A stretch of 64,000 bases of DNA. Origin: a virus. Its lineage: Duplodnaviria > Caudoviricetes. The stretch covers positions 76,447 to 140,446 of the IMG/VR virus record IMGVR_UViG_3300028533_000484. One strand, written 5' to 3'. A program made the translations under genes and the position numbers. This document shows, piece after piece, positions 1 through 64,000 of the stretch (position 1 is the first letter of the stretch; each line of letters begins with the position of its first letter). The notes under the pieces are model-generated. The model was not told the origin of the DNA. It saw only the letters and a program-made list of their open reading frames with translations, and ran no database searches.

Positions 1-3000
1 ATTAAATCCACACAAATCATAAATTTTATCAAATTCGTACTTAAATGTTACAAATCTGTAAGTGCCATTGTCGTAATCTAATCCTGACATATCTGCAGGT
101 ACAGAAATGTAGTTATCGAAAGTGTCAATCGTGTTTGTGTACTCGACCTCTTTTGGCCAACTGTAACCTTTTCCATCAAATACAATTTCAGGGAATCCGC
201 AAACTCTGTTATACTTTTTAACTGTATAGTCAGCTCCGAATTGTGTATCTATATTTGTACCCAATGTTGGAAATAAAACGTTTCCTGCACTTTCAACAAT
301 TGTTGGAAGATTTTCAGGTTTCATTAAAAGTAAATCTTTAAGTACCAATACATTTGTCCACAACGATTCGGTGCCAAAGTTCTGTGCAAATGCTTTAACT
401 GTTAAAGTGTCTTTCATATAACCTACGTCAGGAAGATTTAATGTAAAGCTGACAGTCAAATCATAAGTTTCTTCAAAACTATCCGACAATGTAAAGTATT
501 GAGAAGTTATTTCGATAGCTAATGGAATATCTCCGAATGCAGCTTGTAATTCAACTTTAGCGTCAGGACTTATTGTACCATACTTTGTAAAATCTGTAAT
601 TACGAATGTTCCCGATACAGCTGTATTACCTGGAACAAAACCATAACCACCAGTTCTGTGCTCTGAGAGAAGTGTATTTAAGACTCTCAAGTTTACTGTT
701 TCTCTATCACATTGATTAATGCTATGGTCTTTAAAATCGTAGAATTTTCTTTCTGAAATTATTGCTGATCCAGTTTCACCTTCAAGAGCTGATATAGGAT
801 CTGTAACAAAAGGAGACTTAACAAGCTCGTATTGTGTATACTTAATTTCATGATCGATTTTGTAAGCACCTTCTCCTAAAACAATATAGCCAGTAACTTC
901 AGCAGCATCCATTGCTGTTGGTGTTCTGAAGCCCATTCTATATTTTTCATAAGGATCAAATCTTTCAACATTGCAACGATCTGTAATTTCAATACCTTTG
1001 TCCAGTACTCGAATGCTTGATGATTCACCACAATAGAATGTATGTTCAAGAGGTAAGTAGTCGTGCTTTCCTTGTTGTTTAAAGTAAACTTTACCGCCAA
1101 TTGTTGCATCCCAAGCTAAAGATGGTTTCAGTTTTGTCAATTGATTCAACTGTAAACCGTTGCTTACTTCTAGATATTCTGTCTTTTTAGCTGTAGACTT
1201 CTCTTCATCTACGACTATTGAGATTTCTTGAATTGAAGCAGATCTATCTGGAGAGAGTTTAAACAACTCTTCATTGATTAATCTTACTGCTTCTGCTAAG
1301 GAAGCGTATGAAAGTCTCAATAGACCTGTACCACTATCAAGAATACTCCAAGCTGGATTTTCAGCACCTGTTTTTGTTGCAAGTCCTGGTAATCTACTGT
1401 AAACTGGGTCTTGATAAGCTCTATCTACTTTTTCCCATTTTATTTCTGATTCTACAGAATATGTACTCCACTCTATATTTCCATCAGGTGTTTTATAACT
1501 CCAAATCTCATCCCATTTATCAAGTGGTTGTTCTCTAGAGCAAACTTCATCTTCATACCAACCGCCAATCATTGTTGGTCTTAAAGCAAATTTTCCATCT
1601 ATAGCATCGAAAGTTTCGTTTGACCAAGTTTTTGTAGCATCATCGGCAGCCTCAAGAATAAGTCTTCCAACTGTTCTTGTATTTCCGTTCTGATAATCTT
1701 CTTTTGTAAGGAATTGAGTTTCTAAATTAGAGTAGTCTGTATTATCTCCTCTAACTGCTGTACCTAGAACATTGAATGTGCAATCACCAATTTTAATTTG
1801 TGTAATAGTTTTATATGCATCTATTTTTGGATTTACACTAGCATAAATACCTTCAATGTATTCTACTGGATAAGATTCTACAAAATGGAAGTCTCCTTCT
1901 GATTTATACAAATCAACTTTGTCAGCAAAGAACATTAAAGAGCTTAAATTATTAAACCTTTTCGTAACATCTGCATATTGTTGACAAGAAGACCAAACTG
2001 CTGTATGTGCTTTGTGCGAATGTCCAAATCTATCATCTGTACAGTCTATTTCATTGTTTCCTGAAGAATACTGTAAAAGTGTATTTTTATCTTTACTAAC
2101 AGCTTCACAGTTAAGTAATGCTCTAGCTTGTAAAGTTTCAGTTGTAAGCTCTTTCTTTTTACCAACACAAACAAACCAGTCACCAGCTGTATATACTTCA
2201 CCATCGACAGCTGTTTGTGGATAACAAGGATCATCCTCTTTATGAGAAGCTTTAACAATGAAGAACCAACCTCTCTGTAATTCTGAGTAAATTTCATCAC
2301 TCATTGCAGAAAAATCTACATCTTCAAAAGTTGGATATCTTCCTTCATTATCCTCAAAAGACCATACACCAACGAGACTCAAACCACCATAAGCAACTGA
2401 ATCTGGTAATTGTTCAATTCTAACTTTACCGTTTTTCAAGTCTGCTTTAGACCAATATAAGTCAATCAAAGCTTCTTCTAAGTTTGTTGGTTTAGTTGTA
2501 GTTAATTTTGTATCTGCATGCTCATTGTAAATTGCTTCTAATTGAGTTTCATAAGCTTCTGGTCGAGTTAATGAAATTTCAGAGCTTGATAAGAATCTTG
2601 CTTGCAATTCACCATTGTCATTGATAAAAATTGTATGATATACAGTATCTAATTTTAGACTAATTTCATTAGTTTTTTCATCATATAAGAATGGCTCTGG
2701 TAATTTTGCATAAACTCTTTTTTCAAAACTTAGATAGAAAGGAATTGTTAATTCATTAGGATAATTTCTTCTAGCAACTCTATCTGAGTATCGAACAACT
2801 TGAGAAGAATCTATTTTAATTTCCTCAGGAATGTACTCAACAAAATCGATGTTTGTCGTATTTACAATAGATTTTGCATCAGCTGTTTCGGCATCAAATG
2901 TTTCAATTCTACTTGAGTTAATGTAAAACAAACTGTCTGTATTTTTGAAAGTCTTTACATACGATCCGTACAACTCTACTTTTGTACCAGAACTTTGCAA

Positions 3001-4692
3001 AGTATCTATGATCGATGAATTAAAGAAACTAGCTTCACCTGTAACATTTGCTTTCTCAAGTCTTGAATCAAAAATCTGTGCTGTACCAGAAATGTTCAAA
3101 ACGTGTAAGTTACAATCCTTAATTACAGCTGCATCTGTAATATTAATTGTAGTTGTTTCATCAAAATCACAATTCTTAAATATTGTTGTTTTGTTTACTT
3201 CAATTGTACAGTTCTTGAATGAGATGTTTTCAAAGAATGTTTTCTCATTTATATTTAATGTAATACCTGAAAGAATAGTACTTTGCTTTGTTTCACCGGT
3301 GATTGTAAAAGCTTTTGTTAGCTCAATATTTTTTGAGTTTTTGTAAAGACCGTTCCTAATATAAAGGTGACTACCTTCTGAAGCATCAATTGCATCTTGT
3401 AAATAGAATCCTTCCTTGTTGTATACAATAAAATCTGCCGATCTGTTACTTACAGTTGTTTCATCTGCAGCAATAACAAAGTCTACGACTCTAGGACCAT
3501 AATACTGAGGTGTAATGTGATCTGAATAAGAGTTTAGAGTCGATAGTTTTAAGTGCGGTGGAAATTTCATCAAGTCAATAAACACTGGCAACTTGATTGT
3601 AGCATTCAATGTGGCTCTTGGATAGAATAACTCATAATCCAATGTGTAATTATCTTTTACGAGTAAAACAGCTGTAATATTTTCTGAATCTGTTACTTTA
3701 ATATGATATGTACCTGGTGCACCCTTTACAACAAAGAAACCATCGTCAGTATTTATTTTTGAAATACTTTCCTTTTCTCCAGGTTCAATGGTAATTTGAT
3801 GAATACCATTTGCAATACCTTCACTAACAAACTTAACTTCAAGATCTGCAGATTCACCAACTTTATGAGAAAGTAAACTTACAACTTGTGCATTGCTGTT
3901 GTCGTCATAACCTTTTACAGGATCATTTGTTGATGTATCTGTAATATTTGAAAGAATGTTGTATTGTAAACCAATACCTTGAGTTGTATCCGTACCATTG
4001 AATTTGTGCTTTGCAAAGAAACCATTTTCGATAGAGTCTAAAAAGTTAGCAGCAAGATCTGTAAAATCTTTTACAGGTTCTGAAGCATCAAATACGATAT
4101 TTTCAATATCAAAAAGTGTAGCGTCTACATAATGTCTTTCACCAACAGGTCCAACATATTGGTAAAAAGTTAATTTTGGAGGCTGATTTGCTGAAATACC
4201 CTCTGGTACTCCATTATTAAATGTCAATAAACTTGAGTTTGTATCAACTATCCAATCGCAACTACCCCAAGCAATCTCTTCTCCATCTTGAGTTTTTAGA
4301 ACAATGTTGTAAATTCCTGTATCACTGAAATCGTAAGGAATAATGTTTTTTATCTGATTTCCATCCTCATCTAGAATGGCAAATGCATGATTACAGTTAG
4401 AAGAAATCTTAGTAAGTAGTAAATTTGTATGCTTTTTAATTAAAGGTACTTTCTTGAAAGATGACTCTTGATACTCGATAAGATCGTTTGTTGCATCTAA
4501 AGATTTAACATCCTCAAAGAACATATCCTCTGCTTTTCTAGGTATTAAATTACCATAAGTTAATACAGAGTTTGTAGAGATATTATCATAAGATCTATAA
4601 AGCTCTTCAAAAACTTCTCTCTCAGGATGAGTAGAACCCCAACCTTTAGATTTTTTCCATAATGAGTTGACTTTGTTTGTACTGGTTAACAT
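1..4692 (-). CDS. Large virion structural / tail fibre-like protein, >1564 aa, 3' end beyond the window (absent from ORF track)
   Basis: ATG at 4692 (MLTSTNKVNSLWKKSKGW...). The same frame is open at the window start (...DKIYDLCGFN) and at spot checks between; the track has only short noise ORFs here. Beta-helix-like segment at about 2950-3450; late CTAA-N8-ATG promoter. Confidence 0.8.
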   Translation of the reverse strand, partial: MLTSTNKVNSLWKKSKGWGSTHPEREVFEELYRSYDNISTNSVLTYGNLIPRKAEDMFFEDVKSLDATNDLIEYQESSFKKVPLIKKHTNLLLTKISSNCNHAFAILDEDGNQIKNIIPYDFSDTGIYNIVLKTQDGEEIAWGSCDWIVDTNSSLLTFNNGVPEGISANQPPKLTFYQYVGPVGERHYVDATLFDIENIVFDASEPVKDFTDLAANFLDSIENGFFAKHKFNGTDTTQGIGLQYNILSNITDTSTNDPVKGYDDNSNAQVVSLLSHKVGESADLEVKFVSEGIANGIHQITIEPGEKESISKINTDDGFFVVKGAPGTYHIKVTDSENITAVLLVKDNYTLDYELFYPRATLNATIKLPVFIDLMKFPPHLKLSTLNSYSDHITPQYYGPRVVDFVIAADETTVSNRSADFIVYNKEGFYLQDAIDASEGSHLYIRNGLYKNSKNIELTKAFTITGETKQSTILSGITLNINEKTFFENISFKNCTIEVNKTTIFKNCDFDETTTINITDAAVIKDCNLHVLNISGTAQIFDSRLEKANVTGEASFFNSSIIDTLQSSGTKVELYGSYVKTFKNTDSLFYINSSRIETFDAETADAKSIVNTTNIDFVEYIPEEIKIDSSQVVRYSDRVARRNYPNELTIPFYLSFEKRVYAKLPEPFLYDEKTNEISLKLDTVYHTIFINDNGELQARFLSSSEISLTRPEAYETQLEAIYNEHADTKLTTTKPTNLEEALIDLYWSKADLKNGKVRIEQLPDSVAYGGLSLVGVWSFEDNEGRYPTFEDVDFSAMSDEIYSELQRGWFFIVKASHKEDDPCYPQTAVDGEVYTAGDWFVCVGKKKELTTETLQARALLNCEAVSKDKNTLLQYSSGNNEIDCTDDRFGHSHKAHTAVWSSCQQYADVTKRFNNLSSLMFFADKVDLYKSEGDFHFVESYPVEYIEGIYASVNPKIDAYKTITQIKIGDCTFNVLGTAVRGDNTDYSNLETQFLTKEDYQNGNTRTVGRLILEAADDATKTWSNETFDAIDGKFALRPTMIGGWYEDEVCSREQPLDKWDEIWSYKTPDGNIEWSTYSVESEIKWEKVDRAYQDPVYSRLPGLATKTGAENPAWSILDSGTGLLRLSYASLAEAVRLINEELFKLSPDRSASIQEISIVVDEEKSTAKKTEYLEVSNGLQLNQLTKLKPSLAWDATIGGKVYFKQQGKHDYLPLEHTFYCGESSSIRVLDKGIEITDRCNVERFDPYEKYRMGFRTPTAMDAAEVTGYIVLGEGAYKIDHEIKYTQYELVKSPFVTDPISALEGETGSAIISERKFYDFKDHSINQCDRETVNLRVLNTLLSEHRTGGYGFVPGNTAVSGTFVITDFTKYGTISPDAKVELQAAFGDIPLAIEITSQYFTLSDSFEETYDLTVSFTLNLPDVGYMKDTLTVKAFAQNFGTESLWTNVLVLKDLLLMKPENLPTIVESAGNVLFPTLGTNIDTQFGADYTVKKYNRVCGFPEIVFDGKGYSWPKEVEYTNTIDTFDNYISVPADMSGLDYDNGTYRFVTFKYEFDKIYDLCGFN

Positions 4693-4715
4693 AACTAAAA
4701 TTAGTTATGTAGACA

Positions 4716-4755
4716 AAAAAGAAGGCCTGGAATGTTCCAGGCCTAATTAATTTTT
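4716..4755 (-). terminator. Intrinsic terminator
   Basis: AGGCCTGGAA-tg-TTCCAGGCCT hairpin with a flanking A-run (U-tract on minus strand). Confidence 0.7.
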
Positions 4756-5026
4756 AACCTTGTTCTATTGACAGGAATGCATCTCTAATTTTTTGACGTA
4801 TCCTAATTAAACTTTCTTCGCTACGATATGTGCCACAATCGTGATTTGCCCAAGCTTCTAGATAGTCAATATAATTGAAAACTTCTTTTCCAATTTTTAC
4901 TACTTTTTCGTTACCGCGAACATACCAAAATGGTTTACTACAAAAGTCAGGAGCTCTTGTTGGTAAACTATTCTGTATTAATGTTTCAGATTGTTCTGAA
5001 TTTTTCGAATCAAATGGACTCAACAT
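4754..5026 (-). CDS. Hypothetical protein
   Basis: 90 aa ORF coupled to the groEL stop. Confidence 0.65.
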   Translation of the reverse strand: MLSPFDSKNSEQSETLIQNSLPTRAPDFCSKPFWYVRGNEKVVKIGKEVFNYIDYLEAWANHDCGTYRSEESLIRIRQKIRDAFLSIEQG

Positions 5027-6669
5027 TACTTATAAGCCTCCACTACTTTTCTATCATTCATATCGTAAGATACGTTGCAATTTGCATTTACGATAACACC
5101 ATCTGAAACGATGAATGCTCCAATTTCAGAAGCTGAATACTGTAGCACAAAGAGCTCAATTGCTGCTGAGTCAATAACTTGTGCTTTCTTTAAATCTTCA
5201 ATTTTTTCTGTTCTTACATTGTAACCTGTCCAGAAGTCTTTTTCATGCGCAATTTGCTGAACAATGTACTGATAATCATCTGGTTTAACAGAACCTACAA
5301 GTCTTTTAGCTAAAGATCTCATTGTTGAAAGAACAGCTTCATAACCTTTTCTAATTGCTTCTGTTTCAAAGTTGTGTGGTTTCTCAGAAAGGTATTGAGC
5401 TGTCTTTAATAGTGCAGTACCTCCGCCAGGTAAAATACCATACTTAATTGCTCCAGCAACTGAGTTCTGCGCATCCAAAATTGCTGCACATTTTTCTTCT
5501 TTTTCTGTAGGAGTTAGAGCACCAACATAAATCGTAGCAATACCGCCGCTTAATCTAGCTAGTCTCTCTTTTAGACCTTCCATTACAGAAATCTGAAGAC
5601 CGTCATCTGTATCGATTGTTTTCTTAAGTTTTTCAATGTATAGAGCATATTCTTTTGCTTTATCTTCTTCAAGCTCATCTACTTGTACAATATTTGTTTC
5701 CTCTACTGATGAAACAATGTGTTTAGCAACACCAAGATCTGAAATATCTGGAACAACATCTATTGCACTTTCAACAGAAGGTACAACCTTGGTACCTACA
5801 GTAATTGCTAAATCCATTAGTGCATCGTGAAGATCAACATGACTGAAAGATGTACCAGGTGACATTAAAAGAAGAATTTTCTTTTTAGCTGCTTGTGAAA
5901 AGAGTTTTGGTTCGAAGTAAGGTGCAACAAGTACTAAAGTCTTACCTACAAGTTTTGCAGCTTCAACATATGCTTCAAGAGGTTCAAGATTATCAACACC
6001 GGTAGCTAGAACCATAATTGCTGGATTATCAACGACTGCAGTATCGTCAATAACATTTGTGATGAACAATGAACTAGGAATACCACCTGTCCATTTAATG
6101 CCGTTTGAAACTTCTACATAAGATTTACCACTACGACTCCAAGAGTCTGCTAGAACAACTGAACCATTTTCTCCAATTGAATTATAAGCTTCAGCAATTA
6201 GATTTGAAAGCTCTTCATTTCCGTTTGTAGAAACATTTGCAACTGCTTTGTAATCCACTGTTGTATCTACCATGCTCTTTAAGTATTCAACAGCATCTGC
6301 AGTCGCCATATTTAAACCTTTACGAACTTCTCCAGCATTAACACCTAGATTAACGAGCTTTGTCAACTCTCTTAAAAGACTTGTTGCATAAATTGTTGTA
6401 GTTGTTGTACCATCGCCGGCCATTGCATCTACTTTGGCAATAATATCTTTTACAAGAAGTATTCCAGATTTTAAGAAAGGATCATCTGAGTCTACTTTGT
6501 TTGCAACTGTAGCTCCATCCTTTAAAATCAGTGGTCTTATTCCACCATCATAAATAAGAACATTGTGTCCTGCAGGTCCAAGAGTGGATGAAACAATTTT
6601 TTCCAACATTTCAGCCCCTTCAACAATCTTGTTTCGTGCCTCAGGACCATAAACTATATGTTTATTCAT
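5026..6669 (-). CDS. groEL: Phage GroEL-like (Cpn60) chaperonin
   Basis: STLGPAG, KDGATVA, AGDGTTT, ERLARLSGG and GILPGGG motifs; 547 aa. Confidence 0.95.
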   Translation of the reverse strand: MNKHIVYGPEARNKIVEGAEMLEKIVSSTLGPAGHNVLIYDGGIRPLILKDGATVANKVDSDDPFLKSGILLVKDIIAKVDAMAGDGTTTTTIYATSLLRELTKLVNLGVNAGEVRKGLNMATADAVEYLKSMVDTTVDYKAVANVSTNGNEELSNLIAEAYNSIGENGSVVLADSWSRSGKSYVEVSNGIKWTGGIPSSLFITNVIDDTAVVDNPAIMVLATGVDNLEPLEAYVEAAKLVGKTLVLVAPYFEPKLFSQAAKKKILLLMSPGTSFSHVDLHDALMDLAITVGTKVVPSVESAIDVVPDISDLGVAKHIVSSVEETNIVQVDELEEDKAKEYALYIEKLKKTIDTDDGLQISVMEGLKERLARLSGGIATIYVGALTPTEKEEKCAAILDAQNSVAGAIKYGILPGGGTALLKTAQYLSEKPHNFETEAIRKGYEAVLSTMRSLAKRLVGSVKPDDYQYIVQQIAHEKDFWTGYNVRTEKIEDLKKAQVIDSAAIELFVLQYSASEIGAFIVSDGVIVNANCNVSYDMNDRKVVEAYK

Positions 6670-7001
6670 TCCTTAATCTCCTTTTTGTCTGTTATTTTCA
6701 ATACTTTTTTCAATTCTTTAATTAAGAAGTTTTCTGGATTCTGTCTTATCTGATAAATATCCTTCTTAAAATCTACATCAGGAATAAAATCGAAATCCAT
6801 ATCTTCATTAATTTTCACTTTTCCAAATACAGGAATATCAATATAAATATCCGAACTTGAATTTTCATTATCTGCTTGACTATTGATTGCGGATATCAAA
6901 GATACTAGCTTCAATAGCGTAAAAGCTTTTTTCAAATCGTGTAAAGATATTCGTGTAAGGTCAGATACTTTACTTAATGTTTCTTTCACATACATCTCCA
7001 A
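6666..7001 (-). CDS. Putative HU/IHF-like DNA-binding protein
   Basis: Helix-helix N-terminus, then IDIPVFGKVKI...FIP...FK resembling the HU beta-arm signature. Confidence 0.45.
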   Translation of the reverse strand: MEMYVKETLSKVSDLTRISLHDLKKAFTLLKLVSLISAINSQADNENSSSDIYIDIPVFGKVKINEDMDFDFIPDVDFKKDIYQIRQNPENFLIKELKKVLKITDKKEIKE

Positions 7002-7103
7002 TGTAGATAGGTTTAGACCTATCTTACAATCTTATAATATAGGTAAGCTTACAACATTGAAGGATAAACTATACGAACTTAACAAAGCTAACTAATTTCT
7101 TGT

Positions 7104-9431
7104 ATGAAGCGTTTTGACCAACAGGGAATCCTAGAAAGACAAATTAATGTATTAAAATCCAAAAACAATTGGTCCAATTTACAAGCGGACGGTGCTACGT
7201 ATCAACTGTTAGAAGCTTTCGTAGAGCCTATTGCGGAAGTAGCTAGATATGGTGAATATCTTTTACAAGAGTTAAAATGGGACACATCTAGAAACTTTAG
7301 CTCTACAAAACATATGGCCAGATTGGTTGGAAAGAAACTTGAAAGAAAGCATTCAGCAACAGGTTCTATTATTGTCAGTCATTCTGATGTAGATGGAATT
7401 GCTAGATATTCTTTTCTAGGTATTGACAATTTTAATATCGATTCGGAAAGTAATTACGATAATTTAACACTAGATTCAGAGTTAACAGAAACTTGTTATA
7501 CTCACTCTTTGGTGCCTTGGACAAGTACTAGTAGTTATGTAGTTAAAAAAGGCTCAACTTTTGTTACAAAAGATGGTAGAAACTTTATTTGTGCTGAAAG
7601 TAAAAGTATTCAACCTTGTACAGTTGACTGGGATACAGTTCGTAGCAGTGCTTCAAGTCTTTTAGCTTTTAAGGCTACTGATGGTTGGAACAATTACAAG
7701 TATCTTACTGTACCTGTTGTACAAGGTTTTCAGAAAAAAGTAAACTTAGGTATTTCAAATGGTAGAGCTAGTCAATCTTTTATTGTTGCTACATTGGATA
7801 TTGAAGCTGCAGATAACTTGTATACAAAACAATTTTGTTATATTGAGGTAACGGATGCAGCTGGTAAAACAGAAACCTGGACAGAGATTCAACACTTACA
7901 GTTAGCAACTGCTACAGATAAAGTGTTTGAAATAGACATTTTGGACGATTTATCTGGTACAGTTGTCAAATTTGGTGACTCTTGTAGCGGTGCTATTCCA
8001 CCAGAGAATTCTAAAATTGTTTTCCATTATTTGGAAACATTAGGGGCAGAAGGTAATGTTACCGATTTGTATGCTTTCCAAAACGAGATTGATGGTGTTG
8101 AAATGCCAAAAGATAGCAACTACAGAAACTTGACAGTTGGTTGTCAAAACATGTGGCCAATTATTGGCGGTAAAGATCTCGAAACATTATCAGAATATAA
8201 AGCAAATGCAGAAATTGCCTATGCTAAGAATTATGAAATTCTTCATACATATCCAGAGTTAGAAGCAGCTATTAATAGTATTTCTCCAATTCCTTTGATT
8301 AAGGTAAAAACAAGTACATTCTACGAAACTGAAACAATTAATTCGACAAAAGTTGTTTTACCGAAAATTGGACTTACAGGTTTATCTACTGGTGTTAAGC
8401 CTTTAAACTCTACTGAAGCTCTTCTTTTTGAGAGTATTCTTAACTCTAAACTAAACTCAAAAGTTTTGTCAAATAAGTTTATTCGTTACTTAGCACCAGC
8501 TATTATTGAAATAAACTCTTCAATTCAGATCGAGCCAAGTACATCAATTGCTTCTAAAGAGGAATTCAAGGAAGAAATTGAGACATACTTAAATACACAC
8601 TACGGTAAAACAAATATTAATCCAATTGACTGCTATAAGCAAGCTGATTTGTTAAGAGGTGCCCTTACATGTTCAAGCAACATTGGGTCTATATTGTCCA
8701 CAAGTATGCTTACAATTTCAACTTCAGATGTAGTTTACGGTATTTTCGGTAACTCAATGGAGAAGTACTTCTTATTTACATTCACATTTCCAACCTTATC
8801 TACAGATACTTCTAGTGTAGAAGGTTTCTGTGATAGATCTTTGGCAGATGGTAACGAAACACCATATGTATTTAATATTAATATAAATGGTAATTCGCAT
8901 ACATACGTTGTTCGAGAAACAAAGTCAGAAGAATCTGAAAAACTTCTTTTTGAACAGGATGATTATTTTTCAGACTTAAATGCAGTGTATCTTTACAAAA
9001 ACCTGAATACAGAGAACTCTAGATATGTTTTGAAACACTTAAGATTACCAAAATATACATTCTCGAAAAAAGATTTACAGAGCTTCCAAAGTTTAGCTAC
9101 AGATGTAAACGAACCTTTTGCAACAGCAGATGATTTCAAAGGTATCTATTTTTATGTAAAAAGATCAAAAGATTCTCCTACATTCTATTTAGCATTAAGT
9201 GCCCAGGAAGTTGCAAAATGTTTAGGATTTAAGACAGAAGTATCCGACGATAACATTTCTAGTATTTACAACAACCTTTTAGGTTCTATAGATAATGATT
9301 CCACAAAAATCACTGTTGCATTTGAACCTGCGGATAAGACAGTTGCAGGACCTTGGAATACAGTAATCTATTACGATCACATCGATGTTGACATAGAGAA
9401 TACACTTAATACCTCAATTGCAAGTTCTTAA
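7104..9431 (+). CDS. Baseplate wedge subunit (T4 gp6-like)
   Basis: ARLVGKK...ATG, VVQG, VKFGD...GAIP, YLETLGAEGN and GGKDLET motifs of the gp6/baseplate J family. Confidence 0.85.
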   Translation: MKRFDQQGILERQINVLKSKNNWSNLQADGATYQLLEAFVEPIAEVARYGEYLLQELKWDTSRNFSSTKHMARLVGKKLERKHSATGSIIVSHSDVDGIARYSFLGIDNFNIDSESNYDNLTLDSELTETCYTHSLVPWTSTSSYVVKKGSTFVTKDGRNFICAESKSIQPCTVDWDTVRSSASSLLAFKATDGWNNYKYLTVPVVQGFQKKVNLGISNGRASQSFIVATLDIEAADNLYTKQFCYIEVTDAAGKTETWTEIQHLQLATATDKVFEIDILDDLSGTVVKFGDSCSGAIPPENSKIVFHYLETLGAEGNVTDLYAFQNEIDGVEMPKDSNYRNLTVGCQNMWPIIGGKDLETLSEYKANAEIAYAKNYEILHTYPELEAAINSISPIPLIKVKTSTFYETETINSTKVVLPKIGLTGLSTGVKPLNSTEALLFESILNSKLNSKVLSNKFIRYLAPAIIEINSSIQIEPSTSIASKEEFKEEIETYLNTHYGKTNINPIDCYKQADLLRGALTCSSNIGSILSTSMLTISTSDVVYGIFGNSMEKYFLFTFTFPTLSTDTSSVEGFCDRSLADGNETPYVFNININGNSHTYVVRETKSEESEKLLFEQDDYFSDLNAVYLYKNLNTENSRYVLKHLRLPKYTFSKKDLQSFQSLATDVNEPFATADDFKGIYFYVKRSKDSPTFYLALSAQEVAKCLGFKTEVSDDNISSIYNNLLGSIDNDSTKITVAFEPADKTVAGPWNTVIYYDHIDVDIENTLNTSIASS

Positions 9432-9446
9432 TTGAAGCGATTGCAC

Positions 9447-9490
9447 AAAAAGAAAGCTGTTGATTTTTTTTCAACAGCTTTTATTTTTTT
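9447..9490. terminator. Bidirectional intrinsic terminator
   Basis: AAAGCTGTTGA...TCAACAGCTTT with A- and T-tracts, between convergent genes. Confidence 0.8.
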
Positions 9491-9503
9491 ACTTCGTTAA
9501 ATC

Positions 9504-11552
9504 TTAACTTTGAATTCTTTTCTTTCCTTTCCTTTTAGGTCTATTACTTAAGAATGTACCCATTTCCTCATTAAACTTGTCTGCATAGCCTGAACTAAAA
9601 TGATTTACACTTCTTCTCATTTTTAAAGTACCAACAGCTTCTGTTAGATAATATTTAAGATCTACTGAACGTTTTGCAACGTTATATCTTTCCTGAATCA
9701 GTGTTTTCTTTGCGCGTTTTACACTCTCTCCAAGCTCTTCTTCATCTTCTGTATCTTCACTATCTATTGGTTCACCAAAGTCTGCATCAAGTTCCTCGTC
9801 AGAAGCTTTTGAAGTTGCTTCACCTTCTTCTTCTAATGTATGCTCGTAACTTTCTAAATCTGTAACTGAGAAATCTGCATACTTTGTTAATATATCCTTT
9901 TTAACAGTTTTTGGTAAAGCTTCTTTACCATCTAAACCGAGTAATAGTGCAACTGTATCCATAATAGTGTCTGCAAGCTCAAGTTTAGAGCTTGTATCTT
10001 CTGTAGCTACAGGATTAATTACATTCATTGAAAGTGTAAAAGCTGGTGTACTTACACCTCTAATAGAATCGTGAAGCCTAATTGTATCTTCAATTTCAGC
10101 ACTAATGATTCCTCTAACGTTTTCAATTAAAGTTCTAAAAGGTTTAAATAAAGTAGAAAGAGCTACACCAGACATTTGAAAACCTTCGGTAGTAGGATCG
10201 ATATATGACATTGGAATACCGGTTGCTGTAGTTAATCTAGAGTTAAAGAACTTCATTTTATCCGTAGCACCAGAATCGTTTGATCTATCAGCTTGTACTG
10301 TTTCTATTGAAACCAAATCATCGGATGTCCAAATATTTGTTGCTAAACTAGGACCTTCAATACCAGCAGCTCCAGAAACCAATCCTACATTTTCATATCT
10401 TTCTTTTACTGTATTTACAATATCGAAAGCACGACCTACAGTAGCACCATTTGTTTTTACTTTGTAAAGATGCATTGGCATGCCTAAAAGCTTTTCAAGA
10501 TCATCCAAACCCATAACTCTTTGTAACTGTTTATAAGCAGATAAACAAGCTATTAAAGGTGGTTGACCGTATGGCCAGAATTCTGAAACATTTGCATTAA
10601 ATCTAAAATGTGAAACTTGCCAAGGAGCAACTAGCTGATCCCCATAAATTCTATAACCTAGTAGATGTGGTGTGAAATATTCTACACTAGAAACCTCGGC
10701 AATGTTTTCGATGTAGTTCTTTAGTAATTCATCTCTAGATGTATATGTTACCTGTCTATTTCCAACATTAAAATCAAGATTATTTCTTCCAAAACCTCCA
10801 TTAGTTGGTGTAGCTAAGTTAACTGTAAAACCTGTACTGCCGGACTTACCGTTTCCTGCTCGCATTTGTGTACAAAATTCAGCCACTTTGGAAGGTTTAA
10901 ATTCTAATCTTTCTAGAATCTCATTTACACTAACATTGTTTAATCCAACAACACCTGCAGATGTAACTTCTTTACCTAAGAATGCCTCGCCGTATAAAAA
11001 GAGATTCCAAGCAAGAGAGTAGATTCTAGATTGATCTAAATTCCAAACATCTTTGAGTAAGAAGTTTATCTCATCTTGCCAATTTTTATCTTCACTTATA
11101 ACACTGAAAGCAGTATCTTCCGATAAAGATGCAACTTCAGAAGCAACAAGCGTAACAGCCGATTTAACAATACCTTCATTGTCACACATATATGTAAAGG
11201 CATTTAATCTTTCTTGTCTTTCAGTGATGTTAGCGTAAGTGTTTTGAGTGTCCTCAACCCATTCATCAAACAAATCCTGAACTGTTGCAGATAGTTTATT
11301 GTTACTAATAAGTTTTCCAATTAAATCCAACTCTTCTTTTTCATTTTTGTTTAAAAGTTGATTTGATGTAGGTTTTTGAATGATTTTGTATGTTGAGTTT
11401 TTCCTGTTTTTTCTACTCTTATCTTCAGTGGATCTAACTACTGCAAAGCCAAAACGAGCAGCCATTCTTTGAAAGAAGTTTGTTCTTGTAGCTGTTTTAA
11501 TATCTTGGGCTTTTTCAGCGTTATTGTCCATATTATCTTTTAAGTCTGCCAT
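9504..11552 (-). CDS. Portal protein (T4 gp20-like)
   Basis: LFLYGEAFL, PWQVSHFR, FWPYG and ATGIP motifs; acidic C-terminal tail. Confidence 0.85.
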   Translation of the reverse strand: MADLKDNMDNNAEKAQDIKTATRTNFFQRMAARFGFAVVRSTEDKSRKNRKNSTYKIIQKPTSNQLLNKNEKEELDLIGKLISNNKLSATVQDLFDEWVEDTQNTYANITERQERLNAFTYMCDNEGIVKSAVTLVASEVASLSEDTAFSVISEDKNWQDEINFLLKDVWNLDQSRIYSLAWNLFLYGEAFLGKEVTSAGVVGLNNVSVNEILERLEFKPSKVAEFCTQMRAGNGKSGSTGFTVNLATPTNGGFGRNNLDFNVGNRQVTYTSRDELLKNYIENIAEVSSVEYFTPHLLGYRIYGDQLVAPWQVSHFRFNANVSEFWPYGQPPLIACLSAYKQLQRVMGLDDLEKLLGMPMHLYKVKTNGATVGRAFDIVNTVKERYENVGLVSGAAGIEGPSLATNIWTSDDLVSIETVQADRSNDSGATDKMKFFNSRLTTATGIPMSYIDPTTEGFQMSGVALSTLFKPFRTLIENVRGIISAEIEDTIRLHDSIRGVSTPAFTLSMNVINPVATEDTSSKLELADTIMDTVALLLGLDGKEALPKTVKKDILTKYADFSVTDLESYEHTLEEEGEATSKASDEELDADFGEPIDSEDTEDEEELGESVKRAKKTLIQERYNVAKRSVDLKYYLTEAVGTLKMRRSVNHFSSGYADKFNEEMGTFLSNRPKRKGKKRIQS

Positions 11553-11564
11553 ACTTTAAGTTAG

Positions 11565-11798
11565 TTATTTACCTGTAAAATGCTTAGAATGCTTATCATT
11601 GATGCGATTACCTACAGTGTTATATAAAGCTTCATCCCCTAGAAATCGGGCTTCTTCACTTGTCATTACATCTGCAGTAATGTTGTCAGAACTTCTTTGC
11701 ATTTCACTGTTACAGTTTTTGCACAGAACGGTTTTGGTTTGCACATTAGAAAAATAACGTTTTCCTTCACATTTTGTGCAATGATAGATAATTAACAA
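11565..11798 (-). CDS. Zn-ribbon protein (FmdB-like)
   Basis: Two CxxC pairs (CTKC, CKNC). Confidence 0.65.
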   Translation of the reverse strand: MLIIYHCTKCEGKRYFSNVQTKTVLCKNCNSEMQRSSDNITADVMTSEEARFLGDEALYNTVGNRINDKHSKHFTGK

Positions 11799-11822
11799 TC
11801 TGTTGCCTCCTAGAAAATATCC

Positions 11823-13583
11823 TTAAACATTGAAGATCTCTTGCAATCTTTTATATACATCTCCTTTTACAGATTCTGACACTGAGTCCTTATCGGAATC
11901 TTCAGTATTGCTTTCTTCATCATCACTTTCTTCATCCGATTCTTCATCGTCGTTTTCTTCACCTGATTCTGTAGCTTCCTGATCTTCAGCATCTTTTTCT
12001 TTATCTGTTTTTTCAGCTTCTTGATCCTCAATATCTTTGTCATCTGGATCAACAGGATCGATACCAAAATCAAAATCAGTTAAAAGCTCTTTTAATGATT
12101 TTGCATCCTTACTTAAGTCTGTACCAGCCTCATTGATTAATAGTTCCATTTCGATATCCGTATATGATGCACCTTTTTTATCCTTCTTTTTAGGATCAAT
12201 ATCTACTACTTTACCTACAGAAGCTGCAGATTTACCGCCTGCATACTGCATACCAGTAAACATGCTTGAGCTAACTTTGTTATCACCTTTTTCAGTAGAC
12301 CTATTAAGAACACTACCTACAGCATTACCAACTGCTGTAAGTTTAGCTTTTTTTGCAGCACCATAAACTTTAGCAAGATTCCTTTGTAAAGTTGTTAAAT
12401 CTTTTAAAGCTTTTGTATCCACGTTACCTTTAATTACATCGAAAACAGCTTCTTCCCAAGTCTTACCGAGATCTGTAAGAGCCTCAAAATCAGATCTTGA
12501 AAAGTAATTATGGTAAAGAGCTAAAAGATTTTTTACAGCAGTTTGATTTTTAATAGTATCGTAATACTGCTCTACTCGAGGTTTAACGCTTTTATTTTTC
12601 CTATCCTTTGTAACCATCTTAATTTGATTAAGAATAATTTTTTCAATCTTTTTAGCATCTTCTAGAGTATTATCTTCAATAATATCTTTACCTAAATCGA
12701 CCTCTTCTGCAGCCAAAATTTGTGGAAAGTTGTTGTCTTTGATACCTTGTTTAGCAGTGCTAGTCAAGTAGGCAACTTCAGCTAACTCAACAGAGTTAAT
12801 TAACTTTGCAAAATCTGAATTACCACTAACAGCTACATATGCATACGTATCCCCATATTTTTTCTTTATTTCTTCACTAAAAACTTTAATAGAAGCCCAA
12901 GCATAGCTTGGTTGTACTTGATTATCTATGTAAGGAATAGTTACAGCCACTTTCATAGGTACTTTTTTACCGTTTTCATTTGACTGTTTGTATAGACCTC
13001 TAACATTTTCAATATTTTCTACAGCTTTTTGAAAAAGTTGAAAACCTTTAACAGAGACTGGACACGTTACACTAATAACAGCTAGATTTACCTTTGGTTT
13101 ACTGTTACTTTCAGGTGCTTTTGTAGCTTGTTGAGCTTTTAAGTCTTCAGAATTCTGAGGAATCTCAGTATCAGATTCATATAAAATATATCCTGTAGTT
13201 TCCGCATAATCTTCGTTTAATCTTTTTCCAGCAAGATGCACTTCTTCTTTTTTCTGTTCTAAAGAAATCTTATCGGATTCACCATATGTATTTACTATCT
13301 TAAACTGCTGACAATCAGGTTTAACTTTTATCCAACCTTCATCTTGATTCAGTTCTAGAATTCTAAAGTCATCTTCATATTCATAAACATTTGTTGGAGT
13401 AAACATGTTCTGAATATCTTCAGAATCAATTCTGAATTTTTCAGGTACATACAACGAGTTGAAGTGAAGCTTAAAAACTACATCTCCATTGTCGTCAAAA
13501 TAATATGTAATCTTTGCAGGATCTTCTAAACAACATCTGTTTTGAACCTTTCTAACAATTTTAACTAAGTCTTTCTTCTTCAT
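11823..13583 (-). CDS. Hypothetical virion/head protein with acidic tail
   Basis: 586 aa, portal operon, several L-x-E(S) sites. Confidence 0.75.
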   Translation of the reverse strand: MKKKDLVKIVRKVQNRCCLEDPAKITYYFDDNGDVVFKLHFNSLYVPEKFRIDSEDIQNMFTPTNVYEYEDDFRILELNQDEGWIKVKPDCQQFKIVNTYGESDKISLEQKKEEVHLAGKRLNEDYAETTGYILYESDTEIPQNSEDLKAQQATKAPESNSKPKVNLAVISVTCPVSVKGFQLFQKAVENIENVRGLYKQSNENGKKVPMKVAVTIPYIDNQVQPSYAWASIKVFSEEIKKKYGDTYAYVAVSGNSDFAKLINSVELAEVAYLTSTAKQGIKDNNFPQILAAEEVDLGKDIIEDNTLEDAKKIEKIILNQIKMVTKDRKNKSVKPRVEQYYDTIKNQTAVKNLLALYHNYFSRSDFEALTDLGKTWEEAVFDVIKGNVDTKALKDLTTLQRNLAKVYGAAKKAKLTAVGNAVGSVLNRSTEKGDNKVSSSMFTGMQYAGGKSAASVGKVVDIDPKKKDKKGASYTDIEMELLINEAGTDLSKDAKSLKELLTDFDFGIDPVDPDDKDIEDQEAEKTDKEKDAEDQEATESGEENDDEESDEESDDEESNTEDSDKDSVSESVKGDVYKRLQEIFNV

Positions 13584-13596
13584 ACAAATAAACCTA

Positions 13597-13965
13597 CTAA
13601 TCTACAGGACTCTGTGCAGCCTCACCGAATAGATCGGATCTTTCTAAAGGAATTTGTGCTAAGGCATCGTCCATATTATAAGCTTCGTTTAATCTAGTCT
13701 GAGCTGGATGCGCAATTGCTGCAAACTCATTGTCAATATCCTCATCTAAGATATCTATAATTGGTTTTTCTGAAGCTGCTTTTGTTGCTTCTTTTCCTGA
13801 TCTAAGAGCTTGTAACTCTCTATACTGAGCAGTACGTACTTCATCTACAACTTCCTCTTCTGTAGGTACCAGTTTCATAAGATTTTTCAAAAAAGTCTTT
13901 ACGGTTTGTTCAGCAACTTCTGCTGCAATTTCTACAGCTTCATCATATGTTATGTATTGTTCCAT
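13597..13965 (-). CDS. Hypothetical head-region protein
   Basis: 122 aa, SD GAGG. Confidence 0.7.
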   Translation of the reverse strand: MEQYITYDEAVEIAAEVAEQTVKTFLKNLMKLVPTEEEVVDEVRTAQYRELQALRSGKEATKAASEKPIIDILDEDIDNEFAAIAHPAQTRLNEAYNMDDALAQIPLERSDLFGEAAQSPVD

Positions 13966-13997
13966 TTTTTTAACCTCTACTATCTACAGAATATAGT

Positions 13998-15002
13998 TTA
14001 GATTTTACTTACAAGTTCTTTAAGCTCTTCATCTGGATACTGTTGCAATACCCACTTACCTATTCTTGAAGCTAAATCTTCCAAACCACCTGTTGTCTCG
14101 CTCTGAGTAACTAAGTGCTGTAAATCACTATTTTCATGATTTACATCCTCATTTTCGTTTTGATTGTTAATTAAAAGTTGTTCTGTAATCTCTGTGATTA
14201 ATTCATCTCTCTTCTTTGTATCAATAGTACCAGGAGAGTTTTCTATAAAGTTGTTAACCCAATCCTTGATATGTCTATTCAAGTCTTTATTATTGAATGT
14301 ATTAGGATATCTATCCTTTACACCTTTCAAAGCACTGTTTATAGCTGTACCGTTTCTGCAGGCAGAATATATAGCATCTACAATACGACTATGCAATCGA
14401 ACAATTGGATTTTCATTAGTTTGTGCATCTAACATGTTGCTCACAACTTTTTTCTCTGGCTCAGTATTAATTTTATTTGCTACATTTGTAAAGTAATCCT
14501 CTACAGTCATATCCGAAGGAGATGAAAGTCCACTCATTCCTAGCAATGTTTCATGAAAATGAAATGTGTCTTCTAGAAAGTTTACTGCAAGTTCATTAGC
14601 TTCGAAAGCAGAAGCTTTACCTCCAAATAAATGTTTGAAATACTGGAAGAAATCTTTATTTGAATTCTCTCTAATGTGACCAATAAGCTCTTGAATATAT
14701 CTTTTACCTTTTTCAGGTGATTTTATCACATCGTCATTAGGAAAAAAAGTTTTCTCTAAACATTTAGAATAATAAAAAAGAAATGAGGCTTGTAGTTTAG
14801 GAATAAAATTAGGACACTCTAATTGTAATCTGTATCTAAGTTTTTTCCAATTCTCATCTTGCGAATCTAACATCTGTAAAAAGGAATATATAGAACTTGT
14901 TACTTCTTGTAATTCAGGAACTGTAGCTGCATTAACATTGTTAAGAGCTGCATGAAGTTTTCCCAAATCCTGAATATATGTAAAATTTAACCTACTGCTC
15001 AC
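13998..15002 (-). CDS. Hypothetical protein
   Basis: 334 aa helical ORF in the operon. Confidence 0.75.
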   Translation of the reverse strand: MSSRLNFTYIQDLGKLHAALNNVNAATVPELQEVTSSIYSFLQMLDSQDENWKKLRYRLQLECPNFIPKLQASFLFYYSKCLEKTFFPNDDVIKSPEKGKRYIQELIGHIRENSNKDFFQYFKHLFGGKASAFEANELAVNFLEDTFHFHETLLGMSGLSSPSDMTVEDYFTNVANKINTEPEKKVVSNMLDAQTNENPIVRLHSRIVDAIYSACRNGTAINSALKGVKDRYPNTFNNKDLNRHIKDWVNNFIENSPGTIDTKKRDELITEITEQLLINNQNENEDVNHENSDLQHLVTQSETTGGLEDLASRIGKWVLQQYPDEELKELVSKI

Positions 15003-15005
15003 TTA

Positions 15006-15452
15006 TTACTCCTTTTCAGATTTTGTTGCAACCAATGCTTCTAGAGAAGCTGCTCTCAACTTTCCTAAAAAGTCTTTTAAGCACAATCCAACATCTGCAG
15101 GTGACTGAGCTTTTTTCATTCTTGAAAAGATTTCAGGTAAACCTTTTACTTCTACGAAAGGATTGGCCTTACTTACAGTTTTAGATGTAGTTTTAGTTTC
15201 AGTAGATATCTCATCACTTTTTTCAACGGAATCGTCTTCAGTTGAATCTTCATCCTCAGCTACATCATCTTCTTCATCTACCTCTTCGTCAGATGCTTCA
15301 GTATCCTCTTCATCATCCTTTTCATCATCCGGTTCAGCACCAGCCTCTTTCAAATTAAGATTATCTGAATCTTTATAATCATCAAGATTCAACATATAAT
15401 CTTCTTTAAGATTTAAAAGATTTTTTATAGCAGTGTCTTTTGATTTTTTCAT
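15006..15452 (-). CDS. Acidic prohead core/scaffold-like protein
   Basis: D/E-rich, LNLKE twice. Confidence 0.6.
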   Translation of the reverse strand: MKKSKDTAIKNLLNLKEDYMLNLDDYKDSDNLNLKEAGAEPDDEKDDEEDTEASDEEVDEEDDVAEDEDSTEDDSVEKSDEISTETKTTSKTVSKANPFVEVKGLPEIFSRMKKAQSPADVGLCLKDFLGKLRAASLEALVATKSEKE

Positions 15453-15471
15453 ATTGTTTTCCTCGCTTTAA

Positions 15472-15798
15472 TTAGTTTTTTGTTAAAAAAGTTTCAATTC
15501 TGCGGATTCTTTCAGACTGAGAACTTAAGTTTTTTTGAAATCTTTCTATAGATTCTCGAGTTAATTTCTTTGAAGTACGTTTCATGTTTTTCATTTCAAG
15601 AAGAGGATTTTTTACTTCATATTGATCTTCAACATCCTCATTTAATTTTTTCTGTCTTTTATTAAAATACTTGTTAAAATCTGCATCGAAGTTTTCTTGG
15701 AGATCTTGAAGCTCAAGCTCGTAATCTCTAGCTTGCATGTAATCAAAATCATCAAAATTAACAGTATCATTGTATGACATATCTAATAAATTATTCAT
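15472..15798 (-). CDS. Hypothetical head-region protein
   Basis: 108 aa, CTAAAT late motif upstream, LQE/KLNE sites. Confidence 0.65.
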   Translation of the reverse strand: MNNLLDMSYNDTVNFDDFDYMQARDYELELQDLQENFDADFNKYFNKRQKKLNEDVEDQYEVKNPLLEMKNMKRTSKKLTRESIERFQKNLSSQSERIRRIETFLTKN

Positions 15799-15911
15799 AT
15801 ATATATGATTTAGTTCTTACAAACAGAAAAAAGAACTTTTTTGAAATATTTATATAGTTATAAACTATAATATTACTGAAGCAAATATTAAATTAAAGTT
15901 TCTTTAACAAC

Positions 15912-15984
15912 GCATCTATAGCTTAATGGATAAAGCTTCTACCTCCTAAGTAGAGGATGCAGGTTCGATTCCTACTAGGTGCTA
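15912..15984 (+). tRNA. tRNA-Arg(CCT)
   Basis: Cloverleaf; anticodon arm TCTAC-CTCCTAA-GTAGA. Confidence 0.85.
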
Positions 15985-16084
15985 AAGGTTGGCAGTCAAA
16001 CCTTTAAGACTCCATTTTTTCTTCTGGAAATATTTTGATTTATTTTCAGAAGAAAATTAAACTTATAACAAGTGAGGTACAGAA

Positions 16085-16246
16085 TTGGAAAGATTGGAAA
16101 GAATTGTAGATTGGCTTTTCGATACACATGATAAGGTTTTGTTTGTTGAAGATATTAGTGGTTTTGGAGCTCTATTTCTTTTTGGAACTATGATTTTTGT
16201 TGCTGTGTTGTGTTGCAGCAAAAAGCTCAGAAGCAAGTTCTTTTAG
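16085..16246 (+). CDS. Small membrane protein, 53 aa
   Basis: SD GAGGT, TTG start, hydrophobic segment GALFLFGTMIFVAVLCC. Confidence 0.55.
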   Translation: MERLERIVDWLFDTHDKVLFVEDISGFGALFLFGTMIFVAVLCCSKKLRSKFF

Positions 16247-16304
16247 GTGAATTTTTCAGATTGCACTAACTATATTACAAGCATAAATTGAAGGAGTAGA
16301 TATC

Positions 16305-16415
16305 ATGACAAAGACATTTGTAACATCTAATAACATGACAAGTTCTTATCAATGCTGTGATACTATCCAATATTCATATTGTTCGTCAATCTATTTTAGA
16401 GGTGACAACAGTTGA
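16305..16415 (+). CDS. Leader peptide 1 (36 aa, MTKTFVTSNNMTSSYQCCDTIQYSYCSSIYFRGDNS)
   Basis: SD AAGGAG; four TAT codons; stop codon overlaps the antiterminator arm. Confidence 0.7.
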   Translation: MTKTFVTSNNMTSSYQCCDTIQYSYCSSIYFRGDNS

Positions 16416-16477
16416 CCTTGTGCAAATAAAAAATGTTTGAAGAGTTGCACAGGGTTCCTAGAAATAGGAACTTTTTT
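16414..16477 (+). promoter_or_regulatory. Attenuator 1 (antiterminator/terminator) upstream of tRNA-Tyr
   Basis: GACCTTGTGCAA pairs with TTGCACAGGGTT, which overlaps the terminator GGGTTCCTA-GAAA-TAGGAACTT-TTTT. Confidence 0.75.
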
Positions 16478-16494
16478 ATTCTTCAAACAAGTTT

Positions 16495-16575
16495 GGGTCA
16501 GTCGAGCAATTGGTTGCTCAGCGGACTGTAAATCCGTGGCCTATGGCATTGGGGGTTCGAATCCCTCCTGGCCCA
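16495..16575 (+). tRNA. tRNA-Tyr(GTA)
   Basis: GCGGA-CTGTAAA-TCCGT, long variable arm. Confidence 0.9.
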
Positions 16576-16670
16576 ATATCACATTAAATCAACCAGTTTG
16601 TGAAAAGAGTTAATTTTTTTAACTATAATTAAATTATTAGCACTAATTAATTAAAGAAGGAGAAAAGATT

Positions 16671-16814
16671 ATGAAAAATTTTGTAACAAAACATTCGAAC
16701 ATAATTACAAAACAGATGTGTCAATCTGCTCTCCATACACTTTGCAATATTTTTGCTGACTCTGATTTTCAAACTAATGGGAAAGTGAAATGCGAAGGAG
16801 ACTTCAAGTCTTGA
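16671..16814 (+). CDS. Leader peptide 2 (47 aa, MKNFVTKHSNIITKQMCQSALHTLCNIFADSDFQTNGKVKCEGDFKS)
   Basis: SD AAGGAG; N-terminus similar to leader 1 (MxKxFVT); stop overlaps the antiterminator arm. Confidence 0.7.
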   Translation: MKNFVTKHSNIITKQMCQSALHTLCNIFADSDFQTNGKVKCEGDFKS

Positions 16815-16875
16815 GATAATTAATAATTTAGTTATTTACAAGGCTTGAATCGAAAAGGTTCAAGCCTTTTATTTT
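16803..16875 (+). promoter_or_regulatory. Attenuator 2 upstream of tRNA-Ile
   Basis: TTCAAGTCTTG pairs with CAAGGCTTGAA, which is also the 5' arm of the terminator AAGGCTTGAATC-GAAAA-GGTTCAAGCCTT-TTATTTT. Confidence 0.75.
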
Positions 16876-16879
16876 GCTT

Positions 16880-16952
16880 AGGATGTTAGTACACCGGTTT
16901 AGTATTTTAGTCTGATAAACTAAAGAAAGAAGTTCAACTCTTCTACATCCTA
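16880..16952 (+). tRNA. tRNA-Ile(GAT)
   Basis: TTAGT-CTGATAA-ACTAA; acceptor AGGATGT/ACATCCT. Confidence 0.8.
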
Positions 16953-16967
16953 TATAGTTAAACAAAA

Positions 16968-17174
16968 GCGTCGATTAAAACTGGTTCGAGTAATTGAGGT
17001 AACGTTCAGTAAATGAAAGAACAAAGATAATAACGGACTGAGGTAGAAACATTGTCAATCTTGGGTGTCCTGCCCGTCAGAAGAGTAATACTCTTCTTCA
17101 AGAATAAGGTGACGGATTGATGGTGTTGAAGGTTGGCTGGAGACGGCAGCGATAAATCCAGTTGAGTTTGACTT
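16968..17174 (+). ncRNA. Unidentified structured RNA (~200 nt)
   Basis: Terminal pairings GTCGA/TTGAC and AACTGG/CCAGTT; internal CCGTCA/TGACGG and AGAAGAG/CTCTTCT helices; raised GC; no ORF. Confidence 0.5.
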
Positions 17175-17250
17175 ATTTTTAACATTTTTTATGAAACAGC
17201 AATTAGCTTTTCAACTATAATATATATGTTAAAAATATTAAATTATTTAT

Positions 17251-17324
17251 AGTTCCATAGAACAACAGGTCCAGTTCACGGCCCTTTCAAGGCTGAGATC
17301 CGAGTTCAAGTCTCGGTGGAACTA
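17251..17324 (+). tRNA. tRNA-Glu(TTC)
   Basis: CGGCC-CTTTCAA-GGCTG. Confidence 0.85.
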
Positions 17325-17526
17325 AAGCTTATGTTCCTAACGGTTCGACTCCGTATGAAAATCTTGAACTGTATAAGTGCGGTATAAGCCCGATGAGATG
17401 TCAAGATATAAACGGCATAGGAAAGGAAGCATCTGACTTAAGGTTTCAGGATACAGTAGTAAACCTAGCGAAGTAGCGAAGGCCAAGTGAAAAGCGAACT
17501 CTTGCAAGAATCCCTTATAATGGGTG

Positions 17527-17604
17527 AAAGTTATAGTATAATGGAAATACAACAGCCGAGGTTATCTGGGCTGGAGATTGAAGGTTCGAGTCCTTCTGAC
17601 TTTC
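17527..17604 (+). ncRNA. tRNA-like RNA with an enlarged, non-canonical anticodon arm
   Basis: Normal acceptor, D and T arms; anticodon arm CAGCC-GAGGTTATCTG-GGCTG. Confidence 0.65.
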
Positions 17605-17610
17605 ATATTT

Positions 17611-17684
17611 GCATCAGTAGCTCAGTTGGTTAGAGCGCCTGCCTTCCAAGCAGGATGTCGAGGGTTCGAGCCCCTTCTGGTGCT
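17611..17684 (+). tRNA. tRNA-Gly(TCC)
   Basis: CCTGC-CTTCCAA-GCAGG. Confidence 0.92.
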
Positions 17685-17686
17685 CT

Positions 17687-17852
17687 AGGTGCAGCAATGC
17701 CGTGGATAGCACGTTACTAGGACTAATCTAATTGTACAAAGGAATTAGCCAGAGGATATGGTAACATACCTCGTTCTACGACTAGGTTGTTAAGGATGTT
17801 ATACCTGACGTGAGACAGCCATAAAGGTTTCGTTTAGAAGATTGCTGCACCT
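17687..17852 (+). ncRNA. Unidentified structured RNA (~165 nt)
   Basis: Perfect 12-bp closing helix AGGTGCAGCAAT/ATTGCTGCACCT plus internal hairpins. Confidence 0.55.
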
Positions 17853-17927
17853 TTAAGCAGGTTGAAACGAATAGAAACTGAATCGAAAGATTCTAATGTA
17901 GGAGTAAGCACAAGAAGCTTATTGCAT

Positions 17928-18000
17928 GGGATATTGGTAAAATGGTGCATACGCCTGACTGTCACTCAGGAGAGCGCGAGTTCAATTCTCGCATATCCCG
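17928..18000 (+). tRNA. tRNA-Asp(GTC)
   Basis: CCTGA-CTGTCAC-TCAGG. Confidence 0.88.
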
Positions 18001-18009
18001 TTTTTTCTT

Positions 18010-18105
18010 GGACTGGTCGTATAGAGGTCAATTACAGGAGGAATGCGGTCCATTGGACCAAAGCCTCCTGCCATAGCTACGTAGGTTCGAATCCTACCCA
18101 GTCCG
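18010..18105 (+). ncRNA. tRNA-like RNA with a hairpin in place of the anticodon loop
   Basis: Acceptor GGACTGG/CCAGTCC; T arm GTAGG-TTCGAAT-CCTAC; stem GGAGG/CCTCC encloses 22 nt containing GGTCC-ATT-GGACC. Confidence 0.7.
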
Positions 18106-18114
18106 TAATGCATT

Positions 18115-18188
18115 GGAGTGTTAGCTCAGTTGGTAGTAGCAAGCGGCTGTTAACCGCTAGGTCGCAGGTTCGAGTCCTGCACACTCCG
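18115..18188 (+). tRNA. tRNA-Asn(GTT)
   Basis: AGCGG-CTGTTAA-CCGCT. Confidence 0.92.
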
Positions 18189-18271
18189 AAAACCTTAACA
18201 TCTTACCTTTATGGTCCTAGGGCTGTAATGTTAGGTGGGGACCACCGGAGATGTTCCTAACATTGTTTTAT

Positions 18272-18344
18272 GCTACCTTAGCAAAATGGCTAATGCGCGT
18301 GATTTGTAATCTCGAGATTGTGGGTTCGAGTCCTACAGGTAGCT
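18272..18344 (+). tRNA. tRNA-Thr(TGT)
   Basis: CGTGA-TTTGTAA-TCTCG. Confidence 0.88.
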
Positions 18345-18346
18345 TT

Positions 18347-18419
18347 CGCGGATGGGTGAAACGGAATTCATGCCAGCCTCATAAGCTGAAGATAGCAGGT
18401 TCGACTCCTGTATCCGCAA
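18347..18419 (+). tRNA. tRNA-Met(CAT), initiator-like
   Basis: CAT anticodon, C1:A72 mismatch. Confidence 0.8.
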
Positions 18420-18421
18420 TA

Positions 18422-18549
18422 AAAACATTTAGCGGTTTGTGAAAGTGGAAGGCATTCCTTTGGACGACATGAAAGTCATAGCAAATCATAATCGAAACTG
18501 GTAAGCCTTAGCGCTGAGTACACTTACCGTTGAGTAGGCTAAATGTTTT
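18422..18549 (+). ncRNA. Unidentified structured RNA (~128 nt)
   Basis: 12-bp closing helix AAAACATTTAGC/GCTAAATGTTTT; internal GGTAAG/CTTACC. Confidence 0.5.
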
Positions 18550-18553
18550 ACAT

Positions 18554-18625
18554 CGCCTGTTACCCAAGCAGTAAGGGAGCGGTCTGCAAAACCGTAATTC
18601 ATAGGTGCAAATCCTATACAGGTGT
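18554..18625 (+). tRNA. tRNA-Cys(GCA)
   Basis: GCGGT-CTGCAAA-ACCGT. Confidence 0.85.
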
Positions 18626-18629
18626 CTAA

Positions 18630-25677: not shown

Positions 25678-25707
25678 TAAAAAAAGGGACTTTAAAGTCC
25701 CTTTTTT
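25678..25707. terminator. Bidirectional terminator
   Basis: AAAAAGGGACT-TTAA-AGTCCCTTTTT. Confidence 0.8.
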
Positions 25708-25712
25708 AATCC

Positions 25713-26477
25713 TTATTTTGAAAAACGTCTTCTAAAGTATCTCAAAATGATTTTTTCTTGATTAGTTCGAAGCCAGGCTATCAACTCTTCTGGTCTTTGG
25801 AAAGTGTTTGGCGCTTCTAAGACAATATAATCCGATATGCAGTATTGTTTACCACTTAAAGGACTTTCTCCTCTTACTTTGTAAACATAAACATCTGTGA
25901 TTCTTCCATCTACTTCATAAGCGTATGAAGGAATCTTATGTGCTTTGTTATAAGGAACTAAAGTCTTTTTAACTTTCTCTACAAAGAGAGGCTCACCAAG
26001 AACTCTCTTACGAAGTCTTGAGAATGGGTCAGGATCCTCTACAACATAGTGAACATTAACTCTTAACTTAGGATGCTCTTTATTATATTTAGCATCTCTG
26101 TTATTAACATAGTTATCCCATATAGTTGATATAGTTCTTTTTCTCCAAGATCCTAATAAAGAAACTGGGGGTATGCCAAACAAGACTTTATCAAAGTCTT
26201 TGCGGATTGAAGATAAGTCTTCTCTCCAATAAGCACCGCCATCAGATGACCAACACCATTTGTCTGCAAATTGTAAAGATCTATCAACTTTGTTCATTAC
26301 AATTTTTTCACAAGGCTCTTCATAAGGAAAATCCTCTAAATCTGTACCAAGTTTTTCCTGAGCTTTTAATAAAGCTCTAACTTTAGCTCTTTCTTCTCTG
26401 TGGTACAAAGTTCTGTCTTTCTTATCAGTACCGCTGCAATAAGCGTATGCACCAACTTTTCTGTAACTTCTACTCAT
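25713..26477 (-). CDS. Basic hypothetical protein (MSRSYRK N-terminus)
   Basis: 254 aa; SD sequestered in a hairpin. Confidence 0.75.
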   Translation of the reverse strand: MSRSYRKVGAYAYCSGTDKKDRTLYHREERAKVRALLKAQEKLGTDLEDFPYEEPCEKIVMNKVDRSLQFADKWCWSSDGGAYWREDLSSIRKDFDKVLFGIPPVSLLGSWRKRTISTIWDNYVNNRDAKYNKEHPKLRVNVHYVVEDPDPFSRLRKRVLGEPLFVEKVKKTLVPYNKAHKIPSYAYEVDGRITDVYVYKVRGESPLSGKQYCISDYIVLEAPNTFQRPEELIAWLRTNQEKIILRYFRRRFSK

Positions 26478-26503
26478 TCGTTTCTCCTAAGTTTTTAATA
26501 AAC

Positions 26504-26524
26504 TTAGAAAACTGCAAACTTCAT
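26504..26524 (-). promoter_or_regulatory. uORF MKFAVF with an SD-sequestering hairpin
   Basis: SD AGGAGGG; ATG AAG TTT GCA GTT TTC TAA; TTCTAAGTTT/AAACTTAGGA hairpin covers the downstream SD. Confidence 0.6.
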
Positions 26525-26535
26525 CTCAAGCCCTC

Positions 26536-26673
26536 CTACAAGAACGAAAACAAAAACGATATAGCAGCAAAAGCAATTGTAATAAAAGCTACTGCTGTTG
26601 TAGTCTTTGCTATATAGTAGCGAAGATTAATTAACTTCATCTCCTCTTCAAACTGCTTCTTTAAATCATCCAT
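26536..26673 (-). CDS. Small membrane protein, 45 aa
   Basis: MDDLKKQFEEEM...AVAFITIAFAAISFLFSFL. Confidence 0.5.
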   Translation of the reverse strand: MDDLKKQFEEEMKLINLRYYIAKTTTAVAFITIAFAAISFLFSFL

Positions 26674-26711
26674 TTTACTCAATTTATGCCAACTCCCTTA
26701 TCTATAGTTAG

Positions 26712-27158
26712 TCATTTATTAGCAAATGAAATTACAAAAGTTCCTTTTCTATCCTCAAAGCCTAGTTTCTTATAGAATCCTATAGACTTTTCAACTGGCG
26801 ATAAAGCTAAATACTTTTTATTAGAGACTGCTTCTCGCATAAATAAGTTTAAAGCAGCTTCTCCAAAACCAAGACCTTTCAAATGTTTTCCAACTTCAAA
26901 AGAATCTAACCAAACAGACTTCGTTTCAACTGTATCACCTATTTGGGTAAACTTATTAGCCGAATACGCTAACAGTGCAACAGTTGTTTCTTCTTCTCTA
27001 AACTTACGAACAACTGCACACCAATTAACTTTTTTCTGATGCAGCTGTAACAGTCTTGATCTTGTAAAATCAAATGTTTTCTGAAGATCGTTTCTCAAAA
27101 AGAAATCCAAAAATTCAGAATAATCTCTAAAGTTGATTAAACTAAGGTCACCTTTCAT
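26712..27158 (-). CDS. GNAT acetyltransferase
   Basis: KGLGFGEAAL motif A, SIGFYKKLGF. Confidence 0.8.
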   Translation of the reverse strand: MKGDLSLINFRDYSEFLDFFLRNDLQKTFDFTRSRLLQLHQKKVNWCAVVRKFREEETTVALLAYSANKFTQIGDTVETKSVWLDSFEVGKHLKGLGFGEAALNLFMREAVSNKKYLALSPVEKSIGFYKKLGFEDRKGTFVISFANK

Positions 27159-27510
27159 CTCTCAACTCCTTTACTGTAGAATGTATCAACTCACTATAAG
27201 CAATCTCGGGTTCAGGATTCTTTGAAGAATATACTTTCAAAACTTCTCTATCCGGTAACAGATTATCCGGTACAGATACTAAATTATATGCTGCCAATGC
27301 TTCATCAGAAACAACGGCCTTTAATTTATCAAAAGTTGTTTGATTCATAACATATTTAATATTGTATTCAGATTCATCAAGCTTGTTAAGCCAAGTGATT
27401 ACAGGTAACTCTGGAAACAGTTTTTTAAGCCTTCGATTGAGTCTAATTTCCCGAATTTTCTGAATTTTATCTTTTATCTTTTTAAATATCTTTATCACTT
27501 TGATCCTCAA
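27148..27510 (-). CDS. Hypothetical protein
   Basis: 120 aa, coupled to the GNAT gene. Confidence 0.6.
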   Translation of the reverse strand: MRIKVIKIFKKIKDKIQKIREIRLNRRLKKLFPELPVITWLNKLDESEYNIKYVMNQTTFDKLKAVVSDEALAAYNLVSVPDNLLPDREVLKVYSSKNPEPEIAYSELIHSTVKELRDER

Positions 27511-27631
27511 CCTTTTTCCTGTTTTGTAAAAGTTTTATAATCTCAACTTTCTGCTTCAAAATTTTTATTTGAACAGGAAACGAACATCATTAAAATCGTT
27601 AATATAAAAACAATCTTTTTCATTGCTATCC

Positions 27632-27904
27632 TCACTCAATCTTGTCTATACCTGGGATAGAAAATATATCATCACTTTCAACTGCATAACTAACGCTATC
27701 AGGATATCTGCAATTGGGATATCTATAAATTGAAAAATCCATTTTCCAACCAAACTTTGCTTTCATGAACTCGTAAGCAGCTTTTAACTCTCGAGCCTCT
27801 TCAAGATTATCAAGCATGCCACCTAAACGAGACTCTTTGTATGCTTCATCAAAATTCGAAATGTCAAAACCAAACATAACTTTGAAAGCTTCATTAAAAT
27901 CCAT
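27632..27904 (-). CDS. Hypothetical protein
   Basis: SD AGGAGG. Confidence 0.65.
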   Translation of the reverse strand: MDFNEAFKVMFGFDISNFDEAYKESRLGGMLDNLEEARELKAAYEFMKAKFGWKMDFSIYRYPNCRYPDSVSYAVESDDIFSIPGIDKIE

Positions 27905-27940
27905 AACTATCCTCCTATGCTAACATCCTAAGTATAGTTT

Positions 27941-28132
27941 TTAAATTCCATAATAAATAAAATCTTCATCTATATAACCTTTCACAACCGGGTTAACACT
28001 TTCAAATCTAGAACTATTAAGTGCTGTTTTTCTAGCCTTCATTGCTTCTTCAAGAGACTCGTAACATGTTGATTGTTCAACTTCACCATTAATCAATTTT
28101 TGTAGAAAGAAATATACTTCCTTCATGAGCAT
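27941..28132 (-). CDS. Hypothetical protein
   Basis: SD AGGAG, 63 aa. Confidence 0.55.
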   Translation of the reverse strand: MLMKEVYFFLQKLINGEVEQSTCYESLEEAMKARKTALNSSRFESVNPVVKGYIDEDFIYYGI

Positions 28133-28508
28133 CTCCTTTCATGTATGTTTTTACAATAATCGTACTGTCGTTCTGATCATATTCTCTCAAAACTTCATAC
28201 CCTCTTGAATCTTTGCAATGAGTTAATCTACTATTTACATCGTACTCTTTCCAAAAGTTATATCCTTTTGAATCCTTATGATGAATTAATCTATCTTTCG
28301 AGTCATACTCTTTCCAAAACTCATAGCCATTTGAGTCCTTGTGGTGAACCATATTACCTCTTTCGTCATATTCATACCACCACTCATCTCCACTAGAATT
28401 TTTGTAGTGTAGTAATCTATTGTTAGAGTCATACCAATATTCAAATCCGCTTGAATCTCTACGGTAAACTAAATTACTATTCTCATCATATTTTTTAATT
28501 TCTTCCAT
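28089..28508 (-). CDS. YD-like tandem repeat protein
   Basis: ~21-aa repeats EYDxxxxxxHxKDSxGYExW. Confidence 0.8.
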   Translation of the reverse strand: MEEIKKYDENSNLVYRRDSSGFEYWYDSNNRLLHYKNSSGDEWWYEYDERGNMVHHKDSNGYEFWKEYDSKDRLIHHKDSKGYNFWKEYDVNSRLTHCKDSRGYEVLREYDQNDSTIIVKTYMKGDAHEGSIFLSTKID

Positions 28509-28509
28509 G

Positions 28510-28983
28510 TTAGTACCACTCCTCGTTTCCGTTTGAATCTTTATAATGTACTACTTTACCTTCGGAATCATAATCTTGCCACAACTCGTACTTATCCGAG
28601 TTTCTATAATGAATTTCATTTCCATTTTCATCATACTCTCTCCAAGATTCAAAACCTTTGGCATCTTTGAAGTAAATTTCATTACCCTGTTCATCATATT
28701 CTCGCCAACAACTACATCCATCTGAATCTTTGTAATAAATTTCGTTGTGTTTTAAATCAAAGTATCTCCAAATCTCAAAACCATCTGGATTTCTGTAATG
28801 CATGCAACTAATACAGTTACTGTTAGGATAGTATTCTCTCCAAATTTCAAGTCCGTTGGAATTCTTGAAATAAATTTCTCTACTATTTGCATCATATTCA
28901 TACCAATACTCCCAGCCCTCTGAATCTTTATAGTAAGTTAAATTACCAAGTTTATCGTACTTATCATAGTTGTCCATACACAC
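28510..28983 (-). CDS. YD-like tandem repeat protein (paralog)
   Basis: Repeats EYDxxGNEIYxKDSxGxExW. Confidence 0.8.
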   Translation of the reverse strand: MCMDNYDKYDKLGNLTYYKDSEGWEYWYEYDANSREIYFKNSNGLEIWREYYPNSNCISCMHYRNPDGFEIWRYFDLKHNEIYYKDSDGCSCWREYDEQGNEIYFKDAKGFESWREYDENGNEIHYRNSDKYELWQDYDSEGKVVHYKDSNGNEEWY

Positions 28984-29165
28984 ATCTCAGTTAAATTATA
29001 GCTAAAGGATTAATGCTTAAAATATCCTTTTATCAAACTTCTTCTTCATCTAAGCGCTTATTAACATTTTTAAATATTTCTTCATATAGCTTATAGACTT
29101 CTCCAGCACCGAAAAACACTATGAAGAATGGTGCTGTTATCAACAATAAAATAATCAAACACACA

Positions 29166-29549
29166 TTAGCTAGCATCCTCATCGTCGACCTCCTGATTAG
29201 CTGCATCTTTTAAAGCCTGAAGATTCTTAATACGGTCTGCAGTGCTTGCAATTTTAGTATCGACTGATGCTGATAAAGTCTCTAAAACTCCGCAAGGCGA
29301 ACCATCAATAAAAGTGTATTCATTTAAAAGATCTTGCATTGTAAAATTTGCTCTAGGTAAAAGTACTATATTTTCTCCATAACCTATTATCATTTCTCTA
29401 ATACCAGAATCTTTATTTATAACCCAAATTGATGGCATCTCTATTGAAAGATTAAAATCATACTCTTCGTAAAATCTGCGAGCTTTTCTCCATATTCTTC
29501 TAAAATGTTTGATAAATTCGTTACAATTTTTAAAAGGTCTGTATTCCAT
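29166..29549 (-). CDS. Hypothetical protein
   Basis: YRPF...YTFIDGSPCGV pattern common in small phage proteins; SD GAGG. Confidence 0.7.
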   Translation of the reverse strand: MEYRPFKNCNEFIKHFRRIWRKARRFYEEYDFNLSIEMPSIWVINKDSGIREMIIGYGENIVLLPRANFTMQDLLNEYTFIDGSPCGVLETLSASVDTKIASTADRIKNLQALKDAANQEVDDEDAS

Positions 29550-29559
29550 CTATGCACCT

Positions 29560-29847
29560 CTAAATAAATTCTGTAGGATTCTCAAGCAATTCTTTTATAG
29601 TTTGCCAATCAATATATTCTACGTTTTCCTTCTGGGCATAGTTCCAAATGTTTGAAATAGATGTTTCCCAATCTTCTATTTTAGAAAGCTCAGGATCATT
29701 AGCAACTTTAAAATAGATATCATCAAAAGTATATAAGATTGTATCTTGTTCAGATTCAACTTGTTCTGCGTCTTTGCAATTTGGTGTTAGTCCAAAAGCA
29801 AAACCTGTAATTAATGTGATTAAGATTGCTGTTATAAGCTTTTTCAT
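29560..29847 (-). CDS. Secreted/signal-peptide protein
   Basis: MKKLITAILITLITGFAFG signal peptide. Confidence 0.7.
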   Translation of the reverse strand: MKKLITAILITLITGFAFGLTPNCKDAEQVESEQDTILYTFDDIYFKVANDPELSKIEDWETSISNIWNYAQKENVEYIDWQTIKELLENPTEFI

Positions 29848-29981
29848 TTTTGTTTTCTCCTTTTCTAGAAAACGTCCTTGTTATAAATTTTTCAATTCCT
29901 ATTATCCAATAATATAGGTGTAAACTAGACTCTATATTCTAAAAAAGTCATACTAATTTTAATTATTAGGAGACCTAAAGA

Positions 29982-31211
29982 ATGAGAATGAAACTAAGAG
30001 AAGGAGAATTATCAATATCTAAAGCTCGCCAGATGACAGCACAAAACGGTTTTGCATTTGAAGCAAATTCTCCAGCTGAATTGAAACAATGTCTTGAGTT
30101 AATGAAAAGACAATTACGGGATATGGAAACTCACAGAGAGCAATATGAAGTAGCATTAAGAGATGGTTTCGTTATTGCTGGCTTTGGTGGCAACTTACAA
30201 GGTATCGATGTACCAGAAACATTAATGACTGGAAAAGTACCTGCAAATATGACTCCCGAACAAGCATTTGATGAAGTTATAGATTTCATGAGAAAAACTA
30301 TAAAAGAAGCTTCAAAAGCTTTGTTAAACAATCCTACTAAATCAGCATCAACATTACCAAAAAGACCAACAAGGTATCTTGAAACAAAAAAGAAGTACGG
30401 TACAGTAAAAGAGCTTTTCGAAACAGAAACAGGTATTGAACTTTATCCAAAAGATGGAACCTTAAAAGCAACAGCTATTACAGATAAGGTTGTATCAAAC
30501 AAAACAAAAAACAAATTAAGTGATTTGAAAACAGTAACATCTACAGAGAACTTAAAACCTGTTCAGTTGAAGCAAACAAAACAAGTTGTAAAGGCTTTAA
30601 AAGCAAAAGGAAAATTAACAGATATCTCGAAAGATTATGATATTGAGCCTCGACCAGATATTCAGTTTAAAGCTGATGGTAGTGCTTTAATTACACCTGA
30701 CAATGGTAAAGCATCATTCATTATAACTGATAGCGAACTTGAAAAGTTTCAAGAATCAGAAGCATTTGTAGATCCAACAACAGCAAAAATTCTTCGAAAA
30801 GCTATTCGTATGACAAAAGGTAGATCTTCAGGAGAATTGTCAATTGGTGACGAGTTGCAAATAACTTTAAGTCGACTTAGAGCTAGTGCAGTCGATCCTA
30901 TAGAGGATTCTACTTACGAAAACTTGTGCTTGAATTTAGAACCTAGTGAAGTTGAAGCACTTGCTAGATCTGTAGATCCAAAAGGTGTTCAAGAACTTGT
31001 TGCTGAAATTTCAGGACCAGAGCAAAAGTTTGAAACATTCCTTATTAACATTGGATGTACTTTCTCGAAAAGCGATAGAGGTTATGTTATTCAATCTAAC
31101 GATATTGAAAGTGCTTGGGATCAGGTAAATACATATATTATGAAAAACGACCTTTATATGGATACTTGTGAGTACGAACCTGTTGAAGGTAGATTCTTTG
31201 TAATAGTTTAG
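29982..31211 (+). CDS. Putative internal virion protein
   Basis: ACTAAT late motif; N-terminal MRMKLRE. Confidence 0.7.
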   Translation: MRMKLREGELSISKARQMTAQNGFAFEANSPAELKQCLELMKRQLRDMETHREQYEVALRDGFVIAGFGGNLQGIDVPETLMTGKVPANMTPEQAFDEVIDFMRKTIKEASKALLNNPTKSASTLPKRPTRYLETKKKYGTVKELFETETGIELYPKDGTLKATAITDKVVSNKTKNKLSDLKTVTSTENLKPVQLKQTKQVVKALKAKGKLTDISKDYDIEPRPDIQFKADGSALITPDNGKASFIITDSELEKFQESEAFVDPTTAKILRKAIRMTKGRSSGELSIGDELQITLSRLRASAVDPIEDSTYENLCLNLEPSEVEALARSVDPKGVQELVAEISGPEQKFETFLINIGCTFSKSDRGYVIQSNDIESAWDQVNTYIMKNDLYMDTCEYEPVEGRFFVIV

Positions 31212-31222
31212 GAGATTATAGA

Positions 31223-31570
31223 ATGAAAAATACATATTGGGAAGAAGAATTAGACGATTACATCAAAAAGAATCTAACTGTAGAAGAAGCAGTAAGTCTA
31301 TCAACTTTAGATTATAAGCTCCACGAAGAAGATTATCTTAGCTTTCTTGACGATGTTCACAATGTTCTAAAAATGACTTGTGACAATGTAACAAGTGTTG
31401 CATATTTTGAAGATACAGAAGCTTTAGAAATGATTAGTAAACTTTCTGGACTTTATTTCGACGGTGCAACTATTTACAGACTAAAAGATGGTTCGACAAA
31501 AGTTCTTGGTTGGAAGTGCGGAGAAGCTGGTAAAGATATTTCTGATTATCTTTTAAGTTATTATATATAG
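31223..31570 (+). CDS. Hypothetical protein
   Basis: SD AGGAG. Confidence 0.7.
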   Translation: MKNTYWEEELDDYIKKNLTVEEAVSLSTLDYKLHEEDYLSFLDDVHNVLKMTCDNVTSVAYFEDTEALEMISKLSGLYFDGATIYRLKDGSTKVLGWKCGEAGKDISDYLLSYYI

Positions 31571-31579
31571 GTAAGTTAA

Positions 31580-33730
31580 ATGAGTAATTCCAATAAGATC
31601 TTAAATCAATTTACAACTCTTTATCACGGTTCTAAAAACGGTGAATTGAGAAAGGATGAAAAACACAAATACAACTGTTTATATGTAACTCCTATTTTTG
31701 CGTATGCAGCAATGTACAGTACAGATTCTAATTCTACACATGGTTGCGTTTTCGAAATGACACCAATCAGACCGTTAAATATATTTGATGCTAACGATGA
31801 AAATGCGCTAGAGCAGTTGAAAGCAAAAGTGATAGAATTAAATCCAGGAAATACTTTAGTAAACCAGATTAAATGGAACGATCTAAAAACAAAAGACTGG
31901 TCTACTGTTTGCTTTAGAAGAGATAAAATAAGAGACGATTTACTTCTTAAAGCTGTAAAAACTCTAGGTTACGACGGTTACGTAAATATAGAATGGGATG
32001 AAGGTTGTGCTGAGAGCTACGCTGAAGGACTTGGAGGTTGTATAGAAGTTGTAAACTCAATATCTATTGGAATTTTCGATGAAAATTTACTAGAAGTTGT
32101 TGATGAGAAATATTTCGACGACTATTCAGATGATGAGCTATTTAACAAATGTCATCAAGCAGATGAGGATTTATTTATAAAATTCTTACAAGATGAAGGT
32201 CTTGGCGACTTCTATTATGATGACGAAGCTTCAGCTAAAGATTGGGCAGCAGATAATTTACCGTTCTTAGATGCAGATGAAGTAAATAATCTGTTTGATA
32301 CATATGCAAACTGTTATGATGATGAAGCTAGGGATTTCGATGAATCATCTAAAAAGAAAAATCTAACTAGTGTTTTAGGAACAATCAATGAAAAAAAATT
32401 AACTGAAAAGTACATCATTTCGACTATAGATGATGAAACAGGTAAAAGAATGTACTGGAACAATGGTGATGGAGTTTGGTATTATGGACAGTCTCAAGGC
32501 ACAACTTATGAAAATTATGACGAAGCTAGTTTGAATGTACCAGAAGCAGATTTAAATCTTCCATCAGATTCTATATATCCTGTAGAAGTATTGGAGAGCT
32601 CTAAAAGATGGAGCAAAATGAAAGAAAGCAGAGTTGCAAATGCTAATGAAGATATTTTGAAATTGATGGATTATTTCATTAGTGATTTGCAAGATAGAGG
32701 TTATAGAAAAATAACACCTGTAAGAGGTTCTGGAAAAGTTGCAGGTCCAAAAACATTCTTTGTAGTAGATAGTACCGACACAGTTAAGAGAATTGAAGTT
32801 AGTGTTGATGGACAATATGAAGATGATATTATTGCAATGTTTGATAGATATTCCGGAGGCGTTGTAGGTTCTTCTATATATCAGTTATGTACTGCAGATC
32901 CAAATAGTGCAGACCCTTCAAATCCTGAATTGATTTGGTGGGCTGGAAAAACTAAAGAAGATTTTATAAACGATCTTGCGGATATGTGGAAAGTTGTAAA
33001 GTCACAATCCCCACGAATGCAAGAATCAAAAAAGATAAAAGAAAGAGTTTTAGACTTTGATACTTATGACAAGTATTACGATGAGGGAGCAGAAGCTTAC
33101 TTTGAAGGAAAGTCCTTGAGTGAAGTTCCAATTACTGGAAATGCTTGGTTTAGAGAAGCTTGGGAAGAAGGTTGGAAAAACGCAAAAGCTTATGATGAAG
33201 AAGATGCAAGAAGACTAGAAGCTGAGTATGAAGATGAATTAGAACAGGAAGAAGCTTGTAGAGAAGGTTTGATAGAATCTGAAAATTCAAAACTTAAAAA
33301 ACTCAATTATATTGAACCTAATAATCCTCAAGCATTAGCTGATTTTATACAGGCTTGTACTAAGGATGGAGTAACAAATATTCAAACAAGGGTTATGGAC
33401 GACAGTTATATAATGGTTTTGGGAGAAGAACCTTTGAAGGAATCTAGAAGACGTTTCCACGTATATGATAGAGAGATTAGCAGTCAAATGGATTCTATTT
33501 TAGGTAGTAAAGGTATAATCATAAAGCCACAAACTACAGGTCAAGGTTTTGCACTTTACTCTATTAAGAAGCCAAACTTACAAGTAGGTGAGCTAATGTT
33601 TACTCCTGCAGCGTACTATTTAGCTGGACCTCGCGAGAACATTTATTGGGAAGGATCAACATTAGAAGAGTTCGAAACAGATGTAGAAGATATGGCTTAT
33701 GCTGTAAGAGAGATAGTTGATTCTTTATAG
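31580..33730 (+). CDS. Multidomain (polyvalent-type) protein with an N-terminal ADP-ribosyltransferase-like domain
   Basis: LYHGS...LYVT..FAYAAMY...GYDG; domains separated by KLTE/VLES/MKES/MQES/LKES linkers. Confidence 0.65.
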   Translation: MSNSNKILNQFTTLYHGSKNGELRKDEKHKYNCLYVTPIFAYAAMYSTDSNSTHGCVFEMTPIRPLNIFDANDENALEQLKAKVIELNPGNTLVNQIKWNDLKTKDWSTVCFRRDKIRDDLLLKAVKTLGYDGYVNIEWDEGCAESYAEGLGGCIEVVNSISIGIFDENLLEVVDEKYFDDYSDDELFNKCHQADEDLFIKFLQDEGLGDFYYDDEASAKDWAADNLPFLDADEVNNLFDTYANCYDDEARDFDESSKKKNLTSVLGTINEKKLTEKYIISTIDDETGKRMYWNNGDGVWYYGQSQGTTYENYDEASLNVPEADLNLPSDSIYPVEVLESSKRWSKMKESRVANANEDILKLMDYFISDLQDRGYRKITPVRGSGKVAGPKTFFVVDSTDTVKRIEVSVDGQYEDDIIAMFDRYSGGVVGSSIYQLCTADPNSADPSNPELIWWAGKTKEDFINDLADMWKVVKSQSPRMQESKKIKERVLDFDTYDKYYDEGAEAYFEGKSLSEVPITGNAWFREAWEEGWKNAKAYDEEDARRLEAEYEDELEQEEACREGLIESENSKLKKLNYIEPNNPQALADFIQACTKDGVTNIQTRVMDDSYIMVLGEEPLKESRRRFHVYDREISSQMDSILGSKGIIIKPQTTGQGFALYSIKKPNLQVGELMFTPAAYYLAGPRENIYWEGSTLEEFETDVEDMAYAVREIVDSL

Positions 33731-33737
33731 GTTATAT

Positions 33738-34406
33738 TTAGAGGTTCAAGTTATCTAGAACCTCTGATATGTCCTCGTAAGATTCATTTAATACACTTTC
33801 ATAAATGTCGTATGTATCGTTTTTTAATTTGTAATACTTATCTTTTTGAATGCTGAAGGCCAATTCTTTAGATTGGTCTACAGTACTACATTCATATACA
33901 GTGGTTTTAAATCCTGGAAAAATATCTTTATCTTCATAAATCCTATCAATTCTAAACTTTCCAAAAGTAATAACTTCTTCTTGGTATCTAAATCTTTCCA
34001 AGTCAACTTCGTGTTCATTGCTATGAATTATTAGTTTGCTATTATAGTCTACAGGAAGACCTTTTACATTCTTTAAAACAATGATAGTGTCTATATCCGC
34101 ATCGCTGGAACAATCCTGCATAAATTTTGTTATAAGCTCTTCATCAGGTTTTTTAGAAGTTGTAGAAGTCAATTGCTTAAAAGTTATAATATCTCCTACA
34201 TCTTTATCGAATATGTAACTATCTTTTCCTTTTCTGTGAGAGACTTCCCAATCATCTTCGCTTGCCAACATTCTGTACAAAGCAGGATATGTTTTGCCTG
34301 AAATAATTTTTTTATAAAAAGCAGAAGATGCATATTTATTTACATCTCTATATTGTCCTCTCACAAAACAATTTAAGTTATCGTTATAGTTGTGAAATCT
34401 CTTCAT
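33738..34406 (-). CDS. R-S-E clade ADP-ribosyltransferase (Alt/Mod-like)
   Basis: LYR...FKQLTSTTS...QEEVI catalytic pattern; late promoter. Confidence 0.7.
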   Translation of the reverse strand: MKRFHNYNDNLNCFVRGQYRDVNKYASSAFYKKIISGKTYPALYRMLASEDDWEVSHRKGKDSYIFDKDVGDIITFKQLTSTTSKKPDEELITKFMQDCSSDADIDTIIVLKNVKGLPVDYNSKLIIHSNEHEVDLERFRYQEEVITFGKFRIDRIYEDKDIFPGFKTTVYECSTVDQSKELAFSIQKDKYYKLKNDTYDIYESVLNESYEDISEVLDNLNL

Positions 34407-34453
34407 AATCTATTTAGTAAAGGTACCATACTAACTAATAGCGAGGAAGAAAA

Positions 34454-35785
34454 ATGAAACTGTATAGAGGTATAGTAAAAGGTAGACAAAGACAGTTAAA
34501 GACACAAGGTACAGGAATGTGGTTTACCTCATCTTTAAAAGTTGCTAAAACATATTCTGATACAATTGAAACTTGGGAATTAGATGAAGATTTAGATTTG
34601 GAAGGTATTCAAATCGATTGCCAACAGCGAAGTTGGAATGAAGTAAATACAGATGCATATGCTCGTAAGTACAAAGATTACGATGTTATTATTTTCAAAG
34701 ATATTGTAGATGTAGGACCTTTAGTACTAAACTATGCTAAAATTGATGATAGACCTGTAAAAGAGAACTTCAAAGATTTCACTGCAGATACAGTTGTTGT
34801 AAACAATCTTGATTGTATAAAAAAGGTTCAAAAAGAAATACTAAAAGAGTTTGATGGTGACTGGATGGATGATGGTGCAAAACTTAATGCCGTCAAAGTA
34901 GAAGATCTTATAGAGGATAAATATTTAGATAAGGCCTTAGAGTACTATGAATTATTTGAGGAGCTTACTTTAAGAGGTGACTATAAAAAAGCAGAAGATA
35001 GATCCGAAGAGGATATTGAAAAGGATCAAAAAGCCACTGAATTACTCAAAAAATTACAAACAAATACAGATCCTGCTCTAGCTTATGGATTCATGCTTTA
35101 TGACGAATCATCCATTGCAAAAGCTTATTGGAAAAAGAGAGTAGGAGATAGAAAAGATCCTCATACAAAACAACCTTGGACTAGACCAGAAAAACAGGCA
35201 GATTGGCTTTACGAAGTTTATTTGGTTTTGACAGACCAGAATCCTAAATACAAAGATCATTTGTACTATTACAAGTTTACAGATGCTACAGGTAAATTCA
35301 ACATAATGAATAATTTCAAAATGCATTGGAATATGTACATGCTTCCTGAATTGGCTAGATCTATTTTCAAAAGAAATGTCAAAGATTTTAAATCCTTAAG
35401 CGATTCTAAAAACGATTTTGAAATAGCTGCTGATTACTCAGTTGAGGATGTAGACAACTTTTTACTTGTAGAAGATTTTATAAAATACTTTGCTAAGAAA
35501 GGGCCTGTAAAAGCAAATTCTGGAAGCTCTTTACAAGGTTTAACTTGGAAGAAGGTATTAGAGGAACTTATAAAAAATAAAGATGAAAGTGCTGTAAAAC
35601 TCTCAAAAGCTCTTAATATTTCTTCTCCAGCCATGCTTCCCAAATTAAAAGATGAACTTAAAAAAGATCTGAAAAAGTTTGATATAGATCAAGATAGTTT
35701 TGCAAAGTACATATCAAAATATGATAGCATTGCTTTAGATATTCTAAATGGAAAAGATGTAACATTCTCCGATATTGAAGGTTGA
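34454..35785 (+). CDS. Protein with an N-terminal ADP-ribosyltransferase-like domain
   Basis: LYRG...GMWFTSSLKVAKTY...YDVIIFKDIVD; ILKE linker. Confidence 0.6.
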   Translation: MKLYRGIVKGRQRQLKTQGTGMWFTSSLKVAKTYSDTIETWELDEDLDLEGIQIDCQQRSWNEVNTDAYARKYKDYDVIIFKDIVDVGPLVLNYAKIDDRPVKENFKDFTADTVVVNNLDCIKKVQKEILKEFDGDWMDDGAKLNAVKVEDLIEDKYLDKALEYYELFEELTLRGDYKKAEDRSEEDIEKDQKATELLKKLQTNTDPALAYGFMLYDESSIAKAYWKKRVGDRKDPHTKQPWTRPEKQADWLYEVYLVLTDQNPKYKDHLYYYKFTDATGKFNIMNNFKMHWNMYMLPELARSIFKRNVKDFKSLSDSKNDFEIAADYSVEDVDNFLLVEDFIKYFAKKGPVKANSGSSLQGLTWKKVLEELIKNKDESAVKLSKALNISSPAMLPKLKDELKKDLKKFDIDQDSFAKYISKYDSIALDILNGKDVTFSDIEG

Positions 35786-35828
35786 AAAGTGCTAATTGAT
35801 TGATCGAACAATTATAGGAATTTAATTA

Positions 35829-36344
35829 ATGAGAATTGACAAACTTGATGAAGAAAAGTTGAATGAGTTTCGTGATTTTTGCAGATATGGCTATTGTCTT
35901 GAAGAAGAAACTGCCAAAGAGTATTTAAATTTTTTGGTAAACGGAATTAAAAGCATAACAGATAAGTATAAAACTATTTCAGCAGACACTGCTCATAAAA
36001 TTAACAATAAAAGATTTAGAAATGAGAGAACTAGGGATGACAGAATTGATAATGATTATTTTGAATCTTTTTCTGGCAAAGAAGGAACTTTGAGCGAATT
36101 CGAAACAGAGTTTGAATATATGTTCAACCAGTTGAAGATAGAAAAAGATGATAAAGGTAAAAGAAAAATACCTCAAGAATGGATTACCTGGATTCAATCG
36201 ACTTTTAATGATTACGTTTGCAGATTTGACAAAAGAGATCCATCTATAAAAGCAGATTTTGCAGATGAAGTAAACTGGAAAGATAAAGGAAGATTTACCG
36301 GATCTCATCTACCTTCATCTGCAAAAAAATTAATCGTTACCTAA
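35829..36344 (+). CDS. Convergent-pair protein A, copy 1
   Basis: DFCRYGYCLEEETA motif shared with the 38980 and 48929 genes. Confidence 0.8.
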   Translation: MRIDKLDEEKLNEFRDFCRYGYCLEEETAKEYLNFLVNGIKSITDKYKTISADTAHKINNKRFRNERTRDDRIDNDYFESFSGKEGTLSEFETEFEYMFNQLKIEKDDKGKRKIPQEWITWIQSTFNDYVCRFDKRDPSIKADFADEVNWKDKGRFTGSHLPSSAKKLIVT

Positions 36345-36827
36345 AAGGTCATCTACTGTAGTAGTAGTGTTATATTTTAATAAGGTTTTTAACATTTTTC
36401 TAACGTATTCGATTTTTTCTTTATCTGCATCGTTTTCTTTTTCTAGCCAAAGAACTTGGTTTGCAAAAGAATAAGTTTCTTTCGTATACTTCGGAGCAAG
36501 GTCTGTAAAATCAGCAGGAATTTCAATTGCTTCTTTTGAAACAAAATGGTCGAGACTGCCAAAAATCAAAACATAGTTGTTGTGGGTAATTACCTTCAGT
36601 TCATCATTCAGTAGTTTTGCTGTTATAAAATCTTCTAGTTTTCCTGTGCTACCATCAACATCAAATTCTGCAACAGAGATTTCTTTGTTTTTGATTTTAT
36701 CAAAAACTTCTGAAACTTTGAATTCACCTTTAAATATATCAAATTCAGTGTCATTTCTTTGAAGTTTAAAAGCTTTTCCCAAAACATCTACTGAATATTT
36801 TTTATCTAGCCCTTTGAGATCAATCAT
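36330..36827 (-). CDS. Convergent-pair protein B, copy 1
   Basis: LDxxYxVDV...PxDFT...YNTTT.V.DLL shared with the 39474 and 49437 genes. Confidence 0.8.
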   Translation of the reverse strand: MIDLKGLDKKYSVDVLGKAFKLQRNDTEFDIFKGEFKVSEVFDKIKNKEISVAEFDVDGSTGKLEDFITAKLLNDELKVITHNNYVLIFGSLDHFVSKEAIEIPADFTDLAPKYTKETYSFANQVLWLEKENDADKEKIEYVRKMLKTLLKYNTTTTVDDLLGND

Positions 36828-36938
36828 TCTTGTACCTCCTTACCTATAATAATATAGGTACTTTTCAGCAAAATGTTTCAAAATCTCAAAAAAGTGTTTA
36901 CGGAAGAGGTTTCCAAAACATTTTAACTAATTTTTAAT

Positions 36939-37958
36939 ATGAAAAAACTTAGCAAAGTTGCCGCAGAGCTTTTAGCTACATATGTAAACCTTATCGATTC
37001 AGAGTTTAACGCACATATCTGCGAAAACGGAGAATTTGACAACGAGAGCGTTCAATTTTCAGATAGTTATAGAGTTTTCTACGACGGAAAGGACAACAAC
37101 ACAGATAATTACATTACAGTATATTCGTTTAACTCTGAGAAAAAGAGCAGTTGTGTACTTCTAAACTTTTCTCACGAAGAAACTGAAGGTATTCAAGAGC
37201 TTTTAGAATTTGCTTTCAATCAATGTGAATTTGCAGAAAAGTCTAACGAAACAATCTGGAGCAATACCGAAACAAACTGGATAGTTGATTTAGATGTAAT
37301 TATTGAACTTATTGAAGATTTTAAAAATCCTTATGGAATAAATAATCCTGATCTAGGTGTAAAAGCAGAATATGAAAAGAATAGAGCTTCAAGAAGTTAT
37401 CCTTTAGATGAGTCCTACTCTACAGACTTAACTGATTTAGAACAAATACAAGATGATTGGCTTTACGTTTTAGAAAAAGTTGAGGACTTTGACCCTTTTA
37501 TCATAATTGCTTTAAAGTCAATTCCTATACATTATGTTGAAGATTTAAGATCTGACAACGGTCTTGAAAGAGTAGCTGAGTTTGTTGTTGAATATGGTTT
37601 AGAATACAGTCTAAATGTCGGAGGAGTTTATTTTGAACTAAAACGAGAAGTGGCTATAGGTGCTTTACTTCACGAAATAGCTCATGCTATTTTAGCTTTC
37701 AGATATTTGCTTACAGGTAATACTTCCGCTTACAACTTATATGCAAGGACTAACGGTGGTCATACAGAAGACTGGTGGAAAATAGCTACAGAGTTAACAA
37801 AATATTTTAATGAAAAAATTGAAATTGTAGAAACATTAGATTTAAGAGATGCAAGTATCTACGAGTATCCAATACAGTATGAAAACTACAATGACGATGC
37901 TGTTTGGAGTGAAGAGTATTCCGAACCTGAAGAGATGGATTCAAACTTTAGCTTTTAG
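36939..37958 (+). CDS. Protein with a SprT-like zinc metalloprotease domain
   Basis: LLHEIAH...GGHTEDWW. Confidence 0.7.
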   Translation: MKKLSKVAAELLATYVNLIDSEFNAHICENGEFDNESVQFSDSYRVFYDGKDNNTDNYITVYSFNSEKKSSCVLLNFSHEETEGIQELLEFAFNQCEFAEKSNETIWSNTETNWIVDLDVIIELIEDFKNPYGINNPDLGVKAEYEKNRASRSYPLDESYSTDLTDLEQIQDDWLYVLEKVEDFDPFIIIALKSIPIHYVEDLRSDNGLERVAEFVVEYGLEYSLNVGGVYFELKREVAIGALLHEIAHAILAFRYLLTGNTSAYNLYARTNGGHTEDWWKIATELTKYFNEKIEIVETLDLRDASIYEYPIQYENYNDDAVWSEEYSEPEEMDSNFSF

Positions 37959-37969
37959 GGAGGATGTAA

Positions 37970-38968
37970 ATGAGAAAATTAAAAGAAGAAGTTTATATAG
38001 CAACACCAGAAGCTCCTATAAAATTGTGGATAGTAAATGAAGATGATCCAGACATGTCTTGTGGATATATTGAGTCAACCTGTAAATCAGACACGATGCT
38101 TTTGCAAACATTTATCCAAAAAGCTGGATACAAAGTAGTTTCTTCAAAGCCAAAAAATTGTGTTTATGCAAGAGGTATTCCTTTAAGAGTATTTTTAGGT
38201 AAAAAAACATATGCAGAGTTTTCAACAGATAAATATAATGAGGCTATTTTAGAGACTTTTAAACAAGTTGCAAAGTCTCTTAAGATTGAATTAAAGCAAA
38301 CTAAACAGCGTGGATTAGCTGTGCAAGAGTGTAAAGGTGAATTCTCGGATACAGATTATTGGAAAGAGCATAAAAATAAAACTTTTAAGTTTAAGCAAGG
38401 ATTAAAAGAAGCAAAAGGAAATAAAAACGACGATAATTTTTCTCATGCTGAACATTTAGATTTTGAAACAGTAAAAAGTATGTTTAAACATCCTAAAAAG
38501 TTAGCAAAGTATATGTTTGAACATCCTGGGCTTTTAGATGTTGTTCAATCAAAAGCTTTTAATTACGCAGATGAAATTGGTCAACAACAAGGTTTTGAAG
38601 CCTACTATCCTCTCTGGTTGAAGATTACTCAAACAGGTTTTGATACCATTTTTAATCTAACAACTTTGGAAGATCCTAATGAAGAAATAGACCTTTATAG
38701 AGGAATAGTTCTGTTTGAAGTAGAGCCTAATTTAGAAGAACCTGGTATCTGCTGGAGTTATGAAGAAGAAGGTGCCTCAGATTGGGTAAACGAGCTTTGT
38801 ATAGAAGATGATCCGAACGAGGCTCCTTGTATTTTGGTCGGTAAAACTAAAATTGAAAATGTCGATTGGATTATAACATTTCTACTACTGTGTGCTAGTC
38901 CTGAAGAAAAAGAAATTCGAATTTGGGATGATTCTAAAGTGGAAATAACAGATTGGTATGTAGAATAG
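37970..38968 (+). CDS. Putative virion protein with a C-terminal ADP-ribosyltransferase-like domain
   Basis: MRKLKE start; LYRGI...GICWS...EEKEIR. Confidence 0.6.
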   Translation: MRKLKEEVYIATPEAPIKLWIVNEDDPDMSCGYIESTCKSDTMLLQTFIQKAGYKVVSSKPKNCVYARGIPLRVFLGKKTYAEFSTDKYNEAILETFKQVAKSLKIELKQTKQRGLAVQECKGEFSDTDYWKEHKNKTFKFKQGLKEAKGNKNDDNFSHAEHLDFETVKSMFKHPKKLAKYMFEHPGLLDVVQSKAFNYADEIGQQQGFEAYYPLWLKITQTGFDTIFNLTTLEDPNEEIDLYRGIVLFEVEPNLEEPGICWSYEEEGASDWVNELCIEDDPNEAPCILVGKTKIENVDWIITFLLLCASPEEKEIRIWDDSKVEITDWYVE

Positions 38969-38979
38969 AGGTTGAAAAA

Positions 38980-39477
38980 ATGAGGCTTAGAGAAGATATT
39001 TTAAACGAGTTTTATGATTTTTGCAAATATGGATATTGTCTGGAAGAGGAAACTGCAAAAGATTATTTGAAATTTCTAATTGATGCTTTGTGTCTTATTA
39101 GGGATAGTTATGGAGACAAAGCTGTCGAAAGTACCGAAAATCGTTCTAAAGTGAATGTTATCAGGTTTCAAAAAGAGCAAAAAGATTTAAAAGGAGATGC
39201 AAATGTAGACTACTTTGAAGGAAAAACTTTAGCAGATTTTGAGAAAGATTTTGAGAGGATGCTTAATCAATTAAAGACTCAACATACTTTAGATGGTAAA
39301 AGAAAGATTTCTACCAAATGGATTGAATGGATACAGGATACATACAACAACTACGTTGCAAGATTTGAAAAAAGATCTCCTGAGATATCTACAGATTTTC
39401 GAAACCAGGTAAGTTGGAAAAATAAAAAAGAAACTTCCAATACAGGTAAATATTTACCGTCTACAGCTAAAAACTAA
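38980..39477 (+). CDS. Convergent-pair protein A, copy 2 (start 38980, MRLRE)
   Basis: SD GAGG before ATG 38980; DFCKYGYCLEEETA. Confidence 0.8.
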   Translation: MRLREDILNEFYDFCKYGYCLEEETAKDYLKFLIDALCLIRDSYGDKAVESTENRSKVNVIRFQKEQKDLKGDANVDYFEGKTLADFEKDFERMLNQLKTQHTLDGKRKISTKWIEWIQDTYNNYVARFEKRSPEISTDFRNQVSWKNKKETSNTGKYLPSTAKN

Positions 39478-39968
39478 TCTCCTAGAAGATCTTCTATGCG
39501 AGTAGTTGTATTATACATAAGCATATTTTTTAAGTCTTTTCTCATACTTAAAACAAATTCTTTTTCTTCTGGATCTTCTGATTCTGGTAATAGCCAAAAA
39601 ACCCTGTTTATGCTTTCTACATGAGCATCAACGGAATCGTTTGCTTTTGTAAAATCTTCAGGAACTACAATTGGTTGTTTTGTAATAAGATTTTCCAGAT
39701 GAGTAAACATTAATGTATATGTACTACTGCCAATAATCTTAGCTTCTTTGTTTAACTGTCTAATGTAAACGTAATCCTGAAGCGTAGCAAAAGATGGATC
39801 GATGCTAAAAGCTTTTACGACTTTTCTGCTTTTTACAAGTTCAAAAGCTTCTGAAACCTTTAATTCATCTGAAAATGTTATCAAAGAGTCTGTTCTGTGC
39901 AAGTAACAGAAAAGACCTGACTTCACATCCACTGTATATAACTTGTCCAATTTCTCGAAATCAAGCAT
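39474..39968 (-). CDS. Convergent-pair protein B, copy 2
   Basis: Paralog of the 36330 and 49437 genes. Confidence 0.8.
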   Translation of the reverse strand: MLDFEKLDKLYTVDVKSGLFCYLHRTDSLITFSDELKVSEAFELVKSRKVVKAFSIDPSFATLQDYVYIRQLNKEAKIIGSSTYTLMFTHLENLITKQPIVVPEDFTKANDSVDAHVESINRVFWLLPESEDPEEKEFVLSMRKDLKNMLMYNTTTRIEDLLGD

Positions 39969-40051
39969 TCTTGTACCTCCTGAACACTAATAATATAGTT
40001 TTTTCCAGAATGCATCCTTCAAGAAGTTTTCACGAATTTCGAGGAAATCTA

Positions 40052-41950
40052 TTACGTGATATTGATATGGAATTCTCTTCCTCTTAAAAAGTTTTTCCTT
40101 TCATCTGTATCAAAACCAAACCAATTTTGAATTGACTTTTTATAATTTTTATCAGCATCGTAAGGCATTAGAAGTTTCTCCATTCCACCTTCTTTATCTA
40201 AAACTTGATTAAGTCTAACCTTAGTCCAAGAACCTAAACCTTTTAAGTAAAAATAATCTAAATTCTTTTTCATATCTTTTTTGTCTGGAAAGTTAAAATA
40301 GTACTCTTCTACTTTTTCTCCTTTAAGACCAATTAATAATGGAGTATTTAATCTACAGACTCTTCCGTTTTCAATCATTTTTGGAGCAAGTTTTGCAAAC
40401 ATTGTAAGTACCAAACCTGCAATTGCTGTACCATCGGGGTCCGCGTCGGATAAAACAACAACATAGTCGTAAGTCATATCTTCTGTTTTACCATATAGAT
40501 CTAAGCCTAGAATATTTACAAGCTCTTTGATTTCTTGGTTTTCCATAAAACCTTTTACTTTACCTTTTCTTACAGGACCTACATCTTGAATGTTCATCGG
40601 TTTACCTTGCAACATGTAGTACCCAATTCCTTTACGACCTAGAATAGGACTAATACCAGAGAAAGCAGATCTACCTTCAGTAATCATTAGATACTTTTGA
40701 CCTGATTTTGCTACAGGTGCAAAATATTTCTCACTTACGACTTCTTTCTTTACTTTGTTGAGAGCATCTGTTGCTTTACGAGCTGCCAATTCCTCTTTTA
40801 ATTTAAAAAGCTCTGTAATATTTTCAATAATCGGTTTTGTACGAAGAATTTTATCTGTAAAAGTATCCAGATCAACATTATTTGCTCTTAAGAATTCTGT
40901 AATTTCTCCTTGAGAATTTGTAATTTTTTCTTTTGTCTGGGAATTAAATTTACAGTTTGTAAAATCTTTCAGAAAAACAACTATACCAATACGATTGCGA
41001 ATGTCTGCAGGTTTGATTGCTTTGTATTTTTTAGATACTTTCTCACGAATATCATTTATAACTTTTGCTGAGATGTAATCAACATGTGTACCACCTTCGC
41101 GAAGTGAAATACCGTTTACATAACTCAGTACATAGGGTTCATCACTAGGATATACACAAATATAGCAATTAGGCTCGTTGAGTACTACGGCTGGTTGAGG
41201 AAACATTGAAGCAAGATCTTTTGCTTTTACTCCGACCTTTTCTCCATTAAAAGTAATTGTACATTTAGGAAAGAACCAGGAAAGGAATTTCAAACGAGTC
41301 TTAATAAGAGATATAATGTTTTCATCAAACTCTTTTACACCAAATCTAGCAAAATCTGGAGTAAATGTTATTGTTGTTCCTTTTTTTGGTGATGCAGTTA
41401 AAAGTTTAAAGTCCATTTTAGATCTATTATCTTCGCAATTGATCTTCATCTTTGCATTACCATCGCAAGTAATACATTCAAACTTTTTAGAGAAAATGTT
41501 CGCGCCCTTACATCCGATACCGTTGGTCCCGATAGTCTTTCTGTTTGCATCATCTTCAAAGTTGGAACCTGACATTGGTCTACAGACAGCATCTACACAC
41601 ATCCAGTTTCCTTCATCATCTTGAACAACTGGAATACCTCGACCATTGTCTTCGCAAGAAAATGTATCTTTTGTAATAGTAACTTTAATTTTATTTGAAA
41701 AAGCCCAATCTGTTTTTACACCTTCGTCAATTGAGTTGTCGACAACCTCGTTACAGATTTTCAATAAACCTTCTGTAAAGTTAACTTCTTTGTAAGAGAT
41801 CTGTCCATCTTCCTCTAAGATCCAAGAGTTAATATTAGCAGGAGAAACTCCACCTATGTACATTGAAGGCCGTCTAAGTACATGTTCAATAGTAGATAAA
41901 TGTTTAATTATTTGATTGCTTTCTAATTTTTTTGTTTTATTATCTTTCAT
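40052..41950 (-). CDS. DNA topoisomerase II large subunit (T4 gp39+gp60 / GyrB-like)
   Basis: RPSMYIG, EVVDNSID, DNGRGIP, GTNGIG, TEGRSA, DADPDG, KGLG. Confidence 0.95.
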   Translation of the reverse strand: MKDNKTKKLESNQIIKHLSTIEHVLRRPSMYIGGVSPANINSWILEEDGQISYKEVNFTEGLLKICNEVVDNSIDEGVKTDWAFSNKIKVTITKDTFSCEDNGRGIPVVQDDEGNWMCVDAVCRPMSGSNFEDDANRKTIGTNGIGCKGANIFSKKFECITCDGNAKMKINCEDNRSKMDFKLLTASPKKGTTITFTPDFARFGVKEFDENIISLIKTRLKFLSWFFPKCTITFNGEKVGVKAKDLASMFPQPAVVLNEPNCYICVYPSDEPYVLSYVNGISLREGGTHVDYISAKVINDIREKVSKKYKAIKPADIRNRIGIVVFLKDFTNCKFNSQTKEKITNSQGEITEFLRANNVDLDTFTDKILRTKPIIENITELFKLKEELAARKATDALNKVKKEVVSEKYFAPVAKSGQKYLMITEGRSAFSGISPILGRKGIGYYMLQGKPMNIQDVGPVRKGKVKGFMENQEIKELVNILGLDLYGKTEDMTYDYVVVLSDADPDGTAIAGLVLTMFAKLAPKMIENGRVCRLNTPLLIGLKGEKVEEYYFNFPDKKDMKKNLDYFYLKGLGSWTKVRLNQVLDKEGGMEKLLMPYDADKNYKKSIQNWFGFDTDERKNFLRGREFHINIT

Positions 41951-42002
41951 AGTTTTATTATTATAGTTCCTTTTGATTCTTTCTCTTCTCTAATTGAAAG
42001 GA

Positions 42003-42030
42003 AAAGGTGCTCATTTCAGAGCACCTTTTT
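42003..42030. terminator. Intrinsic terminator
   Basis: AAAAGGTGCTC-ATTTCA-GAGCACCTTTT. Confidence 0.75.
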
Positions 42031-42051
42031 ACTTTTTAGAATTTTATCGAC

Positions 42052-42825
42052 TTAATCCCGGTCGTAACTCTCGTCGTCATCCCAGTCATCATCCTCGTAA
42101 TAGTACCTAACACTGTCGAGATATCTTTTTACATCTTTTCCGAAGTATATTCCAAATAGACCTTTACCATCTTCGGTATAGTCAGCTTGAGTAGAAATAA
42201 AATACTCGTTCTTGGAAATTTCAAGAATTGTAGGACTACCATAAGGACCGTCATTTTCAAACGATGCTAAACAAGTGTAACCTTCGCTTTCAACGTTTTC
42301 AGGCATGACTCCAAAAATGTCTTCTGATGGTTCTTCGTTGAGAATTGCAGCATGTGCATCCCAGTCAGAATTACCTCTTTCAGCAATAGCAATATAAAGA
42401 TATTTACCAGCATATTTAGACTCTGCAGGAAGTTTAACAAAAGCATATTCATCTTCAGACTGAAGTTCATCCATTAGATCAACAAAATGTTCTGTCGGAT
42501 TTTCAGATTCAGAAATCCTCTTTGCAGATGTCTTTGTAGAGCATCTTAAAACTCCAAGTCCCAAACCTTTTAAGTATACATTGTACATTCTCTGAAAATT
42601 TGCTTCAAAGTTTGGATTTGAGGAAATATCTGCAATTAATTTGTCTGTATACTCAGTTGCTTCTGTATTTAATCCAGCAGTTTCACAAGCCATAAGAGTA
42701 TCGATCAAATCAGCGTTTGTCTTACAAGCATTTAACATATCTATATGTGCAACTAAAGCTTTCTCCAATGTACCGTTCCATTTAGAAATATCTCTACCTG
42801 TACCAGTAGTTTTAAATTTTGACAT
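42052..42825 (-). CDS. Two-domain putative virion protein
   Basis: CTAAATA upstream; RISES linker; N-domain similar to 53363-53635. Confidence 0.7.
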   Translation of the reverse strand: MSKFKTTGTGRDISKWNGTLEKALVAHIDMLNACKTNADLIDTLMACETAGLNTEATEYTDKLIADISSNPNFEANFQRMYNVYLKGLGLGVLRCSTKTSAKRISESENPTEHFVDLMDELQSEDEYAFVKLPAESKYAGKYLYIAIAERGNSDWDAHAAILNEEPSEDIFGVMPENVESEGYTCLASFENDGPYGSPTILEISKNEYFISTQADYTEDGKGLFGIYFGKDVKRYLDSVRYYYEDDDWDDDESYDRD

Positions 42826-42882
42826 GGTTTTAATCTCCTATATTGTAATATTTAGTTGTTTTTTATTCGAGCTACCGATAAG

Positions 42883-44250
42883 TTAAAGATCCGTAGATTT
42901 TTTTGCAACAGTTTTTATAAAGCCTTCTTTTTTAAGTTCTGTTTCAAGTTCGTTCAAGTCTTTTGTCCAAGCACTTTCTGGAGTTTCCTGTTCCATTGCT
43001 TCACGTTCTTTTGTCTTGTCTTTCCACTTCTTTTCAATTTCTTTTGCTTTATCTATTGTAATGGAATATAAAGGCATCGAAAGAAGTTTATCTACAATTG
43101 TGTAACCTTTTTGTTTAAGATCTGCTTCTGCAACTGCTTTTTTCTTATCTTTTAAAACTATTGTACCTTTAATAACTTCCTGAATAAATCTGTAGACTTC
43201 GTTTAATTCACTCTCTTCTTTTTTCAATCTTGCAATTTCAGATTTAATACGTAACTTAAGATATTTAATCTTAATTTTGTAGTAATCATTAAAGACGGAT
43301 CTTACTTCGTTATATTCACGAACTGTATTATTTTCATCCATACAAGTTACAGTTTCTGTCATTCTTTGAATCAAGCCAAGATCTTTCCAGATTTGATCTT
43401 CTGATTTTACCAATTCTGTATCCGAAAGCCAAATTTCGAATTTAAAAACATCATCTTCACTAAAATCGTTGAATTTTAGTACAAGGCCATCCTCTTTAAG
43501 ACTGCGAAGCTTTTTCAAATAGCCACTTAAATCCCAAGTTATTGGAAGTTCGTCAATATAAAGTTTCTTACCTTCAAGTCTAGCAATACCCTTAACAATC
43601 CAAGAGCCATCAACATTGTCAATTGTGCCTTTAAAACCTTCCCAATGTGGTTTTAGCCAATCGGATTTAATGTTCTTTCCTGCAATTGCTGCTCTTGTAA
43701 GCTTGAAAATATTTTCAAGAGAGCGAGGATAAATATCTGAAGAAAATCCTACACCAATTCCTTCTGTACCATTGAGTAATATTAATGGTAAAGTCGGTAC
43801 ATAAAACATTGGTTCAATTTGCTTACCTTCGAACTCTTGATAAATAAGATTTGGATCATCTTCTTTTCTAAAAAGTAAATTAAAATAATCTGCCGGTCTT
43901 GCAAAAATATAACGAGGTGCAGAAGCTGTTGGTGAGAACCTAGTACCAAAAGATCCAACTCCTTCTAAAGGTGGTAAATTGTTTGCACCACAATATTTTG
44001 CAGACATTGTTACAATTGTACTTTGAGCACCAGATTCACCATGTAAGTATTCTGCTTCATCTACAAGTTTGGAACTGTAAGCTGTAACTTTAATTGGGTT
44101 TTTAATTCCACATTTTTTCGTAGTATAGACTACCTTTCTTGCAGTCATCTTCAACCCGTCAATGTAAGATGCTGTTGCTCTATACAAAATGTATAGAGCA
44201 GCGTCATTGTACTGTGTATTTAAAAATTCTGTAATATCCATCTTTTTCAA
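42883..44250 (-). CDS. DNA topoisomerase II medium subunit (T4 gp52 / GyrA-like)
   Basis: DGLK..RK, YLHGE, GSFGTR, SAPRY catalytic Tyr, LNGTEGIGVG. Confidence 0.95.
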   Translation of the reverse strand: MKKMDITEFLNTQYNDAALYILYRATASYIDGLKMTARKVVYTTKKCGIKNPIKVTAYSSKLVDEAEYLHGESGAQSTIVTMSAKYCGANNLPPLEGVGSFGTRFSPTASAPRYIFARPADYFNLLFRKEDDPNLIYQEFEGKQIEPMFYVPTLPLILLNGTEGIGVGFSSDIYPRSLENIFKLTRAAIAGKNIKSDWLKPHWEGFKGTIDNVDGSWIVKGIARLEGKKLYIDELPITWDLSGYLKKLRSLKEDGLVLKFNDFSEDDVFKFEIWLSDTELVKSEDQIWKDLGLIQRMTETVTCMDENNTVREYNEVRSVFNDYYKIKIKYLKLRIKSEIARLKKEESELNEVYRFIQEVIKGTIVLKDKKKAVAEADLKQKGYTIVDKLLSMPLYSITIDKAKEIEKKWKDKTKEREAMEQETPESAWTKDLNELETELKKEGFIKTVAKKSTDL

Positions 44251-44414
44251 CCTTTAGAAGAATTATAGTTAAATAGCCAAAGCAATAAGCACAAAAGCTG
44301 CAAAACCAAACAAAAATAAAAGAAGTTCAGAGCTTAAGTCCTTAATAGTTTTAAATATCTTTTTCCATGCTTTCATTTAAGTCCTCCACACTGTTGAAAT
44401 CGAACGAAGATTGT

Positions 44415-45374
44415 TTAAGATTTTCTATTTAACGAAAACTTTTTTGTTGCTTTCGATTTGCTTGCAAAGTTGATGTCTAAATCGACTCTAAACTTGTTTA
44501 TATCTATATCTGAATCTCGAGGAAGCATACTTTCGATTACTCTAAGATTTGCATCTGTTAGATCTAACAATTTTTCATAGGATCTACAAGTGTTGGAAAG
44601 TTTTAATAGTTCAGTAAGTCTTTGAAATTTTCCAGAACCTCTGAAGAATTCAATTTTAGCTTCAGATAAAGTCAATTCACCTTCACCAATATCTTTAAGA
44701 ATTTCCATCATTACATCGCTAGCAGTCCTAATAACCTTGGTGCTAGGATCTTTGAACGAGCCTACAATGTTATCTGAAACATCTCCATAAAGAGCTTTCC
44801 AAAGAGTTACAGATGCAATGTTTGGTTTAAATCCATGTTTCTTTTCAAAATCTGTTGCTGTGTAAATGCTTTCTTGTTTTAAAGTAAAACCTTTAGTAAG
44901 CATTTCGACTCTTCCTGCCTCGAGATACCTTGACCAGTCTTCATCAGATGACAATAATAAACATTTTCCAGTTTCTGTAAGTTTTTCTACAAAATCATCG
45001 GCTTCAAACTGTACATCGTGATAAACAGAAATTCTAGGTCTTTTTGTAACAATAAATTCTGAATAAAGTTTTTCAAGAGTATCTAATCTCAATTGAGCTG
45101 TAGGACTATTTTTATCTCTTACAGTTTTATAACCTTCTTTAATTTTAAGTCTTGCACTCATCTGTCCATTTGATAACATTGGATCAAACAATAAACAGAC
45201 TTCACCAAGAGTTTGATCTTGAAGTTTGTCCAATACAGATTTGTAGTGATTGAAAACTGTATTATTTTTACTCAACTGATTTACGGTTTCCTGAGTAAGA
45301 TCCTTCAGATAAAGACTAGCTACTCTATAGAATATGTTACTTACATCTACAATTATTTTGTCATATATTAGCAT
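44415..45374 (-). CDS. rnh: RNase H / 5'-3' flap exonuclease (T4 rnh-like)
   Basis: IVD..N, FD, YK..R, EADD, SSDED, GD.SDNI. Confidence 0.85.
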   Translation of the reverse strand: MLIYDKIIVDVSNIFYRVASLYLKDLTQETVNQLSKNNTVFNHYKSVLDKLQDQTLGEVCLLFDPMLSNGQMSARLKIKEGYKTVRDKNSPTAQLRLDTLEKLYSEFIVTKRPRISVYHDVQFEADDFVEKLTETGKCLLLSSDEDWSRYLEAGRVEMLTKGFTLKQESIYTATDFEKKHGFKPNIASVTLWKALYGDVSDNIVGSFKDPSTKVIRTASDVMMEILKDIGEGELTLSEAKIEFFRGSGKFQRLTELLKLSNTCRSYEKLLDLTDANLRVIESMLPRDSDIDINKFRVDLDINFASKSKATKKFSLNRKS

Positions 45375-45434
45375 TAAGAATCCTCCAATTTAGAGATGAA
45401 AAAAAGCATCTCTAAATTGAAATTAGTTCCAAGT

Positions 45435-46103
45435 CTAGAGATCTGTGTTGTTGATATCTTTAGCATAATCAGCAACTAGGTTAACTGCACTATCGATAAA
45501 TTCATTGTAAGTTAAAATATCCTGAACTGTGTCGTCGATATCTTTTCCACTAATACCACGTTTGTAGATGTTAGCAACTTTCATATAACCAGTTTTAGGT
45601 GCAAAATTAAGCTCTTCAGCCTTAGCTGAATGTTCTTCTTTGATTTCTTCGTTATAAGATTCGATTGTAGCTTTAAAGGCTTTTACAGCTTTTAATTCTT
45701 CCTCAATATCGCACATATTCGTATCAAAATGTGTGAATTTATCAGAATCGATTTGAATATTGATACCAATGCTTTCAAGAGCTTCAAGGTAATCTCCAAG
45801 AATTTCTTCTGTTCGGTTAAATGCCTCTGTAGCTCTAATCAAAGTAACAAGTTTGATAAAGGCTGCTGAAATAATATCTTTATGTTTTTCTTCAGGATTC
45901 AATTCTAATGGATTTCCTGAAATCCAGGCTTTACCTTTACTAGCATAAGCTTTTGCTAAAGTGCTCCAATCGTTTTTATTACCTGAAGTTTCTGTAAGTA
46001 CTCTTTTATTTACTTCTGCAAGAGCTTTTCCAGCTACTTTCCTTTCTTTAAAAATTTTAAGCGTTTCGTTAAGAAGCTCTTTTGCATCTTTTACATCTTC
46101 CAT
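45435..46103 (-). CDS. DsbA-like dsDNA-binding protein, probably two tandem modules
   Basis: KATIESYNEEIKEEHSAKAEEL...ANIYK resembles T4 DsbA; next to rnh as in T4. Confidence 0.55.
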   Translation of the reverse strand: MEDVKDAKELLNETLKIFKERKVAGKALAEVNKRVLTETSGNKNDWSTLAKAYASKGKAWISGNPLELNPEEKHKDIISAAFIKLVTLIRATEAFNRTEEILGDYLEALESIGINIQIDSDKFTHFDTNMCDIEEELKAVKAFKATIESYNEEIKEEHSAKAEELNFAPKTGYMKVANIYKRGISGKDIDDTVQDILTYNEFIDSAVNLVADYAKDINNTDL

Positions 46104-46113
46104 GATCTACTCC

Positions 46114-46680
46114 TTATTTATTTTCTCCGTTGAGAGTACCTTTACCTTGATACTGACCATCGTATGCTTCAGCTTCTTCTTTGGTTTCAAATACAACCAT
46201 TTGACCGACTCTAGCACCAAAATAGATTTTCATTTTGTGATTGACTGTAAGAAATGTTCCCATTTCATCTGTGTAAAAACCTGGATCCCAAATTGGTGAG
46301 TTGATTTCATTTCCACAACGTCTTACAGAACTTCTATGAACAATTTTACCTACAGTTTTTGTATCGAATTTGCAACCTTCTGCAAACCCAATCTCATATT
46401 GACCTGGTTCCAAAATCCAACAGTCACCTTCATTATCAGTTGTCAATCTTACATCTTCAGTTGCTGGTAATTTTGTTTTCTTTGTTTTTCCTGTTTCATC
46501 ATCCTTTTGATAATCCGCATAAACAGTACCGAAAGTTTCGGATTTAATTTTTGAACAAGATACCATGTGCAAATCAATACCTGCTTGAGCTGGCTCAAGA
46601 TCTGATATTTTGTACTTTTCTTTTGCTCCATCTGAGAGATATATGATACCTCTATCAATAATTTGTTTAGCTGTTAACAT
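46114..46680 (-). CDS. dcd: dCTP deaminase / trimeric dUTPase family
   Basis: AGIDL, HRSSVRRCG, WDPGF, GARVGQMV, YDGQYQ. Confidence 0.85.
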   Translation of the reverse strand: MLTAKQIIDRGIIYLSDGAKEKYKISDLEPAQAGIDLHMVSCSKIKSETFGTVYADYQKDDETGKTKKTKLPATEDVRLTTDNEGDCWILEPGQYEIGFAEGCKFDTKTVGKIVHRSSVRRCGNEINSPIWDPGFYTDEMGTFLTVNHKMKIYFGARVGQMVVFETKEEAEAYDGQYQGKGTLNGENK

Positions 46681-47290
46681 TATATACTCCTTTTTTGTAT
46701 ATTATAGGTTTTTTTGTTAATTCCATATAACAATCGTGACACAAGCATTTGTAGTTCTGACCTGTATCTATTCGTTTGTTCATTTTCCAAGTTCCAATAT
46801 ATGCATAATAATTTGCTGAATTGCCACATTCCATACAAATTGCATTTTCTTTTTCAATTTTATCCATAAAAGGAATTATTTCTCGAGCAGCATTGAGTAC
46901 AACTGCATCTGCTCCTGAAATTAATCCTGAAAAGATTAAAGGAATATCCTTCAATGGAGAATTGTGATAGTCGTAGAAGAACTGTCTCTTAAAGTCCAAC
47001 ATGTGATATTCATCAATAAAAATAGCTTCAATTTTGGCTTTCATAAGAGTCTTACCTGTAAGCTTGATTATATCGTCCACATGTTCAATTTTAAAGTAAT
47101 GTACATACTCAGTAATTTTTAATTCTTCAAGTCTCTGAGCAATGTAGTTTCCATGACTTCCACCTCTCGTATCGCAAGCAGGTTCTAACAAAACGACATG
47201 TCTTTTAGCTATTACATATTTTTCTAATTCGATTACAAAACGTCTTGTTTTACCTGAAAACATTGGACCTGTAAAAAGTTTTGTTTGCAT
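46667..47290 (-). CDS. tdk: Thymidine kinase (copy 2)
   Basis: GPMFSGKT, DTR, IDEY, CMEC and CHDC. Confidence 0.9.
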   Translation of the reverse strand: MQTKLFTGPMFSGKTRRFVIELEKYVIAKRHVVLLEPACDTRGGSHGNYIAQRLEELKITEYVHYFKIEHVDDIIKLTGKTLMKAKIEAIFIDEYHMLDFKRQFFYDYHNSPLKDIPLIFSGLISGADAVVLNAAREIIPFMDKIEKENAICMECGNSANYYAYIGTWKMNKRIDTGQNYKCLCHDCYMELTKKPIIYKKGVYNVNS

Positions 47291-47293
47291 TAT

Positions 47294-48367
47294 CTATACC
47301 TCCTTCTTTTCATCTGAATCATATCTATAATCCCAAGAATCACCGACATCATTCCTGCTTTCGCCAATTTTTGTTACATTTGATAAACTTTGATAAAATT
47401 TGTTTGCTTTTTCATTAATCTTATAACAATTGAAATAGAATGGGTTTGACAACTGTTCTAAAAGTCTTTTAGCAACACCTTGACAACGATGTTCAGAATC
47501 TACAATAAGATTTGTCATTAGATACTTGTCATCTTTATATCTACATTCAACCATACCTACCATTTTACTATCTACAAAAGCCATTGTTACGTTTCCATCT
47601 TCTATAGAACTTGGCATATATTCTGTAGGAAATGGAATTTCTGAAGAACTATAAGTGTTCATAAAGTTGATAATATTCTCAATATCATTTGCATTACTTC
47701 TTCTGAACTGTAACTTTAACTCTCCATAGTAAATTCTAAAACTTGGGTAAGCTTCTTTGTAAGCTAGAAGATTTTTATCTCCTCCACATTCACCCCAATT
47801 TGCAAATTTAGCACCAACATTTTTAAAGTATTCTAAGAATTTTACTGTAGCTACATTTGCTATGTGAGTATAATCTGTTTTTGTACTAGCTGTCGTACAG
47901 CCATAAGCCCACTCATCTTTAGCTACATACATTTGATAAGAAAGCAATTTACCTTCTTGATTAAAGAGACCTAGAACTCCACCTTTGTTAAGTAATTTTT
48001 CAAAAGCTACATCTAGACAATGTTTATATCTAGAACTATGCTCTTTGTAGTGGTTTGGATTCAATTCATCAGCTACAAGCTTGTTTGTATTCCACTCGTT
48101 GTATAGATTGTATACCTTATCTATATCTTCCTCTGTTTCGATTTCTTTTACAAAAAGCTTATTTTCTTCTGCGTATTCGAGATATTGTCTAACACGCTTT
48201 TTAAACTTTTTACCATTATCGTAACAATTTTTATCGAAAACCTTTTCCAAGTCGTAACAAACATCAAAAGTTCTTCTACCTTTTTCAAGATCTGGATTTT
48301 CAGAAAGTCCATAAGCTAGTTGTACATCTCGTACATTTGGAAAAGCGTATTGTTGAATATTAGTCAT
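47294..48367 (-). CDS. Double GNAT-fold protein (DUF2156/Fem-like N-domain plus GNAT C-domain)
   Basis: FKKRVRQY..YNEW..ANWGECGGDKNLLAYKEAYP; C-terminal HRCQGVAKRLL..ANKFY. Confidence 0.65.
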   Translation of the reverse strand: MTNIQQYAFPNVRDVQLAYGLSENPDLEKGRRTFDVCYDLEKVFDKNCYDNGKKFKKRVRQYLEYAEENKLFVKEIETEEDIDKVYNLYNEWNTNKLVADELNPNHYKEHSSRYKHCLDVAFEKLLNKGGVLGLFNQEGKLLSYQMYVAKDEWAYGCTTASTKTDYTHIANVATVKFLEYFKNVGAKFANWGECGGDKNLLAYKEAYPSFRIYYGELKLQFRRSNANDIENIINFMNTYSSSEIPFPTEYMPSSIEDGNVTMAFVDSKMVGMVECRYKDDKYLMTNLIVDSEHRCQGVAKRLLEQLSNPFYFNCYKINEKANKFYQSLSNVTKIGESRNDVGDSWDYRYDSDEKKEV

Positions 48368-48881
48368 CTATATCCTCAATTTTAATTTGTTCAGGTTTAT
48401 TTGTAAAATGATCAAACATATCATATCGATAGTACTTTTCTGCAAAAGTATTGAACTTATCGTAAATCTTATCCATATTTTCCATATAAGCCTCATCTCT
48501 ACTTTTAGCCAGACTGTTAAAGTGTAACATGTACTTTCCTTTATTTTTTGGTAAACAGATAATCGCTTTATCTACAGTATTAAAAAGTTTTTCAGCAAGT
48601 TCATCTGAAATGTGAGCTTTATCCGGCTCATAAACTTCTGTATAGATAATGTTTGAAACCCAAGCTCTATCAATTACAACATCGTAATTAAGACTTCGCC
48701 AATAGTTTAAGTCTTTTAGAAGTCTTTCATAACCTTCATCTACAGTTACATTCTTATCCTGACTTGTATTTGTACAATGAATAAACATGCAAGATCTTTT
48801 TGCTTCCATAGATGCATTTACAAGATTTCTTGCAATTGTTGTTTTTCCTGTTCCATCAGGTCCTTCTAACAAATAAATCAA
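48360..48881 (-). CDS. Nucleoside monophosphate (dTMP-like) kinase
   Basis: EGPDGTGKTT, IDRAWVS..IY. Confidence 0.85.
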   Translation of the reverse strand: MIYLLEGPDGTGKTTIARNLVNASMEAKRSCMFIHCTNTSQDKNVTVDEGYERLLKDLNYWRSLNYDVVIDRAWVSNIIYTEVYEPDKAHISDELAEKLFNTVDKAIICLPKNKGKYMLHFNSLAKSRDEAYMENMDKIYDKFNTFAEKYYRYDMFDHFTNKPEQIKIEDIDD

Positions 48882-48928
48882 TTTACACCTCTTAATTAAA
48901 AAACTAATTAAATTATAGAAACAAAATT

Positions 48929-49447
48929 ATGAAAGTTGCAGAATTGGAAAAGAAAAAATATAAAAGACTTTTGGAAGAATTAAGAGATTTTTGCAAATAT
49001 GGATATTGTCTGGAAGAGGAAACTGCCAGAACCTATATGTTGTTTTTAGTGGATGCCTTGGTAAAAATAGAAAAATCTAGAGGTAAAAAAGCAGCTGCTA
49101 ATGTAGAAAATCATTTTAAAGTAAATAACAATAGATTTGCAGGTGAAAGAGACAGATTAGAAAACAGAGCAGAAGATGATTACTTTGAAGGTAAATCCTT
49201 AGGGGAATTTGAAAAAGAATTTGAGAAGATATTTAATCAACTTAAAATTCAGCATACTTTGGATGGTAAAAGGAAAATCTCTACAGAATGGATATGTTGG
49301 ATACAGGATACCTTTAATAATTATGTTGCCAGGTTTGAAAAAAGAAATCCTAAAACGAATACGGATTTCAGAAATCAAGTAGGATGGAAGGATAAGAAAC
49401 AAACTTCTAATTCTGGAAAGTATTTACCTTCTGAGGTTAGGAAATAA
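48929..49447 (+). CDS. Convergent-pair protein A, copy 3
   Basis: DFCKYGYCLEEETA; ACTAATT upstream. Confidence 0.8.
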   Translation: MKVAELEKKKYKRLLEELRDFCKYGYCLEEETARTYMLFLVDALVKIEKSRGKKAAANVENHFKVNNNRFAGERDRLENRAEDDYFEGKSLGEFEKEFEKIFNQLKIQHTLDGKRKISTEWICWIQDTFNNYVARFEKRNPKTNTDFRNQVGWKDKKQTSNSGKYLPSEVRK

Positions 49448-49931
49448 GATCCTCCACCTTTGTTGTGGTATTGTATTTAAGCATATCTCTTAGACGTTTG
49501 CGCATACTTTCAACAAATCTTTTTTCCTTTGGGTCGTCAGATTCCGGTGCAAGCCAGAAAACTCTATTTATACTTTCAACAGTGGAATCTACATATTCAG
49601 GATCTACTTTTGTAAAATCTTCAGGAATGATAATTGGCTGTTTTGTAATCAGATTTTCCAAATGAGTAAACATCATCACAAATGTATCACCACCAACAAT
49701 TTTAGCTTCCTCATTTAACTGTCTAATATAAACGTAATCCTGGAGGTTGGAAAAGGAAGAACTTATAGAGAAGGCCTTTACAATTTTTCTATTTTTTACA
49801 AGTTCAAAGGCCTCAGAAACTTTCAATTCATCACTAAAGTTCACCAAGGAATCTTTTCTGTGTAAATAGCAAAAAAGACCTGACTCTACATCCACTGTGT
49901 AAAGATCATCCAATTCCTTAAAATTAATCAT
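49437..49931 (-). CDS. Convergent-pair protein B, copy 3
   Basis: Close paralog of 39474-39968. Confidence 0.8.
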   Translation of the reverse strand: MINFKELDDLYTVDVESGLFCYLHRKDSLVNFSDELKVSEAFELVKNRKIVKAFSISSSFSNLQDYVYIRQLNEEAKIVGGDTFVMMFTHLENLITKQPIIIPEDFTKVDPEYVDSTVESINRVFWLAPESDDPKEKRFVESMRKRLRDMLKYNTTTKVEDLIS

Positions 49932-50033
49932 ACATTGGCCTCCTTAAAGTAATTACTCTTTCAACTACAATAATATTATAGGTTTACGATCTGAAATGTT
50001 TTCAAAAACTTTCTACAAGAAACTAAATAGTAT

Positions 50034-50291
50034 GTGCCTATAGAAAGATTACAAGACTCGCTAAAAGTTAAAAGTTTTAGATATGGAAATATCTACTTTT
50101 CAGACCTGTTTAATTCAATGTTTCTTGTTAGCATTGAAATTCCAAATTCAACTGATGACTTATCAAGGTCGTTCTTTTATTCTGACACTTCTAAAAAATC
50201 CCAAAGAGCAGCAGCAAGATATTTTTATAATAAAGCTAAAGATTTTTTGGCTAAAGGAGATTATGATTCTCTAGAGGAGTTACTATCGTGA
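50034..50291 (+). CDS. Hypothetical late protein
   Basis: CTAAATA immediately upstream of GTG. Confidence 0.55.
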   Translation: MPIERLQDSLKVKSFRYGNIYFSDLFNSMFLVSIEIPNSTDDLSRSFFYSDTSKKSQRAAARYFYNKAKDFLAKGDYDSLEELLS

Positions 50292-50328
50292 TTTCCTCTT
50301 AAGTAAATATTTTTAATAAAAAAGGAGA

Positions 50329-51720
50329 ATGCTAATGCAAGTAAGTTTTACATCTTGGCAAGGTAAAGGAAATGTTACTGGTTCCAAACATGCAATTTCT
50401 GTTGGAAATCGTTATATTTTTCTTGATTATGGAATTTGGCAAGGTAATCAGGATTTAGAGCTTAAAAACGAGCACTATAAAAGTCCTGTAAATCCTAATC
50501 AAATTGATGCTGTCTTACTTTCTCATGCACATGCCGATCACTGTGCTTTGTTACCTCTCTTAATACAAGATGGTTACAAAGGAAGTATTTATTGCACATC
50601 TGCAACTAGGGACTTAGCTTCAGTTGTGCTTATGGATTCTGCAAAAGTCAGTAACTTGTATACAGAACAAGATGTAATAGCTACTTTAGACCATTTCAGG
50701 TCTCACGCTTACGAAAAGTGTAAACATGTCAACGACTATTTCAATTATACTGCTTATAATGCTGGACATATTTTAGGTTCTTCCATGATGGACTTAGAAG
50801 TAAAAGCAAAACAATCCTTTTTAGAAAAACTTTTTAGAAAACAACAAAAGCATCTACACATTCTATTCACAGGTGACCTTGGAAGAAAAAACAATCCTAT
50901 TGTAAATCCTCCTGCTCAGGATTTTCCAGCACCAGACTACATTTTCATGGAAGCAACTTATGGAAATAGGTTACACGATGATCTTGAATGTTCGCTAGAA
51001 GATTTAGCTGAAATTATAAACGAGACTGTAAATAAAGAAGGAAAAGTAATTATTCCAACCTTTGCAGTAGAGAGGGCTCAGGAACTGATTTATTACTTAA
51101 AAGTTCTAATGCAAAAGAATAAAATTCCAAAAGTGCCTGTTTATGTAGACTCTCCAATGGCTACGACTGCTACAGGTGTATTCCAGATTCATCCAGAATG
51201 TTTTAATCACACAATTAAGGATAGATTCATTTCTCAAAATAAAAATCCATTCTCGGTAAGTTCTTTGCATATTGTAAAAGATAATCAAGAATCTATAAAA
51301 TTGGCAAAAAGTAAAAAACCTTGTATTGTAATTGCAGCAAATGGTATGTGTACAGCTGGTAGAGTTCTTAACCATTTATTCTATGGAATTGAAAACTATA
51401 ACAATACAATTCTTTTAGTAGGTTATGCTTCTGAAGGAACATTAGCTAGAGAGTTGATGGATGGAGCTGAGTACATTAACTTAAATACAAAAGAGCTTTT
51501 TGTTAAAGCAAATGTAGCAACTATAGGGGCCTTTTCAGCACATGCGGATTACAAAGAAACGTTAGAATGGTTATCTGGTGTAGATACCAGCAAATTAAAA
51601 AAGATTTATCTTGTTCACGGCTCTAACGAAAGTTTGATTGCAATGAAAGATTTTTTAATATCAAACGGATATCCAAATGTTGAAATTGTTCAAGAAGGAT
51701 ATGAATATAGACTTAACTAA
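50329..51720 (+). CDS. Metallo-beta-lactamase / beta-CASP ribonuclease
   Basis: SHAHADH, AGHILGSS, TGDLG, EATYG, FAVERAQE, FSAHAD, VHG. Confidence 0.92.
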   Translation: MLMQVSFTSWQGKGNVTGSKHAISVGNRYIFLDYGIWQGNQDLELKNEHYKSPVNPNQIDAVLLSHAHADHCALLPLLIQDGYKGSIYCTSATRDLASVVLMDSAKVSNLYTEQDVIATLDHFRSHAYEKCKHVNDYFNYTAYNAGHILGSSMMDLEVKAKQSFLEKLFRKQQKHLHILFTGDLGRKNNPIVNPPAQDFPAPDYIFMEATYGNRLHDDLECSLEDLAEIINETVNKEGKVIIPTFAVERAQELIYYLKVLMQKNKIPKVPVYVDSPMATTATGVFQIHPECFNHTIKDRFISQNKNPFSVSSLHIVKDNQESIKLAKSKKPCIVIAANGMCTAGRVLNHLFYGIENYNNTILLVGYASEGTLARELMDGAEYINLNTKELFVKANVATIGAFSAHADYKETLEWLSGVDTSKLKKIYLVHGSNESLIAMKDFLISNGYPNVEIVQEGYEYRLN

Positions 51721-51728
51721 TTATTAAT

Positions 51729-52334
51729 ATGAATTGGAATCATGCATGTAATCGAGATAGAGAAGTTTCATTTCAAGGTAGACTTGATAAAGTTCTCGAA
51801 AGACAAAAAATAGGTTTAAGAGATAATTTAATCAAGCTTACAGGCACTCCGGAAGATGTTGTTGTTATTAAACGAAAAGCAACTATAAACGGTGATCTAA
51901 TCTCGAAAATTATTATAGATCAAAAAATTACAAACTGTATATTTCCAATTTTAAAAGACGTACCTATCAGGAAAGTTACAAAAGAGTTTGAGGATGGTTA
52001 TACTTTAACTTCACTGGTTTCAGCTTACGGGGATGGTTCAGAAAAGGGTCAAAAGGAATCTACAAAAGGTCTCACAACCTACGATATTATTGTACCTTTT
52101 GACTCTAATATTGACACTGGTGATGCAATCATTAGAGTATTTGTACAAGAAAACATAAAAGCAAGTACTGTAATGATTTTTGAAGTTTTGGAAATCCTAA
52201 GTGATTTCTCAAACAATGCACCTTTGACAACAAAAGTTAAAGTAGCAATCTCAAACGATCCTATCGATTTGAGTAAACCATCTTACAAACTGATTATGGC
52301 TTTAGCTAAGAGACGCATTGCAGCAAACTATTAG
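51729..52334 (+). CDS. Putative virion structural (neck/head-completion-like) protein
   Basis: CTAA-N8-ATG late promoter; beta-rich 201 aa. Confidence 0.5.
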   Translation: MNWNHACNRDREVSFQGRLDKVLERQKIGLRDNLIKLTGTPEDVVVIKRKATINGDLISKIIIDQKITNCIFPILKDVPIRKVTKEFEDGYTLTSLVSAYGDGSEKGQKESTKGLTTYDIIVPFDSNIDTGDAIIRVFVQENIKASTVMIFEVLEILSDFSNNAPLTTKVKVAISNDPIDLSKPSYKLIMALAKRRIAANY

Positions 52335-52391
52335 AAGTCTACAAGTTTATTTAAACTCTAGTTTGAAAAGATAATTATCAGATTGTTGATA

Positions 52392-52760
52392 TCAATCTTC
52401 TAAGTTTCTTCGAAGTGTACGGATTTGATTTTGAATCATATCTTTATATGATATCATTGTATTAAGTTCTTGTTGAGTAATTTGAATATTGTACTTTTCA
52501 ACATCACTAATCCAGGTAAAATATGTGTTGAGTTCCTTAATGTTGCGATTAAGCTCTGAAATAACTCTTTTCCAATCCTGTTGAGATTCTGGAGTATTTA
52601 ACATCGTATCAAAGAATTGACTATATCTGGTCATCCTTTTACCTATTTGAGTTAAATCTATTTTTGCTTCTTTGAGAAGATTATTTATAGTTATAAGTCT
52701 AGCAAAATTCTCTTGCAATTGCTGTCCTGCCATTAAAAAGTTTCTTGCTTCATATGTCAT
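52392..52760 (-). CDS. Hypothetical helical late protein
   Basis: ACTAATT plus SD GAGGAG; LLKE site. Confidence 0.65.
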   Translation of the reverse strand: MTYEARNFLMAGQQLQENFARLITINNLLKEAKIDLTQIGKRMTRYSQFFDTMLNTPESQQDWKRVISELNRNIKELNTYFTWISDVEKYNIQITQQELNTMISYKDMIQNQIRTLRRNLED

Positions 52761-52832
52761 TTTATTTATCTCCTCTCAATTAGTCCTCATATAATATTAT
52801 AGTTAGAGACTTATAGGATTCTTTCAAGAAGA

Positions 52833-53366
52833 TTACATAAAAAGCTCTGGATGCTGTTTCATGAAGTGCAAGGCTTCGGCAATTTGTTTCTTTGATTTTG
52901 TATCCTCTGGTCTATTTATCGTAGAAATTTCTTCTCTTTTCCATCTTTTTATAGTTCTATAACCACTCTGCCATTTCATATTATCGTAATTGTACGGATA
53001 AAACGTATACCATTTTCGATATTCTGGATGAGCATCCATCAATTCCTGAGACTTACAATAACTTTCTATTTTAAGATGACATCTGTTACAGAGTACAGCA
53101 AAATGATTTACATTGGATAAATCTACATATCTTAAAGGGTCTTTGTGATGCACTACCAACTGCTCTGGAGTATGACAAATCTCACACTGATGATTTCTCA
53201 AATTCAGCATGTGCTTTACAAATCTTTTCCATTCGTAGGATTCTCTAAATTTAGATTTTTCCCAGGATGTATGTTCCTTACGATAATCTATACCAGAAAC
53301 AGTGTTGTCAAGATTTCTTTCCTGTTCAAGCCATTCGCCAAGGTTATCTACCTCTTTTACAATCAT
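52833..53366 (-). CDS. HNH endonuclease
   Basis: CEIC...VHHKD...LCNRCH. Confidence 0.85.
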   Translation of the reverse strand: MIVKEVDNLGEWLEQERNLDNTVSGIDYRKEHTSWEKSKFRESYEWKRFVKHMLNLRNHQCEICHTPEQLVVHHKDPLRYVDLSNVNHFAVLCNRCHLKIESYCKSQELMDAHPEYRKWYTFYPYNYDNMKWQSGYRTIKRWKREEISTINRPEDTKSKKQIAEALHFMKQHPELFM

Positions 53367-53635
53367 CTGTGACCCTCGCTATGACATTCTAGACCTGTAA
53401 TTGCTCCACCTGAACGTCTTTTTGGAATTCCAACTTTACCGAGAAAGTATTTTCCTTCTTGTTGCAAAGCAAAATTCCAAACTTTTACAAGAGCTTTATT
53501 AAAATCTTTTTCTTTTTTGAGGCCTTCTTTAAAGTTAAAAGTGTATGTATCCTTTTTAGTAGCATACTTGTTTGCAAAAACAATTAATGAGCTTAAATCT
53601 TTACAACTCTGAAGCTCGTTTACGTGTTTTAGCAT
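53363..53635 (-). CDS. Small hypothetical protein
   Basis: Similar to the N-domain of 42052-42825. Confidence 0.7.
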   Translation of the reverse strand: MLKHVNELQSCKDLSSLIVFANKYATKKDTYTFNFKEGLKKEKDFNKALVKVWNFALQQEGKYFLGKVGIPKRRSGGAITGLECHSEGHR

Positions 53636-53702
53636 TTACAATCTCCTCAAGATCTTAAATATTCACAACATTATTATAGAGTTTCCTTTTAGAATTTTTG
53701 CA

Positions 53703-53731
53703 AAAAAGAAGGCATCAAAAATGATGCCTTT
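53703..53731. terminator. Intrinsic terminator
   Basis: AAGGCATCA-AAAA-TGATGCCTTTT. Confidence 0.7.
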
Positions 53732-53739
53732 TGTTTATT

Positions 53740-54456
53740 TTACTTATTGTCTGATTCTACAAGTCTTTGTTTTTGTTTTGCAGTTAGGCCTTTGGTTGGC
53801 TTAAACACCATCAGATTTTCTTCCTTATCATTGTACGGAATAACAACTGTTACAAGACCATTTTCGATACTGTATGAAAGATCCTTAATTGAATACTTTG
53901 AAGTATCTATGTAAATACTTCTCTTATACTCGCGATCAGGATTATCAATAGCTTTTACAAGATAAACTTCATCCTCTTCGTTTGAAGGTTCCATTACAGC
54001 TGAAATATGAATATGTAGGTAATCTCCTCCATAACTAAGCTGAATGCGATCTGCTGAAATTCCTGTAGTATCAAATCGAATCTTCATACCAGCTGTCTTT
54101 GAAAAAGATAAATTGTATCTTGGATAGTTATCACCTTTGCAAAGTGGCTCAGGTAAAGTCTCCAATGTATTGTTCGTAGAAAGGACTGCTTCTAAAGGCA
54201 CTTCCTCCAATTCCTCTACAATTGAGGCTGGTATAGCAGAAACTGTTTTACCATTAATAAAATCCTTTTGTTTTACGAAGTTACCACTCCCATCAAAATA
54301 TGTAAATCTTGCTGCAACTGTACCTCTAGGGTCTGTATAAACCTCTTTTTTGACAGATAAACTTTCTTGGGGATCGAAAATATGTTTGTAATCTCTTCCA
54401 AGACTCTCTTCAACTACATCGTCGAAAAATTCACTTAATGTTCTAAAACCTGCCAT
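53740..54456 (-). CDS. Small heat-shock protein (Hsp20 / alpha-crystallin domain)
   Basis: YPRYNL...GIS...YKRSI...ENGLVTVVIP. Confidence 0.8.
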   Translation of the reverse strand: MAGFRTLSEFFDDVVEESLGRDYKHIFDPQESLSVKKEVYTDPRGTVAARFTYFDGSGNFVKQKDFINGKTVSAIPASIVEELEEVPLEAVLSTNNTLETLPEPLCKGDNYPRYNLSFSKTAGMKIRFDTTGISADRIQLSYGGDYLHIHISAVMEPSNEEDEVYLVKAIDNPDREYKRSIYIDTSKYSIKDLSYSIENGLVTVVIPYNDKEENLMVFKPTKGLTAKQKQRLVESDNK

Positions 54457-54465
54457 ACATTCTCC

Positions 54466-55221
54466 TTATTTTTGTTTTCTACCACGAGAACTTTTTGACT
54501 CAGCTTTAACCTTTTTTGCTTGTTGTTTTTCTTTTTCTTTTTCCTCTTTGTCAAAAGCTGAAAGAGCAATTTCAAGTTCTTTGTTAATTTCTTCTTGTTT
54601 TTCTCTTGCAATTTTGTCAATAAGCTGTTGTCTACGGATATCTTTTTCTTTAAACTTGCCAAGTCTATTTAAAGTTTCTTCTGCAGTTAACCAAATGTCT
54701 TTTCCATTAAGAACTTCTTCAATTTCTTGATCTGTTAAGAACTCTTTGTAAGTTTTTCTCCAAGCTGTTTCGTAACATTTTTCGTCAAAGTGAAATCTAG
54801 ATTTTTGTTCATGCCACTTTCCATAAACTCCACCTGTCCATGCATGAACCATAACATGTGCATGTTCAAGAATTTCCCATTGATCACCTGCTAACATAAT
54901 AATTGTTGCAGCACTTGCACACATTCCTTCAACAAAAATCTCTATAGTAGCTTGTGAGATGTTTAAAGTATCACGAATGATGTAAGCTGTGTCTACGTTT
55001 CCACCGCAGCAATCAATATGTATGCGAATAGCATCTGTTGATTTTGCTTCTCGCACAGCCCTTAAGAAATCTATAAAATCTTCTGAATCTTCAATTTCAT
55101 ATGGCATAAAAAAGTCAATAATATCTCCTGTTGGAAGATGTTGTATTCTTAAAGGATTATTTATTGATCTATCTGCCGGACTATATAATTCTGATTGATC
55201 GCAAAATGTGTTTACTTTCAT
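54466..55221 (-). CDS. clpP: ClpP-like serine protease
   Basis: IDCCGG, GMCASAAT, VMVH, DIWLTAEE. Confidence 0.88.
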   Translation of the reverse strand: MKVNTFCDQSELYSPADRSINNPLRIQHLPTGDIIDFFMPYEIEDSEDFIDFLRAVREAKSTDAIRIHIDCCGGNVDTAYIIRDTLNISQATIEIFVEGMCASAATIIMLAGDQWEILEHAHVMVHAWTGGVYGKWHEQKSRFHFDEKCYETAWRKTYKEFLTDQEIEEVLNGKDIWLTAEETLNRLGKFKEKDIRRQQLIDKIAREKQEEINKELEIALSAFDKEEKEKEKQQAKKVKAESKSSRGRKQK

Positions 55222-55237
55222 ATATTTACAATTCTCC

Positions 55238-55453
55238 TTATATTAAACTTTCTTCTAGAAGCACTGGCGTTATTGTAGCCCTAGTGATTTGATATCCGCT
55301 AGCTTCACGTAACACTTTTTGTACTTCTTTTTTAGCTTTTTTATAATTTTTGTAGTCTCTTACAAAATTGACTCTATCCGGTAAGTTGTTATCTTGTTTA
55401 TTTGGTACCAGATATTGTACAACTACCTGAAACTTAATTAGCGGACAATTCAT
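55238..55453 (-). CDS. Hypothetical protein
   Basis: SD GAGG, 71 aa. Confidence 0.6.
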   Translation of the reverse strand: MNCPLIKFQVVVQYLVPNKQDNNLPDRVNFVRDYKNYKKAKKEVQKVLREASGYQITRATITPVLLEESLI

Positions 55454-55467
55454 GTGAAACCTCTTTT

Positions 55468-56355
55468 TTATTCCACAGAATCAAAATCAAATACTGAATG
55501 ATATTTTGTATTTGCAATTTTTCGGAAAATTCGTACATTTTCCTTAATTCGGTATTTTTGAACTTCTGTCAGTTCATCTTCAAGATGATCGCAAAGTTTC
55601 ATACTTGGCTTTTCTTTGTTACCTAAATTTTCATCATAAGCAATAGCATTCAAACCACAAATAACAGGATTTGAAGTATCTAAAGTTTCAATTGAAATTC
55701 TGTGATATAGGGGAGTAGCAAACTCTCTCATATAACCGCAACCAAGCAAATGATGCGGTTTGTTGTTGTTCCAAATCTTTTCTGCAACAAGATGTGCAAT
55801 AAATCTTGGTCTTCCTTCCAACCACAACTGAAGATTTCTAGGAGTAACTTTTGTGCTTACTTCTGCATCCTCAATAATATCTGGACAAATATCTGCATAT
55901 GCAACTGAATTAAACGTAATTGCAATTTTTGCAACATGTTCATTTTCAGACATGTATTTATAACATTCTGCAAATTCTTTTAAGTTCTTTCCTTGAATGC
56001 TGCCTATAATCTTTGAGTCTGTTTTTACTTTTGGTAAGTAATTCTTAATCCAATCCTCCATTGAAGCAATGGTTTTATCCTTATCATCTAAGAAATCAGG
56101 AACAACATACCAAGTTGGATTCAACTCATTAATTGACTTTACAAACTCTTCGGGATCGAAAGGTGTCTCCAATTCGAATACAGAGTTATCTAGCAATACT
56201 TTTCTACCCTTTGCAATTGCATCTAAAAAGTACTGTTTATATGTAGGATTTGTTTTTGTTAAATGAACAAGACAGTAATCATAATCCGTCATGTTCTGCA
56301 TCTCTGGCATAAATGCTAGAGGTGTCTCGTGATTAATACCAATTTCGTGAAACAC
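55468..56355 (-). CDS. TGT/DpdA-like TIM-barrel protein
   Basis: LLDNSVFE, VPD, IQG, HLLG, DTS, the pattern of transglycosylase-fold proteins. Confidence 0.55.
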   Translation of the reverse strand: MFHEIGINHETPLAFMPEMQNMTDYDYCLVHLTKTNPTYKQYFLDAIAKGRKVLLDNSVFELETPFDPEEFVKSINELNPTWYVVPDFLDDKDKTIASMEDWIKNYLPKVKTDSKIIGSIQGKNLKEFAECYKYMSENEHVAKIAITFNSVAYADICPDIIEDAEVSTKVTPRNLQLWLEGRPRFIAHLVAEKIWNNNKPHHLLGCGYMREFATPLYHRISIETLDTSNPVICGLNAIAYDENLGNKEKPSMKLCDHLEDELTEVQKYRIKENVRIFRKIANTKYHSVFDFDSVE

Positions 56356-56357
56356 AT

Positions 56358-57704
56358 TTACTCCTTAATTTTAAAATCTTCATTGTTATTATAGTAACAG
56401 TAAATCTTTTCAAGTGGATCTGTTGGGAAAGTCTCATCTATATCTAAAGCATTTGTCCAATCGTAAGTGTTGTACATATTATGCTTTCTTTCACCAACAA
56501 CTTCAAGTTTCAATTGAGTTGCTAGCATGAAAAGTTTATTTTTAAAACTCTGTTTTACTTTCCAATTGAAAACATCGCCACTTACTTGTTCAATTGATTT
56601 TACCAAATCATTGATATTTGAAATGTTTGTTCCCTGATTTTCGAGAGCTCTTTTTAACTGATACAACAATCCATAGTCGAAGGATGTTTCCTTATATCTT
56701 TGTTCAGGAATATTATATTTGTTACAGTAATAGAAAAGATTCAACCAGCCTTCTGTTGTCCACTCTACAACTTCATTATAACTGTTTCCGTAGATATCGC
56801 CTTCAACTCCTGGAATATTCCATTTACCAAAGTTCTGTTCAAGTTTGAAGTTTTCATCAACCATACGAACAGAATATCTACGAGAGTTAACATCTGTTGG
56901 TAAAAAGTTTGTTCCAACTAAAATGTTTGCTACAGATCTAGCACTCCATTCCTTGATATATTTACCCTTAATTGTGACTGTCGATTTGTCAAGAATTTTA
57001 TTCAATGAGTCTAAGTCTAATTTTTCAAAATGACTCTCATCATCAATACAGATTTCATTGTTTACAAATACATCCTGTACACCATCTTGGACTGTTGGTA
57101 AGTGACACATTGCACATCCAAATCCCATCATTTCAGTAGCTTTTCTTAAACCGGTTTGTACTGTAGATTTACCTTGGCCACCTAACATCAATGCACTATC
57201 TACAAGCATATTGTTTCTTGTATCTAGAAGAATGTTTTTTGCAAATGCTACAAGACAATTTGTTGATTTTGCCAAGTTGTTATAATTTGGAATCAGATAA
57301 AACGATAACCTGTAAAGGGCTTCACCTAACGAAATTGTAGGTTTAAAGTTCAATAGGAATTCTTTGACTTTTTGCATTCTATCAGAATGAGATGAAGCTG
57401 CATACAATTCTTTATAAATTGCCTGTGCTTCTTTAATCATTGCTTCTGTAAAATATGCATTGTAAAGAGGTACTTCTTGTACAGTCCTTTTTCCTGATCT
57501 TGTCGTATTGTCCTGAGTTCTTTTTGGAACATTAGCTGCAATCAAGTCCATCATATTCGCAGCGTGTTGCTTTTGCTCATGCTCATCATCTCTATTTTTA
57601 CAAAGACTTAGAACACCTTTAGCTACGGACTCTGGAGCTAACATTCGGAATTGATTTTGTGATTCAAAAGCAACTCGGATATTGTCGAAACTTTCTGTGT
57701 TCAT
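56358..57704 (-). CDS. SF3/VirE-like P-loop helicase (primase-associated type)
   Basis: GGQGKST Walker A, ICIDDE Walker B, VGTN, SRRY. Confidence 0.7.
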   Translation of the reverse strand: MNTESFDNIRVAFESQNQFRMLAPESVAKGVLSLCKNRDDEHEQKQHAANMMDLIAANVPKRTQDNTTRSGKRTVQEVPLYNAYFTEAMIKEAQAIYKELYAASSHSDRMQKVKEFLLNFKPTISLGEALYRLSFYLIPNYNNLAKSTNCLVAFAKNILLDTRNNMLVDSALMLGGQGKSTVQTGLRKATEMMGFGCAMCHLPTVQDGVQDVFVNNEICIDDESHFEKLDLDSLNKILDKSTVTIKGKYIKEWSARSVANILVGTNFLPTDVNSRRYSVRMVDENFKLEQNFGKWNIPGVEGDIYGNSYNEVVEWTTEGWLNLFYYCNKYNIPEQRYKETSFDYGLLYQLKRALENQGTNISNINDLVKSIEQVSGDVFNWKVKQSFKNKLFMLATQLKLEVVGERKHNMYNTYDWTNALDIDETFPTDPLEKIYCYYNNNEDFKIKE

Positions 57705-57770
57705 ACTACTCCCTAAAAAAAAATATTTTTTACGTTAGTAGTATAGCTGAAGTTTTTTAAAGTTTGCTAT

Positions 57771-58190
57771 TTAAAAACTAAATCCAAAAGGTGTAAATTT
57801 TTTCTGTTGATTAGCCTTTATAAACTGTACAGCTGTATCGAGATTAGGTGTAATAGCTAGTTTTTCAAAATCTACTTTCGATCTTACAGGTCTAAAATCG
57901 TACTTATCCGTATAAACATATGAACCTTTATTCAACTCTCTTAATAAAGCTGTAGAATTTACTCCCGGAAACAGGTCTGGAATCAATCTTGCAAACTCAA
58001 GACTGTCAATAGTTACTTGAATTTCGGGATCACAGTTTATGTAGATCGTTACACCGTTTTTAAGGTTATTAAATATAATATAATCTTCACCTGTAAGCAA
58101 TCCCGATTGCTCGTCTTCGCTTAAATCTCCAATTACTTTTTCTTGCATAACAAAATTTAGTTCCGGTAATGGAAAAAAGCTAACTTTCAA
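57771..58190 (-). CDS. Hypothetical protein
   Basis: 139 aa ORF. Confidence 0.6.
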   Translation of the reverse strand: MKVSFFPLPELNFVMQEKVIGDLSEDEQSGLLTGEDYIIFNNLKNGVTIYINCDPEIQVTIDSLEFARLIPDLFPGVNSTALLRELNKGSYVYTDKYDFRPVRSKVDFEKLAITPNLDTAVQFIKANQQKKFTPFGFSF

Positions 58191-58225
58191 TGTTTCTAAT
58201 CTTTCATGTTAAACTAATTTGAAGT

Positions 58226-58543
58226 ATGAAGTCGAGATATGATTATATGAGAGCATCTACTGTTGAAGATATTGACGGTCAACAGTATCCAGATCCATTA
58301 ACAATAAACTATCAAATTGCAATTGATAAGTACGGTACATTACCTGGCATTCACGAACTTAGTTTAACAGATTTGAAAAAACTATGGGTAACATACTACA
58401 AAGCTACGGATGAATTGGAAATGGACGATGTGCTCTATTCAATAAACGGTATCGAACATGTTGGTCTGTTGGAACCTGGAGATCAAATCTATCTTTACGA
58501 TCCTAATCTTGTTGAAAAGTTCAGTTTTAAAGACTTAAATTAA
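58226..58543 (+). CDS. Baseplate wedge gp53-like / LysM-like protein
   Basis: MKSRY...YY...DVLYSINGI...LEPGDQIYL; late promoter. Confidence 0.7.
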   Translation: MKSRYDYMRASTVEDIDGQQYPDPLTINYQIAIDKYGTLPGIHELSLTDLKKLWVTYYKATDELEMDDVLYSINGIEHVGLLEPGDQIYLYDPNLVEKFSFKDLN

Positions 58544-59824
58544 TCGTATAGCATGAGAAGCTCTGACATTATCGTTACCTGGAGTAATGTGCAAATCTCT
58601 ATTACTTTTTCTTTTCCAATCTAGCTCGTCTTGACCTTCTGTATAATCTACAACGGTTCCGAAAATATCATTCGCAACTGCCTTAGTAAATACTAAAATA
58701 CCTTTGTGATTACTTTTACCGTTTTTAGTATTTGACATGTAAATTCTACCTCTAATAATAGTATCTAGTACAATGAATTCCTCAACTGCATCTATTCCAG
58801 GATTACGAACAACTCTACCGAGCTCCTTACACTTATCCATTGTAAATAATTCTTCTGCTTCTACGACTACATTCTGATAGATACGTAGATACATTCTACG
58901 GAACATTTCTGTTAAAATATTTTCAGCGTTAAGATTGAGATTTACATCATCGATTGCTGTACGATTTAATAATCTTATGATTGTTTCGAGATTTGTACGA
59001 AAAACTGTGAACCAAAAACTCTGAATAGATTTTCTACTAAAAGGATTTCCAGAATCAAAACTAATAACAAAATCTTTCTGTATTTCAGTTAATTGTCTTG
59101 CTACTTGTACGAAACCTTTTTCGGCCCAATACTCGATACTAGTAAAGGCAGAAGCACTATGACCAGTAATACGCTCTATTTCACTAGCAATTGCTTCCAT
59201 TAAACATTCGAAAATAGCTGACATTGTGATTCTCGTTGGTCTGATTCCCGAACCGTCTAATCTTCCACCATCAGCTTTCATTTCAACTGTTACGTTGGAT
59301 CCTTTGATAACTAAATCAACTTTACTATCGTTATCTGTATGACTTGCGAGCTTTGCATCTGAAAGAAGTACAGCAAAGGCTAATTCACCTTTTCCAATTG
59401 TATTTCCTCCACCAAAATGTAAACCTAATTTATACAAGTCCATTAAAAAGTTAAATGTATTTTCCGAGAAACCTAAACTAGAAAGTCTAAAGCTATCTCT
59501 AAAAAATTGCAAAGATTCTACATTTTTAGATTTTATTTCAGCCAGAATGTCTTTGCAAATTGCAGCATATTTTGACATTTTTAAGAGCTCTGTTACTTCT
59601 TCGATGAACTTTTTTCTAATTTTTGAATTTTTTACAGAAAATGCTCGATTTGCAAGAGCTTCTGCAACCTTCTCTACATCTGTAGATTTTGAAAGTGGTA
59701 ACTCGTCATCATCTAGAACAGGATTCAATAAATCAGCTAAAGCTGTACGAATCTGAGGTTCATGAGCTTGTATTAATTTTATCTCATCATCTGAGAAATC
59801 TTCTCTTAAAAACGTTCTTGCCAT
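58535..59824 (-). CDS. Putative virion-associated PD-(D/E)XK-like nuclease
   Basis: GKGE...DLVIKG...VEMK; N-terminal FLRE. Confidence 0.5.
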   Translation of the reverse strand: MARTFLREDFSDDEIKLIQAHEPQIRTALADLLNPVLDDDELPLSKSTDVEKVAEALANRAFSVKNSKIRKKFIEEVTELLKMSKYAAICKDILAEIKSKNVESLQFFRDSFRLSSLGFSENTFNFLMDLYKLGLHFGGGNTIGKGELAFAVLLSDAKLASHTDNDSKVDLVIKGSNVTVEMKADGGRLDGSGIRPTRITMSAIFECLMEAIASEIERITGHSASAFTSIEYWAEKGFVQVARQLTEIQKDFVISFDSGNPFSRKSIQSFWFTVFRTNLETIIRLLNRTAIDDVNLNLNAENILTEMFRRMYLRIYQNVVVEAEELFTMDKCKELGRVVRNPGIDAVEEFIVLDTIIRGRIYMSNTKNGKSNHKGILVFTKAVANDIFGTVVDYTEGQDELDWKRKSNRDLHITPGNDNVRASHAIRLI

Positions 59825-60486
59825 TACTTTTCTCCAACACCTTGAACAACATCAAGAGGACCTTTACAAAGTAGTTTTAAGATCCGGTCTTCATATATAT
59901 CTAAGTCTAATAAAATCTGAGCAATATGTTTAGTAACTCTTAGTTTGCCATTGGTCAAGTTTCCTGAGTCTTGATGTATTTTTCTCCAACGACCTGTGCC
60001 TCTTTTACCTTTGAAGGGTTTGATTGCAGCTCTTTGATTAGATAAGTCTTCCCAGAAGCCCTGCCAGTAAAATGAAGGATCGTTTGAGTAAAATCTCAAA
60101 TCACAATTATCAACAGCTTCTTCCCAGAACTTTTTTACATCTTTTTTTCCTAAAAGATATACCTCATGTAATGGAATTTCTTCCAATTCACCTTCTTTTT
60201 CTGGTTGATATTTTTCTAAGAATTTATATGCTTTGTTAAATTGAATCTGTACATCGTAAATTTGTGTAGGTCTTAAGTTACCTACGCGAGATGATTTTTT
60301 ACCATCACTAAACGTTGGTCTTACAGAGAAGTATAATCTTAAACTTTGATCTTTTACAGAAATAATTTTTCTAAGACTGTAGGTATAATCCTTAGTCAAT
60401 CTTATTTCGTAATGCTTCTTAGTTAAGTTTGAGTAACCATTGTTTAAAAAATAATTAAGTTTATGTTCGTTAAGATTTTCCTTCAT
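59824..60486 (-). CDS. Late protein with a degenerate SWIM-like motif
   Basis: FYSNDPSFYWQG...VTKHIAQIL; ACTAATT upstream. Confidence 0.55.
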   Translation of the reverse strand: MKENLNEHKLNYFLNNGYSNLTKKHYEIRLTKDYTYSLRKIISVKDQSLRLYFSVRPTFSDGKKSSRVGNLRPTQIYDVQIQFNKAYKFLEKYQPEKEGELEEIPLHEVYLLGKKDVKKFWEEAVDNCDLRFYSNDPSFYWQGFWEDLSNQRAAIKPFKGKRGTGRWRKIHQDSGNLTNGKLRVTKHIAQILLDLDIYEDRILKLLCKGPLDVVQGVGEK

Positions 60487-60503
60487 AATAAATAAAATTA
60501 GTT

Positions 60504-60533
60504 AAAAAAGGAACTGAGATGACTCTCAGTTCC
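60504..60533 (-). terminator. Intrinsic terminator
   Basis: AGGAACTGAG-ATGA-CTCTCAGTTCCT hairpin with an A-run. Confidence 0.7.
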
Positions 60534-60627
60534 TATATATTTGTAAGATCTTTTTTAGGAAATCTTTCCCAGGAGTAACTGCCGGATATTTTGTTGCGAG
60601 CAGCTCTTTACTAAAGATCTATTGGCT

Positions 60628-61974
60628 CTAGTAATTACTGTTCTCGTAGACTTCTCTACCGACTTTTTTCAATTTACTGATAAATTTTTCGGCTATATGC
60701 TCTATAGCGTCTATATCACGTACATCTCTGTCTTCAATGTAACCTGTTCCTGAATTCCAGTTGCAATATCCAGTATTTGGAATGTCAAGATAAAGAATTG
60801 GTTTATTGAAGTTTGGATTTTCAGAATATCCAGCTTCATCGTCAGAAGGATAAACATCAGACTTATCTATTGTTAAACATGTTGTAAAGAGTACTTCTGC
60901 ACCTTCATAACCTTCGATTTTCCAATATTTTGTATCCTCAACTTCAGTAAGAAGTTCAGCTTTTGTATCTTTTACAATTGTGTCCAATACTCTTTGAAGT
61001 TTTTTATCTACAGGTGAATTATTTAAAACATTTAACCTTTTAGTAGGTTTTAGATCAACATAAGCATAATAATTACTATCGTAATATTTACAGTTGCTAA
61101 AACCTATATCTGTAATTTCAAAACCTAACGATTCGCAAACACTTTCAATAGATGTTTTAAAAAGTTTTTGAAGCTGTTTTGCAATTCTATCTTTGTATGT
61201 CCAAATTTGTTCTAAATGATTTGCTCTACACCAATCCTTGAGGAAGTTGTATCCGTCTGTATCACTTGTTGCAAATATAATCCTGTAATCTTTAATAGCA
61301 TTTCTTCTACCATAACCGGTTACATTGAGGTACAAACTCTTTGGTTCGTCAGATTTAGCTTTTTTATCTGCGACTACATAACCATATTTGTTAAAATATG
61401 TGTTTCCTACCTCTTTAAGAGCCTCTACAATTTTTAAAAGATCATCAACATCTTCATTTTGTATAAAATACCAACCACAATCTTTTTCATACTGCTTTAA
61501 CAAAGCTGAAGGTTCTTCGGATTCTTTTAGAGACTTTCTAGTACGACTTTCCTTAAAAAGCGTATTCTTAATGCACTTTTTAGCTTGATCACCATACTTA
61601 TCTGTCATTTTTTTGTTTAAAGCTTTATTCGAATATCCTGTATTTGACTCTGGTCTAGTTCTAAAGGATTCAATCTCTTTTTCGAAAGCTTCTGCTTCAT
61701 AATCAGGCCAGATAAATGATTGATCTCCTGTCCAAGGTTCTTTAATACCTTTTACAACTCTATAATTTCTCTTTTTAGGATACTGACTATCTAATTCATC
61801 CTCATCAAGATCATTTAAAGTATTTTTCTTTTTTCTCATATACTTTACGTTATTTTCTTTTAAGGATTTTCCGAGTTTTTCTACATTTTCACCAAAGCTT
61901 TCTACTCTTGAGATGGAATATGAATCTAGTTCCATTGGATCGTTGTAATTCCCATTTAAAATATCTTCTTTCAT
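60628..61974 (-). CDS. Putative internal virion protein
   Basis: ACTAATT plus SD; LKE/LFKES/LKES sites. Confidence 0.7.
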   Translation of the reverse strand: MKEDILNGNYNDPMELDSYSISRVESFGENVEKLGKSLKENNVKYMRKKKNTLNDLDEDELDSQYPKKRNYRVVKGIKEPWTGDQSFIWPDYEAEAFEKEIESFRTRPESNTGYSNKALNKKMTDKYGDQAKKCIKNTLFKESRTRKSLKESEEPSALLKQYEKDCGWYFIQNEDVDDLLKIVEALKEVGNTYFNKYGYVVADKKAKSDEPKSLYLNVTGYGRRNAIKDYRIIFATSDTDGYNFLKDWCRANHLEQIWTYKDRIAKQLQKLFKTSIESVCESLGFEITDIGFSNCKYYDSNYYAYVDLKPTKRLNVLNNSPVDKKLQRVLDTIVKDTKAELLTEVEDTKYWKIEGYEGAEVLFTTCLTIDKSDVYPSDDEAGYSENPNFNKPILYLDIPNTGYCNWNSGTGYIEDRDVRDIDAIEHIAEKFISKLKKVGREVYENSNY

Positions 61975-62118
61975 ACTGACTCCTTAACAATCAAATTAGT
62001 ACTATTATTTTAAATATAAAAAAGCTGACTAATCAAATCAACGATTCTTTCATCAGCTTACGGGAGGTACACCTACTTCCTGATTGCCCAGGTTCGAATT
62101 GTCTTTCGACCGTTTTGA

Positions 62119-62189
62119 CGGCTCCGGATTATTTGACTAACCGACCTTTCACTTAACAGGTGAATGCTCTACAACTGAGCTACGGAACC
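62119..62189 (-). tRNA. Solitary tRNA-Asn(GTT)-like gene with a degenerate T-loop
   Basis: GGTTCCG/CGGAGCC acceptor, TTCAC-CTGTTAA-GTGAA, T arm GGTTA-GTCAAA-TAATC. Confidence 0.65.
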
Positions 62190-62225
62190 ATATATGTTTT
62201 ATACTTTTCAGTATAGTTAAGTGTT

Positions 62226-62474
62226 TTAAGTGGATGCTAAAAATCCAATTTTATTTTCTTGATCTGGCATCCAGAGAACTTTAAAGTCGCCTTTCTTTAC
62301 AGCAGTATCGGGATATTTATTGTACTTTATTCCTTCTTTATCGAGAACTTCAAAAACTGCTGTATCTTCATTTTCACTTACCATGAGAAAAATTTTAGAT
62401 TTGTCTGCAGGAGTTATTTTGTTCTTTTCCAGAAATCTATCAAGCGCTCTTTTAAACTTTCTCGTTCTCATCAC
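62226..62474 (-). CDS. Hypothetical protein
   Basis: CCTATATT promoter upstream. Confidence 0.6.
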   Translation of the reverse strand: MMRTRKFKRALDRFLEKNKITPADKSKIFLMVSENEDTAVFEVLDKEGIKYNKYPDTAVKKGDFKVLWMPDQENKIGFLAST

Positions 62475-62521
62475 TTTTAATATAGGTAAGGTTTCGAAGT
62501 TATCCCGTTAAAGACTTTGAA

Positions 62522-63109
62522 TTACGAAAATAACTCATTTGCTTTTTCACAAGCATCTTCTATATACTTTTCTAAATCAACAGAATTTAAATCCAAGTAT
62601 TTTGGCTCAGGTATTTTCTTTAATTCGGTGATTTTATATTCTGAATATTCTTCGTTGTACAGCTTTATACATGTATTTAAGATTCTACTTAACATTAGGT
62701 AAGCGTAGTATGCTTTTTGAACTCGTTCGATTTGTTTTGTATCCTTTTCATTAAGCATTGTTTGATTGTAAAAATCAACAACATCATTAATGCAGTTGTC
62801 AAGACGTGTAGCAAATGCTCCACTATTATCATCAAGTGGTTTATTTTGACTAGCAGAATGAAATGTTTTCATATACCTTAGTAGCTGCCCATATTGTCTG
62901 ATAAATGCTTTATAGTCAGTTACAGCTTCTTGCAGTACATCTTCAGTTTGTGAACTCAAGGTAAATGGAATCATCAAACACTGTAACGTATCACTTATAT
63001 CCTCGAACAAGTTGACAATCTTTTCAAGGCTTTTTGCTGTCGATCTTTCTTCTTCCTTTTCTATCAGTTCGTTAAATGTATTTGATATTTTTTCATACAA
63101 TTCATCCAT
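62522..63109 (-). CDS. Hypothetical helical protein
   Basis: SD GAGGT, early-type promoter. Confidence 0.7.
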   Translation of the reverse strand: MDELYEKISNTFNELIEKEEERSTAKSLEKIVNLFEDISDTLQCLMIPFTLSSQTEDVLQEAVTDYKAFIRQYGQLLRYMKTFHSASQNKPLDDNSGAFATRLDNCINDVVDFYNQTMLNEKDTKQIERVQKAYYAYLMLSRILNTCIKLYNEEYSEYKITELKKIPEPKYLDLNSVDLEKYIEDACEKANELFS

Positions 63110-63156
63110 AATACATTACCTCACATAATAATATAGGTAACTATCGGTTTTGCTTT

Positions 63157-63678
63157 TCATTTTCTTTCTAATTTATCAACTAACAGTTGCTCTAGGTACT
63201 GCAAACATTGTGCATAATATTGATATAAGCCTTCTAGATAGTCCTCATTATCATTTATACACTGTTGTATTAAAACGATTTCTTGTTGATTATTAAACTT
63301 TCTTACATCTTCTTTAAGAAACTTTAACAAGTCAAGAATCCATTTCTTTTGCTCTTGTATTTGTACATAAACTTGTTGAAGATTTGTTTTACCGTCCCAT
63401 TCACGGCCTTCAAGACCTTGTACAGCTTTTTCAATATCAGGTTGTCTTTTTCTAATTCTTTCGAGTGTTTTTACATCAGCTTCAATATTCTCAACAAACT
63501 TTGATAGAGACTGTGTTGCATTTGATTTAAACTTTAAAGACTCTGTTAGTCTTATATAGGCTCTTGCTTGCATTGACTCAGAAAACATAAGTAATTCACC
63601 TAAGTAATGTCTTGTATTGTCAAGTATATTTTCTAACTGTTCAACAAAAGGATTTAATTTTTTTATATATCTACCCAT
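63157..63678 (-). CDS. Hypothetical coiled-coil protein (true start probably 63678, MGRYIKK)
   Basis: The track's extra MWGRFN lies within the IS right end. Confidence 0.65.
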   Translation of the reverse strand: MGRYIKKLNPFVEQLENILDNTRHYLGELLMFSESMQARAYIRLTESLKFKSNATQSLSKFVENIEADVKTLERIRKRQPDIEKAVQGLEGREWDGKTNLQQVYVQIQEQKKWILDLLKFLKEDVRKFNNQQEIVLIQQCINDNEDYLEGLYQYYAQCLQYLEQLLVDKLERK

Positions 63679-63679
63679 A

Positions 63680-64000
63680 TTGAACCTGCCCCACACTAAA
63701 GATGTGGGACATTCCTACACTACTTTCGCGTGTGTAAGATTGTTTCGTGCATTACCAATTCCTGAGCTTAGGCTCAGTGCAAGATTAGCCAACTCATTAG
63801 TTGACAACACGCGGTGAGTGCCTTTTGACATCCTTTCGGACTTTTCCTCACTTTCCTCAGGTCCCCTGAGTACTTTTATTGCTTCTGCTCTGATGTTCAG
63901 AGCCGCATTTTCATCTCTTTGATGTTCTTGTCCACACTGTGGACAAGTCCACTTCTGTAAGTGGAACTTCTGAACATCTGAATTTTTGAATCCACAACAA
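63680..64000 (-). mobile_element. IS200/IS605 element right end with omegaRNA
   Basis: GTACTCAGG-GGA-CCTGAG; right hairpin CCCACA-TCTTTAG-TGTGGG ending GGTTCAA. Confidence 0.8.
63715..64000 (-). CDS. tnpB: TnpB RNA-guided nuclease, C-terminal part (5' end beyond the window)
   Basis: CCG...[20 protein letters not shown]: Zn finger and RuvC-III. Confidence 0.9.

What the first reader, a model, noticed from the sequence alone, without database searches (positions are those of the whole stretch)
16266..16952. Leader-peptide attenuators gating phage tRNA genes: a possible translation-stress-inducible tRNA supply
Seen: two tandem cassettes share one architecture. Each has a CTATA(A/T)T promoter-like site, an AAGGAG SD, a short Cys-containing leader ORF starting MxKxFVT (36 and 47 aa), an antiterminator arm overlapping the leader's TGA stop, a mutually exclusive intrinsic terminator, and then a tRNA gene (Tyr; Ile). 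The hairpin sequences differ completely between the cassettes while the topology is kept. Leader 1 has four TAT codons in front of tRNA-Tyr(GTA). Together the leaders use 18 amino acids and lack only Pro and Trp, the same two for which I find no tRNA in the array (this could be chance). Established: in ribosome-coupled attenuators, a ribosome reaching the stop masks the antiterminator and allows termination, while stalling allows read-through. Inference: the phage senses stalled translation (tRNA starvation or host anticodon-nuclease defence) and turns on replacement tRNAs. I know attenuation only for protein-coding operons, not for phage tRNA genes.
Basis: partly seen in the sequence, partly recalled or inferred. 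Interest (0 to 1): 0.93.

Follow-up and report, generated by a model that had tools for sequence, protein, structure and literature searches.

The report
Leader-peptide attenuators gating phage tRNA genes
Two tiny translated "test" genes, each wired to an RNA stop/go switch directly in front of tRNA genes of a giant gut phage, most likely let the phage make tRNAs only when ribosomes are decoding slowly, a control previously known for amino-acid genes but not, as far as I could find, for tRNA genes.

Summary
Both cassettes have a promoter-like site, an AAGGAG SD, a short ORF (36 and 47 codons), a hairpin spanning the ORF's stop codon that competes with a strong intrinsic terminator, and a tRNA gene 11-20 nt after the stem with no room for its own promoter.

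Relatives carry three more cassettes with unrelated hairpins: a third in a ~95% identical phage (L029) and one heading each tRNA array of a complete 300-kb phage (G001). In all five, the segment most complementary to the terminator's 5' arm overlaps the leader stop.

Leader codons match the tRNAs downstream:
- G001 leaders, own versus other array: Fisher p = 7e-12.
- L029 leader 3: p < 5e-5.
- Window leader 2: p = 0.005-0.02.
- Window leader 1: not significant.

The match is frame-specific. Leaders have pN/pS near 1, but their synonymous sites are 4-5 times more conserved than in neighbouring genes.

Best reading (0.64): ribosome-mediated attenuation giving feedback control of tRNA supply. No experiment supports it yet. 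The anticodon-nuclease trigger is untested.

I found no paper describing this. Unchecked notes of this scan report the same design in other phages.

The parts
16247..16276 (+). Promoter-like site 1: GTGAAT, 18 nt spacer, TATATT (within the recurring motif AACTATATT)
   Evidence: The motif AACTATAWT occurs 12 times in the window against 3.7 expected, mostly upstream of genes or tRNAs. It is invariant in relatives. A contig from an RNA library starts at 16283, 7 nt after the -10 element; this is weak evidence.
16291..16296 (+). Shine-Dalgarno AAGGAG of leader 1, 8 nt before the ATG
   Evidence: Sequence read. Conserved in L029 and L032.
16305..16415 (+). Leader ORF 1 (36 codons plus TGA; 4 TAT Tyr codons)
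   Evidence: Homologue P0003 found in the relative. pN/pS = 0.94 with pS = 0.05.
16414..16456 (+). Antiterminator hairpin 1; its 5' arm begins on the stop codon
   Evidence: -15.1 kcal/mol. Duplex test p = 0.002. It is the best partner of the terminator arm anywhere in the leader transcript. Both arms are invariant in relatives.
16451..16483 (+). Intrinsic terminator 1 (stem 16451-16474 plus T-run)
   Evidence: Relatives carry one extra C that adds a G-C pair.
16494..16576 (+). tRNA-Tyr(GTA); starts 20 nt after the terminator stem, with no room for its own promoter
16600..16629 (+). Promoter-like site 2: GTGAAA, 18 nt spacer, TATAAT (AACTATAAT)
   Evidence: Invariant in relatives.
16657..16662 (+). 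Shine-Dalgarno AAGGAG of leader 2
   Evidence: Sequence read. The GGAG core is kept in relatives.
16671..16814 (+). Leader ORF 2 (47 codons plus TGA)
   Evidence: Homologues P0001 and P0002. All 46 non-start codons are readable by the tRNAs downstream under relaxed wobble, p = 0.005; 38/46 under strict wobble, p = 0.02. pN/pS = 0.97 with pS = 0.07.
16803..16849 (+). Antiterminator hairpin 2; its 5' arm covers the last three codons plus the TGA
   Evidence: -21.4 kcal/mol, z = -7.7. Duplex test p < 0.0005. The three variant positions seen are a loop change, a U-G to U-A change, and an A-U to G-U change.
16840..16876 (+). Intrinsic terminator 2 (stem 16840-16868 plus T-run)
   Evidence: -17.7 kcal/mol, z = -5.2. 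Also. Invariant in relatives.
16879..16953 (+). tRNA-Ile(GAT); starts 11 nt after the terminator stem
17250..22922 (+). Rest of the tRNA array (24 more tRNA genes), the inferred further cargo of read-through from cassette 2. Further promoter-like sites lie at 17213, 21474, 21797 and 22259.
   Evidence: Leader 2 samples 19 of the 21 distinct anticodons downstream of terminator 2. How far read-through reaches is inferred.

Best explanation
Each cassette is a ribosome-mediated (leader-peptide) transcription attenuator whose cargo is tRNA genes rather than protein genes.

Proposed steps:
1. Transcription starts at the promoter-like site, and a ribosome loads on the strong SD and translates the short leader.
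2. If decoding is fast, the ribosome reaches the stop codon while the polymerase is still making the next 56-61 nt. There it covers the 5' arm of the antiterminator, so the terminator hairpin forms and transcription ends before the tRNA.
3. If the ribosome lags at any slow codon, or no ribosome is loaded, the antiterminator forms first. It takes the base of the terminator stem, and the polymerase reads on into the tRNA genes.

The leaders are written in codons read by the tRNAs behind the terminator. The loop is therefore a negative feedback: tRNAs are made when decoding of their own codons is slow and shut off when supply suffices.

Shown by sequence and comparison: the anatomy, the competing structures, their recurrence with unrelated sequences, the frame-specific codon match, and constraint at the nucleotide or codon level.

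Inferred: leader translation, coupling to the polymerase, the direction of the switch, and the physiological trigger (host tRNA shortage, shut-off or tRNA-cleaving defence).
For: 1. Anatomy. Promoter-like site, SD, ORF, stop-spanning hairpin, terminator and tRNA are present in both cassettes. The tRNAs begin 20 and 11 nt after the terminator stems, so they can only be transcribed through the terminators.

2. Recurrence. Three more cassettes have unrelated hairpin sequences:
- L029:13534-13738, in a ~95% identical relative.
- G001 leader A (L017:4845-5072).
- G001 leader B (L018 minus strand, 5468-5614).
Each heads a tRNA block.

3. Position of the antiterminator arm.
- The 30 nt around the leader stop are complementary to the terminator 5' arm with p <= 0.002 in four cassettes and about 0.02 in the fifth.
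- Scanning the whole leader transcript, the best partner starts 2-14 nt before the stop in 5 of 5.
- The distance from stop to stem end is 56-72 nt in all five.

4. Codon match.
- G001 leader A has 36/40 residues in its own array's amino-acid set, and leader B 39/47. Each is depleted for the other array's set (Fisher p = 6.8e-12; no random proteome window reached either value).
- L029 leader 3 has 24/41 codons read by the 7 tRNAs downstream against a null of 9.7 (0 of 20,000 windows). Against the upstream tRNAs it has 9/41.
- Window leader 2 has 46/46 (relaxed wobble, p = 0.005) or 38/46 (strict, p = 0.02) and samples 19 of 21 anticodons.
- The match is highest in the ORF frame in all five cassettes.

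5. Selection, window versus L029.
- Leaders have pN/pS 0.94-0.97 with pS only 0.05-0.07.
- Neighbouring genes have pS 0.24-0.31 and pN/pS 0.06-0.36.
- Leaders and switch regions are 93-97% identical, against 49-86% for the spacers outside the two cassettes and 84-88% for the two promoter-to-ATG stretches.
- The changes seen in the stems of the competing hairpins keep or add a pair, and the rest fall in loops.

6. Constrained folds. With a ribosome on the stop, the mean terminator pair probability is 0.97-0.98 in the four cassettes folded. With the ribosome stalled 8 codons upstream it is 0.01 (cassette 2) and 0.56 (cassette 1). The antiterminator is the MFE of the nascent RNA in all four.

7. 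No match to a known family. There is no Rfam family hit apart from the tRNAs and sub-threshold chance matches, and no significant Pfam hit.
Against: - There is no direct evidence of translation, termination or read-through. Contigs from RNA libraries bridge both terminators but could be carried-over DNA.
- Leader 1 is not significantly matched to its cargo (p = 0.06-0.13; Tyr 4/35, about 0.09). Its Ser/Thr/Cys richness is unexplained.
- In equilibrium folds the 'stalled' state leaves much of the terminator intact in cassette 1 and in both G001 cassettes (0.56-0.87). The switch therefore depends on kinetics and on loss of the stem base.
- No anti-antiterminator or pause hairpin was found.
- The host is unknown. 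In some Firmicutes transcription outruns translation (my own knowledge).
- A further promoter-like site at 17213 would make most of the window's array partly independent of cassette 2.
- The other tRNA array of the same record shows no such cassette in my scan.
Confidence: 0.64

Rival explanations
1. The cassettes are ribosome-mediated attenuators that report only global translation capacity or the stage of infection (ribosome availability, host shut-off). They do not report the decoding speed of particular codons, and the codon match is a by-product or serves another end.
For: - The design has no region 1 (anti-antiterminator), so any delay or absence of ribosomes gives read-through.
- The window's leaders use 14-16 different amino acids rather than a run of one regulatory codon.
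- Leader 1's match is not significant.
Against: - Leaders of the two arrays in one phage have complementary compositions that each follow their own array (Fisher p = 7e-12).
- L029 leader 3 follows its own sub-block.
- Synonymous sites in the leaders are constrained.
A pure capacity sensor needs none of these.
Confidence: 0.15
2. The cassettes are RNA-only switches. The terminator/antiterminator pair is set by a trans factor (a protein, a small RNA or a tRNA, as in T-box leaders), and the ORF is incidental.
For: pN/pS near 1 with overall high nucleotide conservation is what a structured non-coding RNA would show.
Against: - All five cassettes have an SD (AAGGAG or a 5-nt SD core: AAGGA, AGGAG) at proper spacing from an ATG.
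- All five ORFs remain open.
- The stop always lies on the antiterminator arm.
- The codon match holds in the ORF frame only.
- There is no T-box or other Rfam match.
- The leader bodies share no sequence or structure that a common factor could bind.
Confidence: 0.1
3. The ORFs are ordinary small phage protein genes (morons) with their own promoters and terminators, lodged between tRNA genes. The tRNAs are made by leaky read-through, and the alternative hairpins are chance.
For: - Small ORFs among phage tRNA genes are common, for example in T5.
- The gene callers behind the collection annotated the leaders as genes.
- Four of the five leaders share an M-(K)-N-F start, and leader 1 has the related M-T-K-T-F-V-T.
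Against: - There is no purifying selection on the peptides (pN/pS 0.94-0.97, against 0.06-0.36 in neighbours).
- There is no Pfam family.
- The stop-spanning complementarity is significant in 5 of 5 cassettes.
- Composition follows the downstream tRNAs.
- In T5 the small ORFs abut their tRNAs with no terminator between them and look like normal small proteins.
Confidence: 0.07

Closest known systems
Leader-peptide transcription attenuators of amino-acid biosynthetic operons (trpL, hisL, leuL, thrL, ilvL, pheL of enterobacteria; textbook knowledge, see also PMC1183508)
   Same: - A promoter-proximal short ORF with its own SD.
- A terminator and a mutually exclusive antiterminator, placed so that a ribosome at the leader stop masks the antiterminator arm.
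- A similar distance from stop to terminator (56-72 nt here; about 65-70 nt in trp, from memory).
- Regulatory codons related to the product of the regulated genes.
   Different: - The cargo is tRNA genes, not enzymes.
- The leaders are longer (36-48 codons) and sample many codons rather than a run of one or two.
- What is sensed would be the regulated product itself (tRNA) rather than an amino acid.
- No 1:2 pause or anti-antiterminator hairpin was found, so absence of translation should give read-through.
- It is phage-borne.
Ribosome-mediated attenuators of antibiotic-resistance genes in Firmicutes (e.g. bmrB-bmrCD, PMC4191407; mef/mel, PMC4335068)
   Same: A leader ORF plus terminator/antiterminator in SD-using, low-GC systems. 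Slowing the ribosome on the leader induces read-through.
   Different: Those respond to drug-stalled ribosomes and control transporters or ribosome-protection genes. They have no relation between leader codons and cargo.
T-box riboswitches
   Same: They couple the state of the tRNA pool to a terminator/antiterminator choice.
   Different: - A T-box binds uncharged tRNA directly, needs no ORF, and controls aaRS and amino-acid genes.
- No T-box or other Rfam family matches here.
- Here the ribosome would be the sensor.
Small ORFs interspersed in the phage T5 tRNA region (NC_005859)
   Same: tRNA genes interleaved with promoters and 27-90-codon ORFs.
   Different: In T5 the ORFs end 0-20 nt from the tRNA (most within 10 nt) with no terminator or alternative hairpin between them. 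Their sequences look like ordinary small proteins. My recollection that attenuators were proposed there could not be confirmed.

Membership tests
Leader-peptide (ribosome-mediated) transcription attenuator | A short ORF with a ribosome-binding site in the 5' leader of the regulated transcript | tested here: met
   AAGGAG sits 8 nt before the ATG of the 36- and 47-codon ORFs. The same holds in three cassettes of relatives.
Leader-peptide (ribosome-mediated) transcription attenuator | An intrinsic terminator between the leader ORF and the regulated gene | tested here: met
   Terminators at 16451-16483 and 16840-16876. The tRNAs start 20 and 11 nt after the stems.
Leader-peptide (ribosome-mediated) transcription attenuator | An antiterminator mutually exclusive with the terminator, placed so that a ribosome at the end of the leader blocks it | tested here: met
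   The arm overlaps the stop in 5 of 5 cassettes. With the stop region masked, terminator probability is 0.97-0.98 in the four cassettes folded.
Leader-peptide (ribosome-mediated) transcription attenuator | Regulatory codons in the leader that relate to the regulated product | tested here: met
   The match is strong for G001 leaders A and B and for L029 leader 3 (p < 5e-5). It is moderate for window leader 2 (p = 0.005-0.02) and not significant for window leader 1. It is frame-specific.
Leader-peptide (ribosome-mediated) transcription attenuator | An anti-antiterminator (1:2) or pause hairpin that synchronises ribosome and polymerase | tested here: inconclusive
   Only weak local hairpins appear upstream of the antiterminator arm. 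No recurring element was found.
Leader-peptide (ribosome-mediated) transcription attenuator | Termination shown to depend on leader translation | not testable with these tools
   The phage is uncultured. Contigs from RNA libraries cannot show RNA ends or levels.
T-box riboswitch | Stem I specifier loop and conserved T-box sequence | tested here: not met
   A permissive Rfam scan of 14000-24000 gives only tRNA hits and chance matches.
Conserved small phage protein gene | Purifying selection on the amino-acid sequence | tested here: not met
   pN/pS is 0.94 and 0.97 for the leaders, against 0.06-0.36 for four neighbouring genes. There is no Pfam family.

The most novel reading that the evidence does not exclude
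Phages carry a modular and rapidly rewritable class of 'codon-sampling' leader attenuators. Each block of tRNA genes sits behind a mini-gene written in the codons that block decodes, so tRNA production is autoregulated by decoding speed. Such a circuit would also switch replacement tRNAs on automatically when the host's tRNAs are depleted or cleaved by defence nucleases. Cassettes are gained, lost and re-matched as arrays are reshuffled: there are three in L029, two in the window, and one per array in G001.
Probability: 0.55. Interest if true: 0.9.

Novelty: new variant of a known kind. Interest (0 to 1): 0.82.

Why it matters
How phage tRNA genes are regulated is largely unknown. They are usually treated as constitutively co-transcribed cargo.

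A ribosome-read sensor in front of them would matter for three reasons:
- tRNA supply would be under feedback control by translation itself. This extends a classic mechanism to a new class of regulated gene, in which the sensed molecule is the product.
- It would give a concrete mechanism by which phages respond to tRNA-targeting host defences. A viral tRNA is already known to neutralise one such system (PARIS, PMC11464382).
- It would provide compact natural parts that read out the decoding speed of chosen codons.

The cassettes are about 200 nt long and self-contained, so the idea can be tested directly with reporters or in a defined cell-free system.

Tried and rejected
- blastn of 15900-17300 against 50,697 phage records gave only tRNA-Tyr similarity to mycobacteriophages. 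No cultured relative was found.
- The search for related loci with the 334-aa protein and the portal-like protein found nothing. An alignment of the portal-like protein from three near-identical phages was too shallow to reach further, so I did not use it.
- Thymidine-kinase relatives L003-L007 carry no tRNAs in the fetched stretches. G002 is 99% identical to G001 and adds nothing.
- RNA-library runs X3 and X4 were laid as contigs only.
  - Contigs bridge both terminators.
  - One contig spans 16283-16578, from the predicted start to the tRNA-Tyr 3' end.
  - DNA carry-over and assembly breaks at the variable insertion site cannot be excluded, so I do not count this as evidence of transcription or of read-through.
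- The T5 lead, which came from memory, did not hold up. T5's small ORFs abut their tRNAs without terminators.
- The 'no Pro, no Trp' coincidence is weak evidence, because the record is about 35% complete.
- My scan found no cassette ahead of the other tRNA array of this record, at G000 41.2-43.5 kb.
- Equilibrium folding alone does not reproduce a clean switch for cassette 1 or for the G001 cassettes.
- Seven literature searches found no description of leader-peptide attenuation of tRNA genes. The library lacks most subscription journals and the 1980s T5 papers.

Full report
**Context.** The window is the last 64 kb of a 140-kb IMG/VR virus record judged about 35% complete, which suggests a jumbo phage of about 33% GC. 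A + strand array of 27 tRNA genes runs from 15912 to 22922. The record holds 35 tRNAs in all, none for Pro or Trp. Near-identical sequence occurs in animal gut and faeces metagenomes.

**Observation.**
- Cassette 1:
  - GTGAAT-18-TATATT at 16247-16276.
  - AAGGAG at 16291-16296.
  - A 36-codon ORF at 16305-16415.
  - A hairpin at 16414-16456 (-15.1 kcal/mol) that starts on the TGA.
  - A terminator at 16451-16474 with a T-run (-11.1).
  - tRNA-Tyr at 16494.
- Cassette 2:
  - GTGAAA-18-TATAAT at 16600-16629.
  - AAGGAG at 16657-16662.
  - A 47-codon ORF at 16671-16814.
  - A hairpin at 16803-16849 (-21.4, z = -7.7) covering the last three codons and the TGA.
  - A terminator at 16840-16868 (-17.7, z = -5.2).
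  - tRNA-Ile at 16879.
- The shared -10 context AACTATAWT occurs 12 times in the window against 3.7 expected. Nearly all copies lie upstream of genes or tRNAs.
- Within the array these are the only two ORFs with a full AAGGAG SD and the two strongest terminators on the tRNA strand. A stronger one (-14.8) lies just past the end of the array.
- The tRNAs begin 20 and 11 nt after the terminator stems, so they must be transcribed through the terminators. An unconditional terminator there would make little sense.

**Relatives.**
- A thymidine-kinase search led to G001, a complete 300,878-bp phage with terminal repeats.
- A profile of the leaders found close homologues in assemblies of public runs. 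L032 has a leader 2 that is 98% identical. L029, L030 and L031 have one that is 85% identical.
- Each of G001's two tRNA arrays starts with SD, short ORF, terminator and tRNA.
- L029 is about 95% identical to the window across the cassettes. It has both window cassettes and a third one, absent from the window, in front of Leu-Phe-Met-His-Ser-Val-Lys.
- This gives five cassettes whose hairpin sequences are unrelated to one another.

**Is the switch more than chance?**
- I tested the 30 nt around each leader stop against the terminator's 5' arm.
  - Duplex energies were -18.5, -18.7, -16.3, -15.2 and -13.4 kcal/mol.
  - Against shuffles and random genome 30-mers, p was <= 0.002 for four cassettes and about 0.02 for the fifth.
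- I also scanned every 16-nt window from upstream of the ATG to the terminator. The best partner of the terminator arm starts 2-14 nt before the stop in all five.
- The distance from stop to stem end is 56-72 nt throughout.
- In constrained folds of the four cassettes tested:
  - Masking a ribosome footprint on the stop gives a terminator pair probability of 0.97-0.98.
  - A ribosome held 8 codons upstream gives 0.01 for cassette 2, but 0.56-0.87 for the others, where the antiterminator removes only the base of the stem.
  - The antiterminator is the minimum-energy fold of the nascent RNA in all four.
- From established knowledge of intrinsic termination, loss of the pairs next to the U-tract is enough to weaken termination. 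That step is inferred here.

**Do the leaders relate to their cargo?**
- G001:
  - Leader A has 36 of 40 residues in the amino-acid set of array A.
  - Leader B has 39 of 47 residues in the set of array B.
  - Each is depleted for the other array's set.
  - Fisher p = 6.8e-12, and no random proteome window reached either value.
  - A relative's array B (L033) also carries tRNA-Val, matching three Val codons of leader B.
- L029 leader 3:
  - 24 of 41 codons are read by the seven tRNAs downstream, against a null mean of 9.7 (0 of 20,000 windows).
  - Only 9 of 41 are read by the tRNAs upstream of it.
- Window leader 2:
  - All 46 codons are readable by the tRNAs behind its terminator if U34 reads whole four-codon boxes (p = 0.005).
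  - 38 of 46 are readable under strict wobble (p = 0.02).
  - 19 of the 21 distinct anticodons are sampled.
- Window leader 1 is not significant (p = 0.06-0.13). It has four TAT codons, and relatives have four or five.
- In all five cassettes the match is highest in the ORF frame and falls in the shifted and antisense frames. This argues that translation matters and not only the RNA sequence.

**Selection, window versus L029.**
- The leaders have pN/pS of 0.94 and 0.97.
- Their synonymous divergence is only 0.05-0.07.
- Four neighbouring genes have synonymous divergence of 0.24-0.31 and pN/pS of 0.06-0.36.
- Identity by segment:
  - Leaders and the stop-to-tRNA segments: 93-97%.
  - tRNAs: 97-100%.
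  - The two promoter-to-ATG stretches: 84-88%.
  - Spacers outside the two cassettes: 49-86%.
- Changes in the switch:
  - In hairpin 2: a loop base, a U-G to U-A change, and an A-U to G-U change. The last turns AAG into AGG.
  - In cassette 1: loop changes and one extra C that adds a G-C pair to the terminator.
- The cassettes are therefore constrained at the level of nucleotides or codons, not as proteins. This is what one would expect if codon identity and RNA structure are the function.
- The leaders match no Pfam family, and the region matches no Rfam family apart from the tRNAs and sub-threshold chance hits.

**Mechanism.** The best-supported reading is trp-type ribosome-mediated attenuation with tRNA genes as cargo. 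Fast decoding puts the ribosome on the stop, masks the antiterminator and allows termination. Slow decoding of any sampled codon, or no ribosome at all, lets the antiterminator form and tRNA genes are transcribed. Because the sampled codons are those read by the tRNAs downstream, this is a negative feedback on tRNA supply.

**What is not shown.**
- Translation, coupling to the polymerase and the direction of the switch are all inferred.
- Contigs from two metatranscriptome libraries of one study bridge both terminators. I do not count them, because DNA carry-over cannot be excluded.

**Caveats.**
- Leader 1's composition (rich in Ser, Thr and Cys) is unexplained.
- No pause or anti-antiterminator element was found.
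- A promoter-like site at 17213 could make much of the window's array independent of cassette 2. L029 lacks that site.
- The other tRNA array of this record has no cassette in my scan.

**Known systems and novelty.**
- The anatomy meets the structural criteria of leader-peptide attenuators. The cargo (tRNA genes), the long multi-codon leaders and the missing region 1 differ.
- T-box membership fails.
- The T5 tRNA region has small ORFs among its tRNAs but no terminators between them.
- Seven full-text searches found no description of leader-peptide attenuation of tRNA genes. The library is incomplete.
- Notes of this scan report the same design in several unrelated phages. They are unchecked AI notes. 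I used them only as a lead to test codon matching on my own loci.
- I rate this a new variant of a known kind, of high interest, and directly testable with about 200-nt constructs.

Noticed in passing
window 16581-16597: A variable insertion site lies between tRNA-Tyr and the cassette 2 promoter. Relatives carry 0, about 290, about 2,744 or about 2,800 extra bases here. In L029 the insert holds a 650-aa LRR protein on the opposite strand and a 212-aa ORF. There, cassette 1 with tRNA-Tyr is a stand-alone unit.
   Followed up: partly
L029:13534-13738: A third leader/antiterminator/terminator cassette sits ahead of Leu-Phe-Met-His-Ser-Val-Lys in a ~95% identical relative. At the same place in the window, only 28 nt separate tRNA-Ala (19335) from tRNA-Leu (19364). 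Cassettes are therefore gained or lost.
   Followed up: yes
window 16398-16405 and 16794-16801; rc of L018[:7000] about 1516-1523: An SD-like motif (AGAGGTGA, GAAGGAGA, GGAGGAAA) lies 8-11 nt before the leader stop in 3 of 5 cassettes. It may be a ribosome-slowing or holding site, or part of a small local hairpin. It is unexplained.
   Followed up: no
window 20896-20919: A seven-codon mini-ORF (M-K-K-K-Q-R-P) with an AAGGAA SD lies 64 nt ahead of three tRNA-Lys genes. There is no U-tract terminator.
   Followed up: partly
window 16085-16246: A 53-codon ORF with a hydrophobic C-terminal half lies between tRNA-Arg(CCT) and cassette 1. It starts with TTG in the window but ATG in all laid relatives. 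Its pN/pS of 0.26 indicates a real small, probably membrane, protein.
   Followed up: partly
window 19742-20482: A 246-aa endonuclease-like ORF (PHROG endonuclease families) sits inside the array, ending one base before tRNA-Ser(TGA). L029 has DUF559-type ORFs at other places in its array. Homing-endonuclease traffic probably reshuffles these arrays.
   Followed up: no
L017:3984-4362 and L017:10690-10762 (G001): The related 300-kb phage encodes a tmRNA just upstream of its leader A. It also encodes a tRNA with anticodon UUA, which would read the UAA stop codon.
   Followed up: no
window 16954-17212: A 260-nt stretch without ORF or known RNA family follows tRNA-Ile. It is only 71% identical to L029, with a 71-nt length difference, and ends at another AACTATAAT site that L029 lacks.
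   Followed up: partly
G000:C1:43331-43404: ARAGORN reports a tRNA-like gene with a two-base 'anticodon' in the record's other tRNA array.
   Followed up: no

Follow-up and report, generated by a model that had tools for sequence, protein, structure and literature searches.

Type II toxin-antitoxin genes form co-transcribed, autoregulated pairs. The internal proteins and Alt of phage T4 are packaged and injected, with an N-terminal capsid-targeting leader that is cut after L/I-x-E by gp21. Polymorphic toxin-immunity systems of bacteria (CdiA-CT/CdiI, T6SS, T7SS) consist of adjacent cognate pairs present in several diverged copies (PMC3150448, PMC12247911, PMC9484751); orphan immunity genes have been documented for them, as has recombination among paralogous immunity genes (PMC12247911, PMC9484751). 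In phage T4, the early protein Spackle inhibits the late, virion-borne tail lysozyme gp5, resulting in superinfection exclusion (PMC7677548). The early inhibitor of T4's own late protein thereby shields the infected cell from the copy brought in by a second phage.

We analysed a window of 64,000 nt corresponding to positions 76,447 to 140,446 of the IMG/VR record IMGVR_UViG_3300028533_000484 (Caudoviricetes), a 140-kb record that is about 35% complete and derives from an uncultured huge phage of the gut or rumen. Three convergent, tail-to-tail pairs of an A gene (about 170 aa, plus strand) and a B gene (about 164 aa, minus strand) were found, and the 140-kb record contains no more than these three copies of each. 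All six open reading frames reported in the initial annotation were recovered at their original positions, as were their overlapping 3' ends (15 nt in copy 1, 4 nt in copy 2 and 11 nt in copy 3).

35829..36344, plus strand: A1, 171 aa, helical, K/E-rich, pI 5.9; dN/dS 0.21-0.26 against orthologues
35874..35915, plus strand: most conserved DNA block of A, coding for DFC[KR]YGYCLEEETA; also at 39016 and 48986
36330..36827, minus strand: B1, 165 aa, acidic, pI 4.9
38980..39477, plus strand: A2, 165 aa, closing the operon 36939-39477; ribosome-binding site GAGGT at 38968-38972
39474..39968, minus strand: B2, 164 aa
48929..49447, plus strand: A3, 172 aa, pI 9.3
49437..49931, minus strand: B3, 164 aa

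The ATG at 38980 is in line with the homologues as the start of A2, which makes the alternative TTG at 38953 an unlikely start. Copies 2 and 3 are the closest pair in both families, as first noted: A2 and A3 share about 62-64% identity (A1-A2, 52%; A1-A3, 51%) and B2 and B3 share 74% (B1-B2, 40%; B1-B3, 42%). Such co-divergence is the simple consequence of each pair having been duplicated as one unit. A and B themselves are unrelated in sequence, and we rejected the idea that they are distant paralogues. DNA similarity between the copies stops at the A start and at the B promoter, and no terminal repeats or target duplications were seen around the cassette. No conserved terminator or hairpin was found past the stop codons of A or B. 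Since the stops of A and B adjoin and no terminator separates them, each transcript must cross the partner gene in antisense.

Several traits of these cassettes are shared with bacterial toxin-immunity loci: an adjacent cognate pair, several diverged copies, an orphan presumed neutraliser with no orphan presumed effector, and recombination among paralogues. Unlike those loci, the A/B pairs are borne by a lytic-type giant phage rather than by a secretion-system locus, and their genes are convergent, overlapping and served by separate promoter classes instead of being co-transcribed. A, here a putative toxin, has no delivery domain, and neither A nor B is homologous to known toxin or immunity proteins. 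The timing logic of Spackle and gp5 matches that proposed here for B and A. Yet Spackle is periplasmic and carries a signal sequence, while the N-terminus of B (MI[DN][FL]K.LD) is hydrophilic and the protein has a negative GRAVY, with no hydrophobic leader, signal or membrane segment by inspection, so that Spackle-like export of B is not expected. Furthermore, gp5 is a known lysozyme and part of the virion, A matches no known fold and is at most a hypothetical virion protein, and the two T4 genes are single-copy and not adjacent, in contrast to the multi-copy adjacent A/B cassette. The T4 internal proteins and Alt share with A the late class and the small size, and A also has a variable N-terminus, but the cleavage tag shows no enrichment in the late class, and A resembles these proteins in neither sequence nor fold. 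The cassette recalls type II toxin-antitoxin pairs in that two small genes, a presumed active one and its presumed neutraliser, sit on mobile DNA; A and B differ from such pairs in their convergence and their different promoters, and match no toxin-antitoxin family in Pfam or PADLOC.

The sequences upstream of A and B fall into two distinct motif classes, both conserved upstream of the corresponding genes in related phages.

35792..35797, plus strand: CTAATT late-class motif of A1, imperfect (GTGCTAATT), 31 nt before the ATG
36926..36932, plus strand: ACTAATT motif heading the operon closed by A2, whose first gene (36939-37958) has its ATG 6 nt further on
48903..48909, plus strand: ACTAATT late-class motif of A3, 19 nt before A3
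36835..36881, minus strand: B1 promoter and ribosome-binding region (TTGAAA 36876-36881, CTATATT 36851-36857, AGGAGG 36835-36840)
39976..40022, minus strand: B2 promoter and ribosome-binding region (TTGAAG, CTATATT, AGGAGG)
49939..50005, minus strand: B3 promoter and ribosome-binding region (TTGAAA, CTATAAT, AGGAGG)

The placement of A behind a CTAAT motif was thus confirmed, copy 2 having no motif of its own and lying downstream in the operon headed by the element at 36926-36932; the A3-type ACTAATT element also precedes A in four related contigs (L008, L010, L015 and L020). Each B likewise has its own CTATA(A/T)T promoter and an AGGAGG, in a TTGAAR-N18-CTATAWT layout common to the three copies and kept in related phages. 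Both words are under-represented across the record as a whole and are true positional signals in it: 30 of the 53 ACTAAWT sites and 40 of the 101 CTATAWT sites are followed within 60 nt by an ATG on the same strand. The ACTAAT class, mostly Shine-Dalgarno-less, is found upstream of a baseplate-wedge-like gene and of a weakly terminase-like gene, and the CTATAAT class upstream of topoisomerase and nucleotide-metabolism genes and of arrays of small genes. No general -35 box was found for the CTATAAT class, TTGAAR being common to the B promoters only. From the association of these motifs with a few annotated genes, we infer that A is transcribed late and B early. Counting against this timing, the motif of A1 is imperfect and lies exceptionally far from its ATG; an ACTAAT motif also precedes a gene (42052-42825) within a DNA-metabolism block.

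Neither family had been recognised at first reading, and sequence and fold libraries proved equally silent. Searches of Pfam, PHROGs, PADLOC and NCBIfam with all six proteins returned nothing above noise, profile searches of A and B against PDB sequences gave chance matches only, and the ESM Atlas gave no usable match. An ART-like annotation for the neighbours of copies 1 and 2 was not borne out by Pfam, PHROGs or a search of PDB sequences. The cassette has no DNA or protein match in annotated phage records; pattern scans of IMG/VR revealed no relatives, and a single-protein scan of a genome collection matched the source contig only. A set of 1.84 billion proteins, searched exhaustively, contained just 16 clusters of B. 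AlphaFold2 models reached a pLDDT of 70 for A and 77 for B, the latter being a moderate model built from 16 sequences. The structural comparison of these single-chain models matched no known fold: the best match of A (Foldseek PDB and VIA wide) had a Z of 5.8 and consisted of generic helical repeats, and that of B (Foldseek PDB, VIA wide and BFVD) had a Z of 3.2. Longer or fused forms of A were sought and not found, which is weak evidence.

The two families differ in their conservation. A has 33 invariant positions, many of them aromatic or polar, including E30, E31, K64, N66, R69, Q104, Q126, N130, R135, R139, D146 and K156; residues 19-30, the most conserved segment, are modelled with a pLDDT of only about 37 in the single chain. 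The wide B alignment retains F54, L72, N73, N122 and V124 as its only invariants, with no conserved acidic, basic or catalytic-type residue; the pI is about 4.9. Purifying selection acts on all six genes (dN/dS 0.08-0.27, comparable to housekeeping genes), and gene-wide dN/dS gave no arms-race signal.

In related contigs, intact A was always found with a convergent B-like partner, in about ten distinct neighbourhoods (L007, L008/L009/L016-19, L010-12, L013, L015, L020-22 and L028). The pairing is kept down to 27-35% identity (L007, L028) although the surrounding genes are reshuffled, and it probably extends to a remote A'/B' pair in L014. The sole cases of A without B were truncated fragments in L014 and L035. 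Conversely, the related phage-like contig L033 carries three B-like genes, one of them 96% identical to B3, with A absent from the whole 2.9-Mb bin, and B singletons were found amid bacterial genes in L025/L026 and L027. In this small sample of contexts, whose B-only contigs are metagenomic bins, B is thus often alone while intact A never lacks a B-like partner, as fits an effector and its neutraliser. This asymmetry fits B as the primary actor and A as its late modulator equally well. Independent occurrence of the two families, which according to the initial annotation would refute its proposal, was found in part: it holds for B homologues, not for intact A.

Alignment of paralogues and homologues revealed evident reciprocal chimeras. 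Cassette cores of about 900 bp have been swapped between loci, and the breakpoints fall within the conserved 5' portions of A and B; the 5' breakpoint sits in the conserved A block (35874-35915). In L015, the flanks match copy 3 and the interior matches copy 2 (82-100%), and the cassette has a dS of 0.30-0.44 against 0.67-1.85 in flanking genes. The N-terminal variable segment of A goes with the locus, not with the core. This one mapped exchange is ordinary homologous recombination.

The initial annotation had further proposed that A starts with an L-x-E propeptide-like segment and is packaged or injected. The L-x-E is in register in A1 (L-D-E) and A2 (L-R-E), but not in A3 nor in several homologues, and an [LIVFM]-x-E tag is no more frequent in ACTAAT-class genes (10 of 29) than in others (35 of 152; p=0.24). 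A T4 gp21-type protease (PF03420, Peptidase_S77) gave no match in the record, which is only about 35% complete, and the control genomes gave none either; the record contains a ClpP-type protease only. None of these observations supports packaging or injection of A. The broader proposal of an effector and immunity pair fares better, being consistent with the conserved unit, the two promoter classes and the asymmetry between A and B.

We give a probability of roughly 35% to the reading in which A is an effector made late and B a neutralising binder made early. The pair would constitute an antagonistic two-gene module confined to one clade of huge phages. A, the active partner and a putative effector or enzyme, would be transcribed from the ACTAAT-class late-type signals, and B, a small acidic putative binder, would neutralise its cognate A. 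The host-type -35/-10 promoter and strong ribosome-binding site from which B is predicted to be expressed suggest that it is present early in each infection; antisense read-through would then reinforce mutually exclusive expression, B first and A afterwards. The module would multiply by duplication, and its variable cores (most of A and most of B) are exchanged between loci and genomes through homologous recombination at the conserved 5' ends. Binding between A and B, the identity of the active partner and the biological role are all inferred here; the likeliest use may be rivalry among related phages that share a cell, or the control of an effector aimed at the host. An elaboration that we consider improbable has giant phages at war through a polymorphic, recombining effector-immunity system, with A loaded into virions and delivered along with the DNA, B made at once in all infected cells and disarming the A of relatives arriving later, and Treponema-like hosts having captured stand-alone B genes to defend themselves against the incoming effector.

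The roles might also be inverted, B being the primary actor, from an early host-takeover or anti-defence family, and A a late antagonist that shuts B down, by binding and by antisense transcription, when B is not needed any more. Several diverged copies of a small, acidic early protein are a common trait of phage anti-defence genes, and B resembles them in this respect; its conservation without A implies that B has its own function, A is never intact without B, and the A transcript, for want of a terminator, must run antisense through B. We nonetheless regard this possibility as doubtful: B is the partner devoid of conserved charged or catalytic residues while A is richer in invariant polar ones, which is the reverse of the usual effector and regulator pattern, and neither PADLOC nor any other search matched B to a defence or counter-defence family. 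It is unlikely, too, that the proteins are not antagonists and that B is an early chaperone, adaptor or co-subunit serving the folding, assembly or loading of late A. A 96%-identical B without A in a close relative is hard to explain on these terms, and a convergent overlap with opposed promoter classes would be odd for coexisting proteins, even if the strict linkage, the co-variation of A and B types, the purifying selection on both and the low pLDDT of A residues 19-30, as expected of a segment that folds on a partner, agree with it.

Co-divergence becomes trivial after co-duplication, and A and B could accordingly be unrelated neighbours, duplicated together and linked merely by a lack of recombination between them, for which the stop-to-stop junction leaves no room; their unrelated sequences fit as well. 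This absence of functional coupling is quite improbable given that the pairing has withstood divergence and reshuffled surroundings, probably as far as L014, and that the breakpoints, at the outer ends of the pair, hold both cores together. Highly improbable is a selfish mobile element spread by its own nuclease, like the free-standing homing endonuclease genes of T4 type. Several diverged intergenic copies per genome and neighbourhoods that vary among relatives would suit it, and B1 has weak Cas4 matches (E=0.017 and 0.063) with a D65...E75-x-K77 arrangement in close B copies. However, these matches fall far under the cut-off (13 bits against 65), the D/E/K positions vary in the wider family, and their region is modelled as a helix rather than a beta-hairpin, so that B was rejected as a PD-(D/E)xK nuclease or Cas4. 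No nuclease fold was found, no restriction-endonuclease-like chains occur among the Foldseek and VIA matches of the only moderate B model, and neither A nor B has an HNH, GIY-YIG or LAGLIDADG domain match in Pfam, PHROG or NCBIfam. The missing terminal repeats and target duplications, and an exchange of ordinary homologous type, argue against homing.

Should the reading of A as effector and B as neutraliser hold, the cassettes would give phages their own equivalent of the polymorphic toxin-immunity systems of bacteria, with a different design, in which convergent overlapping genes are wired to different stages of infection and diversified by core swaps. Co-infection rivalry among giant phages, or the timed control of a host-directed effector, would become testable with two small genes, and the stand-alone bacterial B genes would be candidate anti-phage factors. 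Whatever their role, both proteins belong to orphan families in which no known fold could be detected; conserved and multiplied in a clade of huge phages of the gut or rumen, they are good targets for structural and functional work. Two further features were observed in copy 1: the B1 promoter region overlaps a 7+7 inverted repeat, and a strong hairpin past the stop codon (z -2.7) is found in this copy only.

The convergent A-B cassette is a real, conserved and previously undescribed two-gene unit, with an unusual architecture and a clear population behaviour. All three A and all three B genes were confirmed at precisely the positions given in the initial annotation, each A facing a B:

35829-36344, + strand, A1
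36330-36827, - strand, B1
38980-39477, + strand, A2
39474-39968, - strand, B2
48929-49447, + strand, A3
49437-49931, - strand, B3

The A proteins are 165-172 aa long and the B proteins 164-165 aa, and the stop regions of the facing genes share 15, 4 and 11 nt in copies 1, 2 and 3, respectively. Copies 2 and 3 are, as had been claimed, the closer pair for both genes (about 62-64% identity for A, 74% for B); A1 shares about 52% identity with A2 and A3, and B1 40-42% with B2 and B3. No fourth copy of either gene was found in the 140-kb record, and a comparison of A with B revealed no sequence relationship. DNA similarity among the three copies is confined to the two coding regions, extending in copies 1 and 2 to the promoter and ribosome site of B, and no terminal repeats surround the cassettes. 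All six genes evolve under purifying selection and are thus real protein genes, with dN/dS values of 0.08-0.27 (0.11-0.21 for the kinase, topoisomerase, thymidine kinase and beta-CASP orthologues).

Neither protein was assigned to a family by searches of Pfam, PHROGs, PADLOC and NCBIfam; profile searches of PDB sequences returned chance matches only, and annotated phages and the ESM Atlas yielded no match. A word-indexed search of 5.8 billion proteins recovered 42 A and 16 B clusters; apart from one Treponema saccharophilum fragment, these consist of unnamed metagenomic proteins. An exhaustive HMMER search of 1.84 billion representatives yielded no more than 16 clusters of the B family. No longer or fused forms of A were found. 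The AlphaFold2 model of A is helical (pLDDT 70), and that of B is mixed alpha/beta (pLDDT 77); no convincing structural neighbour was detected in PDB or BFVD (best Z scores of 5.8 for A and 3.2 for B). The most conserved segment of A, DFC[KR]YGYCLEEETA, is the one modelled with the lowest confidence (about 37). Among 28 A sequences 33 positions are invariant, many of them aromatic or polar, while the family-wide B alignment is invariant only at F54, L72, N73, N122 and V124. B is acidic (pI 4.9), and the pI of A ranges from 5.9 to 9.3. A nuclease function for B, considered because of a D...E-x-K pattern and a weak Cas4 match, was rejected since the pattern residues are not among the family-wide invariants. 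Judging from its conservation, B is more suggestive of a protein that binds or scaffolds than of an enzyme.

Promoter classes were read from the upstream regions of all genes in a rough gene map that covers the entire record. CTATAWT and ACTAAWT are both less frequent in the record than composition predicts, and are positional signals: 40 of 101 CTATAWT occurrences lie at most 60 nt upstream of a same-strand ATG, with a peak at 20-24 nt, as do 30 of 53 ACTAAWT occurrences, with a peak at only 5-9 nt. The class consensuses are (a/c)cCTATAAT and aACTAAtT. Shine-Dalgarno sequences are less common in the ACTAAT class (8/29 vs 19/34, p=0.04), which, together with the short distance to the ATG, suggests leaderless or very-short-leader late mRNAs. 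ACTAAT-class motifs stand before gene 7104-9431 (baseplate-wedge-like), before one that matches the terminase large subunit weakly and before many large unannotated genes. Motifs of the CTATAAT class are found upstream of the two topoisomerase genes, of the dCTP-deaminase-like gene and of extended arrays of small genes. It is reasonable to read the ACTAAT class as putatively late and the CTATAAT class as early or middle, albeit with a counter-example in the ACTAAAT before gene 42052-42825, within a DNA-metabolism block. The late-type motifs proposed for the A genes were recovered in all three cases, A2 lacking a motif of its own and ending an operon that carries one:

35792-35797, + strand, CTAATT before A1, an imperfect match 31 nt from the ATG
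36926-36932, + strand, ACTAATT at the start of the operon ended by A2
48903-48909, + strand, ACTAATT upstream of A3

The early-type promoter and AGGAGG predicted for each B gene are likewise present in all three, in the order TTGAAR, an 18-nt spacer (19 nt to the TATAWT hexamer), CTATAWT, and AGGAGG 6-7 nt before the ATG. The same elements precede A and B in the related loci L008, L010, L015 and L020, and L007 has ACTAACT. A 7+7 inverted repeat (ACCTATA-N4-TATAGGT, 36843-36860) overlaps with the B1 promoter; comparable CTATA palindromes are present in a divergent intergenic region some 21.3 kb ahead of the window start, and may be operators or bidirectional promoters.

To examine the pairing, the surroundings of diverse members (loci numbered L007 to L035) were fetched and scanned with profile HMMs. 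Every intact A in these loci adjoins a convergent B, usually with an overlap of 4-31 nt (a 20-nt gap in L028), and the neighbourhoods of the pairs are mutually unrelated:

L007, DNA ligase
L008 and L016-19, topoisomerase IB, thymidine kinase and dUTPase region
L010-12, QueC, GTP cyclohydrolase I and clamp loader
L015, site syntenic with window copy 3
L020-22, metallophosphatase and HNH genes
L028, topoisomerase A

Even highly divergent members probably share the partnership. L014 has a gene for a 98-aa protein, clearly homologous to the C-terminal two thirds of A (hhalign probability 97%), which is convergent and overlaps with that of a 150-aa protein; the latter matches a short B-like protein of contig G071:C34 (locus L033; blastp 4e-11), which itself matches the B profile. 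The only A sequences seen to lack a B are truncated fragments (L014 5986-6168, L035 2300-2620). B does occur alone. G071:C34 (132 kb, 31% GC, in a bacterial bin), which shares scattered segments with the window phage, carries three B-like genes, one of them 96% identical to B3 and with the same promoter as L010; there, DNA homology ends about 20 nt beyond the B stop, a different 68-aa ORF stands in the place of A, and no A was detectable in the whole 2.9-Mb bin. Of 81 genomes of the bacterial family concerned, B was found in only 2. Single divergent B homologues also lie among bacterial genes (NUDIX, FliG_C-only, DUF1232, TetR and ABC transporter in L025/L026; cupin and CobW in L027), and these neighbours have no homologue in the phage. 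A appears to depend on B while B is independent of A, and the two probably form a conserved functional pair.

Cassette cores move by recombination. L015 is syntenic with copy 3, with the kinase on one side and an 85-aa gene and beta-CASP on the other (75-95% protein identity). In a sliding comparison, it is copy 3-like throughout the left flank and over the initial 60-80 nt of A, then follows copy 2 for about 900 bp (82-100% identity), and reverts within the first 15-50 nt of B to copy 3, which it matches through the B promoter and right flank. The left breakpoint falls within the DNA block coding DFC[KR]YGYCLEEETA, where conservation in the cassette is highest. Synonymous divergence of the exchanged core is 0.30-0.44 vs 0.67-1.85 for backbone genes, so the exchange is young compared with the genomes. 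In the alignment of A proteins, P0007, P0010 and P0011 combine a type-3 N-terminus with a type-2 core, and P0005 and P0008 are the reciprocal chimera. These chimeras indicate that the first dozen A residues stay with the locus while the A and B cores travel together.

An effector-neutraliser system is plausible. We tentatively favour, with a probability of roughly 0.35, that A would be the active partner and B its early-made neutraliser, as A holds conserved polar residues while B conserves a hydrophobic core only, and as polymorphic toxin-immunity systems are known to be marked by orphan neutralisers and recombining paralogues (PMC3150448, PMC12247911, PMC9484751). The principal alternative reverses the roles, B being a family of early effectors that A shuts off late; it fits the asymmetry between A and B as well, and we regard it as possible but less probable. 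The remaining readings rank below these two antagonistic ones: that A and B are non-antagonistic partners is unlikely, that they lack any functional coupling is more doubtful still, and a nuclease-driven selfish element is very improbable. No terminator was found between the stop-to-stop genes, so transcription of either would have to cross the other in antisense; under any coupled reading, this would sharpen an early-B/late-A switch. The proposed timing logic resembles that of T4 Spackle-gp5 (PMC7677548), but B here has no apparent export signal. Packaging or injection of A, also proposed initially, is unsupported: the N-terminal [LIVFM]-x-E is just as frequent elsewhere in this K/E-rich proteome, and a search of the record, which is about 35% complete, revealed no protease of the gp21 type. 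Sequence searches gave no confirmation of an effector nature for the genes neighbouring copies 1 and 2.

The phage is probably a giant one, since the 140-kb record, of which the window is the right-hand 64 kb, has a CheckV completeness of only about 35%. GC content is 31-34% outside the tRNA region. The window encodes GroEL-like and baseplate-wedge-like proteins, a beta-CASP nuclease and, partly from Pfam labels on syntenic genes, a two-subunit type II topoisomerase, a thymidine kinase and a dCTP-deaminase-like protein. Two further features are:

15912-22922, + strand, 27 arrayed tRNA genes where GC is higher (0.37-0.41), as is typical for a giant phage
54466-55221, ClpP-type protease matching PHROGs for both ATP-dependent and head-maturation proteases

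In two loci, truncated A1-type fragments coincide with or lie close to abrupt GC junctions (0.52-0.59 vs 0.30-0.38): L035 (2000-2620), a contig of a Treponema saccharophilum MAG, has its fragment beside an IS605 OrfB HTH fragment, and L014 (1-6168) comes from a 192-kb metagenome contig. These junctions represent either phage-derived DNA in Treponema-like chromosomes or chimeric assemblies, and hint at a Treponema host. The segments of L033 (G071:C34:8000-27000) shared with the window phage are 68-92% identical and in a completely different order, which shows extreme mosaicism among these phages. The close relative L008 encodes, at 1-1314 and 11180-12865, a eukaryote-type topoisomerase IB (Topoisom_I_N, Topoisom_I, Topo_C_assoc) together with an NrdD split by a GIY-YIG domain. 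The stand-alone B homologue of L025 (1063-2173) comes immediately after two genes, a 125-aa FliG_C-only one and a NUDIX one; flagellar genes also occur within the phage clade itself, with a flagellin in L008 (3890-4741).
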